Shown: piece by piece, positions 1 to 64,000 of the stretch
Layout: the number at the start of each line of letters is the position of its first letter
Numbering within the stretch: the first letter of the stretch is position 1
Assembly (NCBI GenBank): GCA_046597055.1
Contig: JBKJLC010000101.1
Location: 1 to 64,000, forward strand
Reading direction: 5' to 3'
DNA: 64,000 nt
Source: Kofleriaceae bacterium
GTDB taxonomy: Bacteria > Myxococcota_A > Polyangia > Haliangiales > Haliangiaceae
Made by a program: the position numbers and the translations under genes
Notes under the pieces: generated by a model
Told to the model about the DNA's origin: nothing
The model's input: the letters and a program-made list of their open reading frames with translations, nothing else
The model's database searches: none

Positions 1-113
1 CCCGGCGCTCCGGCGCTTACCGGGACGGGACTCTCACCCGCTGGATCTCCACAGCGTGACGGCGGTTCCCCGGCCCGAACCGGACCGAGCTTTCCGCCGT
101 CGTCACGACGCAC
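1..113 (-). mobile_element. probable 5' end of a group II intron (continues off the left edge)
   Basis: Minus strand reads GTGCG at 113..109, 2 nt after the TGA of the upstream gene. A GC-rich stem follows, then ATCCAGCGGGTGAGAGTCCCGTCCCGGTAAG, resembling the domain I 5' segment of bacterial group II introns. Domains V/VI and the RT ORF are not in the window. Confidence 0.65.
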
Positions 114-115
114 CA

Positions 116-667
116 TCAGCGCGAGGATACGCCCGGGACGCGGCGCAGCTGGAACGTGGCGTGGTCTTCGCCGCGGACCCGGTTGGACCAGGCCAGGGCG
201 TCGCCATCGAGGTCGATCGTCACGACGATGTACGAGGGATCCTCGCTCACCCACTGCGGGACCCCGTCGAGCGCCCCCGCTGGCTTGAGGGTATGGGTCT
301 GGACGCCGAGTCCCGGCAGCGCGCCCTCGAAGCGCAGCAGCCAGAGCCCGTCGGGCCGGTCGCGATGGAAGCGGAAGTCGAGGTACGCCTCGGGCCCAGT
401 GGCCAGCCGGGCGTGCACCGCACCGTCCGGCTCCAGGACGAAGTCGAGCCCGAAGCGCATCTCGCCGAACGGGGTGTCGGCGTTGCCGCGCCAGCTGCCC
501 AGCAGCAGCGCGACCAGGGCGGCGTGCGGCGCCGGAAGCGAAGCGGGTGCCGGCGTGGCGCTGGCAGTCACCGCCACCGGCGCGACCGGCGCCGGCGCGG
601 TCGGCGCGACCGGCGCGTGGGCACCGCAAGCCAGCAGCAGCAGGAACGGCAGGTAGGGACGCGTCAT
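116..667 (-). CDS. hypothetical lipoprotein (beta-rich)
   Basis: Start chosen at ATG 667 (MTRPYLPFLLLLACG, lipobox LLAC); Pro/Ala linker, then globular region; GC3-biased codons. Confidence 0.75.
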   Translation of the reverse strand: MTRPYLPFLLLLACGAHAPVAPTAPAPVAPVAVTASATPAPASLPAPHAALVALLLGSWRGNADTPFGEMRFGLDFVLEPDGAVHARLATGPEAYLDFRFHRDRPDGLWLLRFEGALPGLGVQTHTLKPAGALDGVPQWVSEDPSYIVVTIDLDGDALAWSNRVRGEDHATFQLRRVPGVSSR

Positions 668-800
668 GTCCCCACCATGCGCAGTCGCGTGCGCGACCAC
701 CATCGCCAGCCGACCGGCGGCGGCCCCCGGCCGACAAACGGCGGCGCCGATCGGGCGCGGCCCCGCCGGGCCACGGATGACCAGTGCTGGCGTCGAGACG

Positions 801-2504
801 CTACGGCTTGGGGACGGCCGGGGTCCGCTCGGCGGCCCGGCGGGTGACGGTCGGGTCACCCGCCGCGGCCCGGCCCGGCTCGGGCGTCTGGCGCAGCGCC
901 GGGACCCGGGCGCTCACCTCGCTGGGCGCCAGCAGCCGCGTCGACGCCCACCAGCCGGCGGCATCGGCGGTGGTCCACGCCGAGATCTCGGGCAGGTCAT
1001 CGAGCGCCTTCAGCAGCGCGGTCGCGTCGCGGTAGCGGTCGGACGGGTGCTTGGCCATCGCCTGGGCCAGCACCGCCTCCAGCGCGGCCGGCACCGCCTC
1101 ACCGCGGCCCTCACGCACCGAGGGCAGCCGCGCGGTCGAGTGCTGCCGCCACAGCGACGCGTCACCGCCGCCCTGATCCGAGAACGGCGCGGCGCCGGTG
1201 AGGAGGAAGTACAGGGTCGCGCCCAGTCCGTAGACGTCGGAGGCGGCGGTCACGTCGGCGCCGAGGAACTGCTCGGGTGCCATGAACGCCGGGGTGCCCA
1301 GGGTGACGCCCTCCCGGGTGCTCTCGCCGGTGGCGCGGGTCAGCTCGCGCACCAGCCCGAAGTCGAGCACCTTGACGAAGTCGGGCGCGTCGCTGCTCGA
1401 CAGCGCGAACAGGTTGGCCGGCTTGACGTCGCGATGGACCAGGCCGCGCTCGTGGGCCTCGGCCAGCGACCTCGCCGCCTGCCGGATCAGGTGCACCGCA
1501 CGGGGGATGGCGAGCGCGCCGAACCGCCCGACCAGATCGGCGAGGTCGCTGCCGCGCAGGTGCTCCATCGCGATGTACGCGATGCCGTCGTCGCTGGCGC
1601 CGTAGTCGTAGATCTTGACCGTGTGCGGCGAGGTCAGGCTGCTCGCGACCTGGGCCTCGCGCTCGAAGCGGATCCACCGATCGTCGTCGGGGCCGGGCGC
1701 ACCGCGCAGCACCTTGATCGCGACGTCGCGGTCCAGATTGTCGTCGCGCGCCAGCCACACCTCGTTCATGCCGCCGTGCCCGAGCGGCGCCTGCAGCCGA
1801 TAGCGCCCCAGCCGCCGGGCCCGGTACAGCTGCGCCTTCGAGGTCCACAGCAGGTGCGCCGCCACGGTCGCGAACGCCAGCAGCGCGGTCTCGAACAACG
1901 CCGCGATCACGAACAGCGCGACCACGTCGCGGGTCTGCCACTGCGCGGACCGCACCGGATCGATCGCGGTCATCAAGATCAGCACGGCGAAGAAGACCAG
2001 GTGAATCGGGACCAGCATCACCGCGGTGCGCCGCCACGGCGACGGGATCATGGTCGCGATCGCGACGTAGTAGAAGGCCAGGCCATGGATGTACGGGCTG
2101 CCCAGCCCGCCGAGCTGGACCGCGATCAGCGCCATCAGGCCGCCGCTGGCCGCCAGCATCATCCCGGTCGCGGTCGCCATCTTCCGCACCGTCGCGGGCG
2201 CGCCGCGGGTGTAGAAGAACCAGCCGAACAGGACCCCGGTGCCCGCGACCCGGTACGCGAGCACCTGGTCGAGCGGCGCGTCGCCGTAGAGGACCAGGTA
2301 CAAGATGACGTCGACGATGCCGAACAGCGCGTAGGCAGCCGGCCCGACCGCGGACGCCCGGCGCATGCCCTCGGCGAGATCGGTCACGTCCGGCGACACG
2401 CGTGAACGCGTGCTCCGGGTCGAAGTCGTCCCCGTCGAGTCCCTCAAGATCCCGGTGATCGTAGCACCCGAGTGAGGGCGCCGGTTGACCGCTACCGATT
2501 GCAC
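801..2504 (-). CDS. membrane-anchored Hanks-type Ser/Thr protein kinase (N-terminal multi-TM domain); true start uncertain, possibly GTG near 2388
   Basis: [40 protein letters not shown] motifs; about 6 hydrophobic segments N-terminal. Confidence 0.9.
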
Positions 2505-2513
2505 GGATAGCCT
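2485..2513 (+). promoter_or_regulatory. sigma70-type promoter of the BMC satellite operon (probably leaderless)
   Basis: TTGACC (2485-2490), 17 nt, TAGCCT (2508-2513), 8 nt before ATG 2522; no SD sequence. Confidence 0.6.
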
Positions 2514-2521
2514 CGACCCAC

Positions 2522-2904
<383 letters not shown>

Positions 2905-2908
<4 letters not shown>

Positions 2909-3189
2909 GGCTCTGTCGCGTCCTCGGCAACGTGACCGCGACCGTGAAGCACCCGGCCTTTCACGGCCGCACGCTGCTGGTGGTCCAGCCGCTCGAACCC
3001 GGCGGCGCCGACGCTGGCGACAGCTTCATCGCGGTCGACCACGCCCAGGCCGGGCCCGGCGACCGGGTGCTGGTCCTCACCGAGGGCAACGGCGTCCGGC
3101 AGATCTTGAAGATGGGCGATCAGGTGCCGATCCGCTCGCTGGTCGTCGGCATCGTCGACGCGGTCGACCTGGCCGAGGGCGAAGCGTGA
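2905..3189 (+). CDS. EutN/CcmL family microcompartment vertex (BMC-P) protein
   Basis: [16 protein letters not shown]...LLVVQP...[18 protein letters not shown]...VVGIVD; ATGA overlap with upstream gene. Confidence 0.93.
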
Positions 3190-4028
3190 TCGCGCCGAGC
3201 GTGCGGGCCCGGATCGCCGCGGTCGCCCGCGACCTCCACGCTCGGGGCTGGGCCGCCAACCACGACGGCAACGTGACCGCGCGCGACGGCACGCGCTTCC
3301 TGGCCACGCCGACCGCGACCTCCAAGCGCCTGGTCGCCGACCGCGAGGTGCTCGAGCTCGACAGCGCCGGCAAGGTCACCGGCTCGGGCAAGGTGTTCGG
3401 CGAGATCGGCCTGCACCTCGCGATCTACCAGCGCCGCCCCGACGTCGGCGCGGTGGTCCACGCGCATCCGCCCTACGCGACCGCGATCGCGTGCGCCGCC
3501 GGGGGTGCGACCGATCATCCGATCGCGCGCCCGTTCATCGCCGAGGCCCTGGTCTCGCTGGGCCCGGTGATCCCGCGGCTACCGTTCGCGCTGCCTGGCG
3601 AGGCCGCGGTCCAGGCGCTCGCGCCCTGGTCCGAGCAGGTCGACGCGGTGCTGCTCGGCGGCCACGGCGCGATCGCGTGGGGCGCCGATCTCGAGCAGGC
3701 GTTCCTGCGCCTCGAGCTGGTCGAGCACCTGGCGCGGATCGCGCTCGCGGCGGTGCCGCTCGGCGGCGTCCAGCCGCTACCGGCGAGCGCGCTACCGGCG
3801 CTGCTGGCGGCGCGGGCCAAGGCCGGGCTCGGCCGGGCCGCCGACCGCGCGGTCGCGATCGCCGCCGACCTCGACCGCACCCAGGCCGCGCCCACCCGTG
3901 CGGTCATCGCGTGCGCGCCGGCACCGCACAGCGCGACGCCGACGATCGATCCGGTGCGACGCGGCGGCGCCGACGTGGCCGCCATCGTGCGCGAAGAAGT
4001 CGTCCGTGCGCTGCGAGGAGAATCATGA
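3186..4028 (+). CDS. class II aldolase/adducin family protein with C-terminal encapsulation-peptide-like helix
   Basis: [29 protein letters not shown] metal-binding motifs; tail [18 protein letters not shown] after a Pro/Ala linker. Confidence 0.9.
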
Positions 4029-4492
4029 CCGACGATCCCAAGCGCACCCTGGTCGAGCGCGCGCTCGCCGCCGCCGAGCGGGCCCGCCCGGCCCTTGCGC
4101 AGCGCCAGGCCAGCCTCAGCGAGGTCGCCACCGCCGCCGACCGTGCGGTCGCCACCGCGCGGGCCTGGCTCGCGGGCGGTGACGCGGCGATCGCCGAGGC
4201 CGCCACCGCGGCCACCGCCGCCAGCGCGGTGATCGGCGCCGCCTGGCTGCGCTGGGACGAGACCACCGGCATCGCGCGCGATCTGGTCCCGCTCAAGCGG
4301 GCCATCCACGCCGCCGAGGCCGCGATGCTCGCCGCCGAGGCGGCGGCGTGGACGCCGAGCCGCGGTCGCGCCGGCTCCGAGCACGATCCGGCCGAGCTGC
4401 GGGCGCGCTCGGTGCTGGGCCCCGCGATCGAGGTCGCCGAAGCCGAGCGGTGCGCGCACGCCGCGCTTCACGACGGCCGCCTCGACCGCTGA
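4025..4492 (+). CDS. hypothetical Ala-rich helical protein, translationally coupled to the aldolase
   Basis: GAGGAG SD, ATGA overlap at 4025-4028, GC3-biased codons. Confidence 0.7.
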
Positions 4493-4504
4493 GCCCGCCT
4501 CCGG

Positions 4505-4972
4505 CTAAGCCGCGGTCGGCGCTTCGGCGTCGTACGAGAACAACCAGCGCAGCTCGCGTCCATCGATGCGCGCGGCCTGCGCCTTGCGCAGCGCCGGGAA
4601 GTCGTCGCGCAAGGTCAGGCTGCCGCCCAGCGCCGACAGCGCCGGCTCGTGGCCGACCATCAGGACCGCGCCGGTCGGGTCGACCGTCCGCAGCGCGGCC
4701 AGCAGGTCGCGGGCCGAGCCGGTGGGCCCCAGCGCCGGGATGCTCTCGATGGTCCCCTCCCACTCGAGCGTCTGCGCGAGCAGCTCGGCGGTCATGACCG
4801 CGCGGGTCAGCGGGCTGGTCCAGATCGCCGACGGCGTGCAGTCGTGCCAGCGCAGCCGCTGGCCGAGGTCGCGGGCGGCCCGCCGGCCGTCGGCGGTGAG
4901 ATGGCGCGCCGCATCGTCCCACTCGCGAGCCTCGTCGACCGCGTGGGCGTGGCGGACCAGGAAGATGATCAC
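4505..4972 (-). CDS. sixA: phosphohistidine phosphatase SixA family
   Basis: LVRHAHA, R.LT..G, TSPLTRA..TA, MVGHEP motifs. Confidence 0.85.
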   Translation of the reverse strand: MIIFLVRHAHAVDEAREWDDAARHLTADGRRAARDLGQRLRWHDCTPSAIWTSPLTRAVMTAELLAQTLEWEGTIESIPALGPTGSARDLLAALRTVDPTGAVLMVGHEPALSALGGSLTLRDDFPALRKAQAARIDGRELRWLFSYDAEAPTAA

Positions 4973-5040
4973 CTCCAGAGCCTCCCCACCGGCAGGCGTG
5001 CTGTCAACCGCGTCAGCCCCCGACGGGCGCGGGGACGGCG

Positions 5041-5499
5041 CTACTTCTGACGAACGACCTGCCAGGTGCCGGTCTGGATCTGACCGGTCGCGCCGACCTT
5101 GGTCTCGAACATGCCGCTGATCGAGTCACCCGAGACCGTGCCGAGGAAGCTGGTCTCGACCTCGCACTGGCAGTTGGGGTCCGTGTACGGCGACATCGTG
5201 CCCTTGAGCTGCCCACCGGCGACCTCGATGAACTGGATCTTCAGCGGGGTCGAGCCCTCCATGAACACTTCACCCTCGGCCGTGTGGCGACCGAGCTCGA
5301 GCGAGAGCTTGACGGTGCCAGTGCGGCCCGACTCGTTGCCCTTGTAGTCGCCGGCCCAGTTGCCGGCGATGTTCACCATCTCGGTGTCCTTGCCCTTGAT
5401 CTCGACGTCCTTCTGGCCGCCGCCGCACGCCGTCGAACCGAGACCCGCGACCGCCACAGACAGCCCGAGGAGGGTCGAAATGAAGATGCGCTTGAGCAT
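5041..5499 (-). CDS. hypothetical lipoprotein (beta-rich, CxC)
   Basis: MLKRIFISTLLGLSVAVAGLGSTACGG signal and lipobox; strong codon bias. Confidence 0.8.
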   Translation of the reverse strand: MLKRIFISTLLGLSVAVAGLGSTACGGGQKDVEIKGKDTEMVNIAGNWAGDYKGNESGRTGTVKLSLELGRHTAEGEVFMEGSTPLKIQFIEVAGGQLKGTMSPYTDPNCQCEVETSFLGTVSGDSISGMFETKVGATGQIQTGTWQVVRQK

Positions 5500-5558
5500 C
5501 TCTCGATAGTGCCACAACCTGCCGCAAGCCCGCGCGAGGCGGATCCGGATTGGCGAGC

Positions 5559-7106
5559 TCAGATCGGCTGGAGGCCGAAGGTCACCACCACCCGGGCCTG
5601 GTCACCGGTCATCAGGATCGAGATGTCCCGACGCCAGCCGGCCTCGAACGCGGCGTTCACCAGGTCGCGACCCATGTGGTCGTTGGCGGTCACCGGATCG
5701 TAATCGGTCAGGTCGGCGCCGAGCTGGATGACCTGGCCCCCCTGCGGCTTCACCTCGATGATCGCCTCGCTGACGAACTGGCCCTGCGGCCAGGTCTGAC
5801 CCTCGTTGATGACGACGTAGTTGCCGGTGCCCTTGTCGAACAGTGTGGCGCCGGTGGTGCCCTGGGCCCAGATCCGACCGTACAGCTCGAGGTTGTCGCC
5901 AGCGTCGCCGCCGTCGCTCTCGACGCGCACGCTCTTGAGGGTGACCTTGACCTTCTGGCTGACGCGCTCGCACTCCTTGAGCTCGTAGTCGGTCGTCAGC
6001 GACAGCCGGCCCGGTGAGTTGTCGCGCAGGTAGTTCAGCTTGTAGGCGATGGGCGCCCCCGGCGACGCCTTGGAGTAGTTGCCGCCGGCCTTGATGAACT
6101 CGATGAGCGCCGCGTAGCTGTCGATGGTGCGCGCCGCCTCGCCGCCCGAGCCGCCCAGGATGAACGCGGTGATCTTCGACTTCGAGATGATGTCCTTGTA
6201 GGTGACCGAGACGTCGCCCGACACGTCGACGCCGCCCGAGTACGCGAACTCGAGCGCCGCGCCCATCTCCTCCGCCGAGTACTCGCTCTCGAAGGTGAAC
6301 ACGACCATGCGCCCGTAGGTCACGCTGGCGACGTACAGCGGCGGGTTGGTCTCGGCGAGCCGGGCCTTGACGTCATCGAGGCCGACCGACGCGGCCAGGA
6401 AGTCACTCGGCCGCGCCGGCGCGTCGAGGTCGACCGTGTAATAGGCCTGCGTGTACTTCACGACGTAGCGGCTCTTGGTCTGCTGCTGCGACCAGTCGAA
6501 CGAGGCCGCGATGCTGGCCGCCGAGCCCAGCCATGACACCTGGGCGCCGAGCGCGAGCGCCAGCTGCTGGTCGGAGTGGATCTCCTCGATCTCCGAGTAG
6601 ATGTTGGCCGGGGTCGCGCCGTCGATCTCGCTGGCGAGGATGCTGGTGACCGCCTCGCGGTAGCTCGACAGGCTGGGGTGCTCGAGCGCGGCCGACTTGG
6701 CGCCGACCAGGTTCTCCAGGCTGATCGAGATCCGCAGCGGCCGGCGCTCGAAGCCGACCTGGCTGAACAGCCCCGAGTAGACCGACTCACCGGCGACGAT
6801 CGCGCCGGGCCAGAGCGAGTCCGAGTTGGCCGCGTAGGCGACGATGCGATCGAACTGCCGGGTCTCCGCGAGGTTCTGAGTGATGCACTGGTAGTCCCCG
6901 ACGCGCTGGGGCGCGGTGCGCGTCCCCTCCGCGACGCCCGGCGGCTCCGATGGCAACAGGGGCAGCGTCCGGATGTACGCGTCGATCTCGTCGGCGTCGT
7001 CGGACACCGGGACCTCGGGGAAGTCCTGAGCCGGGTCACCCACGGTCGCGTCACAAGCACCGATGGCGAGCGGAAGGAGGAGAGTTCTCAGTGCGAAGCG
7101 CATCAT
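5559..7106 (-). CDS. thiol-activated cytolysin family (CDC-like) lipoprotein
   Basis: Lipobox AIGAC; LWPGAIV, YTQAYYTV...SVTYGR, ILGG, PGAPIAYKLNYL motifs typical of CDC domains 1-3; no ECTGLAWEWWR undecapeptide. Confidence 0.88.
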   Translation of the reverse strand: MMRFALRTLLLPLAIGACDATVGDPAQDFPEVPVSDDADEIDAYIRTLPLLPSEPPGVAEGTRTAPQRVGDYQCITQNLAETRQFDRIVAYAANSDSLWPGAIVAGESVYSGLFSQVGFERRPLRISISLENLVGAKSAALEHPSLSSYREAVTSILASEIDGATPANIYSEIEEIHSDQQLALALGAQVSWLGSAASIAASFDWSQQQTKSRYVVKYTQAYYTVDLDAPARPSDFLAASVGLDDVKARLAETNPPLYVASVTYGRMVVFTFESEYSAEEMGAALEFAYSGGVDVSGDVSVTYKDIISKSKITAFILGGSGGEAARTIDSYAALIEFIKAGGNYSKASPGAPIAYKLNYLRDNSPGRLSLTTDYELKECERVSQKVKVTLKSVRVESDGGDAGDNLELYGRIWAQGTTGATLFDKGTGNYVVINEGQTWPQGQFVSEAIIEVKPQGGQVIQLGADLTDYDPVTANDHMGRDLVNAAFEAGWRRDISILMTGDQARVVVTFGLQPI

Positions 7107-7254
7107 GGTCGGACCATTCAGCAAGAGTCCTGCCACGGCATGGCGGCAACGTTCTCGGCTAGATGCGGCGTCATCCGCGTGGGGACAGAGGACTCCGGCT
7201 ACTCGACTGGCCGCGTCAGGTGGGGTTTCCTGACCCGCACGCACGCCGTGGTAC

Positions 7255-8019
7255 ATGCACCTCGTGGGCGGTCCTCACGACCCGGCGCTGGTCTTCCTGC
7301 ACGGCTTCGCGCACACGCCGGCCTCGTGGCGCGAGGTGCTGGCCGCGCTGGCGCCTGCGGGCGCCGTGCAGCTCTGTCCGACTCCCGGACACGACCCGGC
7401 GGTCCCGGTCGAAGCGACCTGGGAGGCGACCCTGGGGACCCTGGCGCGCCGCCTGCCGCCCGAGGCGATCGTGATCGGTTACTCGTTCGGGGCCCGGGTC
7501 GCGCTCGGTCTGCTCGCGCGCGACGCGGTCCGCGCCGCGGTGCTGATCGGCGTCAACCCCGGCCTCGCCAGCGAGGACGACCGCGCCGCCCGCCGGCGCG
7601 CCGACGCCGGGTGGGCCGACCTACTGCGGCAGCAAGGCACCGCCGCGTTCCTGGCCCGGTGGGAGGCGCAGCCGCTGTTCGCATCACAGGCGTGTGCATC
7701 GGCCGAGGTGCGCGCCCGCCGCCAGGCCGAGCGCGCCGCGCTGACTCCGGATGGCCTGGCCGCGTCGCTGGAGGTGCTCGGCCTCGGCGCGATGCCCGAC
7801 CTCACGCCGGCGCTGGGCGCGCGCGCGAACCGGGCCCACCTCGTGGTCGGCGACGAGGATCCGCGCTTCCGCGCGATCGCCGACCGCCTCGCCGACCAGG
7901 CCGGGGTGCGGGTCGATGTCGTCGTCGGCAGCGGGCATGATCCGACCCTCGAAGCGCCCGCCGCGCTGGCGGCGGTGATCGGGCGCGCCGTCGACCGGCT
8001 CACGCGCGTCGGCGCCTGA
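7255..8019 (+). CDS. alpha/beta hydrolase, MenH (SHCHC synthase)-like
   Basis: VFLHGF, PGH, GYSFGAR nucleophile elbow, PGL...RAARR..D..WA, W..QPLF, G..D.RF, GH motifs. Confidence 0.8.
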   Translation: MHLVGGPHDPALVFLHGFAHTPASWREVLAALAPAGAVQLCPTPGHDPAVPVEATWEATLGTLARRLPPEAIVIGYSFGARVALGLLARDAVRAAVLIGVNPGLASEDDRAARRRADAGWADLLRQQGTAAFLARWEAQPLFASQACASAEVRARRQAERAALTPDGLAASLEVLGLGAMPDLTPALGARANRAHLVVGDEDPRFRAIADRLADQAGVRVDVVVGSGHDPTLEAPAALAAVIGRAVDRLTRVGA

Positions 8020-8203
8020 GCGAGCTCGAGCACCACCGACCCCGCGAACCTGGTTCGCGTGTGCGCAGTCCCGACCGTTCACCCGAGATCCGTCCGGTGT
8101 GCGAACCGCACCTTCGATCATCGACATGCATGCGCGCCTGTGAGGTGCCGGACGCTTCTCGGACCCCATTGATAGATGGCCGTAATCGGACCACAACGAG
8201 ATG

Positions 8204-9871
8204 ATGGGGGCAGTCCTGAATTCCGGAACACGGGTGGTAGCCGCGGCGAACGCGGCACGCACGCGCCGACCCACCCACGAGCTCCTGCCCGCCGGCACCC
8301 GACTCGGCCGCTACGAGCTGATCCGGCGCCTGGCTACCGGCGGGATGGCCGAGCTGTTCCTCGCCCGCGCCGCTGGCATCGAGGGCTTCGAGAAGATCGT
8401 CGCGGTGAAGCGCATCCTGCCCCAGTACGCCAACGACGACGACTTCGTCCGCATGTTCCTCGACGAGGCGCGCCTGACCGCGACCATCCATCACGCCAAC
8501 GTCGCGCAGGTCTACGACATCGGCCAGAGCGACGGCGGCCTGTTCTTCGCGATGGAGTACGTGCACGGCGCCGACCTGCGCGGCGTGCTGCAGGCGCTGT
8601 TCGCGCGCGACGACCGGCTGCCCCTCGAGCACGCGCTCGCGATCGCGATCGGCGCCGCCGCCGGCCTGCACGCGGCCCACGAGCGCCACAACAGCGACGG
8701 CAGCTCGCTCGGCATCGTCCACCGCGACGTGACGCCTTCGAACGTGCTGGTCTCGTTCGACGGATGCGTGAAGCTGATCGACTTCGGCATCGCCAAGGCC
8801 GAGCGCCGGTCGACCGAGACCCGGGCCGGCACGCTGAAGGGCAAGATCGCGTACATGTCGCCCGAGCAATGCCTCGGCGAGCAGCTCGATCGCCGCAGCG
8901 ACGTGTTCTCGCTCGGCATCGTGCTGTTCGAGGCGTCGACCGGCACCCGGCTCTACCCCGGCGACAACGAGTACGCGGCGCTGCGCCAGATCGTCGATCA
9001 GGACGCGCCGTCGCCGTCGCAGCGTCGGGCCGACTACCCGCCCGAGCTCGAGCGCATCGTCCTGCGCGCGCTGCACCGCGATCGCGACGAGCGCTACCCG
9101 TCGGCGCTGGCGCTGCAGCTCGACCTCGAGGAGCTGGTGCGCAGCCTCGGGCTGTCGAGCTCGAGCCAGCACCTCGGCCGCTACCTGAAGGCCCTGTTCC
9201 CCGACCGCGCCAGCGAACCACTGACGTTCGACTCGCCGCCGCGCACCCCGGTCGCGCGCGGCTCGAGCCGCGTCGCGGTGCTGCTGTCGCCGCCGGACGA
9301 GCCGTCGATCTCGATCTCGGTCGAGCGTGACCCCGACGACTCGGGCGGGATGCGGAGCGCGGTCATCGGGACCTCGGGCGGCCTCGTGGTCGCCAGCGCG
9401 GTCACCCAGAGCCAGGTCTCGGCCGAGCGCGCGATCTACGCCCGCACCCGCGGCTGGCACCTCGCGCTCGCCGCGATCCTGGCCGCGACCGTCTCGGCGC
9501 TGATCGCGGTCGCGGTCGTGTGGACGATGCGGACCCCGCCCGCACCGGCCGCGGTCACGCCGACCCGCGCCGGCGCCACCCGCCCACCCGCTGCCGCTGC
9601 TGATCCCGCTGCCGTCGCCGCTGCCGCTGCTGATCCCGCTGCCGCTGCCCCTGCCGCTGCCGCTGCCGCTGCCGCTGCCGCTGCTGATCCCGCTGCCGCT
9701 GCCGCTGCCGCTGCTGCTGCCGCTGCCGATCCCGCTGCCGTGCGCACCGCCCCCACCGGCACGACCGCCCCCACCCGCACGCCAAAACCGTCTCGCCGTC
9801 CGCGCGCCTCGTCGGCACCGCGCGCGCCCTCGGGTACCTGGAACCCCGACTCGGCGCTGCCGCCCATGTGA
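8204..9871 (+). CDS. Ser/Thr protein kinase with TM segment and Ala/Pro low-complexity extracytoplasmic tail
   Basis: LATGGMAEL, VAVKRILP, HRDVTPSN, DFG, GKIAYMSPE, SDVFSLG; TM helix; ends WNPDSALPPM. Confidence 0.93.
   Translation: MGAVLNSGTRVVAAANAARTRRPTHELLPAGTRLGRYELIRRLATGGMAELFLARAAGIEGFEKIVAVKRILPQYANDDDFVRMFLDEARLTATIHHANVAQVYDIGQSDGGLFFAMEYVHGADLRGVLQALFARDDRLPLEHALAIAIGAAAGLHAAHERHNSDGSSLGIVHRDVTPSNVLVSFDGCVKLIDFGIAKAERRSTETRAGTLKGKIAYMSPEQCLGEQLDRRSDVFSLGIVLFEASTGTRLYPGDNEYAALRQIVDQDAPSPSQRRADYPPELERIVLRALHRDRDERYPSALALQLDLEELVRSLGLSSSSQHLGRYLKALFPDRASEPLTFDSPPRTPVARGSSRVAVLLSPPDEPSISISVERDPDDSGGMRSAVIGTSGGLVVASAVTQSQVSAERAIYARTRGWHLALAAILAATVSALIAVAVVWTMRTPPAPAAVTPTRAGATRPPAAAADPAAVAAAAADPAAAAPAAAAAAAAAAADPAAAAAAAAAAAADPAAVRTAPTGTTAPTRTPKPSRRPRASSAPRAPSGTWNPDSALPPM
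9588..9740 (+). repeat. (GCCGCT)n tandem repeat interrupted by GATCCC (poly-Ala/ADP)
   Basis: Directly visible hexamer repeat inside the kinase tail. Confidence 0.9.
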
Positions 9872-9887
9872 CCTGCCCCGGAGAATC

Positions 9888-10751
9888 ATGCCGATCACAC
9901 CTCGCCTCGCGCCGGGCCGCGCCCTCTCGCTCGCACTGTTCGTCCCGCTGGCGTTCTTCGCCGCCCGCGCCGACGCCGATCCCACCCGCACGCCGGTCCG
10001 CCGGGTGCCCACCCCGGCTCCGGCCCCCGGCCCAAGCGCCGCTCCCGCCCCCGCCGTGACCGCCGACGACTGGCTGCGCATCGGCCTCGAGCGCTACGAG
10101 CGCGGCAACTTCGTCGGCGCCATCGAGGCCTTCGAGCGCGGCCAGGCCCTGTCGCCGCGCCCGGCCCTGGTGTTCGCGATCGCCCAGGCCCACCGCCGCC
10201 GCGGCGACTGCACCCGCGCCCGCGCCTACTTCGACGCCTTTCTCGCCACCGCGAGCACCCCGCAGCAGATCGCCGCCGCGCGCGATCAGCGCGACCGCTG
10301 CGTCGACGCACCGGCGCCGCCGCCAGCGCCGGCCCAGGCCGCGCCCGGCCCCGCGATCATGCGCGCCCCATCGCCACGGTCGTCCGCGCCGACCGTCTGG
10401 CGCGACCCGATTGGCCTCGCCGCTGGCGGCACTGGCCTCGCCCTGCTCGGCACCACCGTCGCGCTCTTCGTCAGCGCGGGCAGCGCGGCGGACGACGCCG
10501 CGGTCGCGCCCGATCACGAGCGCCACCGCGTCCTGCGCGAGCGCGCCGAGACCCGCCAGCTGCTCGGCACGATCACGCTGGCCGCGGGCGTCACCGCCGG
10601 CGCGGTCACCGCCTGGCGGATCTGGCGCCTCCGCGATCACGGGCCCCGCGAGTCGCGCGAACCGGCGCTGTCGTTCGCGCCGATCATGACGCTGCCGAGC
10701 GCGCGCGAGCCGGCGGCCGCCGTCGGCATCGCCGCCCGAGGGAGCTTCTGA
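9888..10751 (+). CDS. secreted/membrane TPR protein
   Basis: Signal peptide, TPR-like helices (G...YERGNF..AI.AFE...FAIAQAHR..G.C..A..YF..FL), C-terminal hydrophobic segments ending GSF. Confidence 0.8.
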   Translation: MPITPRLAPGRALSLALFVPLAFFAARADADPTRTPVRRVPTPAPAPGPSAAPAPAVTADDWLRIGLERYERGNFVGAIEAFERGQALSPRPALVFAIAQAHRRRGDCTRARAYFDAFLATASTPQQIAAARDQRDRCVDAPAPPPAPAQAAPGPAIMRAPSPRSSAPTVWRDPIGLAAGGTGLALLGTTVALFVSAGSAADDAAVAPDHERHRVLRERAETRQLLGTITLAAGVTAGAVTAWRIWRLRDHGPRESREPALSFAPIMTLPSAREPAAAVGIAARGSF

Positions 10752-12037
10752 TGCCCACCCGCGCCACCGTCACGGTCGCCGTCGCGCTCGCCGCGGCCCT
10801 GCTCGCCGCCGGCTGCGTCGAGGTCCCCGCATTTCATTGTGAGACTGACCTCCAGTGCGGCGCCGGCGGTCGCTGTGAGGCGGCCGGCGCCTGCAGCTTC
10901 GCCGATGACGGCTGCCATTCCCGCCGCCGCTTCGGCAGCGAGAGCGACGCCGCGCTGGCGCGCGCGTGCGTCGGCGACGAGGCGGCGACCGTCGCGCAGC
11001 TCGCCGCCGGCAGCGATCACTCCTGCGCGCGCGGCACCGACGGTCAGGTGTGGTGCTGGGGCGAGAACGTCGCCGGCGGGCTCGGCCGCGACGACGTCCT
11101 GCGCACCGGCGCGCCCGCGCCGGTCGCGGGCGTCATCGGCGTCACCGACCTCGACGGCGGCGAGCAGACCACCTGCGCGGTCGCCGGCGGCGCCATCACC
11201 TGCTGGGGCGAGGGCTCGAGCGGCGAGCTCGGCGACGGCAACATGTCCGACCGTCCGCGCCCCGGCACCGCCGCCGATCTCGCCGGGATCGTCGAGGTCG
11301 ACCTGGGCGAGCACCACGCCTGCGCGCGCGACGACGCCGGCGCGGTCTGGTGCTGGGGCTCGAACGCCGAGCGCGAGGCCGGCGGCCCCGGCCCGCCGAC
11401 GGTCACCCGCCCACGCCGGGTCAACGAGCTGCCCGCCGCGACCGCGATCGCCGCTGGCGGCCAGAACGCGTGCGCGATCGCCGGCGCCGAGACCTGGTGC
11501 TGGGGCAAGAACGGCAACGGCCAGCTCGGCCTCGGCACCACCAACCAGCCGGGGCGCCCCCAGGTGAGCCCCGGCTTCGCCAGCGCGGTCTCGATCGCGG
11601 TCGGCGGCGAGCACGTGTGCATCGCCGGCACCGACGGACTCGTCCGGTGCTCCGGACAGAACATCTACGGCCAGCTCGGCGACAACGCCGGCACCAATCG
11701 ATCGACCCCGGTGATCGCCGTCGGCGTGACCGACGTGATCGAGGTGATCGCGCTCGACTGGTCGACCTGTGCCCGCGACCGCGCCGGCACCGTCACCTGC
11801 TGGGGCCTGGGCGACCAGGGCCAGCTCGGCGCCGGCGTCGACAACCGGCTTCAGCCGGGCCCGCCGGTCGCCCTGCCGCGGCCGGCCATCGCCCTCGCCG
11901 GGGGTGAGAACCACGCCTGTGCCCTCACCGACGACGGCTGCGCCTGGTGCTGGGGGGCCAACCAGCGCGGCCAGCTCGGCAACGGCCGCGACGACGGCGG
12001 CGAGGCCCTGCGACCGGTCTTGCTCAGCTGCTGGTGA
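10751..12037 (+). CDS. RCC1-repeat lipoprotein with Cys-rich N-terminal module
   Basis: Lipobox AAGC; repeated (H)xCA...G.VWCWG.N..GQLG motifs. Confidence 0.9.
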   Translation: MPTRATVTVAVALAAALLAAGCVEVPAFHCETDLQCGAGGRCEAAGACSFADDGCHSRRRFGSESDAALARACVGDEAATVAQLAAGSDHSCARGTDGQVWCWGENVAGGLGRDDVLRTGAPAPVAGVIGVTDLDGGEQTTCAVAGGAITCWGEGSSGELGDGNMSDRPRPGTAADLAGIVEVDLGEHHACARDDAGAVWCWGSNAEREAGGPGPPTVTRPRRVNELPAATAIAAGGQNACAIAGAETWCWGKNGNGQLGLGTTNQPGRPQVSPGFASAVSIAVGGEHVCIAGTDGLVRCSGQNIYGQLGDNAGTNRSTPVIAVGVTDVIEVIALDWSTCARDRAGTVTCWGLGDQGQLGAGVDNRLQPGPPVALPRPAIALAGGENHACALTDDGCAWCWGANQRGQLGNGRDDGGEALRPVLLSCW

Positions 12038-12594
12038 ACGGGCACGATCACCCCGTGCACCCGCTCCACGACATCGTCATCCCCCCCCGTATCGAGGAGT
12101 TCGTTCCAGCGGTGATCGAGATCCCCATGGGATCCAAGCTCAAGTACGAGATCGACAAGGTGACGGGCCTCCTGATGCTCGACCGCGTCCTGTACTCGTC
12201 GGTGCACTACCCGGCCAACTACGGCTTCATCCCGCAGTCGCACGCCGACGACGGCGACCCGCTCGACGTCATGGTCCTCATGCAGGAGCCGGTGGTCCCG
12301 CTCACGATCGTCCGCGCCCGCGCCATCGGCGGCCTGCGCATGCGCGACGACAAGGGCGAAGACGACAAGATCATCGCGGTCGCCATCGACGACCCCGCCT
12401 TCAGCCACTACACCGAGATCAAGCAGCTCCCGCCGCACCTGATGATCGAGCTCGATCGCTTCTTCCGCGACTACAAGATCCTCGAGGGCAAGGAGTCCGT
12501 CGTCGATCGCCCCTACGACCGCGCCGCCGCCCTCTCGGTCATGCGCGGCGCGCTCGACAACTACCGCTCCAAGTCGGCCTGGGCCAAGCCCTAG
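12034..12594 (+). CDS. ppa: inorganic pyrophosphatase (family I); alternative start GTG 12055
   Basis: IEIP.GS..KYE.DK, DRVLY, YP.NYGFIP, DGDPLD, D.KIIAV, FF..YK.LEGK. Confidence 0.95.
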   Translation: MNGHDHPVHPLHDIVIPPRIEEFVPAVIEIPMGSKLKYEIDKVTGLLMLDRVLYSSVHYPANYGFIPQSHADDGDPLDVMVLMQEPVVPLTIVRARAIGGLRMRDDKGEDDKIIAVAIDDPAFSHYTEIKQLPPHLMIELDRFFRDYKILEGKESVVDRPYDRAAALSVMRGALDNYRSKSAWAKP

Positions 12595-12626
12595 CGCCCA
12601 GCGGGCGTAGTAGACTCCGCCCGCCC

Positions 12627-13721
12627 ATGCGCCAGCTCCGCTTCGTCCCTGCCACGCTCGCCCTGGCCCTGCTCACGGCTGCCTGCGATCTCGAGCCCAG
12701 GGTCACCACCGACGCCGCCCGCACCACCTGGGCCGCGAGCCAGCCGCGGGCCAAGGACCGCATCGCCGCGCTGCGCGATCGCCATCGCGTGCTCGCCGGC
12801 CGGATCGGCGAGCTCCGGGTGACCGAGGGCACCGAGGATGCCCCGCTGACCCGGTCCATCGCCGCGCTGCAGGGGCAGGTCTCGACGATCGAGGCCCAGC
12901 TCGGTACCGCCGAGGCCGCGTTCGCGCAGGTCAGCGCCGAGGTCGAGAGCGCCCTCGGCAAGCAGAACAAGGTCGAGGCGCGCCGGGTCGTCGAGCTCAG
13001 CCTGGCGAGCATCGAGCCCTCGATCGCCGCCGCCGACGACGCGCTCGATGCGCTCGAGCCCCAGGTCGCCGGCACCGAGAGTGCGATGCAGCGCGGCGCC
13101 GCCGCGATCGAGGCCGAGAAGCAGCGGCTGCGCCGGATCGCCTACGAGGGCGGCCGCGTCGACCTCACCGATCTCGAGTTCAAGGCCGACGGTAGCGAGC
13201 TGATGGCAACCGGTCCCGCCGGCAGCGCCGCGCGCGATCGCCTGGTCGCGTTCGCCACCGCGTGCGAGGGCCTGCGCTTCACGATCGCCGGCCACAGCTC
13301 GCGCGCCGGCGAGCCGGCCCGCCAGCAGGCGCGGTCGCTGGCCCGCGCCGAGGCGGTCAAGCGCTTCCTGGTCGCGACCGGCGTCGCCGCCGACAAGATC
13401 GAGAAGACCGACGGCCTGGGCGGCACCCGGCCGGTGGTCGAGGAGCCCGCGCCCGGCTCGGCTGCGGCCGGTCAGCTCGCCCCCGAGGAGCTCGCGTCGC
13501 GCCAGCGCCGCAACGAGCGCATCGAGATCGTCGTGACCCGGCCGTGCACCGCGGACGCCGCTGCGGCGGCCCCGGCAACTCGTCCGGATTCCGGACAGCC
13601 GGCGCCGATCGCGGTCGAGCGTCCCGCACCGGGCACCGACCGGCCCGTCCGCACCGGCGGCGAGCGACGGCAGCCCGGCACCACCGCGCCCGTCCCCGCC
13701 CCCACCCGCGCCCCGCGCTGA
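12627..13721 (+). CDS. lipoprotein with coiled-coil region and OmpA-like C-terminal domain
   Basis: Lipobox TAAC; IAGHS...S..RAEAVK.FLV..GV...I...G.G...P...RNERIEI. Confidence 0.8.
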   Translation: MRQLRFVPATLALALLTAACDLEPRVTTDAARTTWAASQPRAKDRIAALRDRHRVLAGRIGELRVTEGTEDAPLTRSIAALQGQVSTIEAQLGTAEAAFAQVSAEVESALGKQNKVEARRVVELSLASIEPSIAAADDALDALEPQVAGTESAMQRGAAAIEAEKQRLRRIAYEGGRVDLTDLEFKADGSELMATGPAGSAARDRLVAFATACEGLRFTIAGHSSRAGEPARQQARSLARAEAVKRFLVATGVAADKIEKTDGLGGTRPVVEEPAPGSAAAGQLAPEELASRQRRNERIEIVVTRPCTADAAAAAPATRPDSGQPAPIAVERPAPGTDRPVRTGGERRQPGTTAPVPAPTRAPR

Positions 13722-13926
13722 CCCGCCAGCTCCGGGCGCGCGACGTCAACGGCGCAAATCCAGCGCCGGCACCGGCGGGCAGACGTCAGTGCTCGTGCGA
13801 TGCCGCGCCGCGCCGCGCCGGCCGCGCCAGCTCTCGCTGCAAAGTTGCCGTGTGGATGTACGCGCCTGAGGCGCCACGCGAGGAACACCTCGGATCCCCC
13901 GACGGTTGTGCGTAAGCTTGACCGAC

Positions 13927-14322
13927 ATGCTCAACGTGCTGGTCGTCGATGATGACGAAGAGTTCCGCGACTCGATCGCCGACGCGCTCGCGGGGTCTGC
14001 GCGCGTCGCCTGCGTCGCGACACCGGTCGAGGCTTTGTGGGCGCTCGAGCGAACGCGCATCGACGTGTTGATCTGCGACCTGATGCTGGCGACCACCGCG
14101 ACCGGCGCCGACGTGCTGGAGCTCGTGCGCGCGCAGCGACCGCAGGTCGCCCGCATCCTCATCACTGGCTTCGGCGATCACCTGCGCGCGATCGGCCCGC
14201 TGGCCGCCCACGTCGTGCTGCACAAGCCGTGCGATCTGGTCGCGCTGCGCGACCTGATCAGCCGGCTGCCCGTGCTCGCCACGCTGCCCGAGCCCGCCGC
14301 CGGCGCTGCCCAGCCCGCCTGA
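13927..14322 (+). CDS. stand-alone response regulator receiver
   Basis: VLVVDDD, DVLICDLM, ILITG, KP motifs. Confidence 0.88.
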   Translation: MLNVLVVDDDEEFRDSIADALAGSARVACVATPVEALWALERTRIDVLICDLMLATTATGADVLELVRAQRPQVARILITGFGDHLRAIGPLAAHVVLHKPCDLVALRDLISRLPVLATLPEPAAGAAQPA

Positions 14323-14493
14323 CCGACCGGCGCCCGCGCTCCAGCACCGCGGCCCGCGACCCTCGGCCGATGAGCTTGCCCCAGAGCGGCCCCGGCCGCG
14401 TCGCCGCCGCGCGTACGAGGATCCGCCCCGGTCGAGGCTCACACCGCCCTCATCGCTACCACTCTCCCGACCATTCGATCTCGCGCCTCCCGC

Positions 14494-14522
14494 TTGACAC
14501 GCCCGCCCTGGTTGGGTACACA
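14494..14522 (+). promoter_or_regulatory. sigma70-type promoter of tRNA-Leu
   Basis: TTGACA (14494-14499), 17 nt, TACACA. Confidence 0.55.
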
Positions 14523-14550
14523 CGGCTCCCCTCGTTTCTTGAAACATCCT

Positions 14551-14632
14551 GCGCGGATGGCGGAATTGGTAGACGCGCTAGTTTGAGGGGCTAGTACTTA
14601 ACCGTGTGGGGGTTCGAGTCCCCCTCCGCGCA
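14551..14632 (+). tRNA. tRNA-Leu(GAG), CCA not encoded
   Basis: Acceptor stem GCGCGGA/TCCGCGC, D-loop GGTAGAC, anticodon arm CTAGT-TTGAGGG-GCTAG, long variable arm, T-arm GGGGG-TTCGAGT-CCCCC. Confidence 0.95.
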
Positions 14633-14649
14633 CAAGAGTTACCGGTGGG

Positions 14650-15170
14650 TCAGGTCGGGCGGGCGCTACACGTTTGAGCCCAAACGTGTAACGAGTAACC
14701 GGAGCCATTACACGCGCTCCGATTTGTCGCCGCCGGTTTCTCCGCGGCGACCGATCCCGCCCCTCGATCACCCGGAACACCGGTGGGCCGGCTGGTCGCC
14801 CGTTCAGGAGCTACCTCCGGCACGGCGACCGGCTCCGGGTGGTCGTCCGCGTCCACCTCGTCGTCCCGCTCCGGCGTCTGCTCCAACATCAAGCCGACCC
14901 GGCGCTGCGCCGCACGCTCCACGGTGCCTTCCTTCACGTAGTGGCGCTGGGTGGTCATGGCGAAGCTCGTGTGACCGAGCGCCGCCGCCACCACCCGTCC
15001 GGTCGAGCCCCACTCCATCGCGAGCGTGGCGCGAAGTCCGCGCAGGCTGTGTGCCGTGATCGCCGGTACCCCGGCTTCCCGACACATCCGGCGCACGTGA
15101 TAGAGCAGCCAGTGCCGTTCCTTGAGGGTGAACAGGCGATCGGTCGGCGCCTTCCCCCGTAAGCCACCGC
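14650..15170 (-). pseudogene. C-terminal remnant of tyrosine recombinase/integrase
   Basis: AHSLRG (HxxR), LGHTS, RHY catalytic Tyr; N-terminal part replaced by unrelated sequence; abuts the tRNA 3' end. Confidence 0.8.
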
Positions 15171-15242
15171 CTAAGGGTCTTCCGCACCGGCGAGTACGAC
15201 GGTGCCGGCAACGGCGCCGAGAGTCCCGACGACGCGCTTGAC

Positions 15243-15430
15243 ATGTCGTCGGCGGACGGCACGCGATCGCTCCTCGACATCCAGCACATCTCGGCATCCC
15301 CGGGTGATCTCGGCTGCGCGGCAGCGCTGAGCGAGGACGAGCTGCAGCGGTACTTCGGTACGTTGACGCCGACGGTCGCGCAGGTCGAGCTCGCCGACGC
15401 GCTCTGGAACGCCATCGAGCGATGGCTCGG
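15243..15430 (+). pseudogene. fragment of hypothetical protein
   Basis: Short stretch with coding-like codon bias (RSLLDIQHIS...ELQRYFGT.TPT) that degenerates into non-coding-like sequence. Confidence 0.35.
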
Positions 15431-15489
15431 CGCAGTACGTCGGGCTCGACGAGGGAGGGCGGCCGGCGAAGCTGTTTTTTGCCGGCTAC

Positions 15490-15893
15490 TCGCTCGCTTG
15501 AGTCGCCGGCGAGCGCTTCGTAGAGCGTCGCGCAGAATGACCACTGGTCGGAGCGGGCGTCGGCCACGCGTGGGCGGCGGCCAGGCCGCGGCCGGCCTCG
15601 ATCATGCGCTTGGGGATCTCCTCGGTGCCGCGCGGCGCGCGCTGCAGCCACGCGCTCAGGCTGCCGCCCTCGACCAGCTCCATCGCGACGAACAGCGGGC
15701 CGCCGTGCGCGCCGACGTCGAACACGGTCACGACGTTGGGGTGCGAGAGGTGCGCCCGCGCCTGGGCCTCGCGCATGAGGCGGGCGCGGCCGCCGCTGCC
15801 GGCGTCGCCCTCCGCGGCCACCGTCGCGCGGGCCGCCATCGACAGCGCATCGGCGACGAAGGCCGCCATCGTGTCGGCATCCGGACCAGTCAT
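15490..15893 (-). pseudogene. internally deleted Ser/Thr kinase remnant
   Basis: REAQARAHLSHPNVVTVFDVG...VAMELVEG...GLAAAHA, then a frame jump to ADARSDQWSFCATLYEAL; HRD/DFG/APE segment missing. Confidence 0.8.
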
Positions 15894-16241
15894 GGGCGGC
15901 CGGGGCGGCAGTTCAGCTGCAAGGGCGTGATGTGGATGTAGCGGAGGCCGTCCCGGTCTTGCTCTCGACCAGGCTCGACATGCAGGTCAGCGAGCTGTCG
16001 GCCGTGCGACCGTCGGCGTCGGCGTCGGGTGCTCAACCCGGTGGACTCGAGGGCGTCGCGGGTCTGCGGGAAGTTGTGGGCGATCACGACGCGGTTGCCG
16101 TGCGCGACGCGCCTTCGCAGCATAGGTCTCGTCAGCGGCCCCGCACCACGCCCGCATTGCGCGATCGGGCAAAGTTCTCGAGTTCTGACCAATGCCGACT
16201 CCTGCCACCGCGTGCCGCCGGGCTCGTGCTGTATTGCCGCG

Positions 16242-16784
16242 ATGAACCTACGTTTCGCTGTTCTTTCGCTCTCGTTCGCGACCCTCGCCGCCTGCGGCGG
16301 TGACCCTGGCTCCGGCGCGATCTCGGCCGCCGATGCCGAGGACGGATGCCGCCGCAACTGCGAGCACAGCCAGGAATGCAACCCTGATCCCCAGACGACC
16401 GTCCAGGCCTGCACCGCCGAGTGCGTGGCCGACGTCAGCGGCTGGGTCCGCGCCGATGCCTTCGAGGCCATCACCGACTGCGCCACGGGTTTGGCGTGTA
16501 ACGCCAGCGAGGACGTCTGTCTCACCGAGTGCGTCCCCACTGACGCCCACGATGCGTACGAAGCCCGCTGCCGCGCCGTCTTCGCCGCCTGTCTCGATCC
16601 GGGCGAGCTCAACGGCATCTGCGAGACCACGCCCGTGCCGGGCGGCGACGACGCCGGGTTCTTCTGCCTGATCACGCCCAGCATCGTCGACCAGATGACG
16701 GCGTGCCTGCCCGAGGCCGCGGTGTGCGGCACCGCGATCGAGTGCATCCAGCGTGTGCTCGAGACCAACGGCATCGACGACTGA
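16242..16784 (+). CDS. Cys-rich lipoprotein
   Basis: MNLRFAVLSLSFATLAACGG; many CxxxC pairs. Confidence 0.85.
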   Translation: MNLRFAVLSLSFATLAACGGDPGSGAISAADAEDGCRRNCEHSQECNPDPQTTVQACTAECVADVSGWVRADAFEAITDCATGLACNASEDVCLTECVPTDAHDAYEARCRAVFAACLDPGELNGICETTPVPGGDDAGFFCLITPSIVDQMTACLPEAAVCGTAIECIQRVLETNGIDD

Positions 16785-16794
16785 ACCTCGACCC

Positions 16795-17079
16795 TCAGCT
16801 GCCAGCGGGCGGGGCAGCCACGGTCCGCCGTGACCGACGTGCGAGTCGCGCCTGCTGGACAGGTTCGAGGGGATCGACCGGGACCCAGGGCGCAGGGAGC
16901 TCGTCCGGGTCGTCCGGGTCGCGACAGCGGACCGCGAGCAGCGAACCGGTCGTGAGGCCGTCGTGCTTCGCGAGCTGCTTGGCCGAGGTCGCACCGAGCC
17001 ACTTGGCGCCGTCGCAGGTCACCGACCACGACAGGGTCTCGCCGACCGCGAGCTCCGCCGGCAAGGTCACGCCGCTCAC
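16795..17079 (-). pseudogene. possible gene fragment, hypothetical
   Basis: Short ORF with coding-like codon bias and no clear start context. Confidence 0.3.
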
Positions 17080-17263
17080 CCGTGAAGCCGCCCCGGCTGA
17101 ACCCGAGGTCGGCGATGTTCAGAGGAGGCCCCTCCGTTCAGTTCCGGGTGGCGCCGCGATCCGGAGCGGCCAGGCATTCCGCGCGGTGCGCGCCCCCGCC
17201 CAGCCCGCGCGGAGACACGGTCACCCGGGCGGCCCGGCCTGAGGTATCCTCGAGCCAGGGGCC

Positions 17264-19246
17264 ATGATCGAACCGCTCGCCATGCTGGGGCGGACGCCGA
17301 TGTTCGCGATGCTCGCCGAGGAGCATCGCGAGCAGATCGCCGGCCATCTCGAACCCTTCCAGGTCGCGGCCGACGTCGACCTCGCGCAGCAGGGCGAGGT
17401 CGCGGGCGCGCTTCACATCATCGCCACCGGCTCGGTCGGCACCTTTGTCCGCGATGCGCGCTGCGGGTTCCTGCAGCTCGTCGGCGTGCGCCATCCCGGC
17501 GAGGTCTTCGACGAGGGCGCCATCTTCCGGAGTGCCCCCTACGCGGAGACCTTCACCGCGCTCGAGGCCACGACCGGATACCAGCTCGCCGCCGAGATCC
17601 TGATCGCGGTCGCCGGCCAGGTGCCGGAGGTCGCGATCGCGGCCGCGGCGGTGCTCGGCGAGCGCCTCGAGCAGCGCGGCGCCGACGGCCAGATCCCGTG
17701 GGTGAGCCTGGTCGGGCGCAGCTTCGACCTGCGGCTGTGGGCGATCCTGCCCGACGCGCTCCTGCGCGACGCCGGCATCGTCCCGCTCGAGGCGACCCAG
17801 CGCACGCTGACCCTGGGCATGGTCGATCCGCAGAACTCGGTCGCGCTGGGCAAGGTCGCGCGCGCGCTCCCGGGGATGCGGCTCCGGATCGTCGCGGTCG
17901 AGCGCGGCGACTTCCAGCGCTTCGTCGACTCCGGGCTCTCGAGCTCGCGCAAGAAGGACGACAAGGCGGTCACGCCCAGGCCGCGGATCGAGCCGTCGCA
18001 GGTGGTCTACATCGATGACGACGACGCGCAGAAGACCCGCGGCGCCGTGCAGCAGTCGGCCGCGCTCGGGCCGGTCGTGGTCGGTCACGTCAGCGAGATC
18101 ATCAGCGCGGCGCTCGCCGAGGGTGCCTCCGACATCCACATCGAGCCCGATCGGCGCGGCGTCGGGGTCAGGTTCCGGATCGATGGCGCGCTCCGCCAGC
18201 GCCCGAACTATCTGCCCAGCGAGATGGCGCGCCCGCTGGCGAGCCGGCTCAAGCTGCTGGCCCGGCTCGACATCACCGAGACCCGGCGGCCGCAGGAGGG
18301 CCGGATCAGCGTGAAGGTCGGCACGCGCCTGATCGATCTGCGGCTGTCGGCGCTCCCGGCCAAGCTCGGCGAGAAGATCGTGCTCCGGGTGCTCGAGGGC
18401 GACGCCAGCATCGTCGACCTCAAGGCGCTGTTCCAGGTCGACGCGGTTCGCCAGCTGTTCAGCCGCCTGGTCGCGCGGCCGCACGGCCTGGTGATGGTGA
18501 CCGGGCCCACCGGATCCGGCAAGACCACCACGCTCTACAGCGCGCTCAACGCCCGGCGCGCCCCGGAGCTCAACGTGGTCACCGTCGAGGACCCCATCGA
18601 GTATCACCTCGACGGCATCACCCAGATCCAGGTGGCACCCGAGATCGGCCTGACCTTCGCGGTGGTGCTGCGCTCGCTGCTCCGCCAGGATCCCGACGTG
18701 GTGCTGGTCGGTGAGACCCGCGACGCCGAGACCGCGCACATGGCGACCGAGGCGGCGATGACCGGCCACCTGGTCCTCACGTCGGCGCACAGCAACGGCG
18801 CGATCGAAGCGGTCCAGCGGCTGCTCGATCTGGGCATGGATCGCGTGACCGTGGCGAGCTCGCTGCTCGGCGTGCTCCACCAGCACCTGGTACGCCGCAT
18901 CTGCATCGGCTGCGCCGAGCCGTTCGACTATGCGGGGCCGGTCATGGCGATGCTGACCGCGGTCGGCGCGGTCGCACCGGGCGAGCCGATCACCTTCAAG
19001 CGTGGCAAGGGCTGCGAGCGCTGCGCGGGCAGCGGGTTCAAGGGCCGCGTCGGCGTCTACGAGCTGCTCCTGCTGACCGAGCCGCTGCGCGATGCGCTGA
19101 TCGCGGGCGCCGACCGCGGCAAGCTCCACGCCATCGCCAGGAGCGGCGCGCTGTACAGCCTCGCGCGCTATGCTGGCCAGCTCCTGCAGCTGGGCGTCAC
19201 GGTCCCGAGCGAGGTGCTGCACCTGGTCCAGCGGGGCGATTCATGA
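17264..19246 (+). CDS. GspE/PilB family secretion ATPase with N-terminal cyclic-nucleotide-binding-like domain
   Basis: ASDIHIEP, RFRIDG, RRPQEG, GPTGSGKTT, TVEDPIE, LRQDPDVVLVGETRD, TGHLV..SAH, CxxC..CxxC, GFKGR; N-terminal CAP-like domain. Confidence 0.92.
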   Translation: MIEPLAMLGRTPMFAMLAEEHREQIAGHLEPFQVAADVDLAQQGEVAGALHIIATGSVGTFVRDARCGFLQLVGVRHPGEVFDEGAIFRSAPYAETFTALEATTGYQLAAEILIAVAGQVPEVAIAAAAVLGERLEQRGADGQIPWVSLVGRSFDLRLWAILPDALLRDAGIVPLEATQRTLTLGMVDPQNSVALGKVARALPGMRLRIVAVERGDFQRFVDSGLSSSRKKDDKAVTPRPRIEPSQVVYIDDDDAQKTRGAVQQSAALGPVVVGHVSEIISAALAEGASDIHIEPDRRGVGVRFRIDGALRQRPNYLPSEMARPLASRLKLLARLDITETRRPQEGRISVKVGTRLIDLRLSALPAKLGEKIVLRVLEGDASIVDLKALFQVDAVRQLFSRLVARPHGLVMVTGPTGSGKTTTLYSALNARRAPELNVVTVEDPIEYHLDGITQIQVAPEIGLTFAVVLRSLLRQDPDVVLVGETRDAETAHMATEAAMTGHLVLTSAHSNGAIEAVQRLLDLGMDRVTVASSLLGVLHQHLVRRICIGCAEPFDYAGPVMAMLTAVGAVAPGEPITFKRGKGCERCAGSGFKGRVGVYELLLLTEPLRDALIAGADRGKLHAIARSGALYSLARYAGQLLQLGVTVPSEVLHLVQRGDS

Positions 19247-21060
19247 GCGAGGCCGAGGTTGACGCCGCCGGGGGCGAGCTCACCGAGGACGAGCTCGAGA
19301 TCGAGCTGGTCGACGAAGGCGGCGCCGGCGCGCGGCGTCGGTTCGTGCTCGGCCGCGAGCTTCGGGAGATGATCCTGGCGGCCGCCGAGCGCGGTGATCT
19401 CACGACCACGCGCCAGCTGGTGGGGCAGAGCCCGGCCACGGTGGCCGACCGGCTGGCCGACCGTGCCGACCGACAGCCGGAGCCGGTCCGGGTCGCGCTC
19501 GCCGAGGCCTTCGTGGGCAACGGTGACCTCGAGCGCGCGGCCCGGGTGGCCGCGACCATCGAGGATCCCGGCAAGGCAGCGCCGTTCTTCGAGCGGGTCG
19601 GGCAGCTGGCCCGGGCCGCTGACCTGTACGACGCGGCCGGGCGGCCCGAGCTCGCCGCCGCGCTGCACGAGCGCGACCTGCATCCCGAGCGCGCCGTCGC
19701 CGTCCTCACCAGCGCGGGGCTCATCGATCGCGCGGCCGCGGTCCTGGAGAGCACCGGCCGCTTCACCGAGGCCGCGCGGCTGTGGGCCCGGATGCAGCGG
19801 CTCGACCGCGCGACCGACATGCTGTTCAAGGTCGAGCGCGATCAGCCCGACTTCCCCGAAGCGACGCTCATGCTCGGGCGGATCTTCGAGCACCAGGGGC
19901 AGATGCAGGCGGCCGCGGTCCGCTACCTCGAGGTGGTCAAGAACCATCCGCTGAGCGGGTCGACCCTGCCAATCTTCGAGCGGCTGGCCGGCTTCTACCT
20001 CACCACGGGCGACGCGCGTTCGGCGCGCCGCCTGCTCACGGTGATCGTCGGGTTCGCGCCCGCTCACGACGGCGCGCTGGCGATGCTCGCGCAGCTGGAC
20101 GCGCCACCGCTGGCCTCGCCGGCCGCGCCAGCGTCGGCCCCGGCCTCGTATCCCGCGGTGGCGATGTCGCAGGCGATCCCCGTGATCGGCGCGCCCCCAC
20201 GCGCGGCGGCGGGGCCCGCCCGACCGGCGCCGCTGGTGCTGCCGCGTCCGGTGAGCGGTCCGGCCCCCGCGGCCGAACCGGCTGCCGCGGTCGCCGCGGC
20301 TGCCGCGGTCCCCACCGTTCCCGCGGTCCCCGCGCTTCGACTCGCGCCGGCGCGGGTCGAGACCTCCCCTGTGGTGGCCGCGGCCGCCGTCCCGACGCCC
20401 ACGCCGGTGCCGGCCGCGGTGGTGGCGGCGGTTCCGGCCGCGGTGGTGGCGCCGATGCCCACGCCGGTTCCGGCCGCGGTGGTGGTGGCGGCGCCCGCGG
20501 TGCCGGCGCCCGCGCCCGGGGTGCCACCGGCGCCGGTGGTGCCGGCCGCCATCGCCATCGCCGGCGTGCGTGCCGGGCTGGGCGACGCCGAGCAGCGCGC
20601 CGCCTTCGACGCGCCGTCACTGACCCCGGCCGAGCGGTTGCTGATCGCGACCGCGTATCCCTTCGCCGACCTAACCCGCGACGAGCTGCAGGCGATCTGC
20701 AGCCTGGGTGAGCGCTACGAGTACGCGGCCGGCGAGCTGATCATCGAGCAGGATCGCCCGGCGACCCGCGTCATGGTCATCCTGGCCGGGACGGTCTCGC
20801 TGGTGCGCCTGGAGCCTCCGACCGAGAAGCCGCTCGCGCAGCTGGTCAACGGCTCGCCGGTGGGCGAGCTCGCGATCTTCGACGAAGGCTCGGCGCCGGC
20901 CCAGGCGCGTGCGGTCACCGACGTCGTGGTCCTGCGCTTCCAGCTCGAGCGGTTGCGCCGACACCTGGCGGGTGACGAGCGGGTGGCGTTCTGGATGTGC
21001 CGGGCTCTGCTGCGCACCCTGTGCTCGCGCATGCGCAAGCGTGCGCCGAAGAAGCCCTGA
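19243..21060 (+). CDS. TPR-like protein with Pro/Ala linker and C-terminal cNMP-binding-like domain
   Basis: ATGA overlap; helical repeats; PFADL...EL...YAAGELIIEQ...VILAG.V...GELAIF...AQARA. Confidence 0.8.
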   Translation: MSEAEVDAAGGELTEDELEIELVDEGGAGARRRFVLGRELREMILAAAERGDLTTTRQLVGQSPATVADRLADRADRQPEPVRVALAEAFVGNGDLERAARVAATIEDPGKAAPFFERVGQLARAADLYDAAGRPELAAALHERDLHPERAVAVLTSAGLIDRAAAVLESTGRFTEAARLWARMQRLDRATDMLFKVERDQPDFPEATLMLGRIFEHQGQMQAAAVRYLEVVKNHPLSGSTLPIFERLAGFYLTTGDARSARRLLTVIVGFAPAHDGALAMLAQLDAPPLASPAAPASAPASYPAVAMSQAIPVIGAPPRAAAGPARPAPLVLPRPVSGPAPAAEPAAAVAAAAAVPTVPAVPALRLAPARVETSPVVAAAAVPTPTPVPAAVVAAVPAAVVAPMPTPVPAAVVVAAPAVPAPAPGVPPAPVVPAAIAIAGVRAGLGDAEQRAAFDAPSLTPAERLLIATAYPFADLTRDELQAICSLGERYEYAAGELIIEQDRPATRVMVILAGTVSLVRLEPPTEKPLAQLVNGSPVGELAIFDEGSAPAQARAVTDVVVLRFQLERLRRHLAGDERVAFWMCRALLRTLCSRMRKRAPKKP

Positions 21061-21067
21061 GCCGCTC

Positions 21068-21325
21068 GTGGCCGTGATCGCGCTCGGGCGTTGGCTCCGG
21101 CGCTGGCTCGGCAAGGCACCGCCGGTCGACGACGAGGGATTTCGGCTCCGGCACCCGGTGCCCTCCGAGCCCGCGCTGTTCGCGTCGGCGCTGGTCCAGA
21201 GCGTGGCGGCCCGGATGGACGCCGGGCACCGGGTCGTGTTGCTGAACAACGGGGACGTGTTCGATCGCCGGGAGCTCGAGCTCCGACGCGCCCGGTCGAG
21301 CGTCAACGTCGTCATGTACATCTAG
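21068..21325 (+). pseudogene. N-terminal fragment of cardiolipin synthase/PLD family protein
   Basis: GHRVVLLNNGDVFD....LRRARSSVNVVMYI, then a stop immediately before the dispersed repeat; no HKD motifs. Confidence 0.7.
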
Positions 21326-21328
21326 AGG

Positions 21329-21464
21329 CCCCGACGATGCACGAGTCGCCGCCGGTCGCGTGCGCGATGGCGACGCGGTCCCCGGCGGCTCGTGTCGCCA
21401 CCGCGGTTAGCTCGAAGAGCCCGGCGCCCGCCTCGACCGAGACCCGCACCCGCCCGGCGCGCTG
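21329..21464. repeat. 136-bp dispersed repeat, copy 1
   Basis: Ungapped match to 37691-37826 with 9 mismatches by manual alignment. Confidence 0.9.
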
Positions 21465-21946
21465 CAGTCGCAAGGACGTCGCTGCGGGTGGTGCCGACCG
21501 TGCGTCCGACCGACAGCTCGGTTTTCTTGCCCTTGGAGACCTTCATGACGGCCGTGTCCCGGTAGATCTCCGCGATGGCGGCGAGGGGTTGCTTGGCGGA
21601 AGACTCGGGAATCGGCTGGAAGGTAAGCGCAACCTTGGAATGGGCAGCCCGCCATGCCTTCCAGGCCTCGACCATTTCCGGGTGGGCCGTTCCCTTCAAG
21701 ATCGTCAGGTACGGCCAGTCGGGACAACCATCGGGTCCGAATGGTTTCTCGTATCCCAGCCAAAGCTCCGGACTGACGGGGTTCTGGTTGTTGCCGCGCA
21801 CGCTTCCGCCCTATGCATTATTACCCTCGGAACCCTGGCGGCCCTTGATGCGCCGATGACGTCTGACGCGGCGACTCGCGGGCGAACGCCCCGCGCGCTT
21901 TCTCGAGCGCGCGCCCCTGCGTGGAGTGTGCTAACTCCCGCTCGCG

Positions 21947-23245
21947 ATGACCGATGTGCTCTTGCTGAGGCGCGTCCGCGCGGTGGATCCGTCCCTCGCG
22001 TTGGATGCCGAGGTAGACATCGTGATCGAGCGAGGGCGCATCGCCCGCATCGGTCCAGACGTCGGCGCGGAGCTTTTGAAGAGCGCGCGCGTCCGGGTGA
22101 TCGAGCTCCATGGCGCCCTCGTCTTGCCGGGCTTGATCGATCTCCACGCCCACGTGCGCGAGCCGGGGCAGGAGTACAAGGAAGACGTGCGAACGGGCCT
22201 CGCGGCCGCGGCGGCGGGCGGCTTCGTCGACATCTGCGTGATGCCGAACACGAAGCCCGTGAACGACACGCGCGCCATCACCGAGATGCTCGTCGCCACG
22301 GCGAAGGACATTGGCGGCACACGCCTCCACCCCATCGGCGCCATCACGATCGGCCTGAAAGGCGAGCAGCTCGCGGAGATGGCCGACATGCGCGACGCGG
22401 GCGCGGTCGGCGTCTCGGACGACGGCCGTTGCGTCATGTCGAGCGCCGTCATGCGCCGCGCCCTCGAGTACGCGAACACCTTCGGGATGCCCGTGATTCA
22501 ACACTGCGAGGACCACACCCTCACTGACGGCGCGCAGATGCACGAGGGGGCCGTGTCGACGAAGCTCGGCCTCCGCGGCTGGCCCCGCGTCGCCGAGGAC
22601 ATCATCGTCGCCCGCGACGTGCTCCTCGCCGAGTACACGGGCGCCCGCTACCACGTCGCCCACGTCTCGACCTACGGCGCGGTTCGCATCCTGCGCGAGG
22701 CGAAGCACCGCGGAATCGCGGTCACGGCCGAAGTGACGCCGCACCACTTGCTCCTCACCCACGAGCGCGTCCTCGGCTACGACACCGCCTGCAAAGTGAA
22801 CCCGCCCCTCCGCGAAGACGAGGACGTCGAAGCGCTGCGAGGCGCGCTGGCCGACGGCACGATCGACTGCATCGCGACCGACCACGCTCCCCACAGCACG
22901 CTCGAGAAGGACTGCGAGTTCTCCGAGGCCGCGCCGGGGATGATCGGGCTTGAGCTCTGCGTACCGCTCCTCCTCGGCCTCGTGAAGCAGGGCGCCTTCC
23001 CACTGGCGCGCTTCGTCGACGCCCTCACGGCCGCCCCCGCGAAGATCGTCGGCCTCGAGCGGCCGACCTTGCGTGAAGGGGCGCGCGCCGACCTCGTTCT
23101 CATCGACCCGCACGCGAAGTACGTCATCGACCCCTCGCGCATGCGCACGAAGAGCAGAAATACGCCGTTCACAGGCACGGCGGTCGAAGGTCGCGTTGCG
23201 CTGACCGTGGCCGGTGGACAGATCATTCACGAAGCGTTCGCGTGA
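21947..23245 (+). CDS. pyrC: dihydroorotase (multifunctional-complex type)
   Basis: PGLIDLHAHVREPG.EYKE, MPNT.P..D, SDDG, HCED, HVAHVST, EVTPHH, KVNPPLR, IATDHAPH, SRNTPF. Confidence 0.95.
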   Translation: MTDVLLLRRVRAVDPSLALDAEVDIVIERGRIARIGPDVGAELLKSARVRVIELHGALVLPGLIDLHAHVREPGQEYKEDVRTGLAAAAAGGFVDICVMPNTKPVNDTRAITEMLVATAKDIGGTRLHPIGAITIGLKGEQLAEMADMRDAGAVGVSDDGRCVMSSAVMRRALEYANTFGMPVIQHCEDHTLTDGAQMHEGAVSTKLGLRGWPRVAEDIIVARDVLLAEYTGARYHVAHVSTYGAVRILREAKHRGIAVTAEVTPHHLLLTHERVLGYDTACKVNPPLREDEDVEALRGALADGTIDCIATDHAPHSTLEKDCEFSEAAPGMIGLELCVPLLLGLVKQGAFPLARFVDALTAAPAKIVGLERPTLREGARADLVLIDPHAKYVIDPSRMRTKSRNTPFTGTAVEGRVALTVAGGQIIHEAFA

Positions 23246-23304
23246 GCCCACCCGAAGACGAGCCCGATGACCGACTCCAGAACGCCCGTGCGCTCCCGGC
23301 GGGC

Positions 23305-23394
23305 TCGGGCGTCTGCCTGCAGAACAACGTCTGTGTGATGGCCGACGTCACCGGCGATCGGCGCGCCGACGCGATCGCCTTCCAGCGCTACTGA
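23305..23394 (+). pseudogene. C-terminal fragment of FG-GAP/VCBS-type repeat protein
   Basis: Reads ..CLQNNVCVMADVTGDRRADAIAFQRY* with no start. Confidence 0.45.
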
Positions 23395-23466
23395 GCCGAT
23401 CCGGGAACGGCGCTGGCTTGCAGTTTTCGTGGGAACGGCGCACGATCTGGCGTCGGAGGGGATCGA

Positions 23467-23868
23467 ATGCGAGTACTCACGTTGGCCACACAAGCGGCCG
23501 TCAGCAAAGCTTGGCCTGCACGACAGGAGCCGGACGGCGGCCTCAAGATCGAGGTCGTCACCCAGCCGGGGCGCACACAGCTGGTGAACGTCTCCATGGG
23601 CAAGGATGCCGACGGCGATCTCGCCGCCTTCATCTGGTCCAAGGCCGGCGAGCTCAAGGCCGTGTCCGATCCGCTGGCGCTGCTCAAGCTCAACATGCAG
23701 CTCACGTATGGCCGCGCGGCGCTACGGGGCGAGGACATCGTCATCCTGCACGCGCTCTTCGACGCCTCTGCCGATCTCGTCGAGGTCGGCAAGGCCATCT
23801 ACTACGTTGCCAAGGCCGCCGACGAGCTCGAGCGCGGCCTGTACGGCGCCACCGTCGACGCCCTGTAG
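23467..23868 (+). CDS. hypothetical protein, YbjN/CesT-like chaperone fold suspected
   Basis: GGAGG SD; GRTQLV...S..G....ALLKLN.QL.YG..A...ADELE pattern. Confidence 0.7.
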   Translation: MRVLTLATQAAVSKAWPARQEPDGGLKIEVVTQPGRTQLVNVSMGKDADGDLAAFIWSKAGELKAVSDPLALLKLNMQLTYGRAALRGEDIVILHALFDASADLVEVGKAIYYVAKAADELERGLYGATVDAL

Positions 23869-23880
23869 GAGGGACCTTCC

Positions 23881-24474
23881 ATGACCAAGCGAATCGTCTC
23901 GATCATCACGCTCATTCTCACGCTGGCGGCGCTGACCTTTGCCGGCTGCGCCAAGCCGACCACCGACTCGCAGAAGGCGCGCTACCAGCGGGTGAAGGAC
24001 CGCCTGGACGCCGTGGGCACCAAGTCGCCCGCGCTGCGCGAGGGGATCCAGGTCAAGGTCGCCGAGCTCGACCGCGACATGGCGGCTGCCGAGGCCAAGG
24101 GCGGCGCCGAGGCGGTGAAGGCCATGGGCGAGGTGGCCACGCGCGCCGAGGCCTACGAGCAGCAGGTCACCCCGACCGCGGCGACCGCGGCGGTCGACGC
24201 CGCGGCGACGACAGCACCGGGCAGCAAGCTCGGGGGCCCGCCCACGACCGCGGCCCCCGGTGGCAAGCTCGGCGATCCGGCGGCGCCGGCCGCGCCCGGC
24301 GGCAAGCTCGGAGATCCGGCCACCCCGGCCACCCCGGCCGCGCCCGGCGGCAAGCTCGGAGATCCGGCCGCCCCGGCGGCAAGCTCGGGGTTCGGCGGCA
24401 GCGGATCCGCCGCGCCCGTGCCCGTGCCCAAGCCCGCCCCGGCCAATCCGGCCAGCGGCTTCGGCGGGCAGTAG
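23881..24474 (+). CDS. lipoprotein with helical domain and PGGKLGDP repeats
   Basis: AGGAGG SD, lipobox FAGC, four (S/G)KLG repeats and two SGFGG repeats. Confidence 0.85.
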   Translation: MTKRIVSIITLILTLAALTFAGCAKPTTDSQKARYQRVKDRLDAVGTKSPALREGIQVKVAELDRDMAAAEAKGGAEAVKAMGEVATRAEAYEQQVTPTAATAAVDAAATTAPGSKLGGPPTTAAPGGKLGDPAAPAAPGGKLGDPATPATPAAPGGKLGDPAAPAASSGFGGSGSAAPVPVPKPAPANPASGFGGQ

Positions 24475-24999
24475 CCGGCCGCCATCGAGCAGTGGCCTAG
24501 CCCGCGGCCGCGCGCACCCAGGCCGCGGGCGAGGTGGTCTTCGCGAGCTCGCGGATCGCGCGAGCAACCGCAGGCGAGCGGTCCATTCCGAAGTCACGCA
24601 CGAACGCGCGGATGTCCGCAGCGCCGCGGATCTTGCGCCAGCGCGGCCGCGGCCCCGATCCGTCAGGTAATGTCCCTGCCGGCCGACACCGGCAGCGTCG
24701 TCCCGCCCGGCAGCGACGACGCCGGCGACGGCCAGACCACCGGCACGCTCACCGGCACCATCCGCAGCACCTGGGTCATCGCCGCCAGCACCCTCGACGT
24801 CTTCGAGCAGATCAGGCTCACCGGCACCCCGCCGCCCGCGGTGCCACGCAGCCCGACGACGTACGTCACGCACGCGCCAAGGATCGTCGCCGCGACGCCG
24901 ATCGTCAGCTCGTTCACGCCGGCGATGCCGCTACGCGGGATGACGAACCGTAGCCGATGACGACGGTGTACAGGTCGCCCCGCGGCGCTCCGGTGCCGA

Positions 25000-25914
25000 T
25001 CAAGGCTCGTCGATCGTCGCGACGGCGGGCGCGTCGGGGAGCGGCGCGAGCGCTGCGAAGCGCGCGCGCACCCAGTCGCGCACGCCGGTGATCGCGGCGG
25101 CCCGCGCATCCTCCGGTCGGCACACGAACTGGAACCCGGCGCGCGCGCGCACGCGGATCGGCAGCGGCGTGACCAGCCGCCCGTCGGTCACCAGTGAGGT
25201 GGTGACCGGGAATAGCCCGATCGCGATGCCCTGGTGCTTCTCGGCCGCCCGCAGGGTGGCGAAGTAGGTGTCGAGCACCAGCCGGTGCGCCGGCAGCTCG
25301 ATCCCGAGCGCGTCGCCGAGGCGCCGCCACGGGTCCGGCTGGTCGCGCAGGCGGATCAGCGTGTGGCGCGCGAGCGCCGCAGGCGTCCGCAACCGGTCGC
25401 CCTTGATCAGCCCGGGCGCGCAGACCGGGGTCGCGATCACGGCGCACAGGTGAGTCGCGGCCACGCCAGGCCACGGGCCCCGGCCGTAGCGCACCGCGGT
25501 GTCGACGCCATCGCGGTCCAGCTCGACCGGGGCCATGCCGGTCTCGATCCGGAGATCGACGTCGGGCTGGACCTCGCGGAACGCCGCGAGCTCCGGGATG
25601 AGCAGCTCGTGGGCGATGAAGGGTTCGGCGCTCAGCCGGACCTCGCGCTCGCCGCGCCGGCGCATCAGGCGGCCCGCCTCGCGCCGATAGCGCTCGACGA
25701 GCTCGGTCGCGATCGCGGCCAGGTGCGCGCCGGCCTCGGTCAGCTCGAGCGCCCGCGTCATCCGCCGGAACAGCGCGACGCCGAGCGCCTCCTCGAGCGC
25801 CTGGATCTGCTGGCTGACCGCGGACGGCGTGAGGTGGAGCTCGGCCGCCGTGCGCTTGAAGCTCAGGTGGCGCGCGGCCAGCTCGAAGGTGGGCAGCCAG
25901 CGCCAGCTATGCAT
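25000..25914 (-). CDS. LysR family regulator (GcvA-like)
   Basis: FELAARHLSFKRTAAELHLTPSAVSQQIQALEEALGVALFRR HTH; D.AVRYG.G.W. Confidence 0.93.
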   Translation of the reverse strand: MHSWRWLPTFELAARHLSFKRTAAELHLTPSAVSQQIQALEEALGVALFRRMTRALELTEAGAHLAAIATELVERYRREAGRLMRRRGEREVRLSAEPFIAHELLIPELAAFREVQPDVDLRIETGMAPVELDRDGVDTAVRYGRGPWPGVAATHLCAVIATPVCAPGLIKGDRLRTPAALARHTLIRLRDQPDPWRRLGDALGIELPAHRLVLDTYFATLRAAEKHQGIAIGLFPVTTSLVTDGRLVTPLPIRVRARAGFQFVCRPEDARAAAITGVRDWVRARFAALAPLPDAPAVATIDEP

Positions 25915-25985
25915 CAGCACAGCTTCACCATACGTCAGAATTGCGCGGTTGTTCCGGCCGTATCTGCCATGACACATCAAGCGGT

Positions 25986-26684
25986 ATGAATCATTCATCT
26001 CCCGTCTGCGCGATCGTCGGGGTCGGCCCGGGCAACGGCGCCGCGTTCGCGCGCCGCTTCCATGCCGCCGGCCATCGCCTCGCCTTGATCGCGCGCAGCC
26101 AGCCGCAGGTGGGTTCGCTCGCCGAGGAGCTCGACGGCGCCCACGCCTTTGCGTGCGACGCCACGTCGGCCGCCGACGTCGCCACGACGTTCGCCCGGAT
26201 CGAGGCCGAGCTCGGCGCCGTCGACGTCCTGATCTACAACGCGGGCAACGCCGTGCTGGGCGCGCTCGCGACCACGCGGACGGACCAGCTCGAGCAGGCC
26301 CTGCGGGTCAACGTGGTGGGCTGCCTGCTGGCCGCGCAGCAGGTGGTGCCGGGGATGAGGCGGCGCGGCGGCGGCCACATCGTCGTGATCGGCGCCACCG
26401 CCTCGCGTCGCGGCGCCGCCGGCATGCTGCCGTTCGCGGCCGCCAAGGCCGGTCAGCGCAACCTGGCCGAGTCGCTGGCGCGCGAGCTCGGGCCCGCCGG
26501 GATCCACGTCGCGCACGTGGTCATCGACGGGATGATCGACTCGCCGGCGATGCGCCGGCTGTTTCCCGACCGCCAGCTCCTGGCGCCGGCCGCGATCGCC
26601 GACAGCGTGTTTGCCCTGGCCAGCCAGCCGCGATCGGCGTGGAGCTTCGAGCTCGATCTGCGCCCCGCCGGGGAGCAGTGGTGA
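25986..26684 (+). CDS. SDR family oxidoreductase
   Basis: GVGPGNG, YNAG, GATASRRG, FAAAK, IHVAHVVIDG.I, WSFELDLRP. Confidence 0.92.
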   Translation: MNHSSPVCAIVGVGPGNGAAFARRFHAAGHRLALIARSQPQVGSLAEELDGAHAFACDATSAADVATTFARIEAELGAVDVLIYNAGNAVLGALATTRTDQLEQALRVNVVGCLLAAQQVVPGMRRRGGGHIVVIGATASRRGAAGMLPFAAAKAGQRNLAESLARELGPAGIHVAHVVIDGMIDSPAMRRLFPDRQLLAPAAIADSVFALASQPRSAWSFELDLRPAGEQW

Positions 26685-27379
26685 CCGTGAGCCGGCCGCC
26701 GCGCATCGTGCTGCACGAGTGGTGCATCTCGCCGTTCTGCGGGAAGGTGAGGAAGGTCCTCGAGGTGAAGGGGCTGCCGTTCGAGACCGTCGACTACGCC
26801 GGCGTCCGGGCGCTGCTGGTGCGGCGGGTCTCGGCCTCGGGCAAGCTGCCCGTCCTCGACTACGGCGGCGAGCGCATCGCCGACAGCTCGACGATCGCGC
26901 GCATGCTCGAGGCCCGCCATCCCGAGCCCCGCCTGGTGCCCGACCGCGGCGAGGAACGCGAGCTGGTCCATTTCTTCGAGGACTGGGCCGACGAGTCTCT
27001 GTACTGGTTCGAGGTCTACCTGCGGGTCGAATATCCCGACGCGCTGGCCCGGGCGGCCGAGCTGAGCGTCGCGGGCGCCGCGTCGCGCGCGCTGATGCGG
27101 ACCGGCCTGCGCCGGCTGCGCCCGGCGCTGCGCGCGCAGGGCCTCGGCCGCTGCCCCCGCGCCGACGTCGAGGCGCGCCTGCGCGAGCACCTCGATCGAC
27201 TCGACCACCGACTGCGCGCGACCGGCTGGTTGGTCGGCGCCACGCTGACCCTCGCCGACATCGCGGTCGCCGCCCAGCTGTTCGAGATCGAGCGGACCTC
27301 GCACCTCGCGGGCGAGCTCGCCGCCCGCGCGACGCTGCACCGGTGGCTGCGGGCGGTCGAGGTCGCCGGCCGGCCGTGA
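26681..27379 (+). CDS. glutathione S-transferase family protein
   Basis: SPFCGKVR..L..KGL, GKLPVL, DSSTI, TLADIA; GTGA overlap. Confidence 0.9.
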   Translation: MTVSRPPRIVLHEWCISPFCGKVRKVLEVKGLPFETVDYAGVRALLVRRVSASGKLPVLDYGGERIADSSTIARMLEARHPEPRLVPDRGEERELVHFFEDWADESLYWFEVYLRVEYPDALARAAELSVAGAASRALMRTGLRRLRPALRAQGLGRCPRADVEARLREHLDRLDHRLRATGWLVGATLTLADIAVAAQLFEIERTSHLAGELAARATLHRWLRAVEVAGRP

Positions 27380-27549
27380 CGTCAGGCGTTGCGGGTGCAC
27401 CGCAGGCCGGACAGGTGAAGACGTGGAACATGCCCTGCTCACGTGTCGACGGTGTCGACACCTGGGTCACCTCCCCGAGGTAGCGGCTGGCTGTCGACGC
27501 CGACTTGCGGCGAGGTCGCGCTGGCGTGACGCTTGCTGAGTGCGCGGGC

Positions 27550-27782
27550 ATGGATGCCCTTCGCTCGCTGTCAGTCGCCGTCTTGCTGTCTGCCGCGCTC
27601 GCGGCGTGCGGCACCCTCCAGGCCACCGAGCACGACGCGCAGCCGGTCGACCCGCTCCCGACCGGATCCGCAGCGCGACGTTCACCATGGATGTCCAGGT
27701 CGGCCATCCGGTCGGCCAGGCCGAGGTCGAGGTCGAGGGCGTCACGATGCGCCTCACTCCGAATACCCCCGTCAAGCCTTGA
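27550..27782 (+). pseudogene. small lipoprotein, apparently frameshifted near 27670
   Basis: MDALRSLSVAVLLSAALAAC in one frame continues as ATFTMDVQVGHPVG... in another. Confidence 0.5.
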
Positions 27783-27799
27783 ACCCAGGAGCTGATCCC

Positions 27800-29010
27800 A
27801 TGAGGCGCATCATCACCACCGCCGTCGCCCTCACCCTGCTCGGCCTGTGCGCCGAGGCGCGGGCCGTCCCTGCCACCGTCTCGTTCACCGGCCGGCTGAC
27901 CACGTCCAGTGGCCCCGTGAGCCCCGTGAGCGGCAACGTGACACTCACGTTCTCGCTCTTCGGTCAGGCCATCAATGGCAATCCGGTCTGGACCGAGACC
28001 CGGCCGGTGACGACCGTGAATGCTGGCTTCGTCTATGCCGACCTCGGCGCGCTGACCACCCTCGACGAGGCGATCCTCGGCAACAGCGCGCTGTTCCTCG
28101 AGATCAACGTCGGCGGCGAGGTCCTGACGCCGCGGCTGCCGCCGCAGGCGGTGCCGTACGCGATCCGGTCCGAGGTCGCCAACAGCGCCGACCTGCTCGG
28201 CACGATCGCGCCCGCCGACGTGGTGACCACCGTGACCGGTGGCGCCGGGGTCTCGGTCACCCGCGCCGGCAACACCGTCACCGTCGGCGCCGACCCCGGC
28301 ACGCTGCAGGCGCGGATCACCGGCATGTGCGGCCCCAACGCGTCGATCGCAGCAAGCGGAGCGGTCACCTGCGAGGCTGACAGTGACACCACCTACTCGG
28401 CGGTCGCGGGTGGCGGCCTCGCGATGAATGGCAGTAACGGATTCGGTCTGTCGACCGCGTGCTCGGCCGGCCAGCTGCTCAAGGCGGGCGCTGGCGGCAC
28501 CTGGGCCTGCGCCGCCGACCTCGACACCACGACCACGTACTCCGCGGTCGCGGGCGGCGGGGTGACCATCGCGGGGACCTCGGTGACCCTCGCGCCATGT
28601 GCCAGCGGGCAGGTGCTCAAGGCCGGCACCACCGCCGGCAGCTGGACCTGCGGCGCCGACGCCAACACCACCTACAGCACGGGCAGCGGGCTGTCGCTGA
28701 CGGGCACCGTGCTCGCGACCGACAACGCGGTGGTGGCCCGCAAGGACGGCGCCGCCGGCAACCAGGCGTTCGACGGCGCCACGCTCGTGCTCGATTACAC
28801 CAACAACCGGGTCGGCATCGACACCGCGACGCCGCGCGAGCGCCTCGACGTGGGCGGGCCGGTCCGGCTCGACACCATGCGCCTGTTCCGCAAGTACGGA
28901 AACAACGGGACCGTCACGTGCACCGACTACTGTCGGGGCGCCGGCTGGCCCGGCGGTGTCGGCGCCTGCATCGCGGCCAGGACCGCGACCGGCTACATCA
29001 GCTGCGAGCT
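27800..29010 (+). pseudogene. secreted tail-fibre-like repeat protein, 3' end lost at a junction near 29010
   Basis: AGGAG SD, signal peptide, VPATVSFTGRL N-domain, C..GQ.LK..W.C..D..TTY repeats, NRVGIDT.TP..RLDV.G motif; coding bias shifts frame after ISCEL. Confidence 0.7.
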
Positions 29011-29822
29011 ATCTCGTCCGCCTCGAGGCCGCCGTCGACGACGTCGAGGATGCCCCCGACCGCATCGCCGTCCGCTGGCACAGCAATCTCGACGGCGTGC
29101 TCGGCGACGGCCACGTCGTCACCGTCGCCTTCGCGACGCCCGGCCTCCGGATCATCACCGCGACCGCGACCGACTCGAGCGGCCTGCAGACCTCGCGCTC
29201 GGTGCCCTTCACCGCGACCAACCCGGCGCCGGTCGCGGTGATCGAGGCGCCCGTCGGCGGCGCGCAGCGCCCCAGCGGCGGCGTGCTCGTGCTCCGCGGC
29301 CGCGGCGAGGACGGCAACCACGGTCCCGGCAGCCTGCCGTGCGATCGCCTGGTCTGGTCGATCGACCGCCGCCCGACCTGGCACGCCATTGGCTGCACCG
29401 CCACCACGCCGGTGAGCCTGCTCGGTCCCGCGGTCATCCGCCTGCACGTCGCCGATCCCTACGGCCTCACCCACGACGCCCGCGTCACCGTCGAGTTCGT
29501 GCCCGGCCCCACCAGCGGCCCGCCGCAGGTCGTGATCGCCTATCCCGGCGACGGCGCCATCCTCGGCGCCCGGCTCACGCACACCCTCACCGGCGCCGCC
29601 ATCGATCCGGACGGCACCCCGGTCGGCCTGTTCTGGTTCGTCAACTCCACCGACGGGCCCACGATCATCGGCGTCGGCGCGACCGTCCAGTTCACGCCCA
29701 TCGAGGCGGTCCCCGCCCGGTGCGGCCGCCGCGACGTCCAGCTCGAGCTCCACGCCCTCGACGGCGACGCCCAGTCGGCCGTGAAGACGGTCACCGTGAC
29801 GCTCGAGTACGGTCCCTGCTGA
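29010..29822 (+). pseudogene. C-terminal part of an Ig/PKD-like repeat protein, start missing
   Basis: D.ED....W.S..DG.LG.G...ITATATDSSG...N.AP...I..P repeats in the frame of ORF 28956..29822. Confidence 0.65.
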
Positions 29823-29912
29823 TCGCCCCGGGTTCGGGTTGGTCTGGCGGGCACACCCGGGCTCACCGCGTCCGCCGGGTTCGGGATGCCGTGGCGCCAC
29901 GGCCCCGGCTGC

Positions 29913-31586
<1,674 letters not shown>

Positions 31587-31601
31587 CGCTCCCCCTCGAA
31601 G

Positions 31602-31620
31602 TGAAGTAGTACCTACTTCA
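31602..31620. promoter_or_regulatory. palindromic candidate enhancer (UAS) TGAAGTAG-N3-CTACTTCA
   Basis: Perfect 8-bp inverted repeat about 75-90 bp upstream of the -24 box. Confidence 0.6.
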
Positions 31621-31692
31621 AATTGATGGACCCGGCCAGGTCTCCCGTCCCTGTCTGGTCGCAACTGGTTGAAGTTATGCGTTTCTATTTGC

Positions 31693-31708
31693 CGGCCCGA
31701 AAGCTGCT
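31693..31708 (+). promoter_or_regulatory. sigma54 -24/-12 promoter
   Basis: CGGCCCG-AAAG-CTGCT; GG(31694-5)-N10-GC(31706-7); IHF-like CTTCAACCAGTTG on the minus strand at 31662-31674. Confidence 0.65.
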
Positions 31709-31723
31709 TTAGCGAGCAGGACG

Positions 31724-32539
31724 ATGAAGAACCTGGCTGTCCTGCTGCTCTCCTTGCTGGCCGCCTGCGAGTTCTCGGGCACCGGCGGTGGTAGCTCGGC
31801 GGACGGCGCGGCCACGCCGGACGCGCGACCGGCCGAGCCCGGCGCCGACGCGCGCGACGATCTGGCCGGGGCCGGCGGGCCGCCGGTGCAGCTCGGGACC
31901 GCCGGCGACTACGCGGTCCTCGCCAAGGCGGCGATCAGCGGGACCGCTGCGACCGTGACCGGCAACCTCGGCGTCAGCCCGGCGGCCGCCACCCTGATCA
32001 CCGGCTTCTCGTTGAGCCTGGACGCCGCGAACGTGTTCTCGACGTCCGCCCAGGTGGAAGGGTGGATCTACGCCGCCGACTACTCGGTGCCCACGCCGGC
32101 CAACCTGACCTTGGCGGTGACCGACATGGAGGTGGCTTGCACGGCGGCCGCCGCCCGCGAGCCTGGCGTCGTCGAGCTGAACGGCGGCGACCTCGGTGGG
32201 ATGACCCTCGCGCCGGGCGTCTACCGATGGAGCAGCGGGGTCGAGATCCCGACGACGCTCACGCTGCATGGCGACGCGGCCTCGGTGTGGATCTTCCAGA
32301 TCGCCCAGCACCTGACCGTGAGCAGCGGCGCCCGCATCGTCCTGACCGGCGGGGCACGACCCGGGAACGTCTTCTGGCAGATCACCGGCGGCCCGGTGAC
32401 GATCGGCACGATGGCGCACTTCAAGGGCGTCGTGCTGTCCCGGACCGCCGTCACGATGCAAGCGGGCGCGACGCTGACCGGCCGCCTGCTGTCGCAGACG
32501 GCGGTCACGATCGACGGCAGCGCCGTGGCCGCACCGTAG
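31724..32539 (+). CDS. DUF3494 ice-binding-protein family lipoprotein
   Basis: Lipobox LAAC; VQLGTAGDYAVLAK..IS, GNLGVSP, IYAADY..PTP..L..AV.DM, GG.TL.PGVY, WIFQI, NVFWQ, L.GRLLSQTAVT. Confidence 0.93.
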   Translation: MKNLAVLLLSLLAACEFSGTGGGSSADGAATPDARPAEPGADARDDLAGAGGPPVQLGTAGDYAVLAKAAISGTAATVTGNLGVSPAAATLITGFSLSLDAANVFSTSAQVEGWIYAADYSVPTPANLTLAVTDMEVACTAAAAREPGVVELNGGDLGGMTLAPGVYRWSSGVEIPTTLTLHGDAASVWIFQIAQHLTVSSGARIVLTGGARPGNVFWQITGGPVTIGTMAHFKGVVLSRTAVTMQAGATLTGRLLSQTAVTIDGSAVAAP

Positions 32540-32924
32540 CGCGCCGCGCAACCGTGATCTTCGCACCCGCGCCGGACGCTGCCGGAACCGCGCGACACCG
32601 GCCCATCGGCGCGAGACGCCTTCCGACGACCGCGCGACATCCGCCGGCAGCGCCGCGAATCCCCTCCCAGGTCCTGATGGCCGCGGCGCCGGTGAACGCG
32701 AAGCTCGGCTTCACCGCCCGCGGCACCGACGCGGACCTGACGTTCCGGACCGACGCGACGCTCACCGCGAAGCTGCTGTCCGGCTACCTGGCGAGGTGCT
32801 GTTCCTGAAGGAGGAAGCGGTCATCCACCGGTGGGACGGGCTACCGGTCAACGCGGAGCTGTGGAACTTCGGCAAGAGCTTCCCGATCGCGAGCCTGGGC
32901 GTGCTGTTCCCGGAGCAGGCGCCG

Positions 32925-33964
32925 TGACCCGTCCGCGCGGCGTCGCGGCCGCGGCGGTGGCGTTGGTTGCTGTCGTCGCCATCGTCGCCGGCTGGCGACT
33001 CGACCGTTCGCCCGCGCCGCGCTTGCCGTCCGCGGCCGTCGTGGCCCCGGCCGGCGGCGACGAGATCCGCTATCAGTTCACCTGGCGCGGCGCCCGCGAC
33101 GCGCCCGGCACCGGCGAGCTCGGGCAGCTCGGCGCCAGGAGCGTGCGCGGAGAGGTCGACGTGGCCGGCGAGCTCGCGGTCCGCCGGCTCGACGACCGCA
33201 CGCTCGGCGTCCGCCTGACCCGGGTCGACCGCGCGACGCGGTGGGTCTACGACAGCCCGCTGCTCGACCCCGCGAGTGCCGCCACGCGCCTCGAGCGCGA
33301 GGTCGCGGTCGAGGCCGACCCGACCGGCGCGCTGCTCGGCTTCGCCGTCCCCCTGATGCGTCCCCGGCGCTGCTCCCGCTCATCCGGTCGATCGCCATGC
33401 AGATGCAGGTCCACCGCGGGGCCGGGCGGTCATACCAGGCCACCGGCCGCACCCCTGGCCGGCTTCGCACCGTCCGACTTCGATCCGCGCGCGGCGGCGG
33501 CACTCGACGCCGAGCTGGCGGCGGCGGTCGTGGCGCACCCGGGCCGCCTCGAGGCCGCGCTGGTCGACGGCCTCGCGGCGCTGGCCGCAGCGCCTGGAGC
33601 GATCGACGATCACCAGCCGACCCAGCTCGCGGTGCTGCTCGCGCTGGCGGCGCCCGACACGGTCGTCCACGCCTGGGAGCGGCGCCGCGACGCGACGCGA
33701 CGCGACGCTGCGCGCGCTCGCTCCGATCGCGATGCTGGGCGTCATCGGGCAGGCCCGGCGCGACCACCTTGCCGCGCTGGGCGCGTTCGTGCCGATCGCT
33801 ACCGCCGGCGATCTGCTGATCGAGCTGATCCGTCGCGCCTGCTTCTTCGAGGGCGCGGTCGCGTACCGCCTCGATCCCACGGAGACGGTGCGCGTGCTCG
33901 GGCTCGTCGCGCCGGCGCCGCGCAGCTGGGCGTCGCGCGCGTGGTCGAAGCTGCGCCGCGCCTG
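32925..33964 (+). pseudogene. degraded gene fragments (N-terminal TM hypothetical protein with frameshifts)
   Basis: Coding-like codon bias that switches frames several times. Confidence 0.35.
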
Positions 33965-34158
33965 ATCGCGACGCTTCGCGGTGCCGCGCGACGCCGACGG
34001 TGAGCCGACCGACCGGACCTTCGCGATCGTGGCGGTCAGGAGCCGGCCGGCGGCGCCGGTGATCCAGCCGGCGTGCGCGGAGCTGCCGACGTGACCGTGT
34101 TGCGGTTCTTTCGGGCGGTCGGGCACGCGCGCGCGGGCCCCGGTGTAGCGTTGGCGGC

Positions 34159-35265
34159 ATGAGGCATGACGTCGTCGCGTGGCTGGGTGGGCTGCTGCTC
34201 GCGGCAGGATGTGGACGCGAGGCGGCGCCGGTGGCCGCTCCGCCGGCGGCTGCGGTGGCGGTGGCGCCGGCCACGTGCACGCGGGACGTCGGACAGGTGC
34301 AGGCGCTGGCGCCCGGCGGCGGGATGCCGGCGGATCCGAAGCGGCCGGTGCATACGTTCTCGATCGTCGCGCGCGATCCGGTGACTGGCGCGCTCGGCGT
34401 GGCGGTGCAGTCGCACTGGTTCGCGGTCGGCAACGGGGTGGCGTGGGCGCAGCCAGGCGTGGGGGCGATCGCGACCCAGTCGTTTGCCGAGCCCGCGTAC
34501 GGGCGCAAGGGGCTCGAGCGCATCGCGGCTGGCGGCGGTGCGGCCGAGGTGCTGGCGGCCCTGGTGGCCGAGGACAAGGGGCAGGCCGTGCGCCAGGTCG
34601 CCATGGTCGATCACGCCGGGCGCGTCGCGGCGCACACCGGCGCGTCGTGCATCGCGTTCGCCGGGCACCACGTGGGGGACGGCTACAGCGTGCAGGCCAA
34701 CCTGATGGCCAACGATCGCGTGGTGTCGGCGATGGCACAGGCCTATGAGCGCGCGGCCGGCGACCTCGCGGAGCGGATGATGGCGGCCCTGGACGCGGCC
34801 CAGGTTGCCGGCGGCGACGTGCGCGGCTGTCAGTCGGCGGCGATCCGGGTGGTGCGCGGGGTGGCCTCCGCCGAGCCATCGCACGACGTGCTGGTCGATC
34901 TGCGGGTCGACGATGCGGCCGCCCCGCTCACGGAGCTGCGCCGATTACTGGCACTGCAGCGGGTGTACGACCACATGAACGCCGGCGACGTCGCGGTCGA
35001 GAAGGGCGACGTCGCGGGCGCGCGCGATCACTACGCCATGGCGGCGGCGGCCGCACCCGCGATCACCGAGGTGCGCTACTGGCAGGCGGTGGGCCTGGCC
35101 AACGCGGGCCAGGTGCAGGACAGCATCCCGATCTTCCGGACGGTGTTCGCCGAGGACCGTCGCTGGGTCGAGGTCACCCGCCGGCTCCAGCCGGGCGTGG
35201 TGCCGCGCACCGAAGCGGGTGACGCGCTGATCAAGCGCGTGCTTGCCGAGGCCGCGCCGCGGTGA
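34159..35265 (+). CDS. DUF1028 (Ntn-hydrolase-like) lipoprotein with C-terminal TPR
   Basis: Lipobox AAGC; TFSIVARDP.TG.LGVAVQS, GAIATQS, RQVAMVD..G..AAHTG..C, QANLM, GGD.RG.QSAA, DLRVDD. Confidence 0.9.
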   Translation: MRHDVVAWLGGLLLAAGCGREAAPVAAPPAAAVAVAPATCTRDVGQVQALAPGGGMPADPKRPVHTFSIVARDPVTGALGVAVQSHWFAVGNGVAWAQPGVGAIATQSFAEPAYGRKGLERIAAGGGAAEVLAALVAEDKGQAVRQVAMVDHAGRVAAHTGASCIAFAGHHVGDGYSVQANLMANDRVVSAMAQAYERAAGDLAERMMAALDAAQVAGGDVRGCQSAAIRVVRGVASAEPSHDVLVDLRVDDAAAPLTELRRLLALQRVYDHMNAGDVAVEKGDVAGARDHYAMAAAAAPAITEVRYWQAVGLANAGQVQDSIPIFRTVFAEDRRWVEVTRRLQPGVVPRTEAGDALIKRVLAEAAPR

Positions 35266-35491
35266 CGGAACCAGCGCGCGGCCGTACGCTGCCAGCGCTA
35301 CGTCGGTGACGTGATCGCGCTCAGCGAGCCTGGACCACACGGTCCACATCATCATCAGTCGAAGACCATCACCTACGGTGCTGGTCTTCTCGACCTGGTG
35401 CCAAGCTGCGATCGGCTTCTCGAGAGTCGCCCCGGCGGGGACCTCGAGCAGGGTCGGCGCCTTCACGGACCACCCTCGGCGTCGAAGCGCC

Positions 35492-35520
35492 TTGCGCGAC
35501 CGCCTCCTCTCCTCTAGAGT
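35492..35520 (+). promoter_or_regulatory. sigma70-type promoter, probably leaderless
   Basis: TTGCGC, 17 nt, TAGAGT, 7 nt before GTG 35528. Confidence 0.55.
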
Positions 35521-35527
35521 TCTAGAC

Positions 35528-36961
35528 GTGCGAAGCCCCGCCCTCCTCCTGCTTGGTGTTGCCGCTTGCGGATGCCCCACCGGCCCCACCCGCCCCGCCG
35601 GCCAGTCGCCCGGTGCCCCGCCCGCCGCCGCGTTCGACGGCGCCCGCTTCGACGCGTGGGCCGACCGCGAGCTCGCCGGCCTCCCCTCGGCCGTGATCGC
35701 GCTCGTCGATCACGACCGCATCGTCTGGAAGCGCGCCGTCGGCGCCCGCGACGCGCGTGGCGGCCCCGCTCCCGATCTCGCGACCGCGGTCTACCGCATC
35801 GGCTCGATCACGAAGGTCCTCACCGGCACCGCGCTGCTCCAGCTCCGCGACGCCGGCCGCCTCGATCTGGATGACCCGGTCGCCCGCTGGGTCCCCGAGC
35901 TCGCGGCGCGCCTGCCCGGCGTCACCATCCGCCACCTCTACACGCACACGTCCGGCATCGCGAGCGGCGGCGACGGCTCCGCGCCGTACTGGACCTCGAC
36001 GCCCCCGACCGAGGCCGCGATGCTGCGCGCGCTCGACCTCCCGCTCGCGTTCGAGCCCGGCGGCAAGCACGACTACTCCAACGCCGGCCTGGCCGTCGCC
36101 GGCCTGATCGTCGCGCGCGCCTCCGGACAGCCGTTCCGCGCGTACATGAACGCGCGCGTGCTCGCACCGCTCGGCATGCGCACGGCGGCCTGGGACCGCA
36201 CCGCGGTCGGCGCCGATCGACTCGCGATCGGCGTCGCCCCCGACGGCACGATCGATCCCCCGCACTGGCAGCTCGGCGCGTTCGAGCCCGCCGGGGGCCT
36301 GTACGCCTCGCTCGATGACATGCGCGGCCTCGCCCGCCTGCCGCTCGGCCTCGCCCCGTCGGTGCTGCCGGCCACCTCGCTCGCCGTCGCCCTCACCGAC
36401 GATCCGCTCCCCGGCGACCACGGCGTCGCGTGGCTGGTCGGCGAGCAGGACGGCCTGCGCTACGCGACCCACAGCGGCTCGACCTCCGACTACTCCGCCG
36501 CGCTGATCGCGCTGCCCGACACCGGCCTCGCCGCCATCGTGCTCGCCTCCGGCCCCGACACCAACCTCGTCGACTGCGCCGCGACCGCCCTCCTCCGCGC
36601 CGCCGCGCGGAAGGAGCCGCCCACCAGTTGCGTCCCGGCGCCGCTCGACGCGGCCACCGCCGCCGCCGTCGACGACGCCCTCACCCGCCTGCGCGCGCTG
36701 CTCCCCGGCCCCACCGACGCCAACCTCGCCGCTCTGTTCACGCCAGGGTTCCTCGCGCAGATCCCGCGTGCCGCCCTCGACGACGGCGCCCGCCGCATCA
36801 CCCAGCAGCACGGCCGCTGCGACCGCCACGAGGTCATCGGCCCCGGCGGTCTCGGCGTCCGCGCCATCCTCCACTGCGAGCGCGGCAAGCGCTCGGTCGA
36901 GCTCCACCTCGAGGATGCCCCACCACGCCGCATCGACGCCATCACCTTCCCCGGCCTCTGA
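35528..36961 (+). CDS. serine hydrolase (beta-lactamase/AmpC-like) lipoprotein
   Basis: YRIGSITK (SxxK), THTSG, YSN, PLGM, PAGGL, HSG. Confidence 0.9.
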   Translation: MRSPALLLLGVAACGCPTGPTRPAGQSPGAPPAAAFDGARFDAWADRELAGLPSAVIALVDHDRIVWKRAVGARDARGGPAPDLATAVYRIGSITKVLTGTALLQLRDAGRLDLDDPVARWVPELAARLPGVTIRHLYTHTSGIASGGDGSAPYWTSTPPTEAAMLRALDLPLAFEPGGKHDYSNAGLAVAGLIVARASGQPFRAYMNARVLAPLGMRTAAWDRTAVGADRLAIGVAPDGTIDPPHWQLGAFEPAGGLYASLDDMRGLARLPLGLAPSVLPATSLAVALTDDPLPGDHGVAWLVGEQDGLRYATHSGSTSDYSAALIALPDTGLAAIVLASGPDTNLVDCAATALLRAAARKEPPTSCVPAPLDAATAAAVDDALTRLRALLPGPTDANLAALFTPGFLAQIPRAALDDGARRITQQHGRCDRHEVIGPGGLGVRAILHCERGKRSVELHLEDAPPRRIDAITFPGL

Positions 36962-36971
36962 CCCTGACCTG

Positions 36972-37523
36972 ATGCCGAAGAAACCAACCCTCGAGCAGCT
37001 CGCCGCCAGGGTCGACGCGCTGGCGCGCAAGGTCGAGGCGCTCGCGCGCGCGCCGAAGCGCCGCCCGCCCGTCGAAGCCGGCCCCTCCGCCGACGATCTC
37101 CTCACCCTGCTCGAGCGCCGCCGCCACGCCAGCAGGGACGCCGGCACCATCGCCTACGGCGGCAGCGTCGAGCTGTCCGGCCGCGAGTACCTGTGGGGCA
37201 TCGAGCGCCCCGTCCCCGGTCTCCTCGGCCTCGATCCGGATGCGCCCGCCCACGTCCTGGCCACCCTCGCCCACCCCCAGCGGCTGCGCCTGCTCGTGGC
37301 GTTGATCGAGCAGCCCCGCACCGCCGCCGAGCTTCAGGAGGTCATCGGCTCGAAGTCGCCCGGCCCGCTCTATCACCACCTCCGCGACCTCCTCGCCCTC
37401 GGCGTCGTCACCCAAGCAGACCGCCGCTACACCGTTCCCGCCCGCCACGTCGTTCCCCTCCTGACCGCGCTCGCACTCGCCATCGATCTCGGCGCCCGCC
37501 GCAGCGAAGACCCGCCGGAATAG
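36972..37523 (+). CDS. ArsR-like winged-helix regulator
   Basis: LAHPQRLRLL..L...PRTAAEL......SPG.LYHHLRDL. Confidence 0.85.
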   Translation: MPKKPTLEQLAARVDALARKVEALARAPKRRPPVEAGPSADDLLTLLERRRHASRDAGTIAYGGSVELSGREYLWGIERPVPGLLGLDPDAPAHVLATLAHPQRLRLLVALIEQPRTAAELQEVIGSKSPGPLYHHLRDLLALGVVTQADRRYTVPARHVVPLLTALALAIDLGARRSEDPPE

Positions 37524-37690
37524 ACTCGTCGCACGACTGGCGACGAACCCCGCCGCGCCACCCGAGACCGCGGCCACGGCCTCTCCGACGTCCACACCGG
37601 CGTCGCGGCGCTGGCCACACGCCGGCCGGCCCTGGTCGCTGCGGTCCTGGCGCGGCCAGAGCCACAGGCGATCGGGCCACGCTCCCGAGT

Positions 37691-37826
37691 CCCCGACGAT
37701 GCACGAGTCGCCGCCGGTCGCGTGCGCGGTGGCGACGCGGTCTCCGGCGGCGCGTGCCGCCGCCGCGGTTAGCTCGACCAGCCCGGCGCCCGCCGCGACC
37801 GAGACCCGCACCCGCTCGGCGCGCTG
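37691..37826. repeat. 136-bp dispersed repeat, copy 2
   Basis: Matches 21329-21464. Confidence 0.9.
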
Positions 37827-38272
37827 ACCGAGCCCGTCGCGGGTTGGCGCGGCCGGGGCGTGCGACGGCGCCGTGACGCATGCGTCGCTGGCAGCTCGAT
37901 CAGCGCGCGGTCGCGCGCGCCATCCGCACGACCGCCTCCTCGAGCAGGGCGGCGGTCGTGGCAAGCTTGAGGCGGGCCCAGCCGCGCCCCTCGGTGCCGA
38001 AGCGGGGGCACGATCGAGCGTCGAGCCGCGAGGTCCGAGACCCGGGGAAACGGCACGTGGTCGGCGCCGGGCAGCGTCAGCGGCGCGTGGATCTCGGCAC
38101 CGTGCGGCGCTCACCCCATGCTGGCCGCGCCGGCGCCACCAGCGTCGGCAGCCGCGCGAATGCGAGACCGCACGATGGGCAACCAGCACGGCACCGGGAA
38201 CCCAGAACGCTCGATCGTCGACCCGACCGACCCCCGCAATGGCGACAGCTAATCTGAGTCGTAAATGACGGA

Positions 38273-39235
38273 CTACGATCCGCCCAGCGCCCTCAGCGCC
38301 TCGTCATAGCCCGCCGAGGTCATGCCGCCCTTGTCCTTACCCTTGGCGGCCTTGAGCAGCTCGATCGTCGTGGCCTTCTGGTCGGCGGGCAGCTTGTCCG
38401 CGACCTTGGCGAGCATGTTGCCGGCGTCGGCACGGTCGTATTCGTCCTTGGACGCGAGGCCCGCGATCAGCACCGCGAACTGGGCGCTGTCGCCGAGCGC
38501 GATCGCCTTGGCCGCGAGGTGATTCTTGACCATGACGTCCTTGCTCTTGGCGATGAGGCCCTGGAGCGTCGGCAGATCGCCTGCCTGCGCGGTCTCGGCA
38601 ATCACATCGGCGAGCGCGACCTGGTAGCTGCTCTTCGCCTTGCCCATGGCGCCGACCGCCCAGTCGAAGGCTTTCTTGCCGAAGGGCGTGATGGCCGCCT
38701 CGACCTCGCCGCGCTGCTCCCAACCGGCCTCGGTGAGCAGGTAGGTGCCCGCGGACGCGAGCACCCCCTCGTTGCCGCTCGCGCCGGCGGCCGCGAACAG
38801 CGCGCGCCGCAGCATGAAGTCCGCCTCCTTCTTGGCGGCCTCGAGCAGGCCTGGGCCACCCACCGGGTCCTTGATCTCGGCCAGCGCCTCGGCGGCGACG
38901 CCGCGCGCCTTGGCCGGCTTGGTCGCGTCGACGGCGAGCTTGGTCAGATCGGGCGCGACCCTGGCGCCGAAGCCCACGAGCGGCTTGTAGGCATCGCAGC
39001 TGGTGCTGTACTCGCACGCCTCGAGGTCGCCGAGGAGCTTGGCGGAGACCTCGGGCGAGTAGGTCGGCGCGACCGGCGCGACCGGCTCGGATGGCGTGGG
39101 CTCGACGGCCTTGGCCAGAGGCTCGACGGCCTTGGTGGGCTCGGCTGGCTTGGTGGCCTCGTCCTTCTTGCAGGCGGCCGAGAACAGAAGCGACGAGAGC
39201 ATTGAAGAGACGAGCACGAGGCGAAACGAGTGCAT
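38273..39235 (-). CDS. HEAT-repeat lipoprotein
   Basis: Start MHSFRLVLVSS...FSAACKK with AAGGGG SD; R..AA.AL..I.D-type helical repeats. Confidence 0.8.
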   Translation of the reverse strand: MHSFRLVLVSSMLSSLLFSAACKKDEATKPAEPTKAVEPLAKAVEPTPSEPVAPVAPTYSPEVSAKLLGDLEACEYSTSCDAYKPLVGFGARVAPDLTKLAVDATKPAKARGVAAEALAEIKDPVGGPGLLEAAKKEADFMLRRALFAAAGASGNEGVLASAGTYLLTEAGWEQRGEVEAAITPFGKKAFDWAVGAMGKAKSSYQVALADVIAETAQAGDLPTLQGLIAKSKDVMVKNHLAAKAIALGDSAQFAVLIAGLASKDEYDRADAGNMLAKVADKLPADQKATTIELLKAAKGKDKGGMTSAGYDEALRALGGS

Positions 39236-39444
39236 GGAGTGGAATCCCCTTTCATGGGCCGAGGAGAGCAAACGCGTGCCGGCCCGGGGCCGGTGATGCG
39301 CACGCTTGCACCGGACGGGACCCCACGCAAGGCCGTCGGAACGTTCGCGACCCGGCGGGGTCTCCTCGAGGCCCCAGCTCCACGTCGCGCGGCAGCGATT
39401 CAGCAGGCCGGTCCCGAGCGGGCGAGCACTGGAGGGCGCGCCCT

Positions 39445-39667
39445 CAGACAAGCGCGTGAGCGTCACGGTCCAGGTCCGGGCGCCATCGACATACGTCGAG
39501 GTCGCGATCGGCTCCCACCGGTGGACCGCCCCGGCGGGCGAGCCATCGGTGGCGATCGCCGCGTCGGGGTGATCGGGTGGCGGATCTCCACCACATGCCG
39601 CCAGCAGCGTGGCGACGAGCCACACTCGAGCCACGCTCTGTCGCAAGAACCGACGGTTGGCTCGCAT
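39445..39667 (-). pseudogene. N-terminal fragment of a lipoprotein, fused in frame across intergenic-like DNA
   Basis: MRANRRFLRQ...LLAACGGD lipobox; coding bias is lost after TVTLTRLS. Confidence 0.5.
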
Positions 39668-40086
39668 GCGGGTCGAGCGTAGCGAGCATCGTGCCAGTCA
39701 GCCGGGATCGATCAGGCGCCGTGCGATGGCGAGGACGTCGAGGGAACAGGTCGGCATGCCCAGCTCTCCCGGGCCGGGCCGCGTTCGAGCAAACCGACCC
39801 TTCGTCGGAGCGGGCGAAGACCTCCAACAGTCGCCGCGAGAGTCTTCGCCGGGCGATGCGACCGCTCGCTCCCCAGATAGCAACATTGATCACAACCCGC
39901 GTCGTGGAGGCCCCATACGCTGCCATTTGGGAGCTGCTTCACCCACAGCGCCGAAGTGGACCCACCGCTGGTCTCGGTGCAGACAAAGGTGAGACACGTG
40001 CCGGCGCCGCGCTTTGATTCCCGTTGGTCGCAGTGTGGCGTCCTGTTACAATGGCAATCGCGCCTACGCGCATTATAGGGGATAAT

Positions 40087-41769
40087 ATGCGAAGCCTTAG
40101 AGCGACTATCCTGTTTGGCTTGTGCACTTTTGTAGCCTGCGGCGGCGATGGAGGCGGTGGCGCGCCCGATGGGGGCGGCGCGATCCCGCTCGGCTGCGGT
40201 GACGCGAGCCTCGACCCGGGCGAGCAGTGCGATGACGGCAACAACATCTCGGGCGACGGCTGCCGCGCGAACTGCACCTTCGAGGCCTGCGGCGACAGCT
40301 TCGTCGATACCGGCGAGGCGTGCGACGATGGCAACACCGCATCGGGCGACGGCTGCCGCGCCGATTGCCTCAAGCTCGAGATCTGCGGCGACCGCACCCG
40401 CGACGCCGGCGAGACGTGCGACGACGGCAACACGCTCGGCGGCGACGGCTGCACCGCGAACTGCATGCTCGAGGGCGCTCCGGTGTGCGGCAACAACCAG
40501 ACCGAGGGTCCCGAGGTCTGTGACGACGGCAACACGGTGTCGGGCGACGGCTGCCGCAGCGATTGCTCGAAGAACGAGATCTGCGGCGACAGATTCGTCG
40601 ACGTCGGCGAGCAGTGCGACGACGGCAACACCCTGCCGGGCGACGGCTGCTCGCCGAATTGCCAGCTGGTGCTGAGCTGCGGCAACAACGTCGTCACCGC
40701 CGGCGAGCTCTGCTTCGATCCGGGGATCGATTACGGGGCACTCGTCTCCGCGCGCGGCATCGTGGCAGGCAACTTCGACAGCGACACTGACGTGGATCTG
40801 GCGGTGGTCAACGATGGCAACGACACGGTCGTAGTGCTGTTCAACAATGGCAGCGGCGCGTTTACCACCCAGCTCACCGTCGCCCTACCGGCCGGCGCAG
40901 GCGCACGCGGCATCGCGGCAGCCGACGTCGATCGCGACGGGGATCTCGACCTCGCCACGGCCAACGACGGGCTCGACTCGGTCACCGTCCTCTACCAGTC
41001 GAACGGTGCGCCGGGCACGTTCCCGATCAGTGGCAGCTTTTCCTTGATCGGCTCGGGCGGCGGTGGCGTCGCTCCGCGCGCGCTCGCCTTCGGTGAGCTC
41101 AACGGACAGGCCGGGATCGACCTCGCGGTCGCCAACGACGGCGATGACTCGGTGAGCGTCCTGTTCAACGCCGGCAACGGACTGTTCGGCAGCGAGGCGG
41201 TGGTCAGAGTGGGCGTTGCACCGAGCGGCATCGTGGTGGTTGACGTCGACGGGGATGCGGACAATGACATCGCGGTGACCAATTCGGGCGACGGCACGAC
41301 GCGGGTGCTCTTCAACAACGCCGGCACCGGGGGCTTCCCGCTGCAGACCACGGTGAGCACCGGCTTGGGCCCGCGCGGTATCGCCAGCGCCAACGTCGAC
41401 GGTGACGCTGACATCGATCTGATCACGGCCGATCGTGACGCTTCGAGCGTGAGCGTCCTGTTCAACGCTGGCAACAGCCTGTTCCTTACTCGGGGGGCGT
41501 TCGGCGTCGGGCTGGGGCCGGTGTCGCTGGCGGCGGCCAACTTCGACGGCGTCAACCAGACTGACCTCGCGGTCGGCAACTCAGGCACCAACACGGTGAG
41601 CGTCCTCACGAACGACGGCACGGGGGTCTACGCGACCGGGGTCACGATCACCGTGGGCGCCAACCCGATCGGTACCGCGGTCGGCGACTTCAACGGCGAC
41701 ACCGTGCCCGACATCGCGACGGCTAACCGCGGGGTCAACACGATCAGCGTCATCCTCTCGAACCCGTAG
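40087..41769 (+). CDS. lipoprotein with Myxococcus Cys-rich repeats (DUF4215) and FG-GAP/VCBS repeats
   Basis: Five CGD...GE.CDDGN..GDGC..C repeats; seven D/N.D.DG..DLA.AN...VSVL.N repeats. Confidence 0.93.
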   Translation: MRSLRATILFGLCTFVACGGDGGGGAPDGGGAIPLGCGDASLDPGEQCDDGNNISGDGCRANCTFEACGDSFVDTGEACDDGNTASGDGCRADCLKLEICGDRTRDAGETCDDGNTLGGDGCTANCMLEGAPVCGNNQTEGPEVCDDGNTVSGDGCRSDCSKNEICGDRFVDVGEQCDDGNTLPGDGCSPNCQLVLSCGNNVVTAGELCFDPGIDYGALVSARGIVAGNFDSDTDVDLAVVNDGNDTVVVLFNNGSGAFTTQLTVALPAGAGARGIAAADVDRDGDLDLATANDGLDSVTVLYQSNGAPGTFPISGSFSLIGSGGGGVAPRALAFGELNGQAGIDLAVANDGDDSVSVLFNAGNGLFGSEAVVRVGVAPSGIVVVDVDGDADNDIAVTNSGDGTTRVLFNNAGTGGFPLQTTVSTGLGPRGIASANVDGDADIDLITADRDASSVSVLFNAGNSLFLTRGAFGVGLGPVSLAAANFDGVNQTDLAVGNSGTNTVSVLTNDGTGVYATGVTITVGANPIGTAVGDFNGDTVPDIATANRGVNTISVILSNP

Positions 41770-41863
41770 CCACGAGCCACCCGGGGGCCACGCCCGGTCG
41801 TCGTGACCCGCTGCGCGCGCTGGCGCAGCGCGGCGAAGCGAGGACCTCGGCGGCGGCGACTCG

Positions 41864-43135
41864 CTACCAGGGCGAGCTATAGACCTCGACGGTCACCGGC
41901 TGGGTGCGCTGGCCGTCGATGGTGGCGTCGACCACGACGCGGCAGCTGCGCTCTTCGCCGGGGGGCGGGCACGCCGGCGGGGCGCGTCCCTCGATGGCCG
42001 TGCCGACCAGGCCGGCGGTCGCGCCGCAGGTGTTCGAGACCTCGCGATACCGGATCTGGCCGCCGCCGGTGTTGAGCACGACGAGCGGGAGCGCGCCCAG
42101 GCTCTTCGGGGTGGTGCCGGTCGCGCAGCCCAGCGAGAAGTAGCCGGACGGACTGGCCTGGACCAGCCCGCTGGTGGCGTCGCGGTAGCGCAGCAGCGGC
42201 GTGCGGTCGGTGGCGGCCGCGAGCTGGGCGGCGAGGTCGGCGCCCTCCGAGGTCACGTTCGAGAACATGACGGAGGTCAAGCGAGCGCCGCCGCGGAAGT
42301 AGTCGCGGACCACCACCCGATCGGCGATCCGCGAGAACGACAGCACGAGGTCCTCGCCGTCCCGCACGAAGATCGATTCGTCGTTGTTGTGCAGGTAGAC
42401 CCCGCGGAAGATGACCCGGAGGTCACCGCTCTTGTCCTCGATGGTCTCGGTCCCGCCGGTCCCGCCGTTGTCGATCACGTAGGTGTCGTTGCCTTCGTCC
42501 CCGACCAGCAGATCGTCGCCGGCGCCGCCGAACAACAGGTCGTCGCCCTGGTACCCGTACAGCCGATCGTGGCCGTCGCCACCGTCGAGCACGTCGTCTT
42601 CGCCGAAGCCATAGAGCCGATCGTTGCCCGCGTGGCCGACCAGCGCGTCGATCCGGCGGCTGCCGCGGAGCCGATCGTTACCGGTCCCGCCCTCGATCAC
42701 ACGGCGCAGGTCGAACGGCACCGGGGTGCCGGTGCCGCGCCGGTCGTTGTTCCAGCGGGTGCCATCCTCGAAGCGGATCGAGCGGGCCCCGATCGCACAG
42801 TCCTCGCCCATCGTGCGGTAGCTACGCACCAGCGCGGTATCGCCGGGCGCGCCGAACAGGATCACGTCGCCGCCGAACGGCAGCGCGATCACGTCGTCCG
42901 CGGCGATCCCGATCACCTCGAGCACGCTGTCGGGGTACCCGGAGCGGCCGCAGTACTCGCGCACCGCGACCCGCTGGAAGCCGCCACCGGCGGTGAAGTG
43001 GAACGTGTGCGTCTCGCAGAAGTCGCCATCACATCGGGCGACCGCCTCCACGGACGACCGGCCGTCGTCCTCCAGGTCGTCGACGCCACAGGAGGCAAGC
43101 AAGAGGGCCAGCAGGATCAGGAGGGAGCGCTTCAT
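41864..43135 (-). CDS. lipoprotein with RTX (hemolysin-type Ca-binding) nonapeptide repeats
   Basis: Lipobox LASC; GGTGNDRL, GHAGNDRL, GGDGHDRL, GGAGDDLL, GDEGNDTY; RDGEDLVL. Confidence 0.88.
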   Translation of the reverse strand: MKRSLLILLALLLASCGVDDLEDDGRSSVEAVARCDGDFCETHTFHFTAGGGFQRVAVREYCGRSGYPDSVLEVIGIAADDVIALPFGGDVILFGAPGDTALVRSYRTMGEDCAIGARSIRFEDGTRWNNDRRGTGTPVPFDLRRVIEGGTGNDRLRGSRRIDALVGHAGNDRLYGFGEDDVLDGGDGHDRLYGYQGDDLLFGGAGDDLLVGDEGNDTYVIDNGGTGGTETIEDKSGDLRVIFRGVYLHNNDESIFVRDGEDLVLSFSRIADRVVVRDYFRGGARLTSVMFSNVTSEGADLAAQLAAATDRTPLLRYRDATSGLVQASPSGYFSLGCATGTTPKSLGALPLVVLNTGGGQIRYREVSNTCGATAGLVGTAIEGRAPPACPPPGEERSCRVVVDATIDGQRTQPVTVEVYSSPW

Positions 43136-43222
43136 CTGCCGACTTCTAGCAGCACGGCATTAACGTTTCTACATTGATCGTCGATGAAACATGTACGCCT
43201 ACCCGGCCGCCTGGCGAGCCGG

Positions 43223-45109
43223 TCAGCGCGGACGGCGACCGGCGCGGACCAGCAGCAGCGCGACGGCGACGACCAGGGCCAGGCCGGCGAGCTGGCCGGG
43301 CACGCCGGCCAGCAGGGTCCCCTGCGGCCGACTGACCCCGGCCGCGCCGACCAGCGCGGCGACCGCCACGCCGGCCAGCCCTTCGCCGGCGATCATCCCG
43401 GACGCGGCCAGCACGTCGGGCGCCGGTTCGCCCTCGGCGAGCGGGGGCCGGCGGGCGTCGACGATCCGACGGACCACGCCGCCGACCAGGATCGGGGTCA
43501 TGGCGCCGAGCGGCAGGTACACGCCGATCGCGAAGGTGAGCGCGTCGACTCGCGCGAACATCGCGGCGAGCGCCAGCCCGGCGCCCGCCAGTAGCAGCGC
43601 CCAGGGCAGCGTGCCATCGAGGCCACCCTCGATCACGGTCTTCATCAAGGTCGCCTGCGGCGCCGGCAGCTCCTTGGAGCCGAACTGGGCGCTGGCGCCC
43701 AGAAAGAGCAGCGTCGCAGCCACCGCCCAGCATGCGGTCGCCGCGCCCAGGTACTGGCCGAGTTGCTGGCGCGCCGGGGTGGCGCCGACCAGCTGACCGG
43801 TCTTGAGGTCTTGCGAGATGTCGCCGGCCTTCGACGCCGCGATCGCGACGATCGCGCCAGTCAAGAGCACCGCGACCTTGGCCGCGGCCGAGGTCCAGCC
43901 CAGCGCAGCGAACAGCGCGCCCACCACCAGCACGGTGACCAGGCAGATCGCCGAGGTCGGCTGCGACGACACCCCGACCTGGCCCACGATCCGCGCGGCG
44001 ACCGCGACGAACACCAGCCCGAGCACGCCCACCACCACCGCCGACACCAGCCGCTGCGGCAGCGTCGCGCCCGCACCGAGCAGCCCGGGGACCAGCGCGA
44101 CCGCCAGCACCACGGCGGCGATCCCGAGCGCGATGACCCGACCGGGCACGTCGCGATCGCGGCGGTCACCGGCGGCCGCGTCGCCGCCGTCGCGGCGCAT
44201 CCCGGCGGCCACCGCCGCGAACGCGCGCACCATCGCCGGCCAGACCTTGACGACGGTGACGATGCCGGCCAGCGCGACGGCGCCAGCCCCGATGAAGCGG
44301 ACGTGCGAGCCCCACACGCTGGCCGGGTCGACCGGCGCGCCGGCCCCGGCGGCGGTGTAGACGACCAGCGGGATGATCATCAGCGACGAGATCAGGCCGC
44401 CCGAGACCACCACCGCGGCCGGCCGGTAGCCGAGGATGTAGCCGACCGCGACCAGCGCGGGCGCCACCTCGAGGGCGAGCTCGCCGCCGGGCAGCCCGGG
44501 GATCGCGACCAGCAGCTCCGAGGGGGCTACCCGCAGCAGATCGAGGGCGATCTTGGCGATCGCGCCGAGCGCGAGGCCACCAAAGATCCAGCGACCGCCG
44601 GTGAAGCTGCCGGTGGAGGCGCGCAGCACGTCGGCGCAGGCGCGGCCTTCCGGATACGGGAGCTCGGCGGCGGCGCGCACGATCAGCAGCCGGCGGAGCG
44701 GGATCATCGCCGACACGCCGAGGATCCCGCCGCACAGGGTGAGGCCGACGATCTGCAGGTACGACGGGGGCTGGCCCCACAGGTAGAGCGCCGGCACCGT
44801 GAAGATGGCGCCGGTGGCCAGCGCCGTGGAGGCCGAGCCGATGGTCTGGGCCATGTTGGCCTCGAGGATCGAGGCGCGGGCACCGGTGGCGCGCAGGACC
44901 GCCACGGTCATCACCGCGATCGGGATCGAGGTCGACACCGTCATGCCGACGCGCAAGCCGAGGTAGGCGTTGGCGGCGCCGAAGATCGCGCCGAACACCA
45001 CGCCGAGCAGGATCGCGCGCACCGTGACCTCGGGGCCAACATCGGCGGGCAGCGTCGGCGCTGGCAGCGAGGCGGTCACGGGCGTCGAGGCGATGGTACC
45101 AGTGCTCAT
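43223..45109 (-). CDS. OPT family oligopeptide transporter
   Basis: TVRAILLG, NAYLGLRVG.TVSTSIP, ILEAN..QT.GSA, LPYPEG.ACA, SQDLKTG..VGATP..QQ, APQATLM, FAIGVYLP, ASG.IAGE. Confidence 0.95.
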   Translation of the reverse strand: MSTGTIASTPVTASLPAPTLPADVGPEVTVRAILLGVVFGAIFGAANAYLGLRVGMTVSTSIPIAVMTVAVLRATGARASILEANMAQTIGSASTALATGAIFTVPALYLWGQPPSYLQIVGLTLCGGILGVSAMIPLRRLLIVRAAAELPYPEGRACADVLRASTGSFTGGRWIFGGLALGAIAKIALDLLRVAPSELLVAIPGLPGGELALEVAPALVAVGYILGYRPAAVVVSGGLISSLMIIPLVVYTAAGAGAPVDPASVWGSHVRFIGAGAVALAGIVTVVKVWPAMVRAFAAVAAGMRRDGGDAAAGDRRDRDVPGRVIALGIAAVVLAVALVPGLLGAGATLPQRLVSAVVVGVLGLVFVAVAARIVGQVGVSSQPTSAICLVTVLVVGALFAALGWTSAAAKVAVLLTGAIVAIAASKAGDISQDLKTGQLVGATPARQQLGQYLGAATACWAVAATLLFLGASAQFGSKELPAPQATLMKTVIEGGLDGTLPWALLLAGAGLALAAMFARVDALTFAIGVYLPLGAMTPILVGGVVRRIVDARRPPLAEGEPAPDVLAASGMIAGEGLAGVAVAALVGAAGVSRPQGTLLAGVPGQLAGLALVVAVALLLVRAGRRPR

Positions 45110-45981
45110 GGGGTTCCTGCCGGCACGGCGAGCCTGCGCCGCGCGCGCAGATCGAAGGTGTCGCCGTCGCCCAGCGGGTGGGTGACCAGGCCCTCGACGT
45201 CGGCGGGGGCGGCGCGGGGGTCGCGCGGGCGGCGGGCTCGGGCCCCGTCGTAGACGATCACGCTGCCGCTGAACACGTGCATGACGCCGTCGGCGCGCAG
45301 CCAGATCGCCGCGCCCTCGTCGACGCCCACGCCCAGGAGCTCGGGGTGGTCGAGCACCGCCGAGACCAGCCGGCGCTGCCGGTCGCGCACCACGAAGTGG
45401 GTGTCGAACAGCAGCCCCGGCGCCAGATCGAGGCCACGGCCGAGCAGGGTCGCCCCGGCCCGGATCACCCGGGTATCGCCGTCGCCGGTCAGCATCAGCC
45501 CGGACTGGCACGCCGTGCCCGCGCTGGTGCCACCGACCGGGCCGCCGCGCGCCTGCAGCGCGAGCAAGGCGGCGTGCAGCGGGGTGTCGACCAGCCGCGC
45601 CGTGATCCGGCGCTGGTCACCGCCGGCGAACCAGACCGCGGTGGCCTGGTCAACCGCGCGCACGTACGCCGCCCGCGCCGCGTCGCGCCGGTCGTCGACG
45701 TGGATCACGGTGACGCTGGTGACGCCGTGCTGGCCGAACAACCCCACGTAGTCGCCGCCGGCGGGCCGGCTGTCGCCGCTGGCCAGGGGCAAGACCACGA
45801 TGCGGGCGCCGGCACCGCCGGCGAGCTCGACGAAGCGGGCCACCGCCGCCGTCGGCTTGGCGCCACCGCCGACCAGCACCAGGTCGCCGCGGCGCTCCCT
45901 GGGTGCCATCACCGCCGGGGACGGCGCGCACGCCGCGAGCAGGATCGCCAGCAGCGCCAGGCCCGTGATCTCAGTACGCAT
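45106..45981 (-). CDS. cyanophycinase (peptidase S51) with lipoprotein signal
   Basis: Lipobox LAAC; LVLVGGG, FAGGDQ, GTSAG (catalytic Ser), DTHF..RDR..RL (His and Arg cluster), GVDE (Glu). Confidence 0.88.
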   Translation of the reverse strand: MRTEITGLALLAILLAACAPSPAVMAPRERRGDLVLVGGGAKPTAAVARFVELAGGAGARIVVLPLASGDSRPAGGDYVGLFGQHGVTSVTVIHVDDRRDAARAAYVRAVDQATAVWFAGGDQRRITARLVDTPLHAALLALQARGGPVGGTSAGTACQSGLMLTGDGDTRVIRAGATLLGRGLDLAPGLLFDTHFVVRDRQRRLVSAVLDHPELLGVGVDEGAAIWLRADGVMHVFSGSVIVYDGARARRPRDPRAAPADVEGLVTHPLGDGDTFDLRARRRLAVPAGTP

Positions 45982-48295
45982 AACGCACCCCCAGGATGAT
46001 CTCGAACGGCCGCTCGACGCTGCGCACCGCGCGGAAGTACGAGGTGGTCTCGCGGAACCCGGTCACGGTGTCGGCGGCCAGCAGGTTGCGCACGTCGACG
46101 CTGCCGAGCCAGCGGCCGGGCCCGGGCAGCGGCAGCGCGCGCGCGACGCGCAGGTCGACGACGTGGCGCGCCGGGTAGCGGTAGCCGCCGCGGCCGGCAA
46201 GGTCGTAGACGAAGATGCGCGGGCCGCTGGTCGGCTGGACCCGGAGCAACCGCGAGTGATAGGCGCCCGAGGTGAACCCGTAGTCGAGCCAGGCGCGCAC
46301 CCGCCCGGGCAGATCGGCGGCCAGCTCGGCGTGCGCGCGCACCCGCTCCTGGTCCGCCATGTTGCCGGTCGCGTTGACCGAGCCGCTGGGATCGCGCCAC
46401 TCCTCCGACAGGCCGTACGCCGAGTCGAGATTGCCGCGATCCCAGGCGAGCTCGACGTCCCCACGCACGGTCAGCCAGCGGGTCACCGCGGCGTCGACGT
46501 CGAGCCGCAGCCCGTGGTACCTGCGGCGCGCGCCCGCCGGGTTGCCGATCTGGTAGGCGGGCCGCTCGCCGGCCGGCAGCTCGTAGTAGCGGAAACGGTC
46601 GGCGGGCGCGTCGCCGAGGAGCGTCTCGCGCTCGACGTACGCGCCCTCGGCGAAGCGACGATCGACCAGGCCGAGCAGATCGCCGAACCGGCGCAGCTCG
46701 TAGCGTACGCCGACCTCGACGCGCTCGTCCGCTACGTGGCGAGCACCGACGACCAGGCGGTCGACCCACGGGTGGCGCACGTCGGGATCCACCTCGCCCA
46801 GCACGGGCTCGAAGGTCCGGTCGAGCCGCCAGGCTGGATCGCCGATCGACGGTGGCGTCGCCAGCGGCTCGCCGGTCCAGTCCCAATACTCGAGCGGCGA
46901 GTAGGCGGCGCCGCTGCGGGCGCGCCGGTAGAAGCTGGGGGTCAGCTGCTGGTGGTGGCGACCGGCCCGCAGGTACAGGCTGGTGGCCCGGGTGGCCCCG
47001 AGTCCGGCGTCGACGGCGAGGCGCGGCGACAGCGTCCAGGTTTGCCACTGGGCAGGCGCATCGGTGAAGCCACCGACGTGGCGCTCGGCGCGGACCCCGA
47101 GCGACATCGCGACGGCGTCGCCGAGCTCGACCCGATCTTCGGCGTACAGCGCGGTCGCGAGCTGGCGGACCTTGGCGTGGAGCTCGTCGCCTCGATCGCT
47201 GGCGTACAGCTCCCAGCTGGCGCGCTCGGCCTCGTCGAACCGGTCGACCGGGGCGCCGCTGGCGTCGCTCGGCAGGATGTCGACGAAGGTGAAGCCGCCG
47301 TTGCGGGTCTCATCCTCGTCGTCGGCGAGGTGCTCGACCTGGACGCCCAGGGTGAGCGTGTGAGCGTCGGAGCCCACCAGCACGCCGTCGGCGAAGCCGC
47401 TGGCCGACAGGTCGGCACGCTGGCGACGCGACCGGTGGCGCCGGGTGAACGGGTGGTTGCCCCAGCCCACGTAGTTGTCGAGGTTGAGGTGGCCCGGCGT
47501 GGCCAGGCCGCCGCGGGCGTTCCAGTCATCGCGGTCGAGGGTCAGGTCGTAGACCGCGCTCAGCTCGAGGCGCGGCGCCAGCTGATGGCGCAGGGTCGCG
47601 ATCACCACGGTCTGATCGGCGAGGTGGTCGCGCCCGGCGGAGGGTCGGTCCCACGCCGACAGCCCGGCGTCGGCGACCCGCAAGGCATCCCAGCGGGCGC
47701 CGAGCGTGACGGCGGTGGTCGGGGTCGGCTGCCATCGCGCGTTGATCGAGGTGCGCGGCGCCCAGCGCGCCTCGTCGCGGCCGGCGCCGAGCAGCGAACC
47801 CGCGGTCCGCTCGTCGATCGCCTCGGCCCACACCGTCGCGCAGTACGGCCGCAGCGCGCCCCAGAGCTCGGCACGCAGGCGGTGGAAGTAGCGCAGATCA
47901 CCGCCGACCAGATCGGTGGCCTCGGTGAGCGGGTGGCGCGCCTGCAGGCCGACGGCATCCAGCGTGCGCGGCAGCAGGGGTCCGGCGCTGAACGCCTCGT
48001 CGAGCCTGAACGCCAGGGGTTCGTCGTCGCCCACCGGCAAGAGCCACGGCGCCGACAGGAAGCCATGGCGGGTCGCGTCGCGCCCGGGCCGGGCGGTGCG
48101 TCCGTCGTTCCAGCCGCGGAGCTGGGCGCCGGCGTCCCCGGCGCCGCGCGGTACCTCCGGGCGGATCCACAGCCGCGACAGCTCGACCACGCCCGGACGA
48201 CCGCAGCGCTGGGCCGTGGCCTCGATCGGCGCGACCGCCAGCCCCAGCGCGCCCACCACCAGCGCGAGCGCGGCGCGGCTGGCTGGCCGGGTCAA
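45971..48295 (-). CDS. TonB-dependent/Oar-like outer-membrane beta-barrel
   Basis: TTG start overlapping the M20 stop; signal peptide; LYAEDRV..LGVR.E, LSPRL, VDLRV, VRNLL, C-terminal P..I.LGVRYAY. Confidence 0.8.
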   Translation of the reverse strand: MTRPASRAALALVVGALGLAVAPIEATAQRCGRPGVVELSRLWIRPEVPRGAGDAGAQLRGWNDGRTARPGRDATRHGFLSAPWLLPVGDDEPLAFRLDEAFSAGPLLPRTLDAVGLQARHPLTEATDLVGGDLRYFHRLRAELWGALRPYCATVWAEAIDERTAGSLLGAGRDEARWAPRTSINARWQPTPTTAVTLGARWDALRVADAGLSAWDRPSAGRDHLADQTVVIATLRHQLAPRLELSAVYDLTLDRDDWNARGGLATPGHLNLDNYVGWGNHPFTRRHRSRRQRADLSASGFADGVLVGSDAHTLTLGVQVEHLADDEDETRNGGFTFVDILPSDASGAPVDRFDEAERASWELYASDRGDELHAKVRQLATALYAEDRVELGDAVAMSLGVRAERHVGGFTDAPAQWQTWTLSPRLAVDAGLGATRATSLYLRAGRHHQQLTPSFYRRARSGAAYSPLEYWDWTGEPLATPPSIGDPAWRLDRTFEPVLGEVDPDVRHPWVDRLVVGARHVADERVEVGVRYELRRFGDLLGLVDRRFAEGAYVERETLLGDAPADRFRYYELPAGERPAYQIGNPAGARRRYHGLRLDVDAAVTRWLTVRGDVELAWDRGNLDSAYGLSEEWRDPSGSVNATGNMADQERVRAHAELAADLPGRVRAWLDYGFTSGAYHSRLLRVQPTSGPRIFVYDLAGRGGYRYPARHVVDLRVARALPLPGPGRWLGSVDVRNLLAADTVTGFRETTSYFRAVRSVERPFEIILGVRYAY

Positions 48296-49482
48296 CCCAG
48301 CCACCGGGTCAGCGCGACGGCGTTCAGCGCGGCTCGCCGCGCGATCGACGCGACCACCAGGTACTCGTCGTCGCTGTGGAAACCACCGCCCTCGGGCCCG
48401 ACGCCATCGAGACAGGTCGCGCCGGCGGCGGCGACGTGGTTGATGTCGCCGACCCCGGCGGTGGCGACGCCGGTGACCCGGAGATCGAGCGCCACGCCCG
48501 CGGCGACATAGTGGGCGAGGACGGCGTCGGTGCCGGGGGTCAGCGCCATCGCGGGCGTCTCGAGACGAGCGTCGACCTCGATCCGCGCGCCGGTGTCCTG
48601 GGCGAGGCGAGTGGCCAGCGCGGTCAGCGCCGCCGGCACCGCCGCACCGCGCTGCGGATCGAAGAACCGCCACTCGAGCTCGAAGCTGGCGCGGTCGGGC
48701 ACGCGGCCCAGCGAGCCCGGCGTCACGCTGACCGCGCCGCCCGGCGACACCGTGAGGTCCGGGCTGGACGCCTCGAGGGCCTCGGCGGCCTCGACGAAGC
48801 GGGCCAGCACGGTGAAGGCATTGATCGCGCGATCATGGTCGATGCCGGCGTGGCCGGTGCGGCCGTGGACGGTGATCCGCGCCCGGCCGTAGCCCTTGCG
48901 CGCCACCACCAGCCCGCCGCACTCGCGCGCCGCCTCGAAGCACAGCGCCAGATCGACGCCGGCGGCGGCGGCCTGCACCACCGGCTGCCCGGTCGGCGAG
49001 CCCACCTCCTCGTCGGACACCAGCACCAGCCGCGGGTCGAGGCGGCCGAGCACCCCGGCGCGCTGCAGCACCGCCAGGGTCACCAGCGCGGTCACCACCC
49101 CGCCCTTCATGTCGGCGATCCCGGGCCCGCGCCAGCGGTCGCCGTCCCGGGTGAGCGCGAACCGGTGGTCGGGTGGGAACACGGTGTCGAGGTGACCGAG
49201 CAGCAAGACCCGCGGCCCGGCCGCGCCGGCCCGGTGCCCGACCAGGTGCCGACGCGACAGCAGGCGATCCGGCGCGTCGGGATCAGCGACCTCGACGACC
49301 GGCGCGGCGACGGTGAAGCCCAGCTCGGCGAGCACCGGCCCGAGCCGAGCGTGGCAGGCGCCTAGCCCGGCGGCGTTGTCGGCGTGCGAGTTGATCGCGA
49401 CCAGGTCGGCCAGCAGCGGCAGCGCCCAGGCCTCGGCGTCTTGCGCCAGGGCCAGCGCCTCGCGTGCGGGCAGCGGCGTCAT
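48292..49482 (-). CDS. M20 family metallopeptidase (carboxypeptidase G2-like), cytoplasmic
   Basis: GHLDTV, GPGIADMKGG, SDEEVGS, FEA, GHAG, DGVGP.GGG.H..DEY; no signal peptide. Confidence 0.9.
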   Translation of the reverse strand: MTPLPAREALALAQDAEAWALPLLADLVAINSHADNAAGLGACHARLGPVLAELGFTVAAPVVEVADPDAPDRLLSRRHLVGHRAGAAGPRVLLLGHLDTVFPPDHRFALTRDGDRWRGPGIADMKGGVVTALVTLAVLQRAGVLGRLDPRLVLVSDEEVGSPTGQPVVQAAAAGVDLALCFEAARECGGLVVARKGYGRARITVHGRTGHAGIDHDRAINAFTVLARFVEAAEALEASSPDLTVSPGGAVSVTPGSLGRVPDRASFELEWRFFDPQRGAAVPAALTALATRLAQDTGARIEVDARLETPAMALTPGTDAVLAHYVAAGVALDLRVTGVATAGVGDINHVAAAGATCLDGVGPEGGGFHSDDEYLVVASIARRAALNAVALTRWLG

Positions 49483-51005
49483 CGCAGCTCCAGGTCGGAC
49501 TCGAACCGGGGCGCGACCGAGGCATAGGTGGTGCCCCGGAAGACCACGCCGGTCAGCGCGTCGTACCGATCACCGACCCGGGGCCGCGGATCGTAGAGAC
49601 TCTGGTCGACGCGGACGGTCGCCGAGCCGCCGGCGCGATCATCCTGAGCCAGGTAGCTGTAGGCGTCGACCATCGCCTGCGAGACGCGCAGGGTGGAGGC
49701 CACGACCAGCACGCTCTCGAGCCGGGTGAGGTCGTCGACCGCGATGTCGATCGGCGTCGCCACCGGCTGGCCGCGGCCGGTCACCTGCAGGTCCTGGTAC
49801 TCGATCGTCGCCCGGGCGCCGATGACGTCGTACCGGCCGGTGACCGTGACCAGGTCGCCGATCGTCGGGGCAGCGGTGGGCGCGGTCCGGACATCGCGCA
49901 GGAACACGCCGGCGCCAGCGCCGCCCGCCGGGGCCTGGGCATAGAGATCGACCTGACCGGTGGCGGGATCGACGTAGTCGATCGCGGTGACGATCAGCGT
50001 CGCGAGGGTGACCTCGCTGCCCGGGGCGATCGAGCCGTCGTGGAGGCGATAGGGCGTGGGCGCGACCGCCGTGCCGGCCAGATCGGCCTGGCGCCGCGGG
50101 ACCAGCGCCACCGCGGGCTGACCGGCGTCGTCGACGAACGGAAACAGCGGGCCGGTGATCCGCGTGAAGACCTGGCCGGCCGACGGCTGGAGGTCGAACA
50201 GCAGGGTTTCGATCAGGAGCTTGGCGCCCTCGGGCTGGCTGACCGCGGCGACCTCCCAGGTGTACGCATCGACGGTCGGGTTGGTGACGACCACGTCGGT
50301 CACCGAGACCAGGCAGCCATCCCATCGGGTGGCGGCGAGCTCGGCGATCGGGACGGTGTCGACCGTCGGGGCCGCGGTCGCCGTGGTGGTGACCTCGGCG
50401 AGCTCGATCACCGAGCGACCGTTCCGCTCGCCGGTGACGCCGCGGACCCGGACCACGTCACCTTCCGCCACCGGCGGCGCGCCGGCGGCCCGACCGTCGA
50501 GCACGTAGATCCCGGAGTACGGACCGCCCCCGGGGTCCTGCATCCAGAAGTCGGTGAAGCCGGCGTCGGGGGCGATCGCGAACACCACACCCTCGGCCTC
50601 GATCGAGGTGGCCAGCGCCACCGCGCCGCGCTGGATGGTGGCGACCGTCACCGCGCGCCGCCCGGCGACGCTGAGCGCGAGCGAGGCGCTTGCCGCCTGG
50701 TACGCGCAGTTCACGGTGACCGCGCCCGCCGCCTGCGCAGTGAACACGTCGCCGGCCAGGGTGCCGATCGCGGCGTCGCCCGCGAGGTTGCAGCTGGCCA
50801 GCTCGGTGACCGTTGCCGAGCTGCCATCGTCGTAGATCGCGCGCACCACCAGGGTGACCGTCTGGCCGACCTCGGGCGCGGTGCTGCCGGTGGTGGCGAT
50901 GCTCAGGCCCACCACGGCATCGACGCTGGCGCAGCCGGCGACCAGCGCGAGCGCCGCGACGGCGACGCACCGGGGTGCGCAGAACGACGGGATGAGCACG
51001 TGCAT
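49479..51005 (-). CDS. lipoprotein with Ig-like domain and tandem OB-fold-like modules
   Basis: AGGAGG SD; lipobox VAGC; two copies of (FW/LY)xQ....G..G(I/V)(Y/F)...GD.V.V.G and of G......TG......PR...DL. Confidence 0.8.
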   Translation of the reverse strand: MHVLIPSFCAPRCVAVAALALVAGCASVDAVVGLSIATTGSTAPEVGQTVTLVVRAIYDDGSSATVTELASCNLAGDAAIGTLAGDVFTAQAAGAVTVNCAYQAASASLALSVAGRRAVTVATIQRGAVALATSIEAEGVVFAIAPDAGFTDFWMQDPGGGPYSGIYVLDGRAAGAPPVAEGDVVRVRGVTGERNGRSVIELAEVTTTATAAPTVDTVPIAELAATRWDGCLVSVTDVVVTNPTVDAYTWEVAAVSQPEGAKLLIETLLFDLQPSAGQVFTRITGPLFPFVDDAGQPAVALVPRRQADLAGTAVAPTPYRLHDGSIAPGSEVTLATLIVTAIDYVDPATGQVDLYAQAPAGGAGAGVFLRDVRTAPTAAPTIGDLVTVTGRYDVIGARATIEYQDLQVTGRGQPVATPIDIAVDDLTRLESVLVVASTLRVSQAMVDAYSYLAQDDRAGGSATVRVDQSLYDPRPRVGDRYDALTGVVFRGTTYASVAPRFESDLELR

Positions 51006-51059
51006 CGGAGCCTCCTGGGGGTCGGCATGCGATGCCGACTCACTAGGAGATGCCAGATC

Positions 51060-51105
51060 TGAAACTACAATGACAACACAAATCCTCGTGAAACAATAAC
51101 TTCAC
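51060..51105. promoter_or_regulatory. candidate RpiR operators
   Basis: AT-rich island with GTGAA-N8-TTCAC (51088-51105) and related TGAAACTACAATGACA (51060-51075). Confidence 0.55.
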
Positions 51106-51185
51106 CGGCGAGGGATCGCCCGATCGGGCGCGCCATCCCCGCCGATGAGCCGCCCGGCACCAGGGCAATCACGACGGCGCCGGCG

Positions 51186-52202
51186 TCAAGCCGGGAGGCC
51201 CATGACCCAGCCGGGGGCGCCGGGCGCGGCCCGGAGCGCGCCGGCCAGGTCCGCCGGGACGATCGCCCGCTCGGCCTCCCGCCGGCACGGCCCGGCGACC
51301 GCCACGAAGCCGGCCCGGTCATCGCGCCCCACCACCGTCCAGCCCGCGTCGGCCACCTCGCCGATCTCGAGCGCCACGAGCCGGGTCGAACCGACCGCGG
51401 TGATCTGGCTGGTCTGCGCCATCAGGTGGGGCCCGCCGTCGAACGGATCGATGCGACCGGCGTGGCGAAAGCCGACGTCGAGGAGCATCCGCTCGACCCC
51501 GCGGGTGTCGGGCCCGACCTGCCCGATCACCGCCTGGGCCGCGTCGGGTAGCAGGCAGGCGTAGATCGGCCCCTCGGGAAACAGGGCGCGGATGAACTCC
51601 TTGTCCTGCCGTGACCGCCGATCGGCCTCGGCGTAGGACAGCCCGGTGAAGCGACCGCCCAGGCTGTCCCACAGCAAGCTCGAGCCGTCGGCCTCGAACG
51701 GCGGCAACAGCTCGGCGAGCACCTGATCGCGGAACCAGGTCCGGTGAGCGGCGATGAAGAGGAACCGGACGTACGACAGCAGCTTGCCGGCCCGCCGACC
51801 GCCACCGCGGTACGCAGGCAGCAGGATCAGCCCGCCCAGCTCGGACGGGCCGTCGAACGTGTAGCCGATCCGCAGCACCTGGTGCGAGAACCGCCGGCCC
51901 AGCCCGGCCGAGCAGCGTTCCTCGGTGGTGACGTCGAACCACACGTGCGGTGCCTCGGGCGTGCCGTGCTGGGCGTGGATCATCGACGTGCCGACCACCC
52001 GGCCGCCCTCGGCGAGGTCGCACAGGACGAACACGTACTCGCGCGCGGCGGGCGGCAGCACCTCCGCGAACGAGCGCCGCGAGCGCTCGATCAGGGCGGC
52101 CAGGATCTCGCGGTCGGCCGGCAGGTTGACGCTGTCGAGGTGACGGGCCACCTGCAGCAGATCGTCGAGGTCGTGGGCACGGACATCGCGAACGACGAGC
52201 AT
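51186..52202 (-). CDS. astA: arginine N-succinyltransferase
   Basis: NLPAD...L...I.RS..SF, YVFVL.D..G.VVGTS.I, SELGGL.L.P.YR, GKLLS..RFLFI, SP/SLLWD.LG..F.GL.Y.EAD, P.GPIY..LL, IDPFDGGP. Confidence 0.9.
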   Translation of the reverse strand: MLVVRDVRAHDLDDLLQVARHLDSVNLPADREILAALIERSRRSFAEVLPPAAREYVFVLCDLAEGGRVVGTSMIHAQHGTPEAPHVWFDVTTEERCSAGLGRRFSHQVLRIGYTFDGPSELGGLILLPAYRGGGRRAGKLLSYVRFLFIAAHRTWFRDQVLAELLPPFEADGSSLLWDSLGGRFTGLSYAEADRRSRQDKEFIRALFPEGPIYACLLPDAAQAVIGQVGPDTRGVERMLLDVGFRHAGRIDPFDGGPHLMAQTSQITAVGSTRLVALEIGEVADAGWTVVGRDDRAGFVAVAGPCRREAERAIVPADLAGALRAAPGAPGWVMGLPA

Positions 52203-52276
52203 GGATTCTCCGGTCGACCCGTCGGCGCTTCGCCCGGGAGGCATTTTTGTATCACGACAGAAACCCGGAGAATATT

Positions 52277-53140
52277 CTACTTCACCATGATCTCGTCGGC
52301 GGCCGCCTCGGTGAGCGCGGCGACGTTGGCCAGCGCGCGCTTCTTGTCGGCCAGCGCGAGCTCGGTCACGATCGCGTTGAGCACCACCACCGCGCCCGAC
52401 ACCGAGTTGGTGTACAGCAGGTTGTCGGTGCGGGCGTAGACGGAGGCCTCGGCGAGCGCGCACAGCGGCGACCGCGCCGAGTCGGTGAGCGCGAGCACCG
52501 GCAGGCCGCGCCCGGCGGCGCGGCGGGCGGTATCCACGGTCCGGGTCGAGTACGGCGGGAACGCGATGGCCAGGACCACGGTCTTGGGCGGGAGCAGCTC
52601 GACCTGCTCGGCGAGGCCGAGCGCCTCGCGGGTCAGGAAGCTGGCGCGGCATCCGACCTGCGACAGCTGGTAGGCGGCGAGCCGGGCCAGGATCGAGCTG
52701 ACCCCGAGGCCGACCGCGACGGTCAACTCGGCCTTGCGCAGGCGACCGACGAACTTCTTGAGCTGGGTCGGATCGAGGTCCTCGACCGTGCGGTTGATGT
52801 TCTCGACCTCCTGTCGAGCGACCGCCACGGCGGTCTCGGACGGCTCGCCGGTCGGGCGGGCGAAGGCAAAGCGATCCTCGGGCCGCAACACCTTGGTCGC
52901 CTCTTCCATCAGCGCGGTGCGCAGCTCGAGGTAGCCACCGAAACCGAGGTCGCGCGAGAGCCGGACCATGGTCGCCTCCGACACCCTGGCGGCCCGGGCC
53001 AGCTCGTGGACCGACATCGAGAACGCGGTGCGGTGGTGCTCGATCAGGTAGTCGGCGGCCCGCCGCTTCTGCCCCGACAGGCTGTGGTACTGGCGCTCGA
53101 GGGTCTCGCGGACCGGGGGAGTAACGCGGGCGGCCTTCAC
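52277..53140 (-). CDS. MurR/RpiR family transcriptional regulator (HTH + SIS)
   Basis: LS......ADY, ELA....VSEATMVR....LGF.GY, G.G.S, F.PY, LTDS..SPL. Confidence 0.93.
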   Translation of the reverse strand: MKAARVTPPVRETLERQYHSLSGQKRRAADYLIEHHRTAFSMSVHELARAARVSEATMVRLSRDLGFGGYLELRTALMEEATKVLRPEDRFAFARPTGEPSETAVAVARQEVENINRTVEDLDPTQLKKFVGRLRKAELTVAVGLGVSSILARLAAYQLSQVGCRASFLTREALGLAEQVELLPPKTVVLAIAFPPYSTRTVDTARRAAGRGLPVLALTDSARSPLCALAEASVYARTDNLLYTNSVSGAVVVLNAIVTELALADKKRALANVAALTEAAADEIMVK

Positions 53141-53249
53141 GCCGGCAACATATCAGCCTGCCTGTGGACGCCCGCGCCCGCGGCCGCGGCGATCGTGCGC
53201 GCGGGTCCCTCGACCGACCCCGGCCAGGGGCATCATGGCTGGCGTCCGA

Positions 53250-53688
53250 TCAGAACTTGCCGACCACCGGGCGCGGACCGGCGTCGTCGAGCAGGTCGAC
53301 CGGGCTGCACTTGTCGATGTGGCCGAGCAGGTTGCGGTACAGGCCGAAGCCGCACAGCTTGCGCAGCCGCGGCTCGAAGCCGCGCGCGATCTCGAGCGGG
53401 ACGCCGAGCTGCTGGTTCTCCTGCTGGCGCATCCAGCCGGCGCAGTAGTTCATCGCGATGCCGGTGCGGCGGGTGTCGGTGCGGTTGGCGCCGCCGCCGT
53501 GCCAGAGGCTGCCGTTGAAGACCAGGACGCTGCCGCGACGCATCTCGGCGGCGACGGTCGGGTGGGCGACGCCGAGCTCGGGCGCGCGATCGGCCCGGTG
53601 GCTGCCCGGCACCAGCCGGGTGGCACCGTTGGCCTCGGTGAAGTCGGTGAGCGCCCACATGGTGTTGCAGATGATCGCGACGACGCAC
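53250..53688 (-). pseudogene. C-terminal fragment of phytanoyl-CoA dioxygenase family protein
   Basis: CNTMWALTDFTEANGATRLVPGSH, GSV..F.GSLWHGGGAN, YCAGW.RQQEN; N-terminal HxD part absent. Confidence 0.8.
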
Positions 53689-53988
53689 CGTCGACTCGAG
53701 GCGCCGACGGTCCGTGCGCGAATCGAACCGGGTGGATTCATGCCGGCGGCTGCGCCCAGGCGCGCGGTCGAGGCCGCCGGCCCGCAGCAGGCCGAGCGCC
53801 ATCGTGCTTCCGACACCGAGGTCGGACCGCCCACCCGATGGGCAGCGGCAACTTCGCCCGCGGCGCGCCGACAGCCCCCGGCAATGACCCGCCTACCAAT
53901 CCGCCCGTCCGCCTCGTCACACGTCCCTGCCATGGACTGCCACCCGAGCGGCCGCTCGCGCCGGCAGCCACCGCAGGCATCTCGGACC

Positions 53989-54774
53989 ATGCCAGCGCGC
54001 ACCGGCGCGTCGCCGGTTCACGGCCGCCTCGTCAACACCTTCGCCGCCGTCGCCATGCTAGCCGCGGGCGCGTCGGGGGCCGTCGCCCAGCCGAGTGCCT
54101 CGCCGGAGCCGCCGACGGCTCCGCCGGACGGCTCGTCCAGCGGAGCGGCCCCCGCGCCGGCCGCGAGTCCCGCAAGCCATGCCGCGGCCCCCGCGTCGCA
54201 GCCCACGAGCAGCGACGCCGGACTCGCGGCCGAGCTAGCCGCTGCCGAGCGACGCGCGGCGGAGGCCACAACCGATGAGGCAGCCGAGGCGGCCCTCGAG
54301 CCCGAGCGCAGCGGACTGACGTTCGAGGTCTCGGTGGGAGTCGGCGGCATCTACGTTGCTGTCGACAAGGCTGATGACTCCAGGCATCCGTCGCAGACCG
54401 GCATCAATGTTGGCGTCGGCGGCTTCGTCGAACCGCGCGCGGCCCTCGGGGTTCGCATCGCCAGCCTGTCGACCACCCAGCGCGACATCATGGGCACCGC
54501 GGTACGCACGACGACCGCGTTCGCCGGTCCGACCCTGCAGTACTGGGCCAGCGACCGCGTCTTCGTCGGGGTCGGGCTCGGCGTCGGCTTCGCCTACAGT
54601 GACCTTGCTGGCGTTGGCGGGGTGAAGGGACTCGCAGGCGATCTGCGCCTCGGCTACAACGTGCATCGCACGCGCAACCACGCCTTCTACGCAGCGGCCG
54701 AGGTCACCCCGGCCCTCTACGACACCAGCAAGCACGTCGGTGTCAGTCTTCAGCTCGGATGGCAGATGCTGTAG
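53989..54774 (+). CDS. secreted protein with small outer-membrane beta-barrel-like C-terminal domain
   Basis: Signal peptide, Pro/Ala linker, alternating hydrophobic strands ending LQLGWQML. Confidence 0.7.
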   Translation: MPARTGASPVHGRLVNTFAAVAMLAAGASGAVAQPSASPEPPTAPPDGSSSGAAPAPAASPASHAAAPASQPTSSDAGLAAELAAAERRAAEATTDEAAEAALEPERSGLTFEVSVGVGGIYVAVDKADDSRHPSQTGINVGVGGFVEPRAALGVRIASLSTTQRDIMGTAVRTTTAFAGPTLQYWASDRVFVGVGLGVGFAYSDLAGVGGVKGLAGDLRLGYNVHRTRNHAFYAAAEVTPALYDTSKHVGVSLQLGWQML

Positions 54775-54824
54775 CCGACTGCGATCGTGACGCTCACATG
54801 GGCGGCTGCCGGTCTCTACCGGGT

Positions 54825-56525
54825 ATGGTCAGCCGACAGCTGCTCGCGGAAAACGCCTACGAGGTCCCGGACGCCCCCCTGCCGCGGGCCCGGGCCGCGC
54901 CGGGCAAGACGTCGATGACGTCGAGGCTGGCGCCACGCCCGCAGCAGGTCGTGTTCCGGGTCGAGAGCGCCGAGGCCGCGGCGGTGTTCGCCGACCGCTT
55001 CGGACCGCGCGACGGCAACGGTGTCGCCGCGGGCGCCGGCGAGGTCGTGGCCCAGGCGGGCGCCAGCACCGGCGCGCCGTTGCCCCCCGGGGTGCGCGAG
55101 CGGTTCGAAGGCTCTCTCGGCGCCGACCTGTCCGCGGTGCGGGTCCACACCGGCCCCGCGTCGGCCGAGGCGGCCGGCGCGGTCGGCGCGCGCGCGTACA
55201 CCACCGGCGATGACATCCACTTCGGTGCCGGCCAGTACGCGCCGGAGGATCCGTTCGGGCTGCACCTGCTCGCGCACGAGGTCGCGCACACGGTGCAGCA
55301 GAGCGGCGGTCCGGCGACGACGCAGTTCAAGCTCGCGGTGTCGTCGCCCGGCGACGCTGCCGAGCTCGAGGCAGACCGCGCCGCCGACGCCATGATGACG
55401 GGTGCGCCGGCGCTCGGGATCACGAGCGTTGCCACCGGCGCGATGCGCAGCCCGCTGCCCGGCGCCGGCGGCGCCAAGCCCCCCGCCGTCTCCAGCGGTG
55501 GCTTCGCGGTCTCGAAGAAGTTCCCGCTGGGCAAGACCAAGCTCAGCGTGTTCGAGCTCGAGGGCGAGGGCACGATCGCGGCTGAATTCAAGCCGAAAGG
55601 CGTGGGCGGCGACGACAAGGGCGGCGCCACGGGCACGAGCCCGATCGAGATCAAGGGGGACACCGCGGCCGGCGGCGACAGCGCCAAGCTGGCAGCCGAG
55701 AAAGAGCTCGAGCTTGGCTGGTCGTTCAAGCCCAAGCTGGTCGGCGAGCTGGAGGTCGGCAAGGACGGCATCAAGGGCAAGGTCGGGGTGACCGCCGAGC
55801 GCAAGGGTCTCGACCTCGGCGCGCTCGAGCTGGGCGCCAACGAGTGGAGCATCGACCTCGCCAGCTGGGACGGGAAGGACGGCTTCAGGCTCGCGACCGC
55901 CGGCTGGAAGTGCAGCGCCAAGATCGCCGCTGGCTCGATGAAGGTCCACGGAAAGGACCACGACGTCACCGGGACCCTGAGCGTGGAGCTCAAGATGCAC
56001 CCGTGCTGGGAAGAGATCGCCAGGTTGATCGCCCAGCGAATCGCGACCATGTCCGCCGCGCAGCTGGCGGGCGCCGCCGGCGCCGCGGGCCTGCCCATCG
56101 CGGTATTCCTGGGCGGCCTGGTCATGTGGGCCAAGGCCGGCCACGAGTTCGACGCGGTCTCCGCGAAGATCGAGGGCACCGCCTCGGCCTGCCGGGCCGC
56201 GGCCGCCGAGGCGCTCAGCGGCGAGCACGCGGCCGTGATCCTCGGAGGCATCGACCTGGCCGCGGGTGTGGGCGACCTCGCCAAGGACATCCGAGCCAAG
56301 GTCGCCGCCGAGCTGAAGGTGCCCGAGGGCGCGCTGGCCCAGGTCGCGAAGGCCAAGCCCAACCTCCCGAACCTGATCTACGCCGCGGCGTGGAAGCAGA
56401 AGTGGCCACCGCTCAAGGCGGCCCTGCTCGCCCAGTGGCAGGACACGTTCTGGACCAGCTACAAGTTCGAGCGGCAGTGGCTGGAATCGTTCGAGAGGGG
56501 TCCGTTCGCGCCGCAGCACCTGTGA
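54825..56525 (+). CDS. DUF4157 (eCIS-core-type) protein with unknown C-terminal domain
   Basis: G.PLP..VR.RFE.SLGADLSAVRVH, GARAYT.G.DIHF..G.Y, LLAHEVAHTVQQ, E.EAD.AA. Confidence 0.9.
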   Translation: MVSRQLLAENAYEVPDAPLPRARAAPGKTSMTSRLAPRPQQVVFRVESAEAAAVFADRFGPRDGNGVAAGAGEVVAQAGASTGAPLPPGVRERFEGSLGADLSAVRVHTGPASAEAAGAVGARAYTTGDDIHFGAGQYAPEDPFGLHLLAHEVAHTVQQSGGPATTQFKLAVSSPGDAAELEADRAADAMMTGAPALGITSVATGAMRSPLPGAGGAKPPAVSSGGFAVSKKFPLGKTKLSVFELEGEGTIAAEFKPKGVGGDDKGGATGTSPIEIKGDTAAGGDSAKLAAEKELELGWSFKPKLVGELEVGKDGIKGKVGVTAERKGLDLGALELGANEWSIDLASWDGKDGFRLATAGWKCSAKIAAGSMKVHGKDHDVTGTLSVELKMHPCWEEIARLIAQRIATMSAAQLAGAAGAAGLPIAVFLGGLVMWAKAGHEFDAVSAKIEGTASACRAAAAEALSGEHAAVILGGIDLAAGVGDLAKDIRAKVAAELKVPEGALAQVAKAKPNLPNLIYAAAWKQKWPPLKAALLAQWQDTFWTSYKFERQWLESFERGPFAPQHL

Positions 56526-56656
56526 CGCGGTCGCGGCCGGGCCTGCGCACGCCGCGCGGGTCGGCTTCACGACCTCAGCATCGCGCGTACGGCGTCGGGC
56601 GGTCGGAGGAATCGAGCGAGCACGGCGCTTGCTACGTCATGCCGGCAAGAGGTTGC

Positions 56657-56824
56657 ATGTCCACCAAGCCAGCCGAGACCGCAGATACTTCCGAGCAGAT
56701 CAAGCGCGCCGAGCGTGCGCTGGAGCGCGTAGCGGCGCGCCCGCCCATCAAGAAGGACGATCCGGCGAGCGACCGGGCCGAGATGGAGGGCAGCGTGCTG
56801 CAGCCCCTGGCCCACTCGGACTGA
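56657..56824 (+). CDS. small hypothetical protein (55 aa)
   Basis: AAGAGG SD, ATG, coding-like codon bias. Confidence 0.45.
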   Translation: MSTKPAETADTSEQIKRAERALERVAARPPIKKDDPASDRAEMEGSVLQPLAHSD

Positions 56825-56898
56825 CGGGCCTGGACGCTGCGCGAGGCATGGCCCGAGCCGTCGCGATCGCCGGGTGGTCGTGCCAGGCTCCCCGGGCC

Positions 56899-57606
56899 AT
56901 GAAGATCGCCGCGCTCAGTCTCCTCGTCGGGTCCCAGATCGCCGGGTGCGCGCCGCCGTGCCGCGACGCGCGCTGCTCGAAGACGCCGGTCAACGAGTCC
57001 CAACGGCACGCCACCACCACGTCGGCGCCCGCGCCCGCGACGCCCGAACCGACGTCGGGCACCGCGACGGTCGCGCCCGCCGGCGAGGCACCGAAGGAGG
57101 TCCCGCCGGAGAAGGTGGTGGTCACCGATTCCGCCGCGATCGATCTGAAGCCGGCGGGCGAGTCGTTGCGGTCGCCGCTGGTCGTGCTGACCGCGCCCGC
57201 GATCGACGCGTCCGCGGACCTGAAGATCGACATCGCGATCGCCGACGCCGTCGACGTCTACGGGCGCGGGTACACGATCACCAACCAGGGTACCGAGGAG
57301 ATCAGCCTGTACCAGTGGGCGATCGAGGGGACCTCCGAGCGGCTGACCTCGACCAAGGATCGGGCGCTGACCCACCTCAAGCCCGGCGAGCAGCTGCGGC
57401 GGAGCGTGCGGCTGACCCGGACCGGGGCTGGGACGCAGGCCCAGGGCAGCTACCGGTTGATCCTCATGGCGTTCTACCGCGCGAAGTGGGGAGACCCGCG
57501 AACGCTGGTGCTGACCGACGCCGGCAAGCAGGTGGATGCGGTGTTTCGCGCAGTCGAGCGGCGGCTCGACGCGGCCTCGCTTCCGCCGCCGCCCGCGCCC
57601 AAGTGA
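56899..57606 (+). CDS. hypothetical lipoprotein
   Basis: MKIAALSLLVGSQIAGC lipobox-like; strong codon bias. Confidence 0.7.
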   Translation: MKIAALSLLVGSQIAGCAPPCRDARCSKTPVNESQRHATTTSAPAPATPEPTSGTATVAPAGEAPKEVPPEKVVVTDSAAIDLKPAGESLRSPLVVLTAPAIDASADLKIDIAIADAVDVYGRGYTITNQGTEEISLYQWAIEGTSERLTSTKDRALTHLKPGEQLRRSVRLTRTGAGTQAQGSYRLILMAFYRAKWGDPRTLVLTDAGKQVDAVFRAVERRLDAASLPPPPAPK

Positions 57607-57624
57607 TGCCTGGCGGGGTGCCCG

Positions 57625-58180
57625 CTACCGGGCGTCGGCGAACGACGCCATCAGGCCGCGATCGGAGCGGGCCCGCCCGGCCGCGACGTCCGCGTCGGCG
57701 GCGCGGACCGCGTCACCGCCGGAGTGGACACGTTCGCTGGTGAGCCAGGCCCGGCTGCCCGCGAGAAACGCGCGGAAGCCGGCGGCGATCGCCTCGCGCT
57801 GGCCCGGCTTGGTGCCGACCTGGGACGGGGCGAAGAAGCACTGCGGCTGGGGGCCGGTGGTGACCGGCGCGTCGGGCGCATCGTGGTGGCTGCGGCCGAT
57901 CCGCATCGAGTGGCGCACCCGGCCAGCCGGACGTGGACGCGCTCGAGCAGCGCGCCGTCGCCGGCCAGGTCGATCGCGACCACGCCCTGATCGGTGGGCA
58001 GCTCGTCGAGCCGGTCGTAGGTCAGGCCCTGCGCGTAGCCGCCGACGCCCTCGACGAACTCGAGGTTGCGCGCCGCGGTCAGCCCGATCACCTCGAGCCC
58101 GCGCGCCGCGGCGCGCTGGGCGACCGCGATGCCGGTCTTGCTCGACGCTGCCAGCACCAGCTCATCGCCGGCATCTTCAC
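57625..58180 (-). pseudogene. DUF2855-like protein, C-terminal fragment with frameshift
   Basis: AASSKTG, GLT...N..FV...G.Y...TYD, D.AG; then G.SH and FFAP in a second frame. Confidence 0.7.
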
Positions 58181-58198
58181 CCGCCGGTGCCGCGCCTG

Positions 58199-59428
58199 TC
58201 AGAACATCTGGCCGGCCGTGAAGTACCCGCCGACCGGGCTCGCGTCGGGCGAGTAGGCGAGATCGGCGCGGACGACGAACGTCGATCCTTGCTGCAGCCG
58301 CAAGCCGGCGCCGACGCCGTACTTGAGTCCCAGGCCGGTGCCGTCGAGGTCGGGATGGCGCTCGAGCAGCTCGGTCCAGGTCCGGCCCGCGTCGAGGAAC
58401 GTCGCGATGCCGAGCTTCATCGGCTTGCCGCGGAGGCGGAACCCGAACAGGTCGGAGCGCGCCTCGACGTTGCCGAACAGCTTGGCCCCGCCGTAGTAGC
58501 GCCCCTGCGGCACGCCGCGGACCGCGTTGACGCCGCCGACGGCCGAGGTCTCCTCGTAGCGCGCGAGCTCGTAGAACGGCGCGTCGCCAAACAGCGTGTC
58601 CCCGACCAGCCGCGCGGCCAGCGTGATCCGGTCGTTGAGCGGGACGTAGTAGCGCGCGGTCAGGGTGACCCGGCCGTACGCATACGGCATGAACGCGCCG
58701 ACCTTCGGTGACAGTCGGAGCTGCGCCGCGTGGAAGTGGCCGCGACGGGTATTGATCTCGTGATCGCGGCTGTCGTACTGGATGCCCAGCTCGAGGAGCT
58801 CGACCGCGTGCGAGTCGAACCCACCGACGAAGGGCCGCCCGCTGGCCGGCCCGCTGGCGGCATACTGGCCGAGCACGCTGGTCGGCCGCACGGTCAGCCA
58901 GTTGTAGGTGAAGACGCTGCCCGCGTTGAGGTAGAGCCCGCGGAAGATCGGGACGCGGCCCCTGACCAGCAGCGTGGGATGGGTCCGCCCGAACTCCGAG
59001 TCCTCGGCTGGCATGCTTTCCGCAGGCTCGGGGGACGCGTTGCCGATCCCGTAGAACGTGAAGGCGCTCTCGTCGGTGAACGCGGCCCGCAGATCGAGCC
59101 GCAACTTGTGCTTGCCGAGGTTCGGGAGCTTCAGGAACAGGGCGTAGTCCTGGTACGGAACGATCACGCCGCCGTCCCGCGACTTGAAGCTGATGAACGC
59201 GCTGGTCTCGAGCGACCATCGAAACGGCTGGACGTCGGGCGCGATGCCGGAGAGGTTGCTGAGCTGGCCGAACCCGAAACCGATGTCGCTGTTGCCGCCG
59301 ATCAGGGGGACGATGTTGAACTCGGTGGTCGGCTCGCGAGGCCCGGACGGGTCGTCCTGAGCGGCCGCGCGGCCGCCCATCAGCCAGAGGACGACGCAGG
59401 CGGAGACGACGTGGAATAGGCTTTTCAT
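58199..59428 (-). CDS. Omp85/BamA-TamA family barrel without POTRA domains
   Basis: Signal peptide; YDSRD, VRGVPQGRY.G (VRGY-like), FLDAGR, GVGAGLR, RAD.A, GQMF C-terminus. Confidence 0.85.
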   Translation of the reverse strand: MKSLFHVVSACVVLWLMGGRAAAQDDPSGPREPTTEFNIVPLIGGNSDIGFGFGQLSNLSGIAPDVQPFRWSLETSAFISFKSRDGGVIVPYQDYALFLKLPNLGKHKLRLDLRAAFTDESAFTFYGIGNASPEPAESMPAEDSEFGRTHPTLLVRGRVPIFRGLYLNAGSVFTYNWLTVRPTSVLGQYAASGPASGRPFVGGFDSHAVELLELGIQYDSRDHEINTRRGHFHAAQLRLSPKVGAFMPYAYGRVTLTARYYVPLNDRITLAARLVGDTLFGDAPFYELARYEETSAVGGVNAVRGVPQGRYYGGAKLFGNVEARSDLFGFRLRGKPMKLGIATFLDAGRTWTELLERHPDLDGTGLGLKYGVGAGLRLQQGSTFVVRADLAYSPDASPVGGYFTAGQMF

Positions 59429-59681
59429 GGGAGCGTGGCAGTCCTGATCGATGCCTGGACCGTCGGAGTGCGGACCCTAGCATGCGGTCGCAGCAGGGCC
59501 CGCGCGATCCTCGAGCCCGGGCGTGACCGGCCGGCGGCGGTCGAGGCGGTCCGTCCTCGGACGGCTGCGAGCGGGCGTACCCGACGCCTCGCGTGACCCA
59601 TGGCACGAGCCGACGCCCCGGTGCGCGTGGGGCTCGCGCCCGCACACGAGCGCCCGACGTCTGTATGGTAGTGGCGCGCCT

Positions 59682-60344
59682 GTGAGCCGTCGCGACAACG
59701 CCGTGCGCTGTGTCCGGTGCCGGATGCTCGACGGCCTGTGCTTGTGCGCGCTGTTGCCGCGCCTCGCGACGCGCACGCGCCTCGTCCTGGTCATCCATCG
59801 CTTCGAGGATCGCAAACCGACCAACACCGGCCGCCTCGCGTCCGCGTGCCTCGTGAACAGCGAGGTCATCGTGCGCGGCCGGCTGCAGCCGTCGGCCGCG
59901 GCCTTCGCGGGTCCGCCCGGATCGCATCCGCACCTGCTCTTCCCCGACGATCACGCGGTGCGGCTCGATCAACTGCCGCCCTCGTCGCAGCCGGTGACGC
60001 TGGTCGTGCCCGACGGGAACTGGCGCCAGGCCCAGCGGATCCGGACCGGGGTCCCCGGCTTGCGCGCCGTGCCCTGCGTGCGCCTGCCGCCGGGGCCCCC
60101 TTCGAGCTACCGGCTGCGCACCGAGCCGCACCCGGGCGGGCTCGCGACCATGGAGGCGATCGCACGCGCGCTCGGGATCCTCGAGGGGCCGAGCGTGCAG
60201 GCGCAGCTCGAGCATGTCTTCCGGGTGATGGTCGAGCGCACCCTGTGGACGCGCGGCCTGCTCGACGCGTCCGCGGTTACCGGCGGTGTCCCCGCCGGCG
60301 TCAGCCGCGAGCCGCGACCGGTCCGGACGTCGGGGCAGTCGTGA
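59682..60344 (+). CDS. DTW-domain tRNA-uridine aminocarboxypropyltransferase (TapT/YfiP family)
   Basis: C..C.....CLC, H..E..K.TNTGRL, LLFP, DGNW..A, Y.LR, L.T.EA. Confidence 0.88.
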   Translation: MSRRDNAVRCVRCRMLDGLCLCALLPRLATRTRLVLVIHRFEDRKPTNTGRLASACLVNSEVIVRGRLQPSAAAFAGPPGSHPHLLFPDDHAVRLDQLPPSSQPVTLVVPDGNWRQAQRIRTGVPGLRAVPCVRLPPGPPSSYRLRTEPHPGGLATMEAIARALGILEGPSVQAQLEHVFRVMVERTLWTRGLLDASAVTGGVPAGVSREPRPVRTSGQS

Positions 60345-60508
60345 GCCGCACCGGCCTGTGGTGGGACGAGCCCGCCACCCAGGCCTGCCGTGGCGCCCCC
60401 GCCGTGCGCGCCGTTGCTGGTCGGATACCGCGACTGGCCGGCGCTCGCCCCGTGGGGTGCGACCGCGGACCGCGCCCCGACCGGCCGCCAGCTGAGCGAC
60501 CCTGGGTG

Positions 60509-61285
60509 GTGACCGAAACCGCGCTGCTGATCCCCGAGTGGTCCCACGGGATCCGTCCCTACGCGCCGCTCTCGACGATCCATCCGCTCGCCGACGGGAT
60601 CTGGTGGGTGGACGGGCCGATCGTGCGGATGAGCGTCGGCCCGATCTCGTTGCCGTTCCCGACCCGGATGGTGATCGTCCGGCTGGGTTCGGGCGGCCTG
60701 TGGATCTGGTCGCCGACCGCGCCCACGCCCGAGCTGTTCGCGGCGATCGATGCGCTCGGCCCCGTCGAGCACCTGGTGTCGCCGAACAAGGTGCACTACG
60801 CGGGGATCCCGGCGTGGCAGGCGCGCTACCCGGCGGCGATCGCGTGGGCGTCGCCGCGGGTTCGCGAGCGCGCCCGATCACAGCGGATCGACATCGCGTT
60901 CGATGCCGAGCTCGGCGACGACGTGCCGGCGGCCTGGGCCGGCGACCTCGCGCAGCTGGTCTTCCGCGGCAGTCGGTTCATGGAGGAGGTCGTGTTCTTC
61001 CATCCTGCCTCCGCGACCTTGATCCTGGCCGACCTGATCATGGCGCTGGAAGCCGACCGGGTGCGGCCACCGCTCCGATGGCTGCTCGCGCTGGTCGGCG
61101 TGATGTGGCCGGGACAGACGCCACGCGAGCTGCGGCCGACGTTCTGGGGCCGCCGGCCTCAGGCGCGCGCCTGCTACCGACGGATGCTGGCCTGGCAGCC
61201 CCGCCGGCTGATCTTCGCCCATGGCCGCTGCCACCTGGACGACGCGACCGCCCACCTCGAGCGCGCGTTCGCGTGGCTGCGCTGA
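60509..61285 (+). CDS. DUF4336 family protein
   Basis: RMVIVRL..G.LWIWSP, LGPV.HLVSPN..H, EEVVFFH..S.TLILAD, W.P.R.I.AHG. Confidence 0.85.
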   Translation: MTETALLIPEWSHGIRPYAPLSTIHPLADGIWWVDGPIVRMSVGPISLPFPTRMVIVRLGSGGLWIWSPTAPTPELFAAIDALGPVEHLVSPNKVHYAGIPAWQARYPAAIAWASPRVRERARSQRIDIAFDAELGDDVPAAWAGDLAQLVFRGSRFMEEVVFFHPASATLILADLIMALEADRVRPPLRWLLALVGVMWPGQTPRELRPTFWGRRPQARACYRRMLAWQPRRLIFAHGRCHLDDATAHLERAFAWLR

Positions 61286-61298
61286 GCGCGAGGCGCGG

Positions 61299-61913
61299 TC
61301 ATCGCCGCCAGACGGTCGCCAGCCAGGGTTGCGCCGCGCGCGGCTTGCCGGGGGGACGGTAGTAGTGCGCCAGCTCGGTGTAGCCCGCGGCGCTCACCAG
61401 CGCGCGCCAGGTCTCGAGGCGGTAGTAGGCGCCGTAGCGGTCGCCGTGCCAGCCTTCCTCGTCGTCGCCTCGCGGGTTGGAGGCGAACAGCACGCCGCGC
61501 GGCGCCAGCGCGCTCCGTAGCTCACCGAGCACGCGCGGCAGCGCCCGTCGCGGCACGTGGAACAGCGACGCGTTGGCGAAGACGCCGTCGAACCGGGCCG
61601 GCGGCAGCTCGAGCGCGAGCAGATCCTGGTGCAGGACCTCGCAGCCGGTGTCGGCGCGCGCCATCGCGACGAAGCTCGTGCAGCCGTCGAGCCCGACCAC
61701 CTCGTGGCCGAGCGCACGGAACGCCGCGAGGTCACGCCCGGGTCCGCAGCCGAGATCGAGCAGCCGGAACGGGGCCGCGCCCTCGATCGCGGCGAGCAGC
61801 GCGTCACGGTTCTGCGAGACGTCGTGATCGGCAGTTCCGGCCCGGAACGCCTCCGCGGAACGCTCGTAGTGAGCCAGCGTCTGCGCCGAGATCAGGGCCA
61901 GGTCGGGGTCCAT
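61299..61913 (-). CDS. class I SAM-dependent methyltransferase
   Basis: LLDLGCGPGRD, FDGVFANASLFH, YYRP.G.P...QPWL. Confidence 0.9.
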   Translation of the reverse strand: MDPDLALISAQTLAHYERSAEAFRAGTADHDVSQNRDALLAAIEGAAPFRLLDLGCGPGRDLAAFRALGHEVVGLDGCTSFVAMARADTGCEVLHQDLLALELPPARFDGVFANASLFHVPRRALPRVLGELRSALAPRGVLFASNPRGDDEEGWHGDRYGAYYRLETWRALVSAAGYTELAHYYRPPGKPRAAQPWLATVWRR

Positions 61914-61920
61914 CGCAGCG

Positions 61921-61962
61921 ACTATAGCGGCCGCCGCCAGGACCGCGCACCTGACGTAGAGT
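61921..61962. promoter_or_regulatory. divergent leaderless -10 boxes
   Basis: TATAGT (minus, 61926-61921) and TAGAGT (plus, 61957-61962), each 7 nt from its ATG. Confidence 0.6.
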
Positions 61963-61969
61963 GGCCGCG

Positions 61970-62779
61970 ATGACTCCCGAAGAGGCGGCGCGGTGCTGGG
62001 ACGGCAACGCGGCGGAGTGGGTGCGGCTGGTGCGGGCCGGATACGACGAGTCGCGCGATCTCGTGAACACCCCGGCGTTCCTCGCGATGCTGCCCGCGGT
62101 GGCGGGCCTGCGTGGGCTCGACGTCGGCTGCGGCGAGGGTCACAACACGCGCCTGGTGGCCCGGCGCGGCGCCCGCATGGTGGCGCTCGACGTGTCGGCC
62201 GTGATGGTCGCGGCCACCGCGGGTGCCGAGCGCGCCCGGCCGCTCGGGGTTGGCGCCGTGCGCGGCACCGGGCTGGCCCTGCCCTTCGCCGACCAGGTCT
62301 TCGACTTCGCGGTGGCGTTCATGAGCGTGATGGACATGCCGGATCACGCGACGGTGCTGCGCGAGGTCCATCGGGTGCTACGGCCCGGTGGCTTCTTCCA
62401 GTTCTCGCTCAGCCACCCGTGCTTCCAGACGCCCCTGATGGAGTGGGTGCATGACGAGGCCGGCCGGCGGCGTGGCGTGGTGTGCGGCGACTACTTTCGC
62501 GAGCTGAACGGCGAACTCGAGCAGTGGACGTTCGGCGCCGCCCGCCGCGCCGGCGAGACGCCGGTGCCGTTCCGCATCCCGCGCTTCACTCACACGCTCT
62601 CGACGTGGGTGAACCTGCTGGCGCAGGCCGGCTTCCACGTCGAGCAGATGTGCGAGCCCACCGTCGACGCCGCGGTCCTGGCGGCGCGCCCGGACCTGTA
62701 CGACCACACGATCATCCCGTTCTTCCTGCAGCTCCGGGTGCGGCGCGGGCCAGGCCCGCGGTCGGCGTCGCCGGCCTGA
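61970..62779 (+). CDS. class I SAM-dependent methyltransferase
   Basis: LDVGCGEG, LPFAD..FD, RVLRPGG...FS..HP.F. Confidence 0.9.
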   Translation: MTPEEAARCWDGNAAEWVRLVRAGYDESRDLVNTPAFLAMLPAVAGLRGLDVGCGEGHNTRLVARRGARMVALDVSAVMVAATAGAERARPLGVGAVRGTGLALPFADQVFDFAVAFMSVMDMPDHATVLREVHRVLRPGGFFQFSLSHPCFQTPLMEWVHDEAGRRRGVVCGDYFRELNGELEQWTFGAARRAGETPVPFRIPRFTHTLSTWVNLLAQAGFHVEQMCEPTVDAAVLAARPDLYDHTIIPFFLQLRVRRGPGPRSASPA

Positions 62780-62841
62780 CGGATCCACCCGACGCGCGGA
62801 TGGGATGGTTTCAGGTCAGCGGGGGCGCCAGGCGGCGGCGC

Positions 62842-64000
62842 TCACTTCCCGCCGGCCGTACGCAGCTGTCGCTGGTAGTCGTCGAGGCCGCTGGCCCACT
62901 CGCGCGGCAGCTCGCCGTCGCGCTGGCGGGCGCGCAGGTCCGCGAGCGCGCTGGTCATCGCCGCGAGCCCCTCGGCGCGGCGGGCGGGGATGGCGGCGAC
63001 CGCGCGGCCGTGGAGGAACTGGGTGTTGACGAGGACGCGCTGCAGGAGCGGGTTGTCGGGATCGGCGGCAAGCAGCGCGCGCTGGAGGTCGACCCGGACC
63101 TGGTAGGCGTCGGCCGCGCGCGCGGGTTCGCCGTGGGCGAGCAGGGCGTCCCCGAGGTACTCGTGGGCGACGCCGAGCTCGCGGCGCAGATGCTCGCTGT
63201 CGGGGGCGAGCCGGCTGGCCTCGTTGGCGACGGCGACCGCGCGGGTCTGGGTGGCGATGGCGGCGGTGACCTCCCCGGCGGCGAGCTGGAGCGCGCCGAC
63301 CCGGGTCAGGATCGACGAGAGATCGGACAGGCGCTCGACGTTGCCGGGCTGCAAGCGGGTCAGGCGCTCCGCGATCGCGAGCGCGGCCTCGATCTGGCGA
63401 CGGGCCCCGGGCCCGTCCCCGTTCCCCTCGGCGAGGTCGCCCGTCCGCAGGAGCGCGACCAGCAGCTGCCGGCCCCAGTCAGCGTTGTCGGGATCGCGCG
63501 CGACCAGCGGCGCGATCACGTCCACCGCCGCGCGGGCCGCGTGGGTGGCGGCCGCGGCGTCGGCGCGGCTGAGCGCGAGCATGTAGAGCTTGTCCCAGCT
63601 GACCGACAGGCCGGCCTGGACGTCGAGCGCGCCCGGGTCGGCGGCGATCATCGCGCGCCGCGCAGCCAGGCCGGCCTCGGCGGCGACCTGGGCACCGGCG
63701 TTGTCGCCGGCGGCCCGGCGGACGTCGACCAGACGATCCCAGATCTTGGTCGCCTCGAGCGGGCCCGCGCGATCGCCGGCGGACGCCGCCGTCGCCGCGT
63801 CGGCGTGCTCGAGCGCGCGCTCGAGCGTGGCGCGCGCGCCGGCGAGGTCGCCCCGGGCGGTGGCGATCGCTCCGAGGCGACGCAGGGCGGTGGCGAGCAG
63901 AAGGTCGCCGGTGGCGCCCCGCGCCGGCCGGGCGGTCAGCGCGTCGCGGGCGTCGGTCAGCACGCGCTCGGCGCCGTCGAGATCGCCTTGCTCGACGAAC
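62842..64000 (-). CDS. C-terminal TPR-like region of a large protein starting beyond the window (often kinase-associated)
   Basis: Repeated DP.N......L......LG helical units; frame open to the window edge. Confidence 0.8.
   Translation of the reverse strand, partial: FVEQGDLDGAERVLTDARDALTARPARGATGDLLLATALRRLGAIATARGDLAGARATLERALEHADAATAASAGDRAGPLEATKIWDRLVDVRRAAGDNAGAQVAAEAGLAARRAMIAADPGALDVQAGLSVSWDKLYMLALSRADAAAATHAARAAVDVIAPLVARDPDNADWGRQLLVALLRTGDLAEGNGDGPGARRQIEAALAIAERLTRLQPGNVERLSDLSSILTRVGALQLAAGEVTAAIATQTRAVAVANEASRLAPDSEHLRRELGVAHEYLGDALLAHGEPARAADAYQVRVDLQRALLAADPDNPLLQRVLVNTQFLHGRAVAAIPARRAEGLAAMTSALADLRARQRDGELPREWASGLDDYQRQLRTAGGK

Follow-up and report, generated by a model that had tools for sequence, protein, structure and literature searches.

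A candidate cyanophycin-scavenging locus with a predicted surface lipoprotein and outer-membrane barrel in a Kofleriaceae bacterium

The 64-kb stretch of Kofleriaceae DNA analysed here (the window), part of a soil, myxobacterium-like genome, carries, on its minus strand, an RpiR-type regulator gene and an astA-family gene followed by five genes with overlapping stop and start codons, all seven lying where an earlier note on this DNA had placed them (Table 1). Read from the sequence, the lipoprotein/M20 and S51/OPT junctions are ATGA overlaps, the M20/barrel junction is a TTGA overlap (a 13-nt overlap with the GTG start instead), and the barrel and S51 genes overlap by 11 nt; these five genes are translationally coupled. 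Gaps of 74 nt and 180 nt separate rpiR from astA and astA from the lipoprotein gene. Whether the RTX-repeat lipoprotein is part of the locus is uncertain: a homologue (58% identical) lies beside OPT in the related locus L016, but in opposite orientation, and none was found in loci L013 to L015.

Table 1. Features of the locus, in order of decreasing position
Feature	Position	Strand	Description
RpiR/MurR-family regulator	52277..53140	-	287 aa; HTH_6 60.9 bits and SIS 42.9 bits (Pfam)
AstA-family acyltransferase	51186..52202	-	338 aa; Pfam AstA 314.6 bits
Palindrome TGAAA-N6-TTTCA (1 mismatch)	51089..51104		candidate RpiR operator in AT-rich promoter region of the five-gene operon
Acidic Ig/OB-fold lipoprotein	49479..51005	-	508 aa; lipobox LVAGC; Big_2-type Ig domain, then two OB-fold modules with one beta domain apiece
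Cytoplasmic M20 metallohydrolase	48292..49482	-	396 aa; carboxypeptidase G2 / ArgE-DapE type; Peptidase_M20 68.6 bits and M20_dimer 46.7 bits (Pfam)
Outer-membrane barrel, predicted TonB-dependent-transporter fold	45971..48295	-	774 aa from TTG 48295; 777 aa from GTG 48304; short N-terminal domain
Lipoprotein S51 cyanophycinase (predicted), exported clade	45106..45981	-	291 aa; lipobox LLAAC; TIGR02069 147.9 bits vs cut-off 126.6
OPT-family permease	43223..45109	-	628 aa; Pfam OPT 260.9 bits; TIGR00733 294.7 bits vs cut-off 182.5
RTX-repeat calcium-binding lipoprotein	41864..43135	-	HemolysinCabind 49.4 bits; lipobox LLASC; same direction, 88 nt past OPT

Cyanophycin is a nitrogen-storage polymer made by other bacteria. 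On sequence grounds, the S51 protein is supported as an exported cyanophycinase: all six of its orthologues also pass the TIGR02069 cut-off (169–194 bits), and it matches the cyanophycinases of PDB 7uqv (E 8.8e-29) and 3en0 (E 7.3e-27). The pattern that the earlier note had picked out, Ser153/His195/Glu222, GGDQ and D193-x-H195-x3-R199-x-R201-x2-R204, is present and invariant in 7/7 orthologues, and the triad, GGDQ, Asp193 and Arg199/201/204 align with functional residues of CphB (3en0), whose His174 and Arg178 are described as binding beta-(Asp-Arg)2 (PMC12661447). The window enzyme keeps the catalytic triad and five of six pocket residues; as a point against, the position of CphB Gln173 holds Thr in this enzyme and in that of L013, and Gln in the other five of seven. 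A lipobox is found in all five Myxococcota copies, and the acidobacterial copies carry ordinary signal peptides. The S51 tree places the window enzyme in an Acidobacteriota-dominated clade (B) split from the CphA-linked clade A with branch support of 100/99, and signal-like N-termini occur in 25/25 clade B rows versus 0/8 clade A rows. By these sequence features, clade A would comprise the synthetase-linked intracellular enzymes and the window enzyme would belong to a separate clade of exported ones.

The distinctness of clade B bears on an alternative that we consider quite improbable, in which its members are not cyanophycinases and the locus imports or trims other aspartate-rich or isoaspartyl material, such as fragments of aged protein or polymers resembling poly-aspartate. 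To our knowledge no clade B enzyme has been assayed, which counts against a cyanophycin reading, as does the modest equivalog score of the window enzyme (148 bits versus about 250 bits for synthetase-linked cyanophycinases of the same phylum). The Gln-to-Thr change in its pocket would fit another substrate, as would a weak PDB match of the M20 protein to poly(aspartic acid) hydrolase (E 1.1e-8) and the main known cargo of OPT transporters, which is tetra- and pentapeptides. By contrast, the entire arginine/carboxylate pocket, the defining feature of beta-Asp-Arg recognition, does not vary among the S51 orthologues, cyanophycinase is the sole NCBIfam model that the window enzyme matches at E ≤ 0.01, and the PepE model is matched weakly, in two of nine scanned clade B proteins (28–33 bits against a cut-off of 156).

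A synteny search bore out the gene set that the earlier note had grouped together: the order lipoprotein–M20–barrel–S51 recurs in all four other Myxococcota loci, each with an RpiR homologue beside it, and OPT follows S51 in three of the four; in L015, S51 is followed by an RpiR gene and then the contig end. Two Acidobacteriota loci found via the barrel both have barrel–S51–M20 with RpiR. Among 20 Acidobacteriota S51 loci sampled from ranked S51 search matches (the top 11 and nine lower-ranked), a barrel is adjacent in 10, a YfcC-type transporter is present in six, IadA exceeds its cut-off in two (346 and 526 bits versus 331), and M20 occurs in three, which counts against an M20 step. One of the two loci with IadA, L039, reads RpiR–barrel–S51–M14–IadA–YfcC. 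Barrel and S51 are paired in 5/5 Myxococcota and 12/22 Acidobacteriota loci, RpiR lies beside six of the latter 22, and a reduced regulator–barrel–S51 module is common in Acidobacteriota. Because this module sometimes has a true isoaspartyl dipeptidase and YfcC replacing M20 and OPT, it supports the cyanophycin reading; the IadA of the two loci, a general isoaspartyl dipeptidase (PMC10206079), also fits the other substrates considered above.

The earlier note had seen no synthetase, IadA or IaaA in the window. This extends to the genome (94% complete) for cphA and IadA, neither of which was found over cut-off, while one cytoplasmic IaaA-type gene (297.8 bits) lies on another contig; cphA is over cut-off in 0/6 genomes with the locus. 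The barrel was not found when 400 further genomes of the phylum were sampled, among them a member of the same genus, and the locus is therefore rare and patchy.

The TGAAA-N6-TTTCA palindrome has two matches in the window against 0.04 expected, lies in the promoter regions of eight more RpiR-linked loci, and occurs 18 times in 181 kb of RpiR-linked loci versus five times in 265 kb of other S51 loci. RpiR would control the operon through this candidate operator. RpiR/SIS regulators usually sense sugar phosphates, a point against the cyanophycin reading.

The barrel protein has a sub-threshold Pfam match (PF25183, E 0.0064), and its predicted TonB-dependent-transporter fold, which agrees with the TonB-type barrel of the earlier note, comes from the structural matches of its AF2 model (pLDDT 77.5), not from Pfam. 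Foldseek matches of the model include FusA (4zgv, E 1.3e-23), FptA and YddB, with PDB 8aa0 and 6sln also among its structural matches; comparison with VIA gives Z 24.1 and rmsd 3.1 over 426 aligned residues, and the structural alignments span model residues ~46–777. In a search of 5.8 billion proteins the barrel family came to 15 members, 11 of which match Pfam TonB_dep_Rec_b-barrel; none of the 15 matches Pfam Plug at E ≤ 1, which argues against the assignment.

The lipoprotein, for which the same 5.8-billion-protein search returned just nine relatives, has a lipobox in all five Myxococcota orthologues. Its model (pLDDT 86.1) confirms the OB fold named in the earlier note: the OB folds give Z ~12, the best Foldseek match is the tandem HIN/OB protein p204 (E 1.8e-9), and the Ig domain matches LigA (Z 13.6, rmsd 1.9, 86 aligned). 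All 12 family members examined are acidic (pI 4.1–4.8), which fits a ligand displaying guanidinium groups. Two points speak against a cyanophycin-binding role: OB folds typically bind nucleic acid, and the only family that the lipoprotein matches is that of the ExeM/NucH nucleases, in their N-terminal region (30.7 bits).

A controlled prediction of the complex favours docking between lipoprotein and barrel, with an ipSAE of 0.71 (runs 0.69–0.74) versus 0.00 for the best of three controls. That mark is reached by 116/157 solved complexes and 2/215 mismatched pairs, counts that hold only roughly here because the prediction used alignments of our own. The runs share at least 93% of contacts with partner pLDDT of at least 83, and the predicted interface joins the lipoprotein Ig domain to barrel residues 463–470 of an invariant AAYSPLEYW motif.

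As cyanophycin is a large and mostly insoluble polymer, its uptake in polymer form by way of the barrel is an unproven step, and a different topology is possible, though we hold it doubtful: the S51 enzyme would be surface-exposed or released and digest cyanophycin outside, and the barrel would import beta-Asp-Arg or short oligomers. The usual cargo of TonB-dependent transporters is small ligands, the sorting of a lipoprotein is unreadable from sequence, and the ordinary signal peptides of the acidobacterial copies would suit outside digestion. The same is suggested by CphE, a known extracellular enzyme that works outside the cell, and by cyanophycin being insoluble at neutral pH (PMC10206079). 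However, FusA and YddB, which import proteins, are among the barrel's top Foldseek matches, although siderophore receptors score close to them, and a capture lipoprotein of several domains, predicted to dock on the barrel, suits polymer or oligomer cargo more than a dipeptide of 290 Da.

The M20 protein shows no visible signal peptide, and its metal ligands (H97, D99, D124, E158, E159, E183, H369) are invariant in 7/7 orthologues. Its best NCBIfam model, PRK07338 'hydrolase', scores 239 bits, under the 357 cut-off, and among solved structures the protein comes closest to carboxypeptidase G2 (E 1.9e-21), an enzyme that cleaves C-terminal glutamate off N-acylated glutamate. The IaaA-type enzyme encoded elsewhere could also split the dipeptide, a point against an M20 step.

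The earlier note had arginine entering the arginine succinyltransferase (AST) pathway through AstA, a link that is weak in this genome. The AstA-family protein falls under every NCBIfam AstA cut-off (224.4 versus 284; 193.6 versus 391), AstB, AstE and a true AstD (over cut-off) were not found in the genome, and AstA adjoins 3/5 Myxococcota and 0/22 Acidobacteriota loci. The AstA copy here is an additional paralogue that goes with the locus: a second copy, 56% identical, lies on contig C68, and AstA is present twice in 3/3 genomes with AstA beside the locus and once in 2/2 genomes without.

M20 could be an AstE replacement and not a dipeptidase. We regard as unlikely this version, in which cyanophycin is scavenged, M20 splits N-succinyl-glutamate as the last step of a variant AST route, and beta-Asp-Arg is split by the IaaA-type enzyme. 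The resemblance to carboxypeptidase G2, the missing AstE and AstB, the IaaA-type gene and the AstA adjacency are consistent with it, as are two related loci: in L013 a true AstD (726 bits versus 579) directly follows RpiR–AstA and the palindrome, and in L015 an ArgD/AstC-family transaminase gene lies directly upstream of the lipoprotein gene, with AstA, an AstD-like gene, glutamate dehydrogenase and an agmatinase-family gene divergent. Against it, M20 stays with S51 and barrel where AstA is lacking (L014, L016 and the Acidobacteriota loci L017, L018, L020, L022 and L025), its gene is coupled in translation to those of the lipoprotein and the barrel, and the genome has no AstD over cut-off, so N-succinyl-glutamate would not be made.

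From the observed gene content, folds and residue conservation we infer every step of the reading that we favour, that this is probably a cyanophycin-scavenging locus of a non-producer, comprising capture, import and digestion of the polymer. An acidic surface lipoprotein would be anchored by its Ig domain on the long-loop face of the barrel, its OB modules holding cyanophycin chains or fragments; the barrel would admit the chains, or products of their breakdown, to the periplasm; the lipoprotein S51 exo-cyanophycinase would cut them to beta-Asp-Arg; the OPT permease would carry the dipeptide over the inner membrane; and, as the least certain step, cytoplasmic M20 would split it into Asp and Arg. 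The adjoining AstA paralogue may loosely tie the locus to arginine use. Of the complete harvesting route in the earlier note, the S51 assignment and export, the conserved gene set and the predicted complex are supported, the AST step is weak, and the sequence of import before depolymerisation is a proposal; lysed prey as the cyanophycin source is speculation.

The earlier note knew of no such locus, but related cases are in print. A cyanophycin utilisation locus in Bacteroidetes strain L21-Spi-D4 (Ben Hania et al., 2017, as cited in PMC10206079) and scavenging clusters of cyanophycinase with iadA/iaaA (PMC10206079) likewise combine cyanophycinase with a transporter and an enzyme that splits the dipeptide, in genomes that lack cphA. 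As those are described there, the window differs in having M20 in the place of iadA/iaaA, an OPT permease as putative inner-membrane carrier, a barrel of TonB-dependent-transporter fold and an Ig/OB lipoprotein in the operon, an RpiR-type regulator and a Myxococcota-like host. In Citromicrobium sp. JLT1363 a TonB-dependent receptor adjoins a cyanophycinase and cyanophycin was proposed as its substrate (Tang et al., 2012, PMC3400609); as reported there, that case is adjacency alone in one alphaproteobacterium, whereas the pairing described here recurs and is accompanied by a partner lipoprotein with which a complex is predicted. Cyanophycinases bearing Sec signals occur in marine Acidobacteriota whose genomes lack cphA, one of them alongside an isoaspartyl dipeptidase, and were read as scavenging (Flieder et al., 2021, PMC8528874). 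The window enzyme resembles these in its predicted export and in a genome where cphA was not found over cut-off, and its clade is dominated by Acidobacteriota; the passages of that account drawn on here make no mention of a barrel, M20, OPT or lipoprotein.

CphZ/AotO, a cyanophycin dipeptide hydrolase of the M14 AstE/AspA family, likewise clusters as a dedicated metallohydrolase with cyanophycinase in scavengers, having been recruited out of a deacylase family of arginine catabolism (Sharon et al., 2023, PMC9974463); the window M20, a putative dipeptidase, has an unrelated fold. SusCD-type utilisomes and the RagAB peptide importer (PDB 8aa0 and 6sln) share with the window a TonB-dependent barrel and a surface lipoprotein in the same operon as degrading enzymes. 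Unlike helical SusD/RagB, however, the window lipoprotein is predicted to be all-beta (Ig and OB), and the barrel lacks the SusC N-terminal extension, its own N-terminal domain being short. Cyanophycin utilisation loci are known; in this one, putative parts would serve in capturing the material, taking it up and making the final cut.

The genes of the locus all lie on the minus strand, and the last five of them, encoding a lipoprotein, an M20 hydrolase, an outer-membrane barrel, an S51 (cyanophycinase-family) peptidase and an OPT permease, overlap at each of their four junctions as read from the sequence (ATGA, TTGA, 11 nt and ATGA). Because of these overlaps, and because a strong ribosome-binding site lies in the AT-rich spacer of 180 nt before the lipoprotein gene, the five genes look like a single operon with rpiR and astA upstream. 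The gene arrangement described in an earlier note, including its overlapping stop and start codons, was therefore confirmed. A signal scan of 42900-53500 returned a single promoter-like site, which is on the plus strand; for terminator-like sites it gave two, a number within chance. GC content in the window is 0.68-0.77, and the source genome, in which the window lies on contig C129, is an 8.4-Mb MAG of 303 contigs (94% complete, 7.6% contamination). Three soil metagenome runs, possibly the origin of this DNA, contain the stretch in full; among the runs listed for it none was of RNA.

Genes of the locus, and TGAAA-N6-TTTCA palindromes in the window and in related loci
Feature	Location	Strand	Assignment or context
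RpiR regulator	53140..52277	minus	HTH_6 + SIS
AstA-family gene	52202..51186	minus	Pfam AstA, 314.6 bits
Palindrome (candidate operator)	51089-51104		one mismatch; 83-98 nt upstream of lipoprotein start codon
Lipoprotein	51005..49479	minus	508 aa, lipobox
M20 hydrolase	49482..48292	minus	M20 + M20_dimer
Outer-membrane barrel	48295 or 48304..45971	minus	fold search only
S51 peptidase	45981..45106	minus	TIGR02069 above cut-off
OPT permease	45109..43223	minus	TIGR00733 above cut-off
Palindrome, L013	7804-7819 and 16496-16511		Myxococcota locus
Palindrome, L014	7094-7139		Myxococcota locus
Palindrome, L015	5236-5251		Myxococcota locus
Palindrome, L016	2679-2781		Myxococcota locus
Palindrome, L017	8768-8783		Acidobacteriota locus
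Palindrome, L018	8783-8798		Acidobacteriota locus
Palindrome, L025	6943-7094		Acidobacteriota locus
Palindrome, L026	4913-5062		Acidobacteriota locus

The flanking genes are unrelated to the locus and encode FG-GAP/DUF4215, RTX-repeat, PhyH-fragment and eCIS-core proteins. An RTX-repeat calcium-binding lipoprotein is encoded directly downstream of the OPT gene (41864-43135), and a 58%-identical homologue adjoins OPT in opposite orientation in L016. Upstream of rpiR, the frame at 53250-54017 aligns with no more than the last third of the PhyH dioxygenase profile (126-212 of 213) and may be a truncated gene; it was excluded from the locus, with 0 matches in L013-L018. The eCIS core domain protein (PF13699, 101.5 bits) occupies 54603-56525, and no contractile injection genes were seen in the scanned part of the window.

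The S51 peptidase scores 147.9 bits against the TIGR02069 equivalog cut-off of 126.6, which all six orthologues also exceed (169-194 bits). Among solved structures, its matches include the cyanophycinases 7uqv (E 8.8e-29) and 3en0 (E 7.3e-27). We take the catalytic triad of CphB to be Ser132, His174 and Glu201, and its substrate pocket to comprise Gln101, Asp172, Gln173, Arg178, Arg180 and Arg183 (both following Law et al. 2009). Ser153, His195 and Glu222 of the window enzyme align with the triad positions of 3en0, and five of the six pocket positions are retained (Q123, within GGDQ, D193, R199, R201 and R204), all of them invariant in 7/7 orthologues; at the sixth, Gln173, the window enzyme has Thr194 and L013 also has Thr, and Gln is kept in the remaining five of the seven. 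The Ser/His/Glu, GGDQ and D.H...R.R..R pattern described in the earlier note thus holds in the 3en0 alignment and throughout the orthologues. His174 and Arg178 of CphB bind beta-(Asp-Arg)2 according to the portion of PMC12661447 consulted. The window enzyme, which begins with a lipobox, qualifies as a cyanophycinase by profile score and catalytic triad and may release beta-Asp-Arg from cyanophycin.

Of 401 genomes sampled from the window's phylum, 68 have a cyanophycinase above the cut-off, most at ~250 bits, and the S51 profile matches 102 of 301 sampled Acidobacteriota genomes at E<=1e-40 (a tally that includes one unpublished genome, G429, on which no further result depends). At least 120 proteins share 45-60% identity with the window enzyme, with names from Archangium, Thermoanaerobaculia and Acidobacteriota. 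A midpoint-rooted maximum-likelihood tree of 33 S51 sequences, from which the direction of transfer is not readable, splits into clade A (8 rows) and clade B (25 rows) with support of 100/99. Clade A has a cphA (cyanophycin synthetase) homologue adjacent in 5/8 rows, four of them full-length and one, in the Acidobacteriota locus L036, in two pieces; signal peptides are found in 0/8. Every clade B row carries a hydrophobic N-terminal segment (25/25, judged by eye), and all 17 barrel-linked rows fall in this clade, within which the five Myxococcota rows form one well-supported group (100/98). We know of no exported clade B cyanophycinase that has ever been assayed.

Sequence profiles say little about the barrel. 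Its only Pfam match is PF25183, at an E of 0.0064 and under the cut-off for that model, and a comparison with PDB sequences gave no match at E<=10. The barrel family, 15 proteins in a search of 5.8 billion (one named from a Sandaracinus MAG), matches PF00593 (TonB_dep_Rec barrel) in 11/15 members at E<=1, the best at 6.1e-11. A model built from these 15 relatives (pLDDT 77.5) has 205 Foldseek matches in the PDB at E<=0.001, headed by the ferredoxin importer FusA (E 1.3e-23) and followed by FptA and YddB; a VIA comparison with PirA gave Z 24.1, rmsd 3.1 and 426 aligned. The resemblance to TonB-dependent transporters runs along almost the entire model. Assigned from these structural matches rather than from a strand count, the predicted fold is that of a 22-strand TonB-dependent transporter. 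Its N-terminal domain is short, at ~100 residues (about 34-135), and the Pfam Plug model matches 0/15 relatives at E<=1; structural alignments begin at model residues 35-52, facing plug residues of BtuB, FhuA and FecA. A few residues past the signal peptide is a conserved V-x-L-S-x-L-W stretch, with L45 and W46 invariant, which by its resemblance may be a TonB box.

The lipoprotein is modelled as an all-beta protein (pLDDT 86.1), in which two OB-fold modules, each accompanied by another beta domain, come after a Big_2-type Ig domain; a protein atlas look-up returned OB and Ig families, all at <0.9 and leads only. We predicted its complex with the barrel from alignments covering barrel residues 60-777 and lipoprotein residues 31-312. 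This prediction scored 0.71 (runs 0.69, 0.71 and 0.74), against 0.00 for the best of three controls; among solved complexes 116 of 157 score at least this high, as do 2 of 215 mismatched pairs, a calibration that is approximate because we used our own alignments. At least 93% of contacts are shared between runs, with partner pLDDT of at least 83. On the lipoprotein the predicted interface comprises the Ig domain (32-63, 95 and 107-114), and on the barrel residues 267-268, 287-289, 329-337, 372-376, 463-470, 494-502 and 579-581, taking in the invariant AAYSPLEYW motif of the family. In the model's secondary structure these barrel residues lie within or beside long inter-strand connections, which face outward in transporters sharing the fold, and the interface presumably does so too. 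The prediction supports a view in which barrel and surface lipoprotein would act as one machine. If such a complex forms, the locus would in this respect resemble SusCD-like systems, with their complex of barrel and surface lipoprotein; SusD-like proteins, however, are helical, whereas the window lipoprotein is predicted to be built of Ig and OB domains. OB folds, together with an ExeM/NucH-type match, could instead indicate that the lipoprotein binds DNA. We rank this role low, given that 12/12 family members are acidic (pI 4.1-4.8) and that the family is always found beside S51 and M20.

The OPT permease scores 294.7 bits against the TIGR00733 cut-off of 182.5. The M20 protein has no signal peptide, exceeds the Pfam cut-offs for both M20 and M20_dimer, reaches none of the NCBIfam models (best 239 bits vs 357) and has carboxypeptidase G2 as its nearest solved relative. 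Its H-x-D, DMKGG, DEE, E183 and H369 columns, which from the known M20 motifs we take to be binuclear metal ligands, are invariant in 7/7 orthologues. Domain and profile searches found neither of the isoaspartyl dipeptidase genes iadA and iaaA in the window, where M20 occupies that position; the 94%-complete genome yielded no IadA and one IaaA-type gene, on another contig. The best cphA match in this genome reaches 111.7 bits vs a cut-off of 850, and cyanophycin synthetase exceeds the cut-off in 0/6 genomes bearing the locus. The earlier note was therefore right that synthetase, IadA and IaaA are missing from the window. The genome of L015 (G003) contains, on contig C116 at 10550-11491, a 366-aa frame with a partial synthetase match (213 bits, profile positions 153-475), perhaps a fragment, perhaps a related ATP-grasp enzyme.

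When one genome per species was searched with the barrel alignment, six loci were found. The four in Myxococcota MAGs all show the order lipoprotein-M20-barrel-S51 with an RpiR gene beside it; OPT follows S51 in three, and in L015 an RpiR gene follows S51 before the contig ends. This bears out the synteny expected of the gene set. The two in Acidobacteriota MAGs combine RpiR, S51 and M20 with a 920-aa barrel bearing an extra CarboxypepD_reg domain. At E<=1e-20 the barrel was not found in any of 400 further genomes sampled from the window's phylum, one of them from the same genus, and the locus is therefore rare and patchy.

We also sampled 20 Acidobacteriota S51 loci, not at random: the 11 best-scoring after G005 (source of L017) and nine lower. 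A CarboxypepD_reg barrel directly adjoins S51 in 10 of the 20 and lies within 6 kb in one more. Near S51 we found a YfcC/DcuC-type transporter in six, an RpiR regulator in four, an M20 hydrolase in three, a GntR regulator in three, IadA above its cut-off in two (346 and 526 bits vs 331), cyanophycin synthetase in one, and OPT, OB lipoprotein or AstA in 0/20. One of them, L039, has the order RpiR-barrel-S51-M14-IadA-YfcC, and thus the same regulator-barrel-S51 core as the window with IadA, the classical isoaspartyl dipeptidase, plus a YfcC carrier in place of M20 and OPT. Chiefly from this replacement we argue that beta-aspartyl dipeptides are what the pathway produces, with M20 serving as hydrolase and OPT as carrier. 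The M14 zinc carboxypeptidase-type gene (PF00246) between S51 and IadA spans 8900-10425 of L039, its 5' end being approximate. Right after the barrel gene of another sampled locus, L021, a 773-aa frame (7903-10224) with a PGA_cap (poly-gamma-glutamate capsule-type) domain spans the S51 match position, suggesting either a fusion or an incorrectly called frame.

The palindrome TGAAA-N6-TTTCA has two matches in the window vs 0.04 expected. It recurs in promoter regions of all four other Myxococcota loci and of L017, L018, L025 and L026, and is not present in those of L038 or L039. RpiR-linked loci contain 18 copies in 181 kb and other S51 loci five in 265 kb. These counts make the palindrome a candidate operator of the RpiR subfamily in Myxococcota and Acidobacteriota loci alike.

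The locus had also been proposed to feed arginine into the arginine succinyltransferase (AST) pathway, and here the evidence is divided. The adjacent AstA-family protein falls under all NCBIfam AstA cut-offs (TIGR03243, 224.4 vs 284.35; TIGR03244, 193.6 vs 391), AstB and AstE have 0 matches in the window genome (at 94% completeness their absence is therefore not proven), and the best AstD match is 300 bits vs 579. AstB is present in one of five other locus-bearing genomes. AstA-family genes number two where AstA adjoins the locus (3/3 genomes) and one where it does not (2/2). The window copy is 56% identical to that on contig C68 of the same genome (42822-43820; 8787-9821 of the extracted region L040), around which a canonical AST operon was ruled out, the neighbours being unrelated; neither paralogue belongs to an AST operon. 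After RpiR-AstA in L013 come the palindrome and a true AstD (726 bits vs 579), the only such gene adjacent to any of the loci. L015 has an ArgD/AstC-family transaminase directly upstream of the lipoprotein gene and, running divergently, AstA, an AstD-like gene, glutamate dehydrogenase and an agmatinase-family gene; its 419-6488 interval could encode an arginine succinyl route with an agmatinase-family ureohydrolase replacing AstB. Gene content thus appears to tie the locus to succinyl-type arginine catabolism in some relatives, while the window genome shows the first enzyme only. That disparity raises the possibility that M20 replaces AstE instead of splitting the dipeptide. We rank this lower than dipeptide cleavage because seven loci lacking a neighbouring AstA still keep M20 together with S51 and the barrel.

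Cyanophycin is a widespread nitrogen store, and to our knowledge the mechanism by which it crosses the outer membrane of non-producing bacteria is not known. The most likely function of the locus, which we consider somewhat probable, is cyanophycin scavenging, with each biochemical step assigned by inference to the barrel-lipoprotein importer, the exported cyanophycinase, the OPT carrier and the M20 hydrolase. The gene set, the S51 enzyme and the predicted complex support the proposal of cyanophycin harvest made in the earlier note; a working AST pathway in the window genome is not supported. A more specific scheme, taken as a whole, is one that we offer tentatively, as possible rather than probable: the locus would be a polyamide utilisome, in which the acidic Ig/OB lipoprotein docks on the short-plug TonB-dependent barrel and cyanophycin chains are delivered into the periplasm, where the anchored exo-cyanophycinase would digest them; the OPT permease would bring in the beta-dipeptide, which the M20 enzyme would then cleave, and barrel-S51 pairs would constitute a widespread uptake route.

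Parts of this scheme have precedents. A TonB-dependent receptor beside a cyanophycinase, with cyanophycin listed as a likely substrate, appears in the consulted portion of Tang et al. 2012 (PMC3400609), and Sec-exported cyanophycinases of Acidobacteriota are read as cyanophycin scavengers in that of Flieder et al. 2021 (PMC8528874). As far as the consulted text goes, Sharon et al. 2023 (PMC10206079) describe scavenging clusters of cyanophycinase, dipeptidase and transporter, citing the 'cyanophycin utilization locus' of Ben Hania et al., and name S9, M14 and esterase-like genes as candidate dipeptidases, M20 not being among them; a dedicated M14 dipeptide hydrolase, CphZ, is reported in the part seen of Sharon et al. 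PNAS (PMC9974463). In the literature searched, the term 'cyanophycin utilization locus' occurred only in the 2023 paper and its preprint. The window shares with such a locus an exported cyanophycinase, transporters (OPT and barrel) and a lack of cphA, but differs in having M20 where iadA or iaaA would stand. Among titles and the opening lines of abstracts on cyanophycin with M20, or on cyanophycinase in myxobacteria, this variant was not found described. The novelty first claimed for a barrel-bearing locus is accordingly narrower: the receptor-cyanophycinase pairing is in print, and it is the full combination of Ig/OB lipoprotein, short-plug barrel, OPT, M20 and RpiR operator that was not found in the literature searched, as far as those sources were seen.

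If the scheme is correct, it would assign a first substrate to the bacterial OPT clade, make M20 a fourth, unrelated kind of beta-Asp-Arg hydrolase, and mark the barrel-S51 pair as an unrecognised, widespread route of cyanophycin uptake in soil Acidobacteriota and some Myxococcota. The locus offers a complete, testable parts list for such uptake: a capture lipoprotein whose docking site on the barrel is predicted, an exported cyanophycinase clade, a candidate OPT substrate, a candidate new beta-Asp-Arg hydrolase family and a candidate RpiR operator. Because the regulator-barrel-S51 core is adjacent in half of the 20 sampled acidobacterial S51 loci, its relevance may extend well beyond one uncultured soil bacterium.
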